Both the position numbers and the translations under genes were made by a program. 64,000 bases of DNA from Bispira polyomma (taxonomy: Eukaryota). The notes beneath the pieces were generated by a model that was given only the letters and a program-made list of their open reading frames with translations, searched no databases and had not been told where the DNA came from. Below, in pieces: positions 1 to 64,000 of this stretch (the stretch's first letter is position 1; each line of letters begins with the position of its first letter). The stretch covers positions 69,068,001 through 69,132,000 of the forward strand of contig OZ287753.1 of the NCBI GenBank assembly GCA_965649765.1. The letters run 5' to 3'.

Positions 1-11784: not shown

Positions 11785-13060
11785 GAGTCCTGGGTCATAT
11801 TCACTATCATTTTTATTCTTAGAATTTCTGTTATTCCTAGAAAAATTATTCCTAGGAAAATTTTAAGAATTAGAATTTTTGGCATTCATGCTTTGAAAAT
11901 TCTTAGAATTGTGTTCATATCTAGGAATGGTCTGGAGCCTTCTTTTTCGTAAGAAATAGCAAGTTTTAAAATTAAAACATGACACGGCTGTCAGTGATTT
12001 TAATCGGCCGAAAGCTTTGGTAAATATATATACACATGGTCCTTTTAACATAATAATTATTTCACCAAATACAGTATGATTCACTGAAGCATGTTACTTA
12101 TCATGTTAGAATCGCCTTCATGTTACTACGCCTCTATGTTACTACGCCTCCAATTACCATATATCATAGTTCGTCATGTGTTATTCCTCAAGTAAATTTA
12201 AAGCAAACAGACAGTTACGATGCAAACCCATCTTTAAAACTTTGTCACATATGCATTTCATGACCGATTCAGGTTTTAGCTGGAGTTAGATATTTGTGTC
12301 ATCTTAGAATAGGACCCAGTCAAGAAGATAACATGCAATACCATGACCACTGTTTGTACTGTTCTGAGGTTTTGTGCCACTATATCTTTGCAGATGCTCA
12401 TTGGAGATGCCTACTCTGTGTCCCAAACTTCTGTATCATGACTTATTTAACAATTGGTCAGTGCAATCTTAGCGACGTTAGGAAGTGTATCTATTTCTTA
12501 CTCCAGATTTGCAAAATTTAAACATCAAGCAAGGGCTTATTGGGGGTATTGCCTCATTTGGAACACAAATTTACAAGCTCCCTTAGAAGGTGAAGAAGCC
12601 TTCGTCAACTGCAAAGGATACCACTCGATTAATGTCCAAGATAATGAAAACAGAGTACAGTGGGTAAGTTAACATTGAAAATTATCTATCACTCACAACT
12701 TAACATCCACAAGAAAAACAATGAAGGTTAGCCATCACTTACAATCTAACCACCACTGCAAATACACTAAAAGTTATCCATCACTCATTATTCACACAAA
12801 TCTATATAATATACACTCCTCAATAATTTCAAAAAAAGACTAATTTTCATACATTTCAACATTTATTCAAGCATGAAAAAGACAATATTTTTCACAGAAT
12901 CAACATATTCTGATTTTGAGCACTGTAAACAGATGCTGGGTTTTGGACATCTAAAGGAGGTGGCATAGTCTTCATAGTGAAGTGACATTGGACCTATCAC
13001 CTACATGCAAATTAAAGTTGTTGTGTGCTGCATAATATTGCCAAAGCCATGGGCATGTCA
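11785..13060 (+). mobile_element. PIF/Harbinger transposase remnant
   Basis: AFVNCKGYHSINVQ (HARBI1-type NRKGYHSINVQ) at ~12600-12640; CCVLHNIA at ~13020; subterminal cctag/aagaat repeats shared with 570-880. Confidence 0.65.
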
Positions 13061-14540
13061 TAAATTCCAGGTATTTAGTAAAGTAAAAACTTATATTTTT
13101 TCGAATATTTAACATCATTAGAAAGCTAAACCAGAAATACCCATTGTATTTTGCAGTGTTTTAAATAATAATGTCTCCATATATGACTGTCTTATATGGG
13201 AGCATATTAGACCAAAACACTTTGCCTAAATAATCAGTTACAATGTTTTACAAAACATAAAAAGATAAATGAAAATATATAAAATAAATAAAAATATAAA
13301 AAATAAATAATAATATTGTTGTTGCATAATAACCCTGTTGTTTCTTACATATTTACATGAAAGATTAACAACATTTCACATGTAATATGTTTTATTTGTA
13401 GAAGCAGAAGGCAATGACGATGATCAAGGAAACATCAACCTTACAAGGCCAATCAAATATTGATATGAAACTGGTCAAAATCATGTAGGCAGCAATTTCT
13501 ACCATTTTCGTTCAGAGTTTAACTTACTATTTTGGAAGTTAGTAGTAGTTGTAGCTGAGGACGAGGCAGTTGGTATTGTAGTTTTATTTCTTATTTTATT
13601 TCTGAAGAACACTGAAGAATAAAATATTATAGAATTGGAACATGAGTATGGAATCATACTGATCTTATTCATTCAGCCTTTCAGCAATTGTGTGGATATT
13701 TATTGTTATCAATATTGACATATAAGTGATCGACACTACTTGGGTAATACTTGTTCATGTGAATCATGCAAATTGTACATATTTAGTCAAATTTGTCAGG
13801 AGTCTGAAATTTACCAATGTGTTAACCTTAATCAAAATGTCACTTAACTTGAGACAAATTGGTATTCACCAATATATCATTTTTGATTAAAATAACATGT
13901 AATAGCTAAATTTATTGGTGCTCAATTTTAATTATCATAATAAATTTTCCATTTCTTACTGTACAGTTAACATACGTGATAGAAAATTACGGTGCATTCC
14001 TACTACAAATGCATAATACAGGGTCAGATCATTATTCCCAGTGTACTACTTGGTAAATATATACAACCCTCTAATTACTCAGGTGTCACCATTGACCATT
14101 CTCATTTGATACACACGTGAGCAACTTTTGTCATATCTGTTACTATCACTAGATGCTGCTATTACTGTGGCTAATTCCCTTGTAAGCATATATATGCGAT
14201 TCAATTTAATTCAATTTATTTATCATAGTGACATGTGTAAAAATCAACACAAAATACCATAAATGTAAAACAGATCCATACACCCAGCCCACCAGAGAGC
14301 TTATAAGTCACTTTAAGCTAATACAATCAATATTGTGTGGTGATATCGAAAACATAGACAAAATATAATCATTAATTACTTTGAAGAATAAAGTTCAGCT
14401 TTTCTTATATTCCATGCTGTTTCAATATAGATATGTAGATAATATATTGTCAACCATCTTTATGTTTTTGTTCCGAAAAAGAGAAGTTTCATAAAATAAA
14501 AGGAGCAAGCTGATATAAAACATTAGCAAAATAGAAACTC

Positions 14541-14778
14541 GGGCAGTGTGTTCATATAATTAAATATTCAAATGTAAATACGCCAGGAGACTGGCAGTGT
14601 GTTTATATAATTGAATATTCAGATGTAAATACTCGAGGAGACTGGCAGTATGTTCATATAATTTAATATTCAGATGTAAATACTCGAGGAGACTGGCAGT
14701 GTTTTCATATAATTGAATATTCAGATGTAAACACTCGAGGAGACTGGCAGAGTGTTCATATAATTGAATATTCAGATG
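14541..14778. repeat. 51-bp minisatellite, about 4.7 copies
   Basis: ctggcagt recurs with a 51-bp period (14591, 14642, 14693 and once more near 14744); explains the 17-aa repeat ORF 14560..14790. Confidence 0.92.
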
Positions 14779-15725
14779 AGATAAGTTCATATATAATGTT
14801 ATACTATGATGAGCACAACAACATAAAACTTGTTTCTCTACTGATAATGCCTATTTACCTGTTAAAAACAGCTTAAATATCAGTAGCTTACATCCCTATT
14901 TTATGTCATGTATGCGATTACATGTATACTAATGTTGTTTCATTCACAGCATATATCAGCTGTATTAGGACTGGTCACACTATCCACGATGTAGTGGAAC
15001 TGTATAAAAGAATGTTGGCGAAGCAACAGTCGCGTTCAGATTTATTAAAATAATAGGAAACCTAATCACGTGATAAATTTCATCTGTAGTTTAATCCAAA
15101 ATGATTTCTGGGAAAACTTGTCTGGAACTGCAACGATAAGATCATAAAGGTATTGGGAATATATGGCAATCATGGAGATTTCATGCATTGAGAAGGGAAA
15201 CGGTTATTCTGTAAGCTATTCGACTGAGAATTGTTGCTTTTGCAATGCGAAAATTAGAACTTCTGAGAACAATTACGACAGTAAGAGGTAATATGATAAA
15301 AAAAATATATATATAAATATATAAATGTGAAGAAGAAATGCTCACAGACACAAATTTTGTGCCCGTCTTGCTCTGACGTCCGAATAACTAGTATATAAAC
15401 CCTCAAGATGCAGTTACGTGACCTCAGAACCAGGAGAACTGTAAAGGTGTGCATACATTTCTGTGACTGGATTTCAGTGCTAACGTTTCATATTTTTATA
15501 CTAGTGATTACTTTTGCGTATTCTGTACAATTAATAAACCTGCAATAAATATAAACACTATTGTTAATATGTATAACAAATATGGTAGAATGGAGAATAA
15601 AATGTTAAACCCCATTGTGTCTTTACTGTGTACTTAATATAGTGGGGGTGGATGACTGCTGAAACAAATTTTAAAAAAATATATAATTACAATTTTGTAA
15701 AATAGGCCTTCTGTTGCGACATATA

Positions 15726-18700
15726 TAGTTGGGTCATTTACAGTACTTCCGTGACCGTGGACAGCGAAGGTTCGTTTCTCAAAGAATTTGTCTTCTATAA
15801 AGGATAAATAAAACATGTAGCCCCATGCCCCTCGCAAAAATGCGGGCTAAATACGTGAGAGCTGCAAATCCAAAACGGCCACCCATAGCTATTTTTAATA
15901 TGATCTTTTTAATGGTTTGGCCTACAATGCTGCAAGAAATTCATATTTGATGTTTTGATAATTGACCTATTTTTGACCTTTAAATCTAAGATGGCTGCCA
16001 ATTTTCCACTCAGAAAGCTTAATTTTTCAAAGTCATCATAAAACCTTCATAATAGGCTCTAATGAAAGCTATTTGTATGTGGAGTTGTGCTATAGACAGT
16101 AAAAGTATAAGTAAATGCATAAAGGTCATATCAGAGGTCAAAAAGATTAATGTTTGTTCATAATCACAAAATCACTGGAGATAACCGAACAAATTGTATG
16201 TATTTGAATAAATTTGACATGTATATATACACCAATATTCACTTACTTTAGGGAAGTACAAGGTATTGAGCCTCAATTTACAACCTAACATTAATTAGTT
16301 TTGTAACTAATGGTCATTACTGGATACTGGATTACTGGATCATTACTCTTCATCTGAATCTGTTGATTCTCCACATTCACTCCACTTATCATCACTACTA
16401 CTGTCACTCTAATTCGCAAGGTGTGAACTGCTGGATCAAGGGGTGAGGGTGTAGGGCACTTGTCAGCACTTTCCATTCAGATTTGCCATCAGTGATGAAC
16501 AGCTCCTCCAGAATAATGCAGCATGGCTCTCTAAGAACATCAAGAACACATCTACTGTCCCCTGACTACCTCAAATGGATCATCTTTAAGAAGTGGAAGA
16601 GGTGTGTGAGTTGCTTAAAAAGTTGTTGTCTTTGCTAAAGCCTTCTAGGAGAAAATATGCTAATCTAAGCCACACTACAGCCAGCATTGCCTTCATGATC
16701 ACCTACCACATCACAAGATAGCCCACTGCCACTGTTATTAACCTGGGTGTAAATGTCCATGGTATGACAATGAGTAAAGATCTGGTAAAAAACTCGATGC
16801 ACAAGAGTGGTATCTACATCAGTTAAGCAGACATATTAATCCTCTATTGGGCTATGAAGAATGTTGAGGCATCAAGAACTTATCCTCCAGACATTGCAGA
16901 TGATGAGCCAGCTATTGTGATTGTCAACAATGACGATTTCAAGATCGGTAGTATGACAGTCGATGCATCAGGAGTTAATCGAACAAATGTCATGTTTGTG
17001 CAGCCATAGAGCTATGAAAAGAAACCAGATAAAGAGACTGATGCAAGGCTGATCAAGAACAAAATATCTGCGCAGCTGAAGCAAAAGTGTGCAGAGCTCA
17101 TACAGGTTCACCAGTACAGATCTCAACCTGGCAGCAAGAGTGAGCCACCAGCTCTTCCCGAGATAGACCCACCAGTAAATGGCACAGCACCACAGCGTGC
17201 ACAATCTGTGATACACACACTTTCTTGTGCAGACGATGATGGCACAAGACCACTACCTCAGGAGCCATATATCACACAACAAGAGTAAGCCCTACTGCCA
17301 CACAACTGATCGTGTCCATCAAACAAGTCAGTAGTGCATGGAATCATGGTTAAATTTGTGGCTGCTATGCACAAGAATAATATTCCATTCTACTTTCTGG
17401 TTAATGACATGCCCATCAAAAAGATGATCAAGCAGATTAGGGCAGAGAATCTGGAACTGTTTAAGGACATCATCCCAAATATTGGTGCATTCCACTAGCT
17501 ACATCTATGCTATCTACAACAGATTCAAAGGCTCCGGCATTACAGACACTCTGGTTACTGCAGGAGTAATAGTGGAGGGGTGTGTTGACCAAGCACTATG
17601 AGGAAAGAACTACAGACAGGTGTGTGCTGTATCCTGCTGTGGAGAACGGCCCTTATCCAGAAACAACTGAGAGGGACCCTTGAACATGAGGAACTATCAA
17701 AGAACATCAAGCAGAACCTTACAGTGATCTTCAGAATGATGTTGACATGAAAAAACTAATCAATAAAGTTTACCAGAAACCTGGCACAGACTTTGGGGAC
17801 TTTTGGATTTCATTCCTGGAGATATCAAGCTCTCTTGTCTACAGTATTGATGCATGTTATGCAAGAAATGGCCGTGGGTACTTATCATCAACATACAGCA
17901 TGTTGCCTGGACTGGTGGCATATGACAATCATAACTATAGGAAGTGGTTGCTTGATTATTGGCCTTCTTTAACAATGATTTCATCAGTCGACGACACACT
18001 ACGAGACTTCACCAGGCACTAGACCTTTGCATAGAAACCACTAAGAATTTGAACTCCAAGCTTGAGCAATGGTTGGTTCAGATTATGCAAAATGAGAAGC
18101 AACTGTTCTCACGAACAAGGACTGCAAACAACATTGCAAGGGTGGGGATTACTGTAAATCAGAAAATTAAGAGCCACCATTTCCACAGAAAGCATGTTGA
18201 GTGCCAGCAAGCAAGGATAAAGATGAGCAGGCAGTTCAGAACCTGCAGAAATGCATGAATAATTTTAAAGCGAATCCCTTTGACATCCCCTCATCTGCAT
18301 CAGGTCACTACAGTCTGGCCTGGTCGCCTCACCAGATTTAGTGTGTGACTTCCAGATCCCAATTGAAGATGGTCAAGCTTAGGGTGAAATCAGCCTGCAC
18401 GATCACACCTCTCACTGCACCCATCCACAGGAATAGGAGATGCTGGTGAACACATCTGTGCACCACCTTGTGTATCCATATAGGTTGCCCACATAGAAAG
18501 GCTGAGACTTGTAGCTCTGGTTGAACTTGTGGAGGCTTGATCAAACTGGATTTAGGCCTTGAGAGTTGAGTCACTGAGCAGTGTCTTTTACTCTACAATG
18601 CACATAGTTTCTTAATTGCAGTAGTTAAGTCGGCTCCTGACAAGAGCATTTGCAAGGACTGTTGAAGTCAAACAAGTGGCGTATCCTATACAGGTCTGTA

Positions 18701-19962
18701 ATGTGGATTTGAGTTGACTTAGTGACTTGGGATACATGATCTGAGAGAGCCATATTGGAATCAAACACTACCCCTAGATTTCCGAGAATGTCAGTAAGAA
18801 AAAAATGACTGGCAGTGACTAACCATCAGGGTTCTATGGGCATGGCAAAAAGTCAGTGTTGCAGAATGCAATAAAATATCTTGAGGAAGGAGAGCTTCTT
18901 AGATGAGTCGAGAGTCTCTAGTTAAAGAAACAAGTCACAGCTGATATGAAGGGATTTGGCCTTTCCCCAAGTCTATGCTGAGAGGGCAGATGTTACTTGT
19001 GGGCAGGCCATACCTTCCAAGTGGCACTCATTGATGAAAAAGAGTAAAATCCACCTCCCACCTGATGATGACTCCTTAAATCTCCATATGGAAAGGACTG
19101 TCGATGTTACATATTGCCAGCTACATTACAACCTATTAGAGCATCCTTTCCCCATTGGCCATGGTTAGAATAGTCTGAATGGAAATTGCTGACCAGTGCA
19201 TCACGCCCTGACCCCAGTAGTTTACACCTTGCGACTGTTTAGATGAGAGTGACCATGACAATAGTAGTAAGAATGAGAGGAGTGAATGTGGAAAATCAAC
19301 AGATTCAGATGAAGAATATTGATCCAGTGATGACAATTAGTTACAAAACTAATTATTGTAAAGTTGTAAATTGAGGCTCAATACATTGTACTTCCCTAAA
19401 TAAAATGAATATTGATGTATATATACATGTCAAATATATTTAAATACATAGATTTTGTTCAGTTATCAATGATTTTGTGATCATGGAGAATGACAGTTCA
19501 GTTCCAACCACAAACATTAACCTTTTTGAACTCTGATATGACCGTTATGCATTTACTTATACTTTTACTGTCTGTAACACTCAACATGAACAGAGCTTTC
19601 ATTAGAGCCTATCATAAAGGTTTTATGATGACTTTGAATAATTAAGCGTTCCGAGTTGAAAATTGACAGCCATCTTGGATTTTAAAGTTTAAAATAGGTC
19701 AAATCATTTAAACATCAAATATGAATTTCCTAGAAAATCCTAGAAATTATGTACTATGTAGCATTGTAGGCCAAACCAATAAAAAGGTTAATTTTCAAAA
19801 TGACTGCCGGCGGCCCTTTTTTTAGCTCTCATGGATTTAGCACGCATTATTGCGAGGGGCATGGGGGCTAATATTTTTTACTTTACCTTCATAGAAAACA
19901 AATCACTCAGAAATGCACCTTCACACTCCATGATCACGGAAGTACTGTAAACGGCCCAACTA
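15726..19962 (+). mobile_element. Degenerate Academ-type DNA transposon with long inverted termini and TATA TSD
   Basis: Ends TAGTTGGGTCATTTACAGTACTTCCGTGA... / ...TCACGGAAGTACTGTAAACGGCCCAACTA, flanked by TATA on both sides. Transposase remnants NNDDF, MLPGLVAYDNHNYRKW, LPPDDDSLNLH..HPFPIGHG. Many stops and frameshifts. Confidence 0.8.
18600..18810 (-). mobile_element. L2 LINE fragment nested in the Academ element
   Basis: Minus strand NLGVVFDSNMALSDHVSQVTKS...LYRIRHL. Confidence 0.65.
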
Positions 19963-20339
19963 TATAAGGGTAATAAAATAAAACCTAGACCAGCCAGAAT
20001 ATATGCTAGCATTTTATACCAAAACCCTAAATATTTTTACTTCATAGCAACAAAATGGTCATCTGATGTCCTTTACAATTTTAAATTCTGTAAAAGATAT
20101 TGTCTTTTGAAGTGTAGCTGAACAAAAATGGCTCAAAAGGTTGATTAAATTTCAATATATCGGTGAGTATGGAAGCTAACATTTTTCTACTTGCATTTTA
20201 AATTATATACTTTGTGACTATCTAAATTTAAATAAAATCCATTTAATATTTACGAATATTTTTATTGTTGAAGTAGACACCTCTACCATGTAATACTGAA
20301 TGGTCACCCTTTTAAGCCCAAATTTCATAAAAAATCACA

Positions 20340-23300
20340 CCACACGTTATTATTAAAGGTGAGTGTGGTACCTGAACGAATGAGTGGAAGGTAATATTGG
20401 ACTGGTGTAGTCCCAGTCGGAGAAGAATTTGATCCAAATTAGCCCGAACTTGGGTGTCAGTCATTGGAAGCCAAATTAATTGTTTTTTAAATCAGAAGAG
20501 AGGAAAGTCTCTGTTCCCTGGAGTGATGGCAAGCAAGGCCATAGTTGCTACAACTGGGCAGAGTAAGGAAGAACCTAGGGATGAAATTTTAAGCGCTTTT
20601 GCGACATTTTTGGACTGAAGAGTTATAGACCACTTTATATGGAGACTAGGGGGTGTGAAAATCACTTCACCTCTAGCCAGCTGGACAAGGGGGGGGGAAA
20701 TTGTGGCACAGCATGGCGAACCAGGTGGGGGGTCCTTAAGAATGAGAAGAAGGCTATTAAATACAATGCCTTAAAGACCTGACCCATAAACATATTATCA
20801 CAGGATTTAATGATATCAGTGAGCCGAGGGACATCAATGATTTTTTTGATTTTGGCCCTGAAAGAGCTATTCAGCAAAAGTGACTTTTGGTAATATCTGA
20901 TTCTGGGATCAGAGAAAGCTGAAACATTTAAGCCAAATAAGGCCATTTTTGCTTTGATTGCTGACAGATAATTTGAGATGGAGGAAGAGGAAGCATGGTT
21001 GACTACAAGGACTTCCAGAAATCCTAGTAACATTAAGGGTGAGACAGATTTAATGTTTATATGTGAGAAACAGCAATAAGGGAGGAATATTGGATGCAGT
21101 CAGTAGTGGGTTTATGATCAAAAAAGGCTGTGCCATTGACAGGCAGGAATTTGTTAAACCAGTTTATATCCTGGTGGAACTCAGTGGCTAGTTTGATTTT
21201 CTTGTTGTTGTGTGCTACTATAAGCACTTCTAACGATTTATGAATAGCCGGGAAATTCTGACCCACACTTTCAAACATACAATAGTTTACCCAGTGGTGA
21301 CTGGAGTTCCCTTTTTGTACAACTCTGCTTACTTTGCCAATTTTTAAGTAATGCTATGCTTTCTGCTAGTTTTCTTGGGGGAGTGAAACAGTGAAGTCTT
21401 CCGTGTTCACCAAGACTCCAAGGCAAAAAACCTTGGTACCCGGATATACTATGTTCTTTTGACTAATAGCAAAGCCAAGCTCTTGCAACAAGTGGTACAG
21501 AGTGTCAAATGATTGTTTGCTTTTCGAGGGGCTGCGGTAACCTATGAAGTCATCAATATAATTTGTGACGTCATACCCCTGACGTTTCATGATAAATCTG
21601 ACGCTGTCACTGAGATGCTGAAATATTGTGCTATTATGGCAAAAACTGAAGGGCAGACACGAGTCAACATAGTATTTCTCAAACTTAAGACCCAGGAGAT
21701 TATAATCAGCAGGATCCATTTCTACATGCCGGAACGCGCGACTGATATCAATCTTGTAGATATGAGTACCACGTCCAAGACTGCAAATTTTACTAGTAAT
21801 TGTATCAATTGTAGAGAGTGTTAGCACGCATGGTGTGTCAAGATACTTCTCCTTTGCTACAGCCGTATTAACCGATTCGCCCTGGGGATAACTGAGATAA
21901 ATTATTACCCACGGGGCCCCTGATTTTTTCCTTGTCATGAAGGGGGACACATGTAAATTCTGTATGGGTGCATTATCAAATATCCCTAACATTGCACCAA
22001 ATTCTATCTCCTCTTTCAAATAAGCCTTAATATCCTCTGGATAATCCATGGCTGATTTGTGATTTTGGTCTGTGTGTGAGAGAATACTAGTTCGATTGAA
22101 ATCTATAGGGAAACCATTTCTGCTAAGAAAGGGTAACTGAATGTCCCAGTAGTTAACTAGATATTTTTCCCAGACATCAGGTTTCAGTTTTGACTTAATC
22201 TCAATTGGAGGGCCTATAAAATTAGGACATTTGGCTGCACTAACTACCTCATGTAGTTGGGTTAATGATGCTTGTGAAGTGACTCTTTTATCTGAATTAG
22301 GTACCTCCAATTCACCAAGTAGTATAAACCCGTATTTGTCTGTGGTTTGTGAATTCCATTGTTGGAATATGGGGACATTATGAGCTTCTCATATGGTGCC
22401 CCTATTTTTGGGCCTTACCTGAAGTTCCAAGTCATATTTATCCACCTCCGCAGTTTTTTAGTTACCTAGGGACAATATGGGTGGACCCTTGTGATTGTCT
22501 TTACTATGTTTTTTGCTTTCTCTCACACAATCACAGCTTTCACAGGGGTTTGTTTGTACAAGAGTCCCTTTGTCAGTATAAATACCGTCGCCAACAGAGA
22601 GGGGAGAAAACCTGTTGTATGTGGGGACCAATTCATTGACACCTTCCATGAAGTGTGAAGGGAGAAAGAGGGGCTTTGTGTGACTGTGTTTTTTGACACC
22701 TTTATCCCCATCCCCTTTGTGGTTAGCCTTAATTGGTTTTCCCTTTTCATCAGGTTTCACTCCTACTTTCAGGGGAGGGCCCATGGTTTGAGTTTTACCC
22801 CTGGTAACCATTTTGGTTACCTGCTGTCTGACAACATTGTCAGTTTTCCCTGAAAGTTGTGCAATACATGCATGGTTAGTACTTTGATTAAGAACACCAT
22901 TGTTCTTCTGTGATACTTTATACATGGAAACATTTACAATAGAATTGACTTTTGTGTACTGTGCACTGTTACTTGTTTTGCTATTTTTTAACATTTCCGC
23001 ATATGTTTTGTTTTTAAACCTAGCCCAGTCCGTCCTCCAGTGCACACATTTGTATCCAGTATACATATCTATCACTAGACATTGTCTGCTTTTTAACACT
23101 ATTTTCTCTATTGTGTCCATTGTTTATAATTCTAACGTTAACACACCCAGTATATTTTGACAACGGCACTGCACTACTGCAGTGCCCTACTAGTTTTTTA
23201 CATTTTTCTACAATTCTTTGCCGGATGTGGGAAGGATCACCCAGTTAATATGCAGTTACTGCATACATGCAAGTACATGGTTCCTCTGGTGTCGTGGTCC

Positions 23301-23384
23301 GCTTTTTGGGGGCAAGTACCCTTTTGATAGAACCTACATGCAGTACCTTTCTCATGATTTCTCTTAGAGGGGCCTTACGTTTGA
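20340..23384 (-). mobile_element. Older Ngaro/DIRS-like YR retrotransposon, 3' part (gag end, RT, RNase H, YR), degenerate
   Basis: RT ORF 21366..22310 (KIDISRAFRH, NYIDD); RNase H-region remnant 21057..21278; YR 20400-21033 (LYLIAFFSFLR, IKWS, LCPV); gag Zn-knuckle at ~23210-23384. Confidence 0.85.
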
Positions 23385-23388
23385 CTAT

Positions 23389-23665
23389 CTTCATCACTGC
23401 CACGAAGTAGCATGGCTAGTCAGCCGCGGAAATGCTATACTTTACTGTACTTCTATTTTCAAAACTACTTGCTTATCACAGTCACTTCTCACCCCAATGC
23501 TGCATTCAGATAACACCTCCACTCTCCTCGGCGTTTCCCACCTTTCTTATAATCTCACTGATAAGTCAGAAGACAAATCTCTCTTACTCTCCCCAGCGCT
23601 TTCGCGCCCTTTCTATGATAAGCTCATTATTAAGTCAGAAATCAAACTAACAACATCAAAAATCT
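23389..23665 (+). repeat. Split direct repeat A1
   Basis: Near-identical to 29043-29319. Confidence 0.95.
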
Positions 23666-23812
23666 TAAGATATCAGCGGCCATATTGGAAATGTTTATAC
23701 ATTATCACTAAAAATCCAATTGCCTGCTTAAGTGTTTATTATTTTACAAAATTACACACAGAGGATAATATTGTGCATCTTTTAAGTTAATTTGTGTGGA
23801 TATTACTTAAAA

Positions 23813-25032
23813 ATGGGTAGAAGAAAAAAGAAAAACTCTATTGAAACAGCCTCATGTACTAGATGTGAAATCTTCCACACACGATCAGTAGGAAATCGCT
23901 GCAAACGAACCGCAGACACAAGAGATGATGATCTTCTCCAGCCTAGCTTTGATAGTGATGATCAAAGCAGTGTTTCTGAAGCAAGTGGCCAAGTTAGCAG
24001 TGAAAAATTCTATCGTGAGGCATACTCCACACAGCAGAATATGATGGAAACCCTGTTATCTACAGTCTCCAAGCTACAAGAAGACGTCTCAGATCTCAAA
24101 TTTGGAAAGATGGAGACCAACCGTGTGTCGCCTCATAACGTACCCCGAGATCTTCACATTTCACTAGGACTTCATGACGGTCAGAGAGATCACACTGCCA
24201 GTGCGTTCACGACTCATCCTCTCGCTACAGATTCTCCTTCATGTCACCTCACTAGTTCACAGAGCCGGTATGATCACGAAGCCACTCAACGTGCTCTCAA
24301 AGATACCATTCTCCCGACTCCCGAAGTGCTGAAGCAGTCGTCCCTCATACAGAACGAGGTCTCCAAACGACTAACGAGATATGAAGCCTGGGCCACAGAT
24401 GAGAGCATTCAAGGTAAGCTCACTACCAAGCGAAAATCTGGGTGCTATAATACCTCTGAATTATGTGTATCTGACCCCATGAAGCGGTGGCCAAACGAGG
24501 CCTGCTTATCTGGTGTTAACAAAAAGCATGTATCTTTTGATGAATTGTCAGTCTCACAGTTCGCTGCTGGCCAGATCCAAAATATTCTTGAGGTTAAGAA
24601 TCCTGATATTTCACGAGCCATGCTCTCCCAACTAGCAGACACCCTCAAAGACGCCTCCAACATCTCTTGGGAGATCGCTCGTGGCGCCTATGCCAGTAAT
24701 ATGCATGATATTGAAGAGGGGTGTTTGAGTTGGATCAATGACACAAAATGGAATATGAATCGGCTTTCTTATTCTCAAGCCCTCATATCCAGTACTACCA
24801 CACCTTCGACCAGTTCGTTTTCTGCTTCATCTTCAAACAAAAATGAAATGCCTTGCAGGCGTTACCAAACAAATGACTGCCAACACCAGAAAGATCACAA
24901 GGGCAATAACATTACATTCCGACATATCTGTGCCAACTGTTTCTGAATCAACAAGAGAATGAACCCACATCCCGAGTCGAAATGTTTCAAGTTACACGGG
25001 CACCCAAATGCGCCCGCGAACACCCCTCAATA
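23813..25032 (+). pseudogene. Ngaro gag-like ORF (one premature TGA at 24944-24946)
   Basis: MGRRKKK...CTRCEIFH..GNRC; WEIARGAYAS; C-terminal CRRYQTNDC..H..HICANC*...HPESKC knuckle continues in frame after the stop. Confidence 0.8.
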
Positions 25033-25458
25033 GGGACGCGGACTGCCAGCAGACACCACAGCTACTCACCTTAAGTCCACTTCTGATGTCGTTATTAACC
25101 ATTGTGTGCTGACAGGAAGTTGTGATTTAACCAGTAGTACTAATAAGCAAATTTGTAAGAAAAACAGTTTTAAGAATGATTTCATAAATAATTTTAGTTA
25201 TCACCTCAATGAGTCAATTACTCAATTGAGTTATAGTGATGCCAGTAAGACATCTCAAGCATTACCTGGCAGTGTTTCCCTTAATGACTTATGTAGGCAA
25301 GAATTGCCTGTTAAATTGAACGTTATGAACTCTGTTCAGTGTGATAATAATGGTCAAAAACCATCAGCTGTCTTTCATACAGTAGACGTTTATATTAGCA
25401 CCAGTAATTTTAAGTCTGATTGTCTAACTCATTGCTATATCGTTTGTCATGATGAGTC

Positions 25459-27853
25459 ATGTATTTCAGGTGTATACAAATAGATTATGGCCAAAATATG
25501 TGGTACTTACAACAAACCCCCTATACACTGGATCACATATGGCCATTATCCTATGTGAACACCAGTTGTGCCACAACACTACATCACACTCAACCAAATC
25601 AGTCAAAAAATCGTGCAAAACATAATGTGGCACATACACACACAAAAATTGGACAAACTTTCTATTATACGGATATCATTGACAAGATTTGCAAATCAAA
25701 TTTTCAACACCAGAGCAATTCAGATTGTAACCATCAAGCCCACTTACCCCTTGAGCATCAAATTAATCAAGGTAATACACTAGTGCATAATGACATGGTT
25801 ATGAGTCAAAAACCTATATTAGTGCATAATGAAACGTCTATGATTCAAAAACTTACATTAGTGCATAATCAAACTTCTAGGATTCAAAAACCTATATTAG
25901 TGCACAATGATACTTCTATGATTCAAAAACCTACATTAGTGCATAATGAAACTTCTATGATACAAAAACCTATATTAGTGCACAATGAAGATCCTATTAT
26001 TCAAAAACCTACATTTGTGCATAATGAAGACGTCATGATTAATGACATTTTACCACTTCAATCATCAGACACTAATGTGGACAATGTCAAACATGAATCC
26101 TTTCTTATTTCTGGGGACAGAGCGTATGATTTCATACCACACAGACAGAACAGCTTTAAATGTGTGGGCCCAGGCAGACAAGAAGTTCTTATAAATTCTT
26201 ATGACAAACTCATTGAGATTGCAGACATTGTTAAGAACTCTGGATTTCCCAACTATAAACAAGCCAGAATACCACTTAAGAGCAACCTCAAAGTGGAAAA
26301 TTGGAAGAAATACCTGACAGATTATCCTGACAACATCATATTACTATATATTGAATTTGGTTTTCCAATTTCATTGTATGATAGAGATAGACTGACAGTC
26401 AAAAATGTTAAGAACCATTACTCAGCAAGAACTTTTCCAGAAGCTGTGGACAGATATTTTGTCACAGAACTCGAACGAGGCACCCTAGTGGGCTCAGCTA
26501 CTTCTGACCTTACCCTGATATACACTGCTCTCCACTTTTGACTGTACCTAAAGACACTGACAAGCACCGTCTTATATTAAATCTTTCTCACCCAGCAGGC
26601 TACTCTGTCAATGACTGCACCATTAAGTCAAAGTACGACACAATCGACTTCACTTTGAAATTATCCGCCATTGACCAAATAACTCACAAAATTATGGACA
26701 TAGGACCTAAGGCGACCTTAGCAAAGGTGGACGTTGCGCACGCATTTAGGAACCTAAGAATAGATCCTTATGACTGTCTGAAGCTGGGTTATATATGGAA
26801 AGAGCAGTGTTTTATTGACTTAAGTCTGACTTTTGGTCTCAATCATGGTACTGCTGCTTTTATGATGACCTCAGATTGTGTTACTTACATCATGAAACAA
26901 AAAGGTTTCACAGTTATGAATTATATAGACGATTTTTTACTCATAGAACACGAAGATAAGGCCACCTTAGCCTACGAAACTTTACAACAAATACTAACAG
27001 ACTTAGGTCTTCCTATTAACCCCAGTAAGTTAGTACCTCCCAGCAAACGAGTCACATGTATGGGCATTGTTATAGACATCTAACAAGAAACCCTCAGTAT
27101 AGATGAAGAAAAATTAAATTCAATTCACAATACTTGCCTGGAGTTCAAATACCTGGGGAAAGTTCGGAAACAGAAGTACCAGTCGTTACTCGGCAAGCTA
27201 CTGTATATACATCGCTGTATCAAACCATCTCGGATTTTTATGAACAGAATGCTTGCTTTACTACGTCAGTCGACAAGTCGTAAAATTATCATTCTAAATG
27301 GTGAATTTCATAAAGACTTACAGTGGTTCCTGCTTTTTCTAAAGCAGTTCAATGGTACTTGCAAGTACAGTTACTTAAACCAAGATAATGACATTTTATT
27401 ACAGGTTGACGCCTGCTTATCAGGCATAGGGGGCATCTCAGATGACAAAGTGTTCAAGGTTGCTCTCCCTTCTTTCATGACTGACAATTTTTCCATTGTA
27501 CATTTTGAAATGGTCAGTGTTTTAATAGCCTTAAAGCTATGGGGCCATGAATGGGAAAACAAAAAAATTAAGATACAATCTGACAACATGGCTGTGGTGG
27601 CTGTTGTGCAGTCCTCTAAAACCAGAGATGATTATCTCGGGCTATGCCTCCGAAATATATGACAAATCTGTGCTACCAAAAATATTGACTTAAATATCAG
27701 TCATATTCCAGGTAAAGACAATATAATCGCAGATGCGTTATCTCGGTGGTATGAATCAATGCATCATGCTGATTGTGTAAAAAATATTATTACGGGCAAT
27801 TTCGTCATGTATGACGTCCCAATTGACTTATTTACCCTTGACAGTTATATATA
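25459..27853 (+). pseudogene. Ngaro RT/RNase H (frameshift at ~26510, stops at 27081 and 27660)
   Basis: KVDVAHAFRNL, FGLNHG, NYIDDFL, VDACLSGIGG, HFEMVSV, QSDNMAVV, HIPGKDNIIADALSR. Confidence 0.88.
25780..26040 (+). repeat. 39-bp coding tandem repeat (13 aa, LVHNETSMIQKPI), about 6.7 copies
   Basis: Visible in ORF 25459..26541 and as recurring gtgcataat/gtgcacaat. Confidence 0.9.
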
Positions 27854-27860
27854 ATTTCAG

Positions 27861-28843
27861 ACACTCCCTTACTTGCCACTTCACTGGTACAAGACGCCTT
27901 TAGACGTTTAGAATACAGTCACAGACCAAGAACACAGAAACAGTATGACAACCAGTTTCGATTGTTTCTGAGTTTCACAGTTTATTATGACTTAAAACAG
28001 ACTTTTAGTTTCAACAGTATCATAGCTTTCTTTGAATCCTTAACTCAATCAGGAATTTCTCACAAAGTCGTCACAAATTACGTCTCAGCATTAAGACACA
28101 AAACCCAAGTGCTGAACATTCAGACCACTGGGCTTTATGATCCCAGATTACCTTTGTCATTACCTCTATCCTTAAAGATCACTTCCAAGTATATACCCAA
28201 GGTCAAAGGGGTTTTTGACTTAACTCAGCTCCTACAAATCTCTCAAGCATGTGAGCAACTTCAGTATCCTGAGTTATTTAGGACAGCTTTTCTGTTTGCC
28301 TTTTTTGGTTTCTTACGAATATCAAATTTGACCCCCTCTTCAGGTACCCCCTTTGACCCCACTAGACATCTCACAAGGTCAGATATCTTATTTGCTCCTT
28401 CTGGTATTCACTTAATTATAAAATGGTCTAAAACAAATCAGGCTAGGACTTCTCTTGATATCATACAATTACCTTCACTCAGCAATTCTTGGCTGTGTTC
28501 TGTTAGGGCTGCAAAGTCCCTTTTTCAAAAATATCCACTTGGACCCATGGATCCTCTTTTAGCAAATCCTTCAAACACAGGTCTTTGCTTAACTGACAAC
28601 AAGTTAAGATCTATATTAAAACTTATCCTTAATCAGCTAAACATTCCCACTGAAGGTCATTCTTTTCATTGTTTCAGGCGCTCTGGCGCCTCTTTAGCCT
28701 TCAATTCCAACATAAATCTCCGGCACATACAAAAACATGGGTGCTGGAAGTCAGATGCAGTATGGATTTACTTAAAAAATACTTCTCATGCTTCTTCTAT
28801 CATCCCTACCACCTTTGCTTCTATTGTCTCTTCCAAATTTTAG
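27861..28843 (+). CDS. Ngaro tyrosine recombinase, open frame
   Basis: Catalytic set intact: FFGFLRISN (R), KWSKT (K), HCFRRSGA (HxxR), HGCWKSDAVWIY (W, Y). Frame opens at 27842 without an early ATG; acceptor tttcag at 27855-27860. Confidence 0.88.
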
Positions 28844-28850
28844 TTTGGCT

Positions 28851-29319
28851 TTGGCATGTTAAAATTTTAGTTCTTATCTAAAATTTTCTGTATAGTTGTA
28901 CATAGAAGCTCAACATTTATGAACTAAAGATTTATAAATAAATATCCCAAACTGCATCTGACCCCTTACCTTTCAAAACCTCACACACAAGGTCAAACTA
29001 CCATCTTATGACCTTGACCTTAAACTCATCTTATTCGGCTGTCTTCGTCACTGCCACGAAGTAGCATGGCTAGTCAGCCGCGGAAATGCTATACTTTACT
29101 GTACTTCTATTTTCAAAACTACTTGCTTATCACAGTCACTTCTCACCCCAATGCTGCATTCAGATAACATCTCCACTCTCCTCGGCGTTTCCCACCTTTC
29201 TTATAGTCTCACTGATAAGTCAGAAGACAAATCTCTCTTACTCTCCCCAGCGCTTTTGCGCCCTTTCTATGATAAGCTCATTATTAAGTCAGAAATCAAA
29301 CTAACAACATCAAAAATCT
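28851..29319 (+). repeat. Split direct repeats B1 plus A2 (circle-junction equivalent)
   Basis: B1 28851-29042 directly abuts A2 29043-29319. Confidence 0.93.
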
Positions 29320-29414
29320 CCCAACCCTCCTCCCTTGTACATATTTGTAGTATATCTAAGGATTGTGGGTTTAACATTCACTTCTTTGCCTTAGGGCTTT
29401 AATTATTTTAAATT

Positions 29415-29705
29415 GTTTAAGCTATGATTGGTTATTTTTTACCATATTGCTTTATCTTTTATGTTTAGCTATGATTGGTTATATTTACCACCATATTGCT
29501 ACAGTAGCATTTTAATTTTAGTTATCACTGGTTATATTTACCATATTGCTGTACTAGCAAGTTATTTTATTTTGTAGTTATCATTGGTTATATTTATCAT
29601 ATTGCTTTGTTTTCTTATTTTTAGCTGTGATTGGTTATACTTACCATATTGCTACTAGCATTTTATTCTGAGTCATCATTGGTTATATTTACCATGTTGC
29701 TTTGT
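29415..29705. repeat. Degenerate 45-55 bp minisatellite between A2 and B2
   Basis: Core ttggttatatttaccatattgct repeated about 6 times. Confidence 0.8.
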
Positions 29706-29758
29706 CTATGAGTTACCTTACTCTATGTGTTGGGTTTTTTAAACCCTTTACTTGCTTA

Positions 29759-29950
29759 TTGGCATATTAAAATTTTAGTTCTTATCTAAAATTTTCTGTA
29801 TATTTGTACATAGAAGCTAAACATTTATAAACTAAAGATTTATAAATAAATATCCCAAACTGCATCTGACCTCTTACCTTTCAAAACCTCACACACAAGG
29901 TCAAACTACCATCTTATGACCTTGACCTTAAACTCATTTCATTCGGCTGT
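29759..29950 (+). repeat. Split direct repeat B2
   Basis: Near-identical to 28851-29042. Confidence 0.95.
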
Positions 29951-30770
29951 GAGTGTGACCGAAATTCATTACCCGCTGGGCATGAGTCTGCCTGATTCTA
30001 TCGAGTTTATGAGAGTTCTCGCAGGACACCTTCCCCTTTTACATATTGCAAGACAAAACCGCATGACTGCCCTTGGGCGCGCTCCAAGAGAAATCATGAG
30101 CATCCTCTGTGAGGTCTGCCATATATTCTAACATCTGATTTTTAGTTTTTACATTTTGTTCTTCCTTTATAATGTTCAAAAACCAGATACCCATTGGGGC
30201 ATGGTTAAAGCATCATATGTTAATCTGGTGTTGTTATGACCCCCCAGAATAATATTTTTGTGGCCAGGGAACTTGTTTTCTTACTCAGACAGTTACTGCA
30301 TACATGCAAGTACATGGTTCCCCTGGTGTCGTGGTCCCCTTTTTGGGGGCAAGTACCCTTTCGGTAGAACCTACATGCAGTACCTTTCTCATGATTTCTC
30401 TTAGAGGGGCCTTGCGTTTGACTGTGAGTGTGACCGGAATTCATTACACGCTGGGCATGAGTCTGCCTAATTCTATCGAGTTTATGAGAGTCCTCCCAGG
30501 ACACCTTCCTCTTTTACATTTTGCAAGACAAAACCGCATGACTGCCCTTGGCCTCGCTCCAAAAGAAATCATGAGCATCCTCCATGAGGTCTGCCATATA
30601 TTCTAACATCTGATTTTTTGTTTTTACATTTTGTTCTTCCTTGATAATTTTCAAAAACCAGATACCCATTGGGGCATGGTTAAAGCATCATATGTTAATC
30701 TGGAGTTGTTATGGCCCCCCAATTAATATTTTTGTGGCCAGGGAACTTGTTTTCTTACCCAGACAGTGTC
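29951..30770 (-). mobile_element. gag remnant of the older minus-strand Ngaro element, containing a ~475-bp tandem duplication
   Basis: ORF 30220..30504 (SWEDSHKLDRIRQTHAQR...CRFYRKGTC..H..HVCSNC). 30290-30763 duplicates 23253-23388 plus 29951-30289. Confidence 0.85.
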
Positions 30771-31449
30771 ACTAAAATAAAAACACAAAGTACAAATAAA
30801 ATAAAAATTTAAAGATGGCGTTGTTGCCTGTTCGACTTCACTTCTAAAAGTAATATCCCCACTGAAAAGGATGCAAAACAGAGGTCAATTAGTGCAAAGT
30901 TCACCAATTAATCCAGGGTCAAGACCCTGGACTATACAAATTACTGGTAGCACTGATCCAGCTAGTCCCCTGGGATCTACTCCGCAAAATCTTAGACATA
31001 CATGGTATGGTGTAAAAGAGAGATTATTGTAGTTTCTTTCTAAATCCATTAGATATCACGATTGTTGAGCTACTCTGTAAATCCCTACACTGTTGACAGA
31101 CGGAAATCCCAAAATATAAGTTATTATATAACTTTTATCAGCTAACCAGATAACTTCTACCTGTATATTAAAGTTACATATGGAACTGCTCTAACCATAA
31201 AATGATGAAAAATTAATCAAATATTACCTTATATCTGCACATATTTGCTTTCCTTGTGAGATCCTCGTATATAACGTATATTGTTGACAGGTAGAAATCC
31301 CAAAACTGACGTCATTATATTGGAGATTTTTGGAAGACAGTTCAAACTGCTGATAACAAAATTGTTTAATTGGGTTTAACATAGCTTTCAACGCTTTATA
31401 TAGGCAGTATGGCAAACGGGGCAGTTTTACTGTCGGAGGAATGTAGTGC

Positions 31450-31582
31450 ATACTAGTTGGTCAAGATTCTGCATTGTAAACCACCCTGCATCGGGAAGTA
31501 ACTACCAGGCCAACTTTACCATATAAAGCTGCTGCCAAGATTTAAACCCACAACCCAAGAGATGGGAGGTGAGCATGTTCTC
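31450..31582 (-). mobile_element. Degenerate SINE related to the 8783 family
   Basis: agttggtcaagattctgcattgtaaacc...gtaactacca resembles the body of the 8783-9042 SINE. Confidence 0.5.
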
Positions 31583-32948
31583 ATAGTAAAAATAAACTTC
31601 TAAAAAGTAAGGTAGTTAACATCATTTTCAAATGACGATTTACCCTCTGATTAAATTACCTCTTAAACAAATATTATCTTGAATTACCGTACACTGCCTA
31701 AAGCTTATAAATTATTTACACATACATTTTATTTGAGAACTGTCCGCTTTAGTAAAGAATTTCGGGTGTCATAGCAATTTTAGATATATGACGACACCCA
31801 ATGCTTGTATTGTGCCAAAAGGTTGTCTTTTCATTTCTCTCTGTTGGTTTGTTTCATCAATATGTGACCACCGGCCACTGAATACTTGTTTACAATCTCA
31901 CTGGATAAAGTCCAGAATAATAAAGCATGTGTATGGATTTTTTTAGCAATCACTCCAATGGATGTCTAATAAGCCTAAGGTAAATCCTTACTATAGTTGT
32001 GAGAACTAATGACATTGCTGGTTATTGATGTCTTTACCCAGACAATACTACACAGGGCTCAAGGTTATAGGAGAGGTTCATACACAGTGTATGTGCTAGT
32101 TGGCCTCTTATTATGAAAAATGCAGGTGTCATTACAATAGAATCTTTCATTCCAATAAAGCTTTGAATGCTGGGGTTAAATATAAAAAAATTTAATGCGG
32201 TTTGCAAGGCATTACTGAACTAAGCAATGGTTTAGTTATTTTTAAACAAACCAATCAAAATACCTATCCCTAGATATTAGATTGATTGGTATGATATTTA
32301 AATGTATCGTATCAGTCAGCCTGGTGGCTGGTATTTAATTTGCACAAAGTTATAATTTTACTTTATTTATATTTTTTTTAAATAACAGATCTCAGGATTT
32401 ATTTATTTTCATGCAATCAATAAATTACTAAACACTTTGATTATTCTATTATAGTTAGTACCCTTTTTGTTTGTTTTTATGCAGATTTTTTTTTTTGGTT
32501 TACAAGACATGAATACATTACATCTAAACTTAAAAATACATTACATATACACTACAATCACATCTAACAAAATACTAATACAGCACATAAACTTTCCAAG
32601 ATCATAAAATAAAATACATATATTTTGCATAACTATAATGATAAAAAAGTTATAATAGCTCTAACTTTAGAATTTTATATTCGAAATATGTATATACTAA
32701 AATTGAGTCATCAGTGTGCAATCTCAATCTCATATAAATAATGAATACCTGTGGTAAGTTTTAACCTAGATACAGTAGAATAGATAGACGTAAACACAAC
32801 TGACCTCATGAACTTAGTAGAACATTCCTTTTCATTACTCCCCGAACATATTGATCACATATCAATAGTCAAAATCCACATAATGGACAACCAATAACTC
32901 CCGGTCATACAGCATGTTTGTCTTAGGGACTGTTACTAAGCTGGACCT

Positions 32949-32955
32949 TATAAAA
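32949..32955 (+). promoter_or_regulatory. Candidate TATA box of copy 2
   Basis: TATAAAA ~290 nt upstream of the ATG; motif and position only. Confidence 0.3.
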
Positions 32956-33239
32956 TGGCACACTCAATCATAGTCGTGCTTTAAATAGGTTGTGCTTTGA
33001 ACAGAAAGAAGTGGAACACATTAGAAATTCTAGAGAAACTTTTCAATATAGACACTTTCGTAGAGGTTTTTAAAGTATAAGAAGAGTAGAGTGAAAGAGA
33101 TTTAGAGTTTGTGTTTTACTGAATTCATCAATTTAAATACACTCTGCATGTAAAACAAAGTTTGAACTTTGGAATTATATATTCAATTCTATAACTTTGA
33201 CGATATCCCTGAATCAATTGTGATTCACTTTTGTCGAAG

Positions 33240-33419
33240 ATGGGAGATCTTAAGGCTGTGTGTCGCCAACTACAGGCAGATATTGGAAGGAAACCGAAGG
33301 TAGAGATTGACAAGTTTGAAAACTGGGCCACAACTAGAAAAATTGAAAATCTTCTGGTTGTCAAACCAACTAGTCTGGAAGAGGTGCAATCTGTTGTAAA
33401 GGCAGCAGCCAAAAATGGG
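33240..33419 (+). CDS. Copy 2 exon 1
   Basis: aagATGG start; MGDLKAVC...AAKNG|gtgagt. Confidence 0.9.
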
Positions 33420-36400
33420 GTGAGTTCAGTTAGTTTTTGTTCTACTCTTAAGACCTTTATACACCGTCCACGACACGACACTACAAAAATTGTAAATAAA
33501 AAAATATGTACAGATTATATGGACTGTCCTCAGAAAGGACACTACATGCTATTGGACTTGTATAAATATATAAACAGCATTGTGTTGTTGTATATATTGC
33601 ACAGTATCGATATAATAGTAAAACTACCCTAGTGGCGTACATTAAAAAATATATATGACGAAAGAAGATAATCAGTACATATGAGCCTGGTAGTGTTGTG
33701 TGTTTTATCTTCTTGAGTCATATATGTTTTTTTTAAAACACACCACAAGGGTGGCTTTACATTTATTATGCACTTATAAAATGTAATTATTTATGCTTAC
33801 ATAGGTTAAAATCTAACACAAACCAGTGAGAAAAAGTCTCAAAATATTAAAAATTCACGGCAAATTATATAATACAAACAAAAGGTACTGATTTGTCACC
33901 TCAATAATTTGCTTTAAATAATAATAATAATGCTTATATTTCTATAGCGCAAATATTCAGACAAATGTCTGTTCCAAGGTGCTTTCCAAATGGCAACAAT
34001 TTACTTTAAGACACATACTCTTACAACATATTTGTAAAGAAAGACAATATTGGCACTAGATTTGGCTATAGCCTTTTTCTAAGCAAATAAGTCTTTAATT
34101 TTGATTTAAAACTGTCAACAGAAACTAAGGTCTTGATGTCTCCAGGTAGAGCTATAGCGTTGGTGCAGCTACTGAAAATGCAAGACTACCAAATTTTTTG
34201 CATTTTGACTTTGGAATTATAAGTTAAAGCTTCTCACTGGAGCGGGTTATCTGACCCTGGTTAAGATTCCTTTTTTGTCCGTTGCTTGGAAATATATTGT
34301 GGTGCAAGTCATCTCAGGGCCTTGAAAGTCAGCAGATGAATTTTGAATTCAATCCTATACTATTGATACTAAATTCGAGTTTTGTATGCAATAACATAAT
34401 GCTTATATTTTATATATGTCGAAATTTTAAACAGTTTATGAATTAATTTGTTTAGTATAACAATATATAAAACAACCAAAATCATACAAAAGTTTGCTAC
34501 TTTTTAAACAGTCTTTATTTCGTCACATACAAATGATGTCACGTATTATTGACGGTTGTGTATTTCCAACGGTCGCGTATGAATACAATGTAGAATTCAA
34601 TATGGACACTACGTTAGAGATAAAAAGGGTCGAAAACCCTGAAAATCGGGTCGAAATGTCCAATCAAAAAATGGGTTGAAATTAACGTCTGGTAGGTCAA
34701 AACGTCTGGCATTCAAACCGGCATAGTTACATATTGCAGGGAGTCACCACTAAAAAGTAAAGTATTTACAACAGTTATTTTACCATTTGGGGTCAGATAT
34801 TGTTAGTTCCATTGGCTTATATTTGCTTTTATCTCTAATCGTTTTGGGGAAAATTAAATTTAGTACATTTTACCAAGTCCACAGATAAGGTTAACTCTAG
34901 TAAGTTAAAGCTGGATGTATCCCACTGAAAGTTTGAATGAATGAATTTATCTTTGCATTGTTTTTTCTTCCCTATCCATATCATTTGCATTTTATCGGTG
35001 TTCACTCTTAATCCTGATATGGAACCATATATCTCTATAGTATTCAGAGCAGCTTTCAGTGAATGTACTGTTCTGTCTAACATTAAAGTTGTATCATCGG
35101 CAAATTGCGTTAGTTTAAATTCTGAGTCTCCACACATAATGTTTTTGAGTTGTTCAATATTAAAACTGTCAATATTTGGCAGCTATAATAAAAAGATAAG
35201 GGGAAATAGGATCACCCTGTCTACAACCCCTCTCAACATTTAAAAATTCTGATAGCACTCCACATTATATGACAGTTGCCTTAATTTCCATATTAAATAA
35301 TTTGATCCAGCTGATAAATTATTCCCCAAATCCAAGATACTGCAACATTTTATAAATGAAAGACCAAGATAAAGAATCAAACGCCTTTTCAAAATCTATC
35401 AGAACTAACATTACTGGAATTTTAGATACCTCTGTGTAATTCATATACTAATCTAGAAGATTCACCTATATATCTACCAGGTGCAAATCCTTTTTGAGTT
35501 TTGTCAATTAAGTAGCAAAAATATGGTTTGAGTTTGTGTGCTATTGTAGCAGATGCTAGTTTATAAACTACAGAAAGAATTGATAAAAAGGACGCCAGTT
35601 TTTTTATCATTTCTCAATTTTTACCTGTGTAAGGTAAAACCATCTATTCCAAGAGTTTTGTTATTTTTAATCTGTTTTAGAGCAACACCTAATTCATCTA
35701 GATTTAGCGGACCTTCTAATAGTTTGGCCTGTGCTTTAGTGAGTTTACACATACTGATGTTGTTCAACATATTTTTTAAATTATATTCCTTTAGTTTGTG
35801 ATCATGTGATTGGAAAAGGGTCCTATGAAAGTTTTTGAGTTCAGTCAAAACGATTGTTAGATCTGTTATACAACTACCATCAGGTTGCTGTAGTCGCTTT
35901 ATAGTTTTGCTAATATAATTTTGATGTTCTAAACTATAGGAAATATATGATTGAACTCCGTGGCCTTACATTGTTTCCTTGAGCAGTCTTTTTTCCAGTT
36001 GATTTTGCATCTTTTTCTTATAGCTTGCAAATTTAATTATTTCGCCCCTTAGTCTGAGTAACAAAACTTCAAAATGTCATAATCGATCTTTAGAATTGTA
36101 TCTTGAAAAGTATCTGTATTTATATAGGAAGAACTATAAACTAGGACAGCATATTTTCTTTATTCATTTCTAATACCTTCTTCCATCAAGTTCAAGTATT
36201 GCTTTTTTCAATAAATTGAGGTTAAAGTTCCAGATTCCCTTTCCTCTCTTAAAATCATTCAATGTTAAAGTGAGATGTAACATTGAATGGTCCAATTTGT
36301 AGCCAGGTTTTATGTCAATACCGCTTACTAAATCTGTTGCTTTGGCCATTCCTCAATAAAACCAATATACAAAGTCTTAAACCCAAACTCCATCTTCAAT

Positions 36401-39400
36401 TTACAGTAAAGTATATGTTTTACAATTGTATGAGAAGAGAAGTTTTTTTATTCCCAAGAGATGCAGGCTGGTACTACTATAACAAAATTCCTATCTTTCA
36501 CTACAAAGTACACATTGATTTTGATAGTAAACAAAACAATAAAAACACACTTTTACCCATTAAATAATTGGGTAACAAGTACATATAACAGGAACGTCCC
36601 CCCCAACAAAAAATAAATAAAATAATAAATTGAAAAAAAAAGATAGCAAAATAATGATACAAAATAGAGATAATAAGGTGTGTGATCCACTGAGTGGACA
36701 GATTTAATTAATATATAATTTGAAATATTTCTATTGCATGTATAAAATACTAGTTAACTTTTAATTTCGGCAATTTTCGTTGTTCAGGGAAACTACATAA
36801 CTTTGTACAAAACAAAAATGTTTACTGAACTATGCATTTTTGTTTTGGGATACTGATAAATTAAAATATTTTGCGCTATTTATGTTAAAAAAGAGAACAT
36901 CTAATGAGGGGAAGTGTTGACCCAAGTCATAACAATAAACGTTTTAAACTGGTACCCCATAGATGGTTAGACTACACAAAATTGCAGTTCTATGCCCCAA
37001 TAAAAAATTACTTTGAGGCAAAATGTATGAATTTTTATTGATAATTCAAAAATTACTGAAGGTGAAATGTCATGAAAATATGAGAAGAAGCTTATTGTAT
37101 TGCGATTATTTTTATTGGGATTGTTGCATCAAAAACCGTTGAGAAATAGCTGAGATATTTAAGTTTAAAATATCGGTAGGGCCTACCATACAAACAAGGA
37201 ACATCCACACTTTATGTACAGGTTTCATGCAGCATTTGCACACTGCGACAAAGACATGTTTATGCTGTATAGGCTACAATTTTAGAATCAACAAGAATAG
37301 CCTTGAAAAGGGCAGGTAGAAGGGGCATGAAGGCCACTTTATGCCAGTGTATTATTAGTTAAGTTTGGCTTTAACTAAAAGTACTCTATCTCCAAATGCA
37401 AGGTAATAGTATGGGAAAATTGCTAAAATAAAAGTATTTAATCACATAAGAAAGATTGTAATGTGTATTATCCGAGATATCTTTTTATTAAACCTCAAGA
37501 GGTGTTCCATCCATTGTTTTGAATTACATGAGACAGATCATAATATGATCTTTAATGGGCTTTTTATTTTGTAAAAAATTAATTCCAGTTTTCCATCCAG
37601 AAGCTATTGTCTTTAATTTCATATTTCTCACATTGACTCAAACCTCACCTTAAAACCTTTCTCAGCTACAATATAATATGTTCTTATTTTGTTAAAGTAT
37701 CGAAAAGCAATTATTTGGCTTCACGATTATATTATTTGAAAATTTGTGTCATCTATACTAAATGATATATGAATACTTAATCACCCCACTATAAGAACTG
37801 GCATTTGTAACACTTTTGGAAATAAAGTCAATACAGCAATTTTACTAAAAATTTTACTAACAATATCTTCAGTACCATTTTATTAGAATTGTAATTAGTG
37901 AAGTCGAAATTGTAGATTACGAATTCATCTAGATACAGCTATTTAATCACTTTCTTGGGGAAATACCATTAAATAAACAAATGGGCCATCTTCATTTCAG
38001 TGACGACGCGTAGCATGGTGGCCCCCAGCTAGCGATCAAGCAAGAAGGTCCCCGACCTAAAAAAATTAGTAAAAATTACATTTTATATCTGCATTTTACA
38101 GCTCAGGATCCGCTGTGCCGGCGCCAGACACAGCTGGTCTCCGATGTTTCCTGATGAAGGACACATTTTGATGTTTAATCAGGACATTCAGCGTCATGAT
38201 GGCCCGCGTATTGAACTATTACAGGTAGCTAGGTATTATAATATTAGCATTGTGTACACTGCTTATTTGGGTATGACAATGTGAAGGCTGCCACTAATGT
38301 CATAAGTACACCATCAGCCAAGTTTTTTTTTTAATCCTATTATTCTGTGGCGGTATTAGAAAAAGGTCTTAAGTCTTAACAGAGAGAAATCTAGTGCAAA
38401 AATATACTAGCTCTAAGACAAAGACTTGGCTTAGTCCTTCTGTGAACACCATCCTGTTGAGACAATTAAATTTTGTTTGCTTGGAAAATATTTCATTCTT
38501 GCCAGAATCAGAAACAAAAATAGTAATTTGTACAGTGCAATGATTAATGAACTAAATGGTTCATATGTACAAAAACTTTGTATTGCTCTACGATTGTGTG
38601 GCGTTTTTTTTTTTCGCTTTTAAAATATAATTTCAGGTTTTTAAATATGTAAATATACTTTTATTATGCCAGAACAAAGATGGTTCACACAAGGTGAATG
38701 TTATGAGTGGAGTATCTGTTGAAGAGCTAATGGACTTTGAACTGAAGAATGATGTCAGTCTTGCTTGTAATGTGATTTTGACCACACCAACCTATGGTGG
38801 CATTGTATCTTTAGGATGTCATGTAAGTTTTGCCATCTATTACCTCCGCCAAAGAGGTCAAGTTTTGTCTGTGTCTGCAAGTTTGTTTTTTTTGTCCCAA
38901 AATAAATGTAATTTGGTAAACTATGGGGCATAAGCCACGAAAGAATCCATTAAAACAAGTAATGTATCCAGGCAGAAGGGCTCTGTGGGACCTTGGCAGA
39001 GATATGTTCTCTACAGCTACTGGATCAGCTTCCAATTTAATAAATAACTAATGATCTATTTTAGCATCATTTTGCATTGATTGGCCAGATACTTCTTAAA
39101 GTATGTTGAAGCATCAAAAGTGTAATACTGAAAATATGTATTTGATAGTGGATTAATTGGGTGCTTAAAATATCAATGTGCATCTTTTTAATTACTGTTA
39201 AGGCAATTCATAGTTAAGTACGTACATCAACACTTAAATGGCTTAAACGAAGATGCATTGTTTTAAATCTTAATGCCATATTATTACCTAAGTGCTGCAC
39301 ATTATCTTATCACAGTACAGTACAAGCATAATATTAATTGACTTACAGGGTGTTGGTTGGGATTGTATGGGTGTGTCAGACTACTGTACACAGATGAGAA

Positions 39401-42400
39401 TTGTAGATTCGTCCGGTGAACTCAGAACATTCCAGAAGAAGGATGACATTGATATGATGCGGGCAGTGCAGTGCAATATGGGACTGTTTGGCATTATTTA
39501 TGACATGCACCTTGAAGTATTGGAAAAGAAGATTGCGCATGTACATGATGACTTCAATTACAATGGTGATTTGTTTTATGATGCCAAGAGGTTAAAGGAG
39601 TTGGTCACGAAAAATGATTCCGTTGAAGTTTTTCATTTTCCATTCAACAGTGTAGGCTGGATTGATGCAGCTGAACAGCTGACGAGGATCATTGGTACAA
39701 ACCAAACTCTCACGAGGGATGAATGGGATCCCAAAAAAGATCAGCTCTATATCCGCCGCATCAACTTCCATGAACCTGAGGATGTTGCAGATAAAGAATT
39801 ATCGTCAGATTCCTATTACAATGCCATGGATGTTCGTACCTGGCTAGAAGCACATAGCCTAAATGTCATTGATAATTTATTGATAAGTTTTCCTCAGGAG
39901 ATAACACCCCTTGTACAAAAGGCTAGTCACAGCTACCTGAGGGAATCAACGGCTGGAATACGGTGGCAACCATTGCCTAATGCAATCCATTACAGGCCTA
40001 ACATAGAACTTTATTCAGTTCATGATATGGAAGTGGCAATCAATGCAAAAGGTGACTTCAGTAATGTCACCATTGCTTGTCAGACAATCTTGGAGCTTTT
40101 GCGACAAGAGGCTGAGAATGCCAGGTTTCCAATAAATATAGCCATGGAGATGAGGTGGATGAAGTATAGCGAGGCATACCTGTGTCCAGCTATAGTTGGA
40201 AATCCGAAAGAAGGGGGATCAGGTCACACATTCTATATTGAAGTACTCAGTTATGCCCACACACCACATTGGAAAGAATTTTCCAGCAAGGTGGCCAAAG
40301 AATTGCTCAAAAAAGTGTCAGGAATACAGTTCCACTGGGCAAAAGAATGGGATTATATAGACGGTGTAGACCAGCATATTAAAAAGGTATGTTTTAATAC
40401 ATAGTCAATTTACCTAAAACTGGTTCATTCCACTTTTCAACGTTATGTTGTATTTAAGACGCTTTGAACATAAAAATGCTTAGAAAAACTTTATATTCTT
40501 GAAATAGAAATATGTATATTGTTTATGATAACACAAATACTCTCAAATGTTTTGAACAGATGTTACATGAAAAACTTAAAACATGAAATCTATTTAATAG
40601 ACTTTAAAGTGGTATTAACCATTGCGTATCTTCTTTTTAGCTATTTTGTCCCATGTCTCTCGTTTTGTAAAAATAATACATAATTCAGTTGGGATGACAC
40701 AGTTATTGTTTATAGTTTGTAATTTAAGGAGGTATGTTTTTCTTCTCTTTTATATTTTATTTATTTTTGCACATTCAGTATATTAATACAAACTTTTTTA
40801 ATTTTTACATTAGCATAAGTAACTCTCGAAACTTTTCTTCAAAATATTAATTTGACTCTTTTTCATTGCTATTTTCTTGTCAATGTGTGAACTATCTCTT
40901 AGAATAAACATAATATCTAGCAGACCCGGCTGTCTGTTTTCCTGTCTACATTTATAAACATAATATGTACCTATTAACATTACATAATTGAGAACACAAT
41001 ACTGCCTTTGGTCCACATTTTATCACTCTTGGAAGTGCATTAACATAAAGGCAAACATGACAAATTAAAATTAATAGATGATTCCAGCTGTTTTACTGCA
41101 AAATTATGTTATCAAAGGAACTACACCCATTAGGCATCAAGTACACTGCAGACAAAGAACTCTACTTATGTCTTTTTATGCGGTTAGTTTTGAGCATTGA
41201 GCCAATCAGAAATGCGGACACAGCTGTGTCAAGTTAGAATAATATAACTAACTTTATAATATAAATAGTTAGAATAACATCAAGCATAAAAAAATCGATT
41301 GTTACAGCCAATATTGTAGAGCCATCTTTTAACTTGGAACCAAATATTTTTAATTATTCTGCAATAGAAAAAACAATGTTCCAAATTATAAACCTGCTTA
41401 CAAAGAAGATTCCTTTTTTTACCATATAAAAAGTTTAAAATTGCAAGCATTCTATTCCATGCAATATTTTGAACTGTAATATGATGACATAAGTATCTTT
41501 CAATACTTTACAGGTTAGTAAGTACACATTGTGTCACTCTAGGGAGTCAAGAAAAAGATAATATTCTACCCATTGATTTTGGCTAGTAGAGATAATATTG
41601 GACCAATCAACCAGTTCATAATAGACTTTAGAATTTTGGACTTTGTTGATATTGTTTAAAATATTACTACATTGTCAGATACTGCTAGTGGGCCTGGTTT
41701 GTGTAGTTTCCTAAACATTGTTGATAAGACACTGATAAGTTTATTCTATTTAATTGCAGGTACATTCATTTCATATTCAATTTGTTTTTGTTTGCTAACC
41801 AAAGTGCCATCAGCTCTAGCAATATAGTTGACATTGGCTAGGCCCTTGGTTTCCTAGTCTAAGTACTCTTTTGAAATAGCTGTTTTGTCTATTTAAATCA
41901 AAAATGTTTTTAACAATCTTTCTTTAAAAAGTTCCTTTATGCTTAGCGGTTTCATTGCAATGAAATCAACCTCACAGCTAACACATCGGCATAAAATTTG
42001 GTCTGAGGTTTTAGCCTTTTTTCTCATTAATATTATGAAGTTAATGCATTCAAATTTTGGACGACTGTGTAAAGTTAAGCCTAACAAGATTTCACATACC
42101 GTGAAATGTATACTTAAACTAAAAATGTTGTTAACCTTTTCCAGAAATCATTGCTAACTTGACAATATTAAAAGTGATGTTCTATTGTAACGACTAGTAA
42201 GCAATAACGACAATTCTGACTATCTGTTATTTTTCCGTTTGAGAAGATTATGTCTGCAGTTGATTATTCTGTATATAACCTAATACTTTACAAGTACGGT
42301 TCCGATATAGTTTTAAATGGTAATGTGAAAGATACAGACGACAAATGATGAGAATAGATACCGGTTTATCTCTATATACAATGATGATGATGAAGATGAC

Positions 42401-45400
42401 CTGCAGACCAGTTCTTGGTATATTTACTTTGGCTTTACTTTAGTTATTAACGGATGTTTGTTATGTCTTTTTACATACTTTAAATCTAGTAAGCGTTTAT
42501 TATTGCCTATCATTAAAGGTCATATTTGCTTTATCCTTTGTTTTATTCTGCTGTTATGCTTTAGAAGATGCCTGGCATCAACAAGGCGCGTTAAAAATTA
42601 ATAATAATAATAATAAAAACATACATTCATACTTTGAGTAGGGATTGGCATTATTAAGAAATATCAAACTTTCTAATAAATGCTTGTAAAAATCAGTTTT
42701 GCATTTATTGACCTAACTGTCAGGTATTTTATGTGAGAAATCATTTAGGTTCAAATTAAGTATGTTTAGTAGCAATACATTCCATTTATTTTCTCTGTTA
42801 CCTCTGTTAACTCTGTTAGTCTTTTTATTCATGAAATTTTATTTGTTTTATTTATTAGATATACATCAGGCATCTTTAAACCACCATCATCAATATTACT
42901 TATAATTGTGTCTCTTTTCAGTTTTGGAGTCTTGTTACAATTGAACAATTGAACTCAATTTTTTCAGAATTAAATTGTACTACTGTATATTTTGTTGTAC
43001 CATGAGAAAAGTACATTTTACCAACCCATTTCTTTTGCTATTTTATTTCATCTTCTAAACAATAGTGTGTCTCTTGCCTAATGTCCGTCCAATAATGATT
43101 TTCTTAAACCAGTAAAAATATTTAATCATTTCTGAGACCAGTTAACACAGTTGAATCAAGTACTTTCTAGTGCTATTTTGACTAATATAAAAACATTTTT
43201 GCATTATTAAATGTCTTGCACATATGCACACAATATAACATTGAAATGATGAAACTTTGTTGAATAATGTGAAGTTTGTATCAAATAACATTAATTTACA
43301 TCACAAGGTCTACAAAAATACAATAAAAACACATGGATATTCTTAAAGTAAGCAAAACAAGCTTTACACTAAATAAACTTAATCAAAGATAAAAAAGGTT
43401 GAAATATATTTTTCAGGTGTAGCTTGATATAAATTTTCTTCTAAATTACATGTATGAAGCTTTTCGTGTTATTCTAACATTAACTGACAGCAACTGTATT
43501 TGTAAAAACTGTTAACATGATTATAGTAACTCTATTTGTAATTACTGTTTTAAACACTAGAAGCAACTCTGTTTGTAATTACTGTTTACACACTGTAATC
43601 CAAGGCAAAGGAGGGACGACCAAAAAGGAACAATTTTTTTATTAAAACATATTTGGAGTTTCATACCCTTTCAACAATAATACAATAATATTTTTTCAGT
43701 TATCTACACATCAATAGTTAAGTTTTGTTGTAGCTAAACATCTGTTAATCCATTTACATGTACTACATTACTAATTTGTAGACACCAATTTACATCACTT
43801 AATTTACAGTAATTAATTTACATCACCGTTATGCAAGTTAGTGGTGTTTCACAGTTACAATGATACACTTATTCATTGCAAAAAAAGTTTACATTACATA
43901 CTCATGATTTTTATTACATAGCGTCACTTATGGTGTTGAATGTAACCAAAATGTAAGCAATGATTATTAGATACTATTATTGAAGTATTAGTTTAAATGT
44001 ATAGTTAGTTAAAGACAAGAAGGGCGACTCCAAAATTAAAATGCAATAGAGGGGGTTTGGAGAGTGGGAAAAACTTCTGACATCCTGTAGCATAAAAGCT
44101 TTGCAACTGATTTTAATCTATCAAGTTTACCATTATATAGACACAGGACTCCTTTCAGCTCAGGAACACGTGATGTACATGTGTTCAGCTTTCAGCCTAT
44201 TAGCTGGTTACAACCCAGGAGGATCTTTCTAAATCACTTTAATACACCATAAGGTGATTCTCTATTCTGGGAAATCTTTTCAATACTGTCTGGTTGTTTT
44301 TGACAAACTGTTTTTCAGGCCAAGTCTAGTAATTTTTAGTTTTACAAACTTCCCTCCTAAGATTAACATGGTGTGCTACTTTTTAATTACCGCACCACCT
44401 ATTATAGTAGAAAATATATTCGTAATTGCTGTTCACACACTAGTCGCAACTATAGTAGTAACTATGGTCTGCGGTCATTCATGTATGCTATGAAACTTAT
44501 ATTTTTTAAAGAGCTCATTTTTTCCATTTCTAATATTTTTTCAGCAATAGTTTTCCAAGGCATCAATGTTATTTGCAAACCTTTTTAACCACATTACTTT
44601 TGTGTTAGTTATGACATGCTTGACTAAAACCATCTTTAAACCACCTTCATGCAAAGGCTGTATCAAAGGATATTTTGCAATTACCTGTTTTGTTGTCATT
44701 CCAGTTAAAATTGTAAAACAGATGATCCAAGTCTTTCATTAAACTATTTGCAGAGGCAAACAAAAGCTAATTGCAGAATGTGTGGGTGTTACTGAGGATT
44801 TTAGTACAGTGATTTTTCCTTTTGATCGTCAGACATCTGGTCTTCTTGATATTTAAATTTTTTAAAATTTTGTATACTTTATCATAAATATTTAATATTT
44901 TCATCTAATGTTCTTCCAAAAAAAACCATGTACATAAAGTTTTGAAGCTGGGCTTAATACATATAATTCTTATAGTATGATCTTCCCTTAAGGTTCCATT
45001 GTTCTGTATAATTATCGCCTCGGTTTTGCCTTTATTCAGCTGCAGCATAGTTTCTAAAAGAATCTATGTACATTAAAAAGAGTCATATCATCAGCTAGCT
45101 GACATAATTTAATGGAAACACTATCTATAACTAAACCATTTACGACTTTTGATTTACGTAGAATAATAGCTATAACTTCCTCGATAAGAAGAAACAAAAG
45201 GGCACTTATGGGACATCCTTGCGTAATATCTTTTGAAAGATTAAATCACTTACAAAAATTCTCATCGAACCCATAGTGAAGCATTTGTGAAGAAATCCTA
45301 ATTGACACTGTCAGAAGCCTTTTCGAAATTAACCAACAGGTCAATACAGGGATATTAGAATCACATCAGCTATTAATCTCGTATTTGTTGCACGCCATAT

Positions 45401-45747
45401 ACGCAATCTGATCAGGAGTTATAACGTTTATGTTTTTCTTATCACTTTGCTTCTGCATGACATGTGAATGTAGATGGTTGTTCTTATATTTGGTACTTTT
45501 GTGTAATCCACAGACAATGGCAAAGCAGATAAAAAAATTCCGATCTGCCCTGGATCGATCTGGCTGTGATCCCAATGGTGTGTTTCTTAACGACAAGCTG
45601 CAGCAACTGCTTTTCCCCGATCGACAGAGCTATGATGAAAATGCCAATGACCAAACAAAAACCAGTGAAGATAACTACGGAGTAAAACAAAATGCTGTGA
45701 AATGTGAACAACCTCCCAAAAAGTCTTCCACTTGTAATGTACTTTGA
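33240..45747 (+). CDS. FAD-linked aldonolactone oxidase-like protein, copy 2 (574 aa); join(33240..33419,38102..38224,38673..38822,39349..40386,45514..45747)
   Basis: Exons 2-5 have the same lengths as in copy 1 (123/150/1038/234); exon 1 is 180 nt. GT..AG junctions, no stops, about 95% amino-acid identity to copy 1 by manual count. Confidence 0.92.
33925..34365 (-). mobile_element. L2 LINE 3' fragment in copy 2 intron 1
   Basis: Minus strand IEFKIHLLTFKAL..LAPQYI, FGSLAFSVAAPT, FKSKLKTYLL; (AAT)n tail at ~33920. Confidence 0.75.
34720..36290 (-). mobile_element. L1/Tx1-like LINE ORF2 remnant in copy 2 intron 1
   Basis: Minus strand KGIWNFN, KTLGIDGFT, IDFEKAFDSLSW, RQGDPISPYLF, QFADDTTL. 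Confidence 0.85.
38102..38224 (+). CDS. Copy 2 exon 2
   Basis: ttttacag|LRIRCAGARHSWSP...IELLQ|gtagct. Confidence 0.9.
38673..38822 (+). CDS. Copy 2 exon 3
   Basis: tgccag|NKDGSHK...TTPTYGGIVSLGCH|gtaagt. Confidence 0.9.
39349..40386 (+). CDS. Copy 2 exon 4
   Basis: ttacag|GVGWDC...DQHIKK|gtatgt. Confidence 0.92.
40745..45428 (-). mobile_element. 4.7-kb composite L1/Tx1-like insertion in copy 2 intron 4 with 12-bp TSD
   Basis: TSD tatgtttttctt at 40733-40744 and 45429-45440, single copy in copy 1 intron 4. Minus-strand FEKASDSV, QGCPISALLF, CQLADDMTL; GGLKM twice (~44640, ~42880); LNYVMLIGTYYVYKCR near the A-rich tail. Confidence 0.85.
45514..45747 (+). CDS. Copy 2 exon 5 with CaaX tail
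   Basis: ccacag|TMAKQIKK...DPNGVFLN...KCEQPPKKSSTCNVL*. Confidence 0.9.
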   Translation, partial: TMAKQIKKFRSALDRSGCDPNGVFLNDKLQQLLFPDRQSYDENANDQTKTSEDNYGVKQNAVKCEQPPKKSSTCNVL

Positions 45748-46547
45748 CAGCTTACCATGAACAAATTTATACTTTACAAATTATTTTGTGAAATACTGAC
45801 TTGCGACTGAAGGACTCCATTCCTCACTGTTCTAGGTAAATAATATAATTAACAAACTTCAGTTTCCTGTTAAAATATTTTTTAAATTATCACCGCATAA
45901 ATAATTCATGAGGTAAACTTCCGTTTTACCAGAATATAAATGACGAGACCAAGAATGTAAACCTTCCAGTAAAACTACATTGGTTAGAATTGTCTTTCTG
46001 TGTGATTATATGTTGTAAATCAATATCAAGTGTACTGTGATAGTTTGTAGAATGCTGATAATAAAATGAGTATGTCTTATGGGTATTTACAGTCAATACC
46101 ATCTGCTTTTATATACTTGGTATTTGTTCCAGTCCATGTCCAGAACTCAAAGGTAAAATTTAAAGGCGAAATGGGACAGAGATACCAAGTCGTAAAACAG
46201 CTCATTTTGGTATTTACTCTAATCTAAGATACCAGTGTTTAAAGCAATACATGGGTACATTATGTATAGTTTCCATTTTTGTAAAGTAACTACTTATTAA
46301 ACATACAGTAAATCATTAAGGATATAATATAAGCAGTACAAATAACATTGTTTAAGGGAGGGTGAATTCAGCTGAAAAATGAAGTGAGACCAATTTTACT
46401 AATTATATCAGGTGACAATGCCTGCTTCGATAAAATATAGGTCAATGAACAAAATGGGCACCTATTGTCCATTGTGCTAGAGATAAGAATTTTATATCTA
46501 AAACCTATTATATAAAAGGATATTCTTCATGACTGTTTGAACATCTG

Positions 46548-46789
46548 GGCCCGTATTCTCGAACGTATACTCAGCTTAAACTCATACTCAACTCAATTAT
46601 AGCCTATGTGGAAATTATTGTACATGGAAATAACCTATACTTGTGACCATTCATTTTAATAGAGCTTTCAACCCTGAATTCAAATATCAAGTCAGATTTT
46701 AGATATATTTACCGTATCCAGAGTTATAGAGAATCCAGATTTGAGTTGAGTATGAGTTTAAGCTGAGTATACGTTCGAGAATACGGGCC
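46548..46789. mobile_element. Harbinger-type MITE, 49-bp perfect TIRs, CTG TSD
   Basis: GGCCCGTATTCTCGAACGTATACTCAGCTTAAACTCATACTCAACTCAA at 46548-46596 and its exact reverse complement at 46741-46789; CTG on both sides. Confidence 0.9.
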
Positions 46790-48589
46790 CTGAAACTGGT
46801 TCAGAGAACAAACATCAATATCTGTGTATTCACCCAGACTAATCACATGACTACCCAGTGCCCCAATTAAGCGGTGTATGTATGCGAGTCTATTCTGACA
46901 CTAGTTGCAATAGGTCCCTACAATAAAATAATGTAAAGTAAACATACTCATATAGTTGTCTTCCATAATGCAAGAAAATCTCTTTAAATATTTGTATATG
47001 TCCGCCATTTTACTTTCATCTTCAACACCAAAGCTTCATTTTGTTTTTAAAGCTATTTTGCGCTAATTGCATTGACAAACAACAGGTGTGCCAGGTCTAG
47101 ACATATCAAAATGATCTTTCATTATTTTCATACATCGTTTGTTATTGGCTAATGAAGTGATGTGTAATCAAATTTCCGACGATTTGTTGTCACACGTATA
47201 CATGTATAATTATTAAAACACTAACCATACAAGGTTATCAAAGAAAGTTAAACAGCTGAACAAATAATCACTGCTACACTTTACTGCTCAGTTAAAGTAA
47301 TTCTCAACTCTGGCCTTTTCCAGGGCTATATAACCTTTTCATCAGCTAATAAATATATATACAACAACGTGTATCTTTCTGTGGTAATCACTGTTGTGAA
47401 ATTTATGTTACATGAAAAACCAAAAGGTTAAATTGATAATAGTAACAAAACTTTCTAATCTCTGCTAGTAAGCATTAGGTCCAGGCTAACAAAAGAACAT
47501 TTTACTAGTTCTACTTGACAAGTTGATAAATAATGTAGAGCCCTGGCTTGCAAATACATTTTCTTGTGTGGAAACCGCAAATATAGTGAAACTGAAACAC
47601 CATGACAAAAATTGTAATATTCTATTTACTCCTCGGTCATATTGTTGTTAAATGTAGTTCTTTTCAGAAAAAAATAATCAACCAGTAGTTACTCATACAT
47701 GAAGAAATGTTATCTAGAGCTCTACTACCGAATCCAACAAAAATTGATACAAAACCAATTTCACAATTATAAGTAGAGTTCAGGGTGCTTTTGCATCCTG
47801 GTCCCTGTTTGCTTTAATTTGATAAATAATTGTGCTCGGATTTAGAATGATATTCACCATCACTTGGTCGAATTTAAGTTTTAGCACCCTTTCTTTGGCA
47901 GTCTAATTTACACTCTCTGTGTGTGACTTTTATTGTGTAAGAATTTTACTATTTTTTTTGTTTGTGATTCAACATCACCAAATGTATTGCTCACCGTGCA
48001 TTCCATAAGGTCATCCAGTCGTTGTAACTTTATCACTTGGGTGCATTACACACTATATTTCAAAGTCAGCTCGTCATAATGTACCTATCTATATAGCTTT
48101 CATTTATGTGGTTCATAATTATGTCAATAAGAGATATGTGAAACTGTAGGGCCCATATAAACTCGCACTTAAGATAAGGTTATGCAATTTGTGTATGAAA
48201 CTTGGATACAGATGTTTCTATTCAGTTTTACATGGCTTCCGACACTAATTTGAAATATTTAGTCAGAATTTAGTCCCCAAAACACATATCCAAGGTCAAC
48301 TCGATCTCAAGGTTATATCTAAAGGCCCTCATATCTCTGGCTAGATTGGTAAATGTGTCCAAAAGTACATGTATTGACTTTCAGTTACAAATAGGGTGGT
48401 TTGGATATATTTGACGAATATGAATTTATTGAGCAATTAATTTCAATAATATGCATAAACACCAATGGATTTATTAATTCAAAAGAAAATACCAATTTGC
48501 ATGCAAAATTCATTCAAGCATAACAAATACAGTCTTGCCCACAGCACCCGAAAATCACAGAGACATGATATATGGTAGACTTTAAAATG

Positions 48590-48770
48590 TGCCTATCTGA
48601 TGCCAAGGCATCTTCTAAAGCGCCATGGAGGAGAAAGAAGTTTATGGAGGGTAAGCGATGGTGAAGAGGTGGGTCTTAAGGTTACAGGGTTTCCTTGGAT
48701 CGTATATTGATTGGTAAATTATTCCATAGGGTAGGTGCTGCAACAGAGAGGCATAGGATCCTATCCGTTT
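48590..48770 (-). mobile_element. Short L2 3'-end fragment
   Basis: Minus strand SVAAPTLWNNLP...LKTHLF; its terminal gctttagaagatgcc-tggcatca also appears on + at ~42560, before an (AAT)n tail. Confidence 0.6.
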
Positions 48771-50269
48771 ACAAGAGACAGAAATTATGTTTGAAGTAAA
48801 CAAGGTATGTTAACTTTAACAACATAAAACATGGTACTTGTAAGTTACCTAATTCTTTAATTCCTCTTATGAAGTAAACATGTAACTGTGCATCTTCTAG
48901 CAGACAAATATAGCAACCACAAATATAAGGAAAATATAACATTAACAATGATAAAACAAGATATATATTTTCCTGAATATTGTCAATAAAACTACACCCC
49001 CTCAATGGTTCATCTTAGACCTGTCATACAACATTGCAACGCCAAGCTAACCCTCATTCTATAGGTCTTCCGACCAAAAAGAAGCAAAACTGCCGTAATT
49101 ATTTATTAGTATTTCTACATTCTGTTATAACACAGTTAGTATCCTTGCATTACTAGTTATGGACAGTGTAGGTCAATTTACCGCATCTTATGAATATTGA
49201 TCAGCTGTCAGTATGAACATAGTACCAGATTAAAGGAAATATATTTTTCTTCATTTTAAGGTAAAAACCACAAAATATTTCTTTTTATAAAAATATTTTA
49301 AACTGATTTTATTAAACACTACAACTCCTTTCAGAAAATTAAAACAGTTACCGTTATCGAAAGTGATGCTTAAATTCATCAAACCCACGTTTTTAAGACT
49401 AATTTCTAAGAAGAATGATATCCAGTTACTATTTATTTCTTTCTTTTATTATTTACATCCTTTCATTTTAATAAATGTTGCATGATTATAGGTTCTTCTG
49501 TAAATTTAATTGCGTGCGCAGATTTATTAACCCAAACCCAGCACTTGAAAACAACTTCCAAATATGGATGCATTGTTCAATAATCTCATTTCTGGTTTCA
49601 CAAAAGTAGTCACGCTTCCAAAATCAAATAAGACATAATTTATGAAAATTATTTTTATACAATCAAATTTTTTTATTACAGTTGTATTTTATAGATTTTT
49701 TAAATAAAATTTGTGCTACAAAAATTAGGTCGATAGGCAATTCATCTGTAAAAAAGTGAAATTTATACTACTATATTGCTGTTCTAAATATAATTGAAAA
49801 CCACAGTTTGTTTTTATTTTACTGGAACGTGATCTTTATACATAATATGTTACTATAACTGCACGCAAACAACAACAGATCTGAAATATATATTGATGGA
49901 AATACGTCATATTAAATAGCAGTAACGTATGTAAAATAAAATCGAGATAAGTTTGTATTAAATAAAATGTTGGTAGAGATACATGTAAAAGAAATTGAAT
50001 AGCAAACCTAACTATCACACTGAGGCTCATGTATTGAGTCATCGAGTTTTTTGTTTACAAATGAAGCAAGTTTTTTATAAAATTGAAAAGCTGTACACAC
50101 AATCACCAGCACCTGAAAAAAATGCTTCATTATTATTGGAAAATATAACAACATTGAAATTGTCAGTTTCAAAGATGAGATCTCTCTGCTAGAACATTAG
50201 CCGTTTCTTCTGTCAGCCATGATGTAATACATATAAAAAAAAGGTTAACACAAATTCATGACAGGAAAG

Positions 50270-50860
50270 CCCTTTTCTAATGCTTGCCCTGGTAGACGAG
50301 GATTACTGTTTCCTGTGGGTTGACATAGGTTCAAGCGGCTCATGCTTGGACGTCCAGATTTTTAACAGATCCGAACTTAAGGAGAAAATAGAGGACCAGT
50401 CGATCAACTCCCCCCTGAAACCATTATTCCCGTCTAAGCCTCTATCCCCTACTTTATCCTAGGAAATGACGCATTTTCCCTAAATACAAGATGGATGATG
50501 GATGGAGATGGACATGAATGAAAGGTTTTACAATTATAGGATGTCCAGAGGCCGAAGAGTGGTCGAACATGTATTTGGGATTTTAGTCCAGAGATTCTGA
50601 GTGCTTCTGTCAATGATGCAGCAGGAACCACCAGTGGTGGCCACCATAGCTTTAGCATGTGTGGTCCTGCACAATGTGATGAGGGCTGCAGCCATTAACA
50701 TGGCTAATCCAGGTAACCCAGAAGATGACCAACCTGTCTCACTGATAGCAGCATGTGTTGGGGGAACAACCCCCCCCCCCCCCAACTGTAGAAATCCCAG
50801 CAGAGCAGCAAAAGATCAGAGGGAGCTACTCATGCAATATTTCACCAATGGGGGGGGGGG
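50270..50860 (+). mobile_element. PIF/Harbinger DDE transposase remnant
   Basis: ALVDEDYCFLWVDIGSSGS, YFILGNDAF, YNYRMSRGRRVVEHVFGILVQRF, ACVVLHN. Confidence 0.85.
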
Positions 50861-51049
50861 GGGGGGCAGTGCCCTGGCAAAATTACCAAGTTTGAGTGTA
50901 CACCTGAGCCTAAGCCAAGAACAAATCTGAAAGGTCCTTTTCAGGGCGACCCAAAACATCCAAAAACAATGTTTGAGTTGTTGTTGAAAAAGCAAACATA
51001 AAAACTCCTCATGACAAGAAGCATACCCCCACAAATAACTTTCAAATTT

Positions 51050-51710
51050 ACCTAAATTATTCTGAGATATAATTCAACTACAATATATTTTCCGCATTTA
51101 TTGAAATATGGTTTAATGCCAATCTGATTTTTCTCTTAGTATTGTTGCCCTCTCTTACATGGAATACTGATTAGGATTACTCTTGAGAAATGACAAAAAT
51201 AGGAAAATGAATTCTAATGAGACAAAGAAATTAAGTTCAAGGATCATGTATGGTGGAAAAACGATACAATTACTTCTTAGAAATGCTCAAAATAGGACAA
51301 TGGGTTCTAATCGGGGCAAAAATGAAGTAACAAAAAAAATTATAATATCAAACTGTGCAGTACTTCAGCATTATGGGTAAACAATTTGATAACTATGAGA
51401 AGTACTAGCTTTGTGCACACACAACAGGCCATTTTAAAGCATTAAACTTTTCCCAATAATTTTCAAATAGATTTTTTTTTTTAGATTTATCAAAATCCAG
51501 TTCAATACTAAAGATTCCATTTTCCCACATTTTTGTGTAAGTAGAAGTCTAGAGTACAATAAAATGTCATACTATAACATAAATAGTATAAATATATATA
51601 TATAAATTCTGTAAATAGATATGTGTCTATATATATATATCCTGTACATACAATGTTTTTCTGTTCTTACACACTCTCTACAGTTCTTTGAAATGGTGAC
51701 TCATTACTAC
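51050..51710 (+). repeat. Dispersed repeat with homologues at ~61190-61570 and ~61780-62360
   Basis: Shared blocks such as gaaatgctcaaaataggac, aaacaatttgataactatgagaagtactagctttgtgcac and gagtacaataaaatgtcat. Confidence 0.75.
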
Positions 51711-52259
51711 TCAGACCTTTACTCTGACGTTTAGACAAAAAATCAATGTTTTAGTCAAGCGAATGTGTTTGTACCAAATTATTAGCTCAGACTCAAATCC
51801 CTGATACCAAGAATTATTGGCTTGCAACAATAAAAATCAATATGGTGTCAAAGAGGATATATATAAAACTGTACTTGCTCTAAAATAGTATTTAATCAAT
51901 GTCACATAACAGGTTGGAAAGTTTCAATGTATATATTAAATTGATGTGCATGTTTAAACATAGTTTGGTGTATATCAGCATGTATGTTGCTACTGGGCAT
52001 GAGTCTGAATAGAAGCTACAAAGCGTTGTGTAGTTTAATACTCCCTTGGTGAGAAAAACAAGGCTTCCTCACAGATCAGGAAGCCTCAAAACTGTCAAAG
52101 CATAAAACAAATGGTGCACATATATAGGAATCTCCAGAAACCTAAAGACACACACATACATATACACATACATCATACATTAGGGACCTTTTTGAGGGAC
52201 GTCCATGAACCCAAACACACATACATACATTAGGGACATAATATATACAGGAACCTTTA

Positions 52260-54160
52260 ATGGTGGTTCCATATAGCCGATTTGGTCCCCGACCTTCCCG
52301 ACTTTGAGGTCCGGGGCGAGTTTGTATAGGTCGGGAGTCAAACACGGGAAAGTCTCGAAGGTCGGGAAGAATATTAAACATGTTTGCTATTTTTTTGAAA
52401 GGTCCATGACATGCTTCCCGAACCTCGAAAAACGGGAAGGTCGGCCAATAAGTTTGATTGTATTGTCAATACCATCTGTTGGATAGGTCTTATCATACTT
52501 CAGGCTTGTCCCATCGTTGGCCTGTTTGATCCTATTAAAATTGGCCCCGTTTTGGGTAGGACAGAATGGGCAAGCAATCCGATCGAACTTATTGACGTCC
52601 CGATCTAACGTATTGCGCCCGAATCGAACAGGGTGAGGATACAATCAAACTTACACCCAATATTATCTGACATATTCACTCCCGACCAATAGGATAGAAC
52701 TTTGCATGCAGGCGCGTTTAGGTATAAAGACATCTCGGCAGTACTAGACGCGTTGTATTTGGAGATTGCTGGATGGTATACGAGCTGTCTTTTTGGTAGA
52801 GAGGCCTTTTATTGTTTTTCATATTCTATGTACTGGCGCTTTTAGGGAAAGTTTTACAGTTAGGTTTTTAAAATTATATACACAACATTTATATATCAAG
52901 ATGCCTAGAAAAAGAAAGGTGAAGAGGAAGATGGAAGTAGAGAAGGAGAGCGAATTTAAAGTAGGAATTTCTTCAGATGAGTTGGAAGCACAGAGGAAGA
53001 CCAGAGGGAGAGCCCCATCTCTAGTGAGAGGAGTGAGAGACAGGGATTGTGTGAGTCATGACAGGGATTAAAGGATTCGTCCCAGGGATTGTCTGAGTCG
53101 TCCCAAGGATTGCAAGGATCATCCCAGTACAGAGGTCACGTCAAGAAGTCCTGCAAGATGGTGCATGTCATACTGACAGAGGAGGATGAGGAGGCCATTG
53201 TTGAGTTTGTGAGACACAACGAGATCCTGTACAACAAGAGGCATTAGCAGTTTAAGGACAGAATCCTCAAAAAGAGGCTTTGGAAAGAATTTGCCATCAG
53301 TTGCATTGGCTCAGAGGTCGATTTTTGTTTCTAGGATCCCACATTGTTTGCCCCGTGAAGTCCTCGGCTTTAAAGCCATCTGCCTCCTCTACACAGAGAC
53401 CTTCCACACCACGTCCCGAGGTACACAACTTGTCAAGGTACTTCAGTATTGGAGGTGACAGTGCCACAGAGACTAGTATGCGGAGCACACAGCGAAGTTC
53501 GCCAGCCTGTCAGAGTGCAGACATCAGCATTCAGCTCGCCGAACACTTTGGGCACATGAGAAGCTTGATGACCACGATTGTAGGGGACAGCCATAAGCCT
53601 GAGAGCCCCAGTCAAACTGTGCCACTTTCTTTCAGTACCTGGCAACAGAGGCCGAGAAGATGGATGAGGGGAATTTTCAAAGCTCCAGGAATGATACATT
53701 TGATTGTCTGAGCAGGATTGATCACCAGAGAAGCCAGCCCCCCAGAAGTGCTTTTATGAGAACAGTTCCCAGTTTCACACAGTCCCAAGCGCCGATTTCA
53801 ACCTTCATTCCCCAGCAGTTTTCTACCAGGGGCGTAGCTACCGTTAACACCAGTATGCCCAGGCGTACCAATATAATGACCAGAAAAAAAAAAAAAAAAA
53901 AAAAATCTTTATCCTGTTTGTTTTAGTAGTAACATAGATTTATCTTATTATATTTTACCAACCCCCCCCCCCCCCCCTCACTAATTGAATAATTGAATTT
54001 TTGGCAGGACAAAAAAACAACCTAGTATATTCATTTAATTTTGTGAGTACCAAATGAAAAATCCTGGCTACTCCCCTGTCTACGCAGCAGCCTCATCATC
54101 CTTCACAGCAGCCAGTTTTTGTGTTGGATACAGCTACGTCGTCTCAGGCTGTTTTAGTAT
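52260..54160 (+). mobile_element. Harbinger-like element end plus degenerate MADF/Myb-like DNA-binding gene
   Basis: CCCGA/TCGGG-rich terminus at 52260-52720; LTEEDEEAIVEFVRHNEILYNKRH*QFKDRILKKRLWKEFA at ~53170-53300; Gln-rich tail. Confidence 0.65.
53827..54078. mobile_element. Short non-autonomous DNA element with 12-bp TIR and 5-bp TSD
   Basis: CAGGGGCGTAGC ... GCTACTCCCCTG, flanked by TCTAC on both sides. Confidence 0.75.
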
Positions 54161-54199
54161 GAACTTTTAAAATCAGTAAGGTTAATCAAATACATTGTC

Positions 54200-57100
54200 T
54201 GACTAAATTTGTTACAACTCATTGCATAAGTACAACTGCATTCGACTAATAACTGGCTACAAACAAATATGTTACATTGTAAGTTACAACAAGTTAGCAG
54301 TGACCGTTTGGAACGTTCACAAATCTCTTGTCAAAAGAACAAACCAACAGACAAAAATGAAAATATACCTCCTAGCTGCCATTATCCTAACAAGGAAGTA
54401 AGCTACTGTGGATAAGGTAAAGTCTTTGTTATCGCTCAGTTAAATATAATATTCTGATTAATTTGAAAACACTGTTTTCAAAAGCTATCACAGCAGCTTG
54501 GAAAGCACATGGACTACAATATTAGAATATTTTGTAAGCAAATTGAAGTGTTAATTGAATAAATTAAAATAAAAGAAAGCAACTAAGGTAACATTTGATT
54601 AAATTTTCCTTTTTTTAGTTTTAATCCGGACATTTTCTATTTTGTTACTACTATTTTTATCATTTGACACAACAATACTGCTATGAATAGTGGCAACAAT
54701 AACACCGGGGCCTATAAGTATTATAGATATGACAAGATCGATTTGGCAATAAAATCAAATAAATAAACTTATTATGTGAAACACGTTCTCAGGTTGTTGT
54801 GGGAAATAGAGGCAAAACATGTACGAATAGATTTGCAACCACTAGGGGAAATGTTCCAAATAAAAACAAAAACAAAGGTGTACTCTTTAAACCGGGTCAA
54901 CAAGCCAAAAAAACACAACAAGGGCTGTCGTCCTCCTTATGTTGAAAGTGTCAAAAATAAAACCATAAGATTCGCCTCCCCAGTGAAAGGCAAACTTGCC
55001 AACAAACCATTGTTTCAGAAAAAGAGAGTTGACAACTTGGGCCACAACAAAGACTTCCAATTACCACTCCACAATCAATGACCTGAGATAAGTCTAGTTC
55101 CATCAATCAGTGTGTCATTATAGATCTCAGTTGGCTGGGAGGGTATTCCATGAATGCTGCCATGTGTCCAAGCTCGTATCTTTAGAAAAATTTTTTGTTA
55201 ATCTACCCGTCCATAGATACTATAACTGATCAAGTACTTGCCATGGGTAAAGGTTCTCTTCAAAGTGGACATAAGCTGTGCCTTTCGTCAGGTGCCCATA
55301 GACCCATGTGAACTGAATCTGCTAGGCTTGTATTGCGATGGCTACTATGTGGACGGCTCGCTGCCTTTTGGCTACAAGCATGGCTCGGTCATATTCAAGC
55401 GCATTTTGGACGGGGTCAGATATATTATGCAAGGTGAAGGTCACTATATTATGAATTACATAGACGATCTTTTATGTTGCTCGGTTCCTTCCAAAATATA
55501 CAAAACTTACCACCGTTTACAAGCCTTGCTGGCCAAGTTGGTTCTGACCCTCAGCAGCAAAAAACTAGTGGCTCCTGCCACTCGAGTGACTTGTCTTGGC
55601 ATAATAATAGATACAGTCGACTTTACTACCTCTATTCCTGAGGAAAAGTTAAGTACTATTCAAACTATGTGTGACAAATGGGCTGCCAAAAGGTATTGCA
55701 CAAAAAGGGAACTGCTAAGTCTATTGGGTTCCTTGTTGTACGTTTCAAAGTGTGTAAAGTATTCAAGGTTCTTCCTGAATCGTATGTTACAACTATTGAG
55801 AAGCAATTACAAAGGCAAAACATTTAAAATTAACCCTGACTTCAGGAAAGATCTCAACTGGTTTCGAGCATTTCTCAAAAGATTTAATAGTGTTTCTTTT
55901 TTCCACCATAGCCCCATTGCTAGCACTATGGAATAAGACGCTTTCTTAACAGGCATGGGGAAAATATACGCTCTTTCCATACCAGCAGACCTCCAATAAT
56001 ATAACATTGCCTCACTATAAATGTTAAACATATATGTGGCTCTAAAATTATGGGGAATTTTGTGGCAGGGACAAAAGACACTCATAAAATGTGGCAACCA
56101 GGCGGTGGTTAGTGTGCTTACCAATAGTAGAACTAAAGATAATATCCTAGCCTTATACTCTCGCAATATATTCATGTTGGCTAGCCATCATATGTTCAGT
56201 TACAAGTCATTCATATATTGGGTGACCACAACACCACTGCCGATTTGCTGTCCAGATGGGAAAACATCCCTCAAAATAATGAAAAATTTCATTCCCTTGT
56301 AGGTGCTGTGGAATGGTGTCCTGTCTTCCAGCAACATCTTGTATTAAACCATGAAACATAAACAGTGTGTTCCAAAATTTTCCTTTTATCTTTTGTATTT
56401 CAGATCACAACCCTTTGCAAAAACTACTGTATCAAAATGCTACTAGGAAGCTTCATCTGGCCTTCTGCAGGTCCACTGCCACGTCTTACAAAGCTATGTA
56501 CCGTGTGTATTTGGCATTTGGGGCCTTTATGGAGTGGCCTTCTATTCAGGTCACAGCTTTCCAGTTGCTATGTTTCTAGAAATGTTACATTGTAATGGTG
56601 TTTAACCTGCACATATGGCAAATTATTTGTCTGCCATTAAAGCTGAATCTATTATTTGCAATGTCCAAATACAGGCCTTCAGTGATCCTCGTATTGCATA
56701 CTATCAAAAGGCAGCACAATTGGCTGCTCCACTCCATGTCAAACTTAAAAAAATCATAGATATTTCAACCTTGAGTACTATAGTTTCTCTATCCCTGACT
56801 ACATATATGGGACTTGTATTTTGAGCAGTATACCTGCTCAGTTTCTTTTCATTTCTTCGGTTATCAAATCTTGTCCCTCATTCAGCCTGTCAATTTTCCC
56901 CTCTCAAATATCTGGCTAGAGCAGATGTCCTGTTTCACCCTGACAAAGAGATAATACTTATCAAATGGTCCAAAACCATGCAAAACAACAAAAATATTAA
57001 GCTTACCACCATTCCTCGTTTGCCAGGCTGAAATTTGTGTCCTGTTAGATCACTGGAGGCCAATTTGGCTGTAGCCCCTTCAGGAAACAATCTTCCTTTA

Positions 57101-58070
57101 TTTCAAATCAGAGTTATCCAATCCTGGGTACCTCTGACTAATACTAGAGTATGTTGCCATTTCAAAGATATATTGTCCCGCATGAAACTGCAAGATTATG
57201 GCCTTACCTTACACGCTTTCCAACGTTTAGGTGCTACCTTTGCCTTCAATCATAATGTCAGCATTCAGAACATTCAAAATCATGGCACCTGGACGTCGGA
57301 TTGCGTTTGGAGGTACGTCAATGACACAGTTGACGCTGGCCACCAGGTAGCTGACTCTTTCAGACGTTACCTTTCCACACCTCATCTCCTAACCTACTAC
57401 CTATTTTGGGGTTTGGCTGGTTCTAGTCAAGTAATAATTCTAGTATTTTCAAAAGTATTAATATATCTTATATGCTTGTGTAACATTACATTAACTGGCT
57501 TAGATATATTTATAATTTTGTAATATCTAGCTCTCTTAGTTAATGATAACAGTACCTAGTGACCAAGTGTAATGTAATAGTAATTAATAAGTTAAGTAAA
57601 GTAATAACGTACCTTCAACTTAAAGTTGTGCAAAAATTTAAATGCTACAGTACAGTAGCTATCTAGTCTAATAACTTGTAAAATCACACTTACATAACCT
57701 GTAATAACTAGACGCTGCAGTACAGTAGCTATCTAGTTTCTAAAATGGGTTAATCCTAATTAATTTAAATTAAATGCTTTGGATTTAAGGTCACCTTAGT
57801 TTACACCTCCGTTGGGGTTCTTCTAATGTCAACCTTAAATTAAGTTACTAAGGTGACCTTAGCTAAATTTCTTTATTATCATAAGTATTTCAATAAGTGA
57901 CTTTAAGTCACTCTAAGTAGTAACATTTTAAATTCTGGTTTAAGGTGACCTTAAGTCACTCTGTATATAGTAGTCAACTAACTGTTAGTCTAATAAACAA
58001 ATTTACCGCATTCTGTGTATACCAACCTTGAGTTGTGACCTATGACCCCTGACCTGTGTCAGGTGTTGAA
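54200..58070 (+). mobile_element. Degenerate Ngaro-like element (RT, RNase H, YR; gag missing)
   Basis: KVDISCAFRQV, LPFGYKHGS, NYIDDLL; NTTADLLSRW; FFSFLRLSN, KWSKT, HAFQR, HGTWTSDCVWRY; many stops. Left boundary is approximate. Confidence 0.85.
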
Positions 58071-58109
58071 ATGGTACATGTACATTTTCATGACCTTTCC
58101 GTTTTTAAT

Positions 58110-59215
58110 ACAATTCTACTGACATTATTTTTTTTTAATTTTATTTTCCCTTAAATGTCTCACATGTATGTGTATAAAACTTTTCACCCGTTCTATGAAC
58201 TGTAGAGAACTTACAAATTCCTTCTTGAAAAACCTGTAAGTAACAGAATTTTGTTTTGTACTTTTTTTTTTGGTACTCGCTGTACTGATTGTGCCATTAT
58301 TGAAGGACAAACTAGTACTGGTAATGTGACGTTGGGCATGGGACCTGCATATCCTGTCTACTTTTTTAATATCCAACCACCCTAGTTTGTCCATTTTCAT
58401 CTTTGTTAGCTTAACTGCATGGCAAGCCTTAGCCGCTTCCCAGGAAAAATCTTGTGCGTCAACCATAATGCTTTCCATGTAGTCCAACATAGCCCCTTTA
58501 ACTTCAATACTTTTTTCATCCTAGATTATTCGTGTGAATCCACACACCTAATGCACTAAAGTAAGATCATCATAACTAGGCAGGGATTTAGCACTTCTGG
58601 ATAATATATGGTTTTGAGGCCAATTGACAGATTTTTTGACAAAATTTCGGAGCCACTCCCTCATTGGGATTTCAATTTATCTTGAGAGGGATTTTCATTG
58701 AGGATTTTTAATTGTTTGAGCCTTTGTTCCACCTGTGTTTGAATTTCAACGTTATGTTTAAGAAAATCGACAACAGGAACAATAGTACTATTATCGCTGC
58801 ACTTATGGTCTTTGTTAAGGTTTACAGAACTACTGTTTATAGAAAGAATTAGATACATTGCTACCAGCCTGATCACTTGAGTGGTTTTCCACCAACACCG
58901 CCTCTGTAGCCTGTACCCGCTTGTCCATCTTCTCCATTATTTGATTTATCGTTTGCATTTATGACAAGATAGGTTGTGCCAACGCTGCCTGCTGATCATC
59001 TAGAGTGGAATTTTGCTAGGTACTGGTACTCGGGCCGGCAATAGGTTTATCCAAAACCTTATATAGAATGGCCATGCAATTCCTGCCTGAGGGCCATTGG
59101 TGCTGCTTTAAGCATCTGGTACAATTAACCACCCTTTTGGTACCAACGATTTGCGGCATGACTGGAGAGTAAACTTGTGTAAAATAGAAAAGTATAAAAC
59201 AAATGAAAAACACAT
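58110..59215 (-). mobile_element. Ngaro gag remnant, antisense to the adjacent element
   Basis: MPQIVGTKRVVNCTRCLKQH..PSGRNC; SQDKLKSQ; DAQDFSWEAAKACHA...DRICRSHAQR; homologous to the other two gags. Confidence 0.8.
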
Positions 59216-59519
59216 AGACTCCGGTGATGCTGCGTATCCTGTTCTTTTAAAGCTCCTTATTCTGTAACCCCCACCCCCCCCCCCCCACACACACACACAC
59301 CCCCAGTGACAGAATAATTTGGAGGGAACAAGTCTTTCATAGTTTGTCCAAGCGCCTCCCACATAACTTTAGTCTGGTACCCAGCACTAAGGACGCTATC
59401 GCCCGTTGCATTAGCATACATTTTCTTCCCCCACCCACCACTCAAAATATTGGGTTAAAGTGTTATTATAGGGTTTATTTATTATTAGTAGATATTGTAA
59501 AGTTTATTAACCTCTTTTG

Positions 59520-59645
59520 TTGGCATGTTTTAAAATATAAAATTAAAATATTTTGTACAGTTTTTAATAGAAAATGTTATAAAATTCCCAAATCTGCATC
59601 TGACTTCTTAGCCTTACAGGGTAACATATCACTATGACCTTATCT
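59520..59645 (+). repeat. Diverged homologue of the Ngaro B repeat
   Basis: ttggcatgtt...cccaaatctgcatctgac...tatgacctt in the same order as in 28851-29042. Confidence 0.6.
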
Positions 59646-59759
59646 AGTCAACCAACCAGTCCAACATGGCTAGGTCAATTACTGTGACCTGTTGGGGTCA
59701 AAAACCTATGGCTAATAATAAATGACTGGAGTTAAAGTTTTCTACCAAGTGTAGAATTC

Positions 59760-60030
59760 TTTTGTTTTTAATTTTTTGAATTGGGCTATTTAACGTACAC
59801 TCTGGTACCTGTTTAGGTCATATTAGGACGGGTAGTTGGAAATGCTGGAGAAAACACTGCATACAGTCGATCAAGGTTCTGAACTGAAACCAGCGGTCCA
59901 CAGTAAGGAACTACCACCTTTCCCACATAGGCATCGACGGGAGTCGAACCCACGCCAGCCGATCCTAGAGGTGAGAGACCAGTGATTGTGAAGCGCAATT
60001 CTTGCTAACCACTAGGCCACCGCGGCCCCT
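59760..60030 (-). mobile_element. tRNA-derived SINE, full-length copy
   Basis: Collinear with 8783-9042; A box TGGCCTAGTGG, B box GGTTCGACTCC. Confidence 0.88.
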
Positions 60031-60364
60031 CCCCAAGCCTAGAAGGAAAGTCAAAATGTCACAGGCTCTCATTTCCAACACAATAGCAGTGTTAACAGTA
60101 GTATTCAGTAACATTGGTTCAATTGTTGAATCAGGCCAACTGTAACTTTGTGTTTTCGAGCCTAATGGCCGCCTCCCATGTGAGAGTTAAAAAACCGATG
60201 CCTGTATCTTTATGGCGATTAGCCGGTCGCACAGAGATCCCCAAAGTAACCAGGATAATAGTTTGAACCAACAGAGATTTCTTTCTGAAACCCTGGGTAA
60301 GCATAGATCTACACGGCCATTGCGGAAATTTAGCACTTTTTTCTAAATTTCTGCAATGAATTTT

Positions 60365-60575
60365 AATTTAGATATTTAACGTCCACTCTAGTGCCTGTTT
60401 AGGTTATATTGGGACGGGTAGTTGGAAACACTGAAGGAAACACTGCATACAGTCGGTCAAGGTTCTGCACTGAAACCAGCGGCCCACAGTAAAGAACTAC
60501 CACCTTTCCCACATAGGCATTGACGGGATTCAAGCTCACACCGCCCAGAGGTGAGAGACCAGTGATTGTGAAGCT
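60365..60575 (-). mobile_element. tRNA-derived SINE, 5'-truncated copy
   Basis: Body nearly identical to 8800-9006; lacks the A box. Confidence 0.85.
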
Positions 60576-62514
60576 GCAATGAATGTATCACAGCAGGAGA
60601 CATCGCTATACTTTCCTCCATACGTTATATGACCAAACCTTACCACGACTGAATACAGGAATTACTTATGATGAAAGGCCATTTTAAATGTCCCAGATAC
60701 GTGCTGGGTAAGCGAAGATAATTGAAAGGCCAATGTGAAAGTGGGAGCCCGCCTTTATTAACAAGATGGTCATCATACCTGAAAATCCTGCTTTGTCTTG
60801 TACTGTAAGATTGTGTGAAATAATACTCTTCTGACCAGTCTTGACCTGTTACCTATCTGATAAACCATCCCGAATCTGAGTACTACCCTCCATCTGAAAT
60901 AATAGGAAATGTCACCAGTATACACCTAAGTAAAGTTAACTGTTTAAGGGGTTCTGTGTTGGTGATGTGAGAATGTTAGATTGATATTAGTAAATGTGAT
61001 TGATTCATATTGTTGTGAATATGGATTTGTGTGAAAAAAATATTCCAAAACATGACTTTTAAAGTTTTATACCTCATGTATTATTAACTTCTCCATCTTG
61101 TTGATATGACCTAAGCACTTAGTATGGTTGACTCATATATATGTCAACAGTGGATCCTAGTGTTTGCTGTCTTTCATGGAATTGTTATGAAGCATTACTT
61201 GTCAGAAATGCTCAAAATAGGACCATGGGTTATAATTGGGGAAAAAATGAAGTCCATAGAACATATGTAGGTGACAAAAATAATAAGATCAATTTGTGCA
61301 GTACTGTATAGCATTATGGGTACACAATTTGATAAGTATGACAAGTACTAGCTTTGTGCACGTCTATCTGGCTAATTTAAAGCATTTTATACTCCAATTT
61401 TCAGGATTCTTGGAATTTTTCTAAAAAAGTAATGATTTTAAATCTTTATACCCGAATTATTCCGAGATATGGTTCAACTACAATTTTTTTTCTCATTTAT
61501 TGAAATATGGTTCAATGTCAATTCGATTTTTTTCTTGGTATTGTTGACCCAAATTTTACCAGAAATACTGTTTCATTAATTTCAATAATTTGATTCAGTC
61601 ATTTCAGGTGAGTAGTAAAAGCTGTTGAAAGCGACGGAAAACCCAACTAAATTTAAATTAACTTCACATTTAGAGAATGTTTACACACTTTTTTTTCTTT
61701 TGTTTTGGCCTTTTCATTTTTTTCCATTTCAGATACTGATAAGTTGACACATGTTTTTTCTGTTGTACACGGAATTGTTATTAAAGATTACTTCTGAGAA
61801 ATTCTAAAAAAAGGACAATGGATTCTAAAGAGGATTACTTCTGAGAAAAGCTAAAAATAGGACAATGGATTCTAATGAGGCAGAGAAATGAAGTCATGGA
61901 TCATATACAGGTGAAAAAAAATAATAATATCAAACTGTGCAGTACTCTAGCATTATGTGTAAACAATTTGATAACTATGAGAAGTACTAGCTTTGTGCAC
62001 ATATATCAGATTAAATGAAAGCATTTCATACTCACATTTTCAGGAATATTTTAATATTTTATCAACAGCAATGATTTTAAATCTGTATACCCGAATTATT
62101 CCCAAATATTTTAAAACAGAAATTTTTTTTTCAGATTTATCGAAATCAAGTACAATACCCAAAAAATGCAATTTCCCACATTTTGGTGCAATAAGAAGTC
62201 TTGAGTACAATAAAATGTCATTATAGTATAAGTAGTATAAATACATATATATGTATATTCAGTAAATATATATATATCTATCTACATATGTGTATATCCT
62301 CTGCACACAATGTTTCTCTGTTCTTAATCTCTCTTAACAGTTTTTTGAAATGGTGACTCAATACGAGTCACAGTCAATGGGCACCTACCAGAATATGAAC
62401 GAATAGATATAGGAGTATGAATAAATACAATGATATAGCTCTTTGGGTATTTATTATACAATCTATCTAACATTCAGTGTTAAAATTCTTATCATACAAA
62501 CATAAAATATCACA

Positions 62515-62830
62515 TCAAGAAAGGTGACCTTTTAAGACTCTAGTCACCTTTTACATACATCAACAGGGGTGACCTTTTAAGGCTAAGGTCACCAATTACA
62601 TAATTACAGTTTACCTTTATTTACACACGGGGTGACTTAAGGTCACCTTACCATAATTTAAGAAAGTGACTTAAGGTCACCATAAACCAAGGATTTTAAT
62701 ACGTTAAGAAGGAGACTGATTAAGGTCACCTTAAAGATTGATTTTACAATTACTTAACTTTTTGATTAGCTTAAAGCAGCTTGGTTTTAAGGTTACGTCA
62801 AGGTGCAACCTTTTGAGGTAAACATAACAT
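62515..62830 (-). repeat. AAGGTGACCTT/TAAGGTCACC-rich segment, inverted homologue of 57780-57965
   Basis: Reverse complement of 57925-57962 matches aaagtgacttaaggtcaccataaacc at ~62663. Confidence 0.65.
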
Positions 62831-63484
62831 CGTGGTCCTGTTTTATCGAGATTTAGCCCCAGTTGCAGGCTAACAAATCTTTGGGACACTCAAGCTTGTG
62901 TCTTTAGTTAGGAAAATGGGCTTTATGTTTATCCAGATATTAAAATATATAGATATTTATTGATTTTTTCACCTATATTCAATAATAAACTTCAAACATG
63001 TGTCACTGGAAGTCTGTGAAATATGTACAGGTATCATAATTCCCGGAATGGTTCGATACTTTCCTAGAATCCAACAAAGTTATCTTGTTGCTTTTTACAA
63101 AATTGGCAGTCTTCTATGTTGATCACACAAACAAATCTCCCCATCGACCATATGTACATAGTGCTTATTTTCTTCATAACTGTTCATTCTTGTCATTGTT
63201 GATTTTTTTCCAATAGCACTTCTGTGTCTCATCGGATTAGGGATTCCTCTTAATGTTTATTTAGTGCTAAGAAATCTCGAGATCGTTACTCCCAGAGTTA
63301 TGTCTATAAATGTCAATAGTTTAGCCTACTAAAAGCTCAGATTGACACTTTACTTCAACGGGGAATCAGTTTGTTTAGCACAATATATATGTAAATCATT
63401 AAATCTCGATTTACAATTTTTACAAGATAACGTGTAAAAAACGAAAGGATTTTATTAGCGCAAAGGAGAGATTCATCTGAAACA

Positions 63485-63664
63485 ATGGAAGATTTAGAAG
63501 AGAAGCAGCTTCAACTGCAAAACGATATTGGAAAGAAGCCACTAGTTGAGATAGGCGAGTTTACCAACTGGGCGGACACTCGCACCATACGGAACCTTTT
63601 AGTTGTGAAACCCGCATCTCTGAAAGAAGTACAGACAGTTGTTCAGGCTGCAGGGAAGAATGGG
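63485..63664 (+). CDS. FAD-linked aldonolactone oxidase-like protein, copy 3, exon 1 (gene continues beyond the window)
   Basis: MEDLEEKQ...FTNWADTR...AAGKNG|gtaaga; same 180-nt length and donor position as copy 2; 40/60 aa identical to copy 2. Confidence 0.88.
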
Positions 63665-64000
63665 GTAAGATAGAAAGCATTTTCTTTACTTTTGTTGTGT
63701 ATTGGTCACTTCTGCCAGAGTAATCCTAGTGTCTGATGTATTCGATTTGTGACAAACGACGGTCGATTTGCGATGATGAAATTATACGTTGTTGTTTTCA
63801 TATAAACAACACTAGTATGCTATATTCAGAAAAAACAGTTTTTCTCATGTCATGTGGCCCTCCTAATGCAATGAGGACTAGGATGTCGCAAATAAGCATT
63901 CGTATACATGAGAACAAGTCGCTCTCACTTATTGGTTATTGGTTGCAAACCATGTGCATGAGAATGTAGGTTAACTTGATTGACCCATTTCAGGATATAA

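What the first reader, a model, noticed from the sequence alone, without database searches (positions are those of the whole stretch)
23381..30430. Integration chemistry readable in situ: 4-nt CTGT crossover core with preserved empty site
Seen: empty target ttga-CTGT-gagt (30422-30425, in the duplicated gag); element junction tcgg-CTGT-cttc (29039-29042); right border tcgg-CTGT-gagt (29947-29950); left border ttga-CTAT-cttc (23385-23388, one mismatch). This is the attP x attB to attL/attR pattern expected when a circular intermediate is integrated by a tyrosine recombinase, with no conventional TSD. It gives a candidate target core for this recombinase.
Basis: seen in the sequence. Interest (0 to 1): 0.7.

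Follow-up and report, generated by a model that had tools for sequence, protein, structure and literature searches.

The report
Ngaro recombinase inserts without shared core
This jumping gene and its sister copies sit at one exact break point with no bases gained or lost and no four-letter match to their targets, so its recombinase likely swaps just one DNA strand at a folded end-to-end joint rather than using the short matching core proposed in print.

Summary
The four tetramers are at the stated places, around a 6,562-nt Ngaro-type tyrosine-recombinase (YR) retrotransposon (23388-29949) inside the gag of another YR element. In this genome, right ends finish in CTG (99 of 100 per base or better) and the next base is free (T in 28). 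Left ends begin TCT, preceded by CTG in only 6 of 86. Rebuilt targets read CTGT in 2 of 69; there is no TSD excess; empty paralogues show no length change. CTG^T is the element's own junction, conserved in three families, and this target resembles it partly by chance. Targets prefer G(-5), C/A(-4), T/A(-2: 85 of 86) and A/T at +8/+9, with no donor match at +1 to +6. Only one of two possible strand outcomes occurs (0 of 100 reciprocal) and no permuted copy is seen (0 of 56). The break lies at the end of a predicted stem kept by compensatory changes. Best reading (0.5): one-strand, homology-independent exchange on a folded donor, as in integrons. The scan noted this hairpin before on other DNA of this genome.

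The parts
23388..29949 (+). Ngaro-type YR retrotransposon, 6,562 nt, order A1-gag-RT/RH-YR-B1-A2-spacer-B2; begins TCTTC, ends CGGCTG
23388..23665 (+). Repeat A1 (4 differences from A2 in 278 nt)
23786..24946 (+). gag-like reading frame with Cys/His knuckle at its end, interrupted by a stop at 24944-24946; no Pfam hit
26508..27857 (+). Reverse transcriptase (PF00078, E 8.8e-10) and RNase H (PF17917, E 0.003); broken by a frame change near 26508-26541 and stops at 27081-27083 and 27660-27662; no room for a methyltransferase before the YR
27842..28843 (+). Tyrosine recombinase, open frame; R151, K186/K189, H268, R271, W294, Y302 (numbered from 27866) conserved in 90% or more of 119 aligned relatives; predicted Cre-like fold
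28851..29041 (+). Repeat B1
29039..29042 (+). Donor junction CTG^T (break between 29041 and 29042); the element's own sequence, not a target core
29036..29080 (+). Predicted single-strand fold: CGGCTG (29036-29041) pairs with CAGCCG (29075-29080) around two short hairpins; the break is at the stem end
29042..29319 (+). Repeat A2
29759..29949 (+). Repeat B2, right end of the element
23383..23387 (+). Left target arm G-A-C-T-A (-5 to -1): fits the family preference G, C/A, any, T/A, any; 23387 is a host base
23253..23387 (-). Host gag piece X1, left flank of the insertion
29950..30293 (-). Host gag piece Y1, right flank of the insertion
30290..30767 (-). Second, element-free copy of the host gag piece (X2-Y2), holding the empty site CTG^T at 30422-30425; unit bounded by CAGT microhomology
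20400..23252 (-). Rest of the host YR retroelement: RT frame 21366-22388 (PF00078, E 5e-06) and a broken YR near 20400-21099

Best explanation
This Ngaro-type retrotransposon family is inserted at a single break, B-end CTG then A-start T, with no obligatory match to the target, and its recombinase likely does so by cutting and swapping one strand only, at the end of a stem that the single-stranded B-A junction is predicted to form. Shown: the break point, the free target bases on both sides, no net gain or loss, a weak target preference (G, C/A, any, T/A, any before the break; A/T 8-9 bases after it), one strand outcome only, no permuted copies, a Cre-like YR with its catalytic residues. Inferred: the sense strand is the one exchanged; the catalytic subunit binds the 5 bases left of the break and a partner about 6-7 bases to the right; the donor is recognised as a folded single strand, so that a junction in duplex DNA (the internal B1-A2) is inert; replication or repair finishes the insertion. 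The CTGT in this window's empty site is a target that happens to resemble the donor junction.
For: Ends: left T1-C2-T3 in 86 of 86 (34 of 34 in the set chosen on the internal junction alone); right C99, T100, G99 of 100, then flat composition at +1 to +7; +1 to +6 match the donor TCTTCG 1.58 times vs 1.49 expected. Target bias: -5 G 41, -4 C35/A32, -2 T56/A29/C1/G0 of 86; +8 G 2 of 100, seen in both halves of the sample. At -4 the target avoids the donor's G (6 of 86), which fits protein reading better than base-pair testing. Strand outcome: 0 of 100 right ends are followed by TCTT; a two-strand exchange over a non-matching 6-7 nt overlap with unbiased resolution would leave the donor overlap on the right in about half. 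Permutation: of 56 internal junctions 52 are ORFs-junction-spacer, 2 undetermined, 2 head-to-tail multimers, 0 spacer-junction-ORFs; a duplex circle has two equal junctions. Fold: z -3.5 for L031, -2.1 for the window copy; the 6-bp stem is kept in two other families with three compensatory pairs (CGGCTG/CAGCCG vs GCACTG/CAGTGC), background 9 of 4,428 CTGT sites; two frequent variants (B -8, A +40) fall in the internal loop. Other families: same CTG^T junction, left ends T/A at -2 in 63 of 67 and CTG in 3 of 67 (hand count). [quoted passage not shown]
Against: No biochemical or intermediate evidence; all mechanism steps are inferred from end products. The right-flank signal fits the left-arm matrix in inverted orientation at spacer 6-7 (z 3.9 and 4.2) but equally in direct orientation (-0.52 at offset 5), so a true dyad is not shown. 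TG at -2/-1 is enriched (18 of 86 vs 4.7; CTG 6 vs 0.8; G at -1 in 31 of 67 in the other families), which may reflect a partial homology check. The fold is weak in individual copies of the third family (z -0.4 and +1.0) and in a longer L032 stretch (z -1.1); inverted repeats also covary if they are duplex protein-binding sites or an RNA structure. The YR model is closer to Cre (Z 20.6, rmsd 3.1, 274 aligned) than to integron integrase (Z 17.7, rmsd 3.2, 250 aligned). The DIRS-1 cDNA described in print is the antisense strand, whereas the inferred exchanged strand is the sense one. Three sites differ from their empty family by one base next to the break (window and L050 at -1, L047 at +1), unexplained.
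Confidence: 0.5

Rival explanations
1. One reading: attP x attB recombination through a 4-nt CTGT core shared by a circular donor and the target (the published DIRS model with a 3-bp core, extended to 4).
For: The pattern holds at this locus with one mismatch; targets lean to TG and CTG before the break; the 3-bp model is the one in print for DIRS1-like elements (PMC3266345, PMC7192593, passages).
Against: CTGT in 2 of 69 rebuilt targets; CTG before 6 of 86 left ends; T after 28 of 100 right ends vs 32 expected; clean insertions into unrelated targets with empty paralogues; same result in two other families.
Confidence: 0.02
2. Tn916/Tn1549-like route: a duplex circle, two strand exchanges across a non-matching 6-7 nt overlap, then repair that always keeps the sense-strand version at both junctions.
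For: Target signal on both sides of a 6-7 nt unconstrained stretch; Tn1549 integrase works with minimal homology and TTTT-n6-AAAA targets (PMC5871717, Discussion part 1); the YR has the ordinary two-domain fold; one left end (L210) carries 59 nt of B before A1, so covalent B-A joined ends occur.
Against: Needs fully strand-biased repair (0 of 100 reciprocal products); gives no reason for 0 of 56 permuted copies or for the conserved stem; even the 1-bp match used by Tn1549 is not obligatory here.
Confidence: 0.2
3. No covalent circle: the two ends of a linear cDNA are held together by the B-end/A-start pairing, the YR joins them to a nicked target and host repair completes the job.
For: The stem pairs exactly the 3' end of B with the start of A; it explains 0 permuted copies; DIRS-1 cDNA is mostly linear and its circle junction could not be amplified (PMC7192593, passages).
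Against: YR chemistry needs a phosphotyrosine on the B end, which a plain 3'-OH end does not supply (established YR mechanism, recalled); ends are exact in nearly all copies, unlike repair joins; L210 shows a covalent B-A join at a left end.
Confidence: 0.2
4. The stem is an RNA or reverse-transcription signal (end pairing, template jump) and has no part in integration; the YR reads only short duplex sequence.
For: Wobble pairs favour the sense strand, which is also the RNA (second family T-G pair; A +5 C to T variant in 22 of 142); the junction lies in the 3' part of the transcript.
Against: The break falls exactly at the stem end in three families; this rival leaves the strand asymmetry unexplained.
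Confidence: 0.08

Closest known systems
Ngaro retrotransposons (order DIRS; PMC8547959, PMC3783388, PMC4157794, PMC9210276, passages read)
   Same: A1-ORFs-B1-A2-B2 split direct repeats, gag, RT/RH, YR in the same orientation, no methyltransferase, no TSD, solo A-B copies.
   Different: No structural difference found; the passages read give no target logo or crossover rule for Ngaro.
DIRS1-like elements and the 3-bp circular-junction model (PMC3266345, PMC7192593, passages read)
   Same: YR integration at an end-to-end junction without TSD.
   Different: The model needs an identical trinucleotide in the target, left at both ends; here no target base is obligatory and the junction bases are split, CTG right and T left.
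Integron IntI with attC sites (PMC3458562, abstract read)
   Same: Works like it in the inferred steps: folded single-strand donor, one exchange, replicative finish, short fixed motif at the cut with covarying stem.
   Different: Not a member: eukaryotic retroelement, Cre-like enzyme, targets are not att sites, fold is a branched junction; single-strand use is untested here.
Tn916/Tn1549 integrases (PMC5871717, abstract and Discussion part 1 read)
   Same: Insertion without overlap homology; A/T-leaning arms around about 6 free bases.
   Different: They exchange both strands of a duplex circle and use a 1-bp match at each cut; here only one outcome is seen and no base must match.
Cre recombinase
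   Same: Closest solved fold (Foldseek E 8e-09, TM about 0.7; VIA Z 20.6; profile hit E about 1e-3).
   Different: Cre needs a matching spacer and long fixed arms (recalled); this enzyme's targets show neither.
Crypton and Starship YR transposons (PMC13465315, passages read)
   Same: Eukaryotic YR elements without true TSD.

Membership tests
Ngaro retrotransposon | Split direct repeats A1-ORFs-B1-A2-B2 | tested here: met
   39 loci show the plain full order
Ngaro retrotransposon | gag, RT/RH and YR in one orientation, repeats downstream of the YR | tested here: met
   gag is assigned by position and Cys/His knuckle only
Ngaro retrotransposon | No methyltransferase domain (separates it from PAT) | tested here: met
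   RNase H runs to about 27857 and the YR frame starts at 27842; no MT hit in Pfam
Ngaro retrotransposon | RT or YR groups with named Ngaro elements in a tree | not tested
   No named reference was returned (no names among 120 listed)
DIRS1-like | Inverted terminal repeats with internal complementary region | tested here: not met
   No inverted repeat of 25 nt or more in the element
DIRS 3-bp (or 4-bp) junction-homology integration | Target carries the junction core, which ends up at both borders | tested here: not met
   CTG before 6 of 86 left ends; CTGT in 2 of 69 rebuilt targets
Tyrosine recombinase | R-K-H-R-H/W-Y catalytic set and two-domain fold | tested here: met
Integron-type single-strand recombination | Donor site folds as a single strand with conserved structure | tested here: inconclusive
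   Predicted fold and three compensatory pairs; weak in some copies; RNA or duplex-binding role not excluded
Integron-type single-strand recombination | Only one strand is exchanged | tested here: inconclusive
   End products fit (0 of 100 reciprocal) but the reaction itself cannot be observed
Integron-type single-strand recombination | IntI-family enzyme with its specific insertion | tested here: inconclusive
   2a3v scores Z 17.7, below Cre at 20.6; the insertion itself was not examined
Tn916-type recombination | Two exchanges leaving donor or target overlap at either end | tested here: not met
   Donor overlap is always on the left end, unless repair is fully biased

The most novel reading that the evidence does not exclude
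Ngaro recombinases are animal-native, Cre-fold integrases that have independently arrived at the integron trick: they read a folded single-stranded junction (CTG^T at the end of a covarying stem) and paste 6-7 kb scarlessly, by one strand exchange and with no homology, into almost any site of the form G-(C/A)-N-(T/A)-N^, which overturns the short-core circle model for this superfamily.
Probability: 0.35. Interest if true: 0.8.

Novelty: new variant of a known kind. Interest (0 to 1): 0.5.

Why it matters
How DIRS-order recombinases choose and join their targets has not been tested (PMC7192593 says so for DIRS-1), and the working model needs a short identical core. About 190 ends from one family, backed by two more families, show that Ngaro elements here need no core and give an exact cut position, a target preference and a candidate donor structure. 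That turns an open question into a small oligonucleotide experiment. If the one-strand reading holds, it is a eukaryotic parallel to integron chemistry and a possible scarless, landing-pad-free integrase.

Tried and rejected
4-nt CTGT core, 3-nt CTG core and 1-nt cores (G or T): rejected. TSD: lengths 0/1/2/3 in 52/7/7/3 of 69 vs 44.9/16.8/5.6/1.2 expected from mismatched pairs. Specific targeting of the host element's gag: none of the 27 other host-gag loci among L150-L179 carries the family's repeats, and none of the other 68 both-ended copies matched the host gag. Assembly artefact for the empty site: both borders of interest are in public contigs; a contig across the Y1-X2 duplication joint was not among the listed pieces, so that joint is unverified. 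Run X1 gave no depth over 29985-30089; a hole proves nothing and is not used. No RNA holder listed. Duplication made by the insertion itself: less likely, host copies differ at 24 of 481 positions against 11 of 469 for the element's repeats (Fisher p 0.04); the L210/L101 copy has no flanking duplication within the DNA held. Dyad symmetry of the target: not shown, the direct-orientation control scores the same. Automatic alignment of junctions across families was out of register at CTG, so pairs were counted by anchor instead. Single-sequence PDB search found nothing relevant. Literature: searches returned no Ngaro target-site analysis among the listings and passages seen; Goodwin and Poulter 2004 and Poulter and Butler 2015 are not held and may treat the point; no supplements were read.
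Full report
Observation. They bound a 6,562-nt element, 23388-29949, with split direct repeats A1 (23388-23665), B1 (28851-29041), A2 (29042-29319) and B2 (29759-29949) around gag, RT/RNase H and a tyrosine recombinase. The order and the lack of a methyltransferase make it Ngaro-type (definitions in PMC4157794, PMC3783388, PMC9210276, passages read); no tree against named elements was made. It lies in the gag of a second YR retroelement on the opposite strand, and a tandem copy of 475 nt of that gag supplies the empty site. The genome is a 1.04-Gb assembly in 75 contigs; that it is an animal is my inference and the wording of earlier notes.

Sample. A search with the internal B1-A2 junction gave 40 scored copies of 629 candidates, fetched with both flanks. 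Two end patterns gave 194 and 189 matches, of which the first 100 each were listed; 80 of 84 merged new regions were fetched. Ends were called by anchors inside the repeats. Three rows were dropped: a rearranged second A in L079, an internal deletion in L116 and a false match in L125. That left 86 left ends, 100 right ends and 69 copies with both. 52 left ends come from the second set, mostly found by a pattern that begins with TCTT, so the invariance of the first bases rests on the 34 of 34 in the first set.

The core test. Right ends finish C99 T100 G99 of 100 and the next base is A40 C17 G15 T28, as background. Left ends begin T, C, T in all 86; the three bases before are CTG in 6. Rebuilt targets read CTGT in 2 of 69. 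No TSD excess is seen. Thirteen copies had a paralogous empty site spanning the break (self-matches of L032, L044 and L049 to their own element set aside); twelve align without a length change at the break and L043 is ambiguous. L084 sits in GGGATT^ATCCTG, the commonest form among the 100 listed of 118 matches. So the element runs from TCTTC to CGGCTG, the break is CTG^T, and no target base is required.

Why this locus misleads. Targets lean towards the junction: TG before the break in 18 of 86 (4.7 expected), and three or four matches to CTGT in 11 of 69 (3.2 expected). This site is one of them. The left-border A (23387) is a host base at the free -1 position; in the empty copy the matching base is the third position of a His codon of the host gag, so the difference is silent. 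The two host copies differ by 5.0%, more than the element's repeats (2.3%; family median 2.5% over 36 copies), so the empty site is a diverged sister. A contig of another sample shows an element-free single-copy allele with CTG^T, which confirms that the empty form exists.

What the target does show. Significant after correction: G at -5 (41), C or A at -4 (67), T or A at -2 (85 of 86; p 6e-15), and near absence of G at +8 (2 of 100); +9 is A or T in 84 (p 1e-3, short of the corrected threshold). Positions +1 to +7 are flat and do not resemble the donor. The left-arm matrix scores best on the opposite strand at a spacer of 6 or 7, the usual YR spacing, but a direct-orientation control scores as well, so only the position of the second signal is established. 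Two further YR families, found with the host element's recombinase region, share the CTG^T junction. Their left ends, counted by hand (70 rows, minus 1 junction and 2 duplicates), have T46 A17 G4 C0 at -2, G at -1 in 31 and CTG in 3 of 67. The base after their right-end CTG is A10 T10 C5 G4 in 29 rows (one junction, one duplicate, some rows not verified as ends).

Mechanistic clues. First, asymmetry: if both strands were exchanged across a non-matching overlap, replication would leave the donor overlap on the right end in about half of the copies; 0 of 100 right ends are followed by TCTT. Second, a duplex circle would hold two identical B-A junctions and should give permuted copies; 0 of 56 junctions are of that kind. 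Third, the junction folds with the break at the end of a 6-bp stem (run before the earlier notes were opened), kept across families by three compensatory pairs, with common variants in the loop; the fold is weak in some copies. Fourth, the enzyme is an ordinary YR: catalytic residues conserved in 119 aligned sequences, confident model (pLDDT 89.6), closest to Cre. One left end with 59 nt of B before A1 shows that joined B-A ends occur.

Reading. The simplest account of all four clues is a one-strand exchange on a folded single-stranded donor junction, finished by replication or repair; a junction in duplex DNA would then be inert, which explains the missing permuted copies. This is inference (0.5). 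Rivals are a Tn1549-like two-strand exchange with biased repair (0.2), end pairing of a linear cDNA without a circle (0.2), an RNA-only role of the stem (0.08) and the 4-nt core (0.02).

Comparison with print. The DIRS model has recombination between a 3-bp junction and an identical target sequence (PMC3266345 and PMC7192593, passages), and the YR's specificity is stated to be untested (PMC7192593). Cryptons and Starships show target microhomology (PMC13465315, passages). Integron one-strand exchange is from PMC3458562 (abstract) and Tn1549 from PMC5871717 (abstract, Discussion part 1). PMC8547959 and PMC6681497 (passages) describe the repeats but give no crossover rule. Searches showed no Ngaro target-site analysis; two key papers are not held, so novelty in print is not settled. 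Earlier notes of this scan report the junction hairpin, repeat-less copies and a host duplication on other DNA of this genome; one of them pointed me to PMC3783388. They are not counted as support.

Verdict. Observation confirmed; interpretation partly supported, with the core rejected. A known kind of element with a well-measured insertion rule that departs from the published model and is directly testable. Interest 0.5.

Noticed in passing
window 23253-30767; run X1 record 1: A 294-nt contig of sample S1 runs from the unique DNA left of X1 through four differences from X2 (three listed, all X1 alleles) and then matches 30365-30546 exactly: an element-free, single-copy allele with CTG^T. It arises either by crossing over in the 49-nt identical block of the two X copies or the assembled tandem is a mosaic of two alleles.
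   Followed up: partly
window 23387; L050; L047: Three filled sites differ from their empty family by one base next to the break: G to A at -1 (window; L050, where A is in 3 of 100 listed family copies) and G to T at +1 (L047, T in 1 of 100 listed). Chance or junction repair; sample too small.
   Followed up: partly
L210:8639-8697: A left end with 59 nt of repeat B in front of A1, that is an intact B-A junction at the 5' border.
   Followed up: partly
L055; L102; many loci of L070-L149: Head-to-tail multimers and half copies (13 A-spacer-B, 10 A-ORFs-B) fit unequal crossing over between A or B repeats. In the two other families most 3' ends seen are B1 followed by flank.
   Followed up: partly
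window 25776-26048: 39-nt in-frame tandem repeat (13-residue unit) upstream of the RT.
   Followed up: no
window 29403-29705: Degenerate 47-56 nt tandem repeats in the A2-B2 spacer, each with a GATTGGTT-like motif that is a reversed CCAAT box (recalled label).
   Followed up: no
window 27842-28843: The YR frame has no ATG near its start and is preceded by ...tttcag; earlier notes of the scan propose a spliced Gag-YR fusion. The third element has the same ...tttcag before its YR (about 56400).
   Followed up: no
window 55226-57420: A third, degraded RT/RH-YR retroelement on the + strand (PF00078, E 1e-07); ends not located.
   Followed up: no
window 15722-19966: A DNA-transposon-like element with long inverted repeats (about 760 nt, 76% overall) around a broken reading frame.
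   Followed up: no
window 5803-7398 and 39292-40740: Two 89% identical copies of an exon with an ALO (arabinono-lactone oxidase) domain, part of a local duplication.
   Followed up: no
L047 and L055: Two independent copies sit about 33 nt apart, in opposite orientation, in the same repeat family (963 pattern matches).
   Followed up: no
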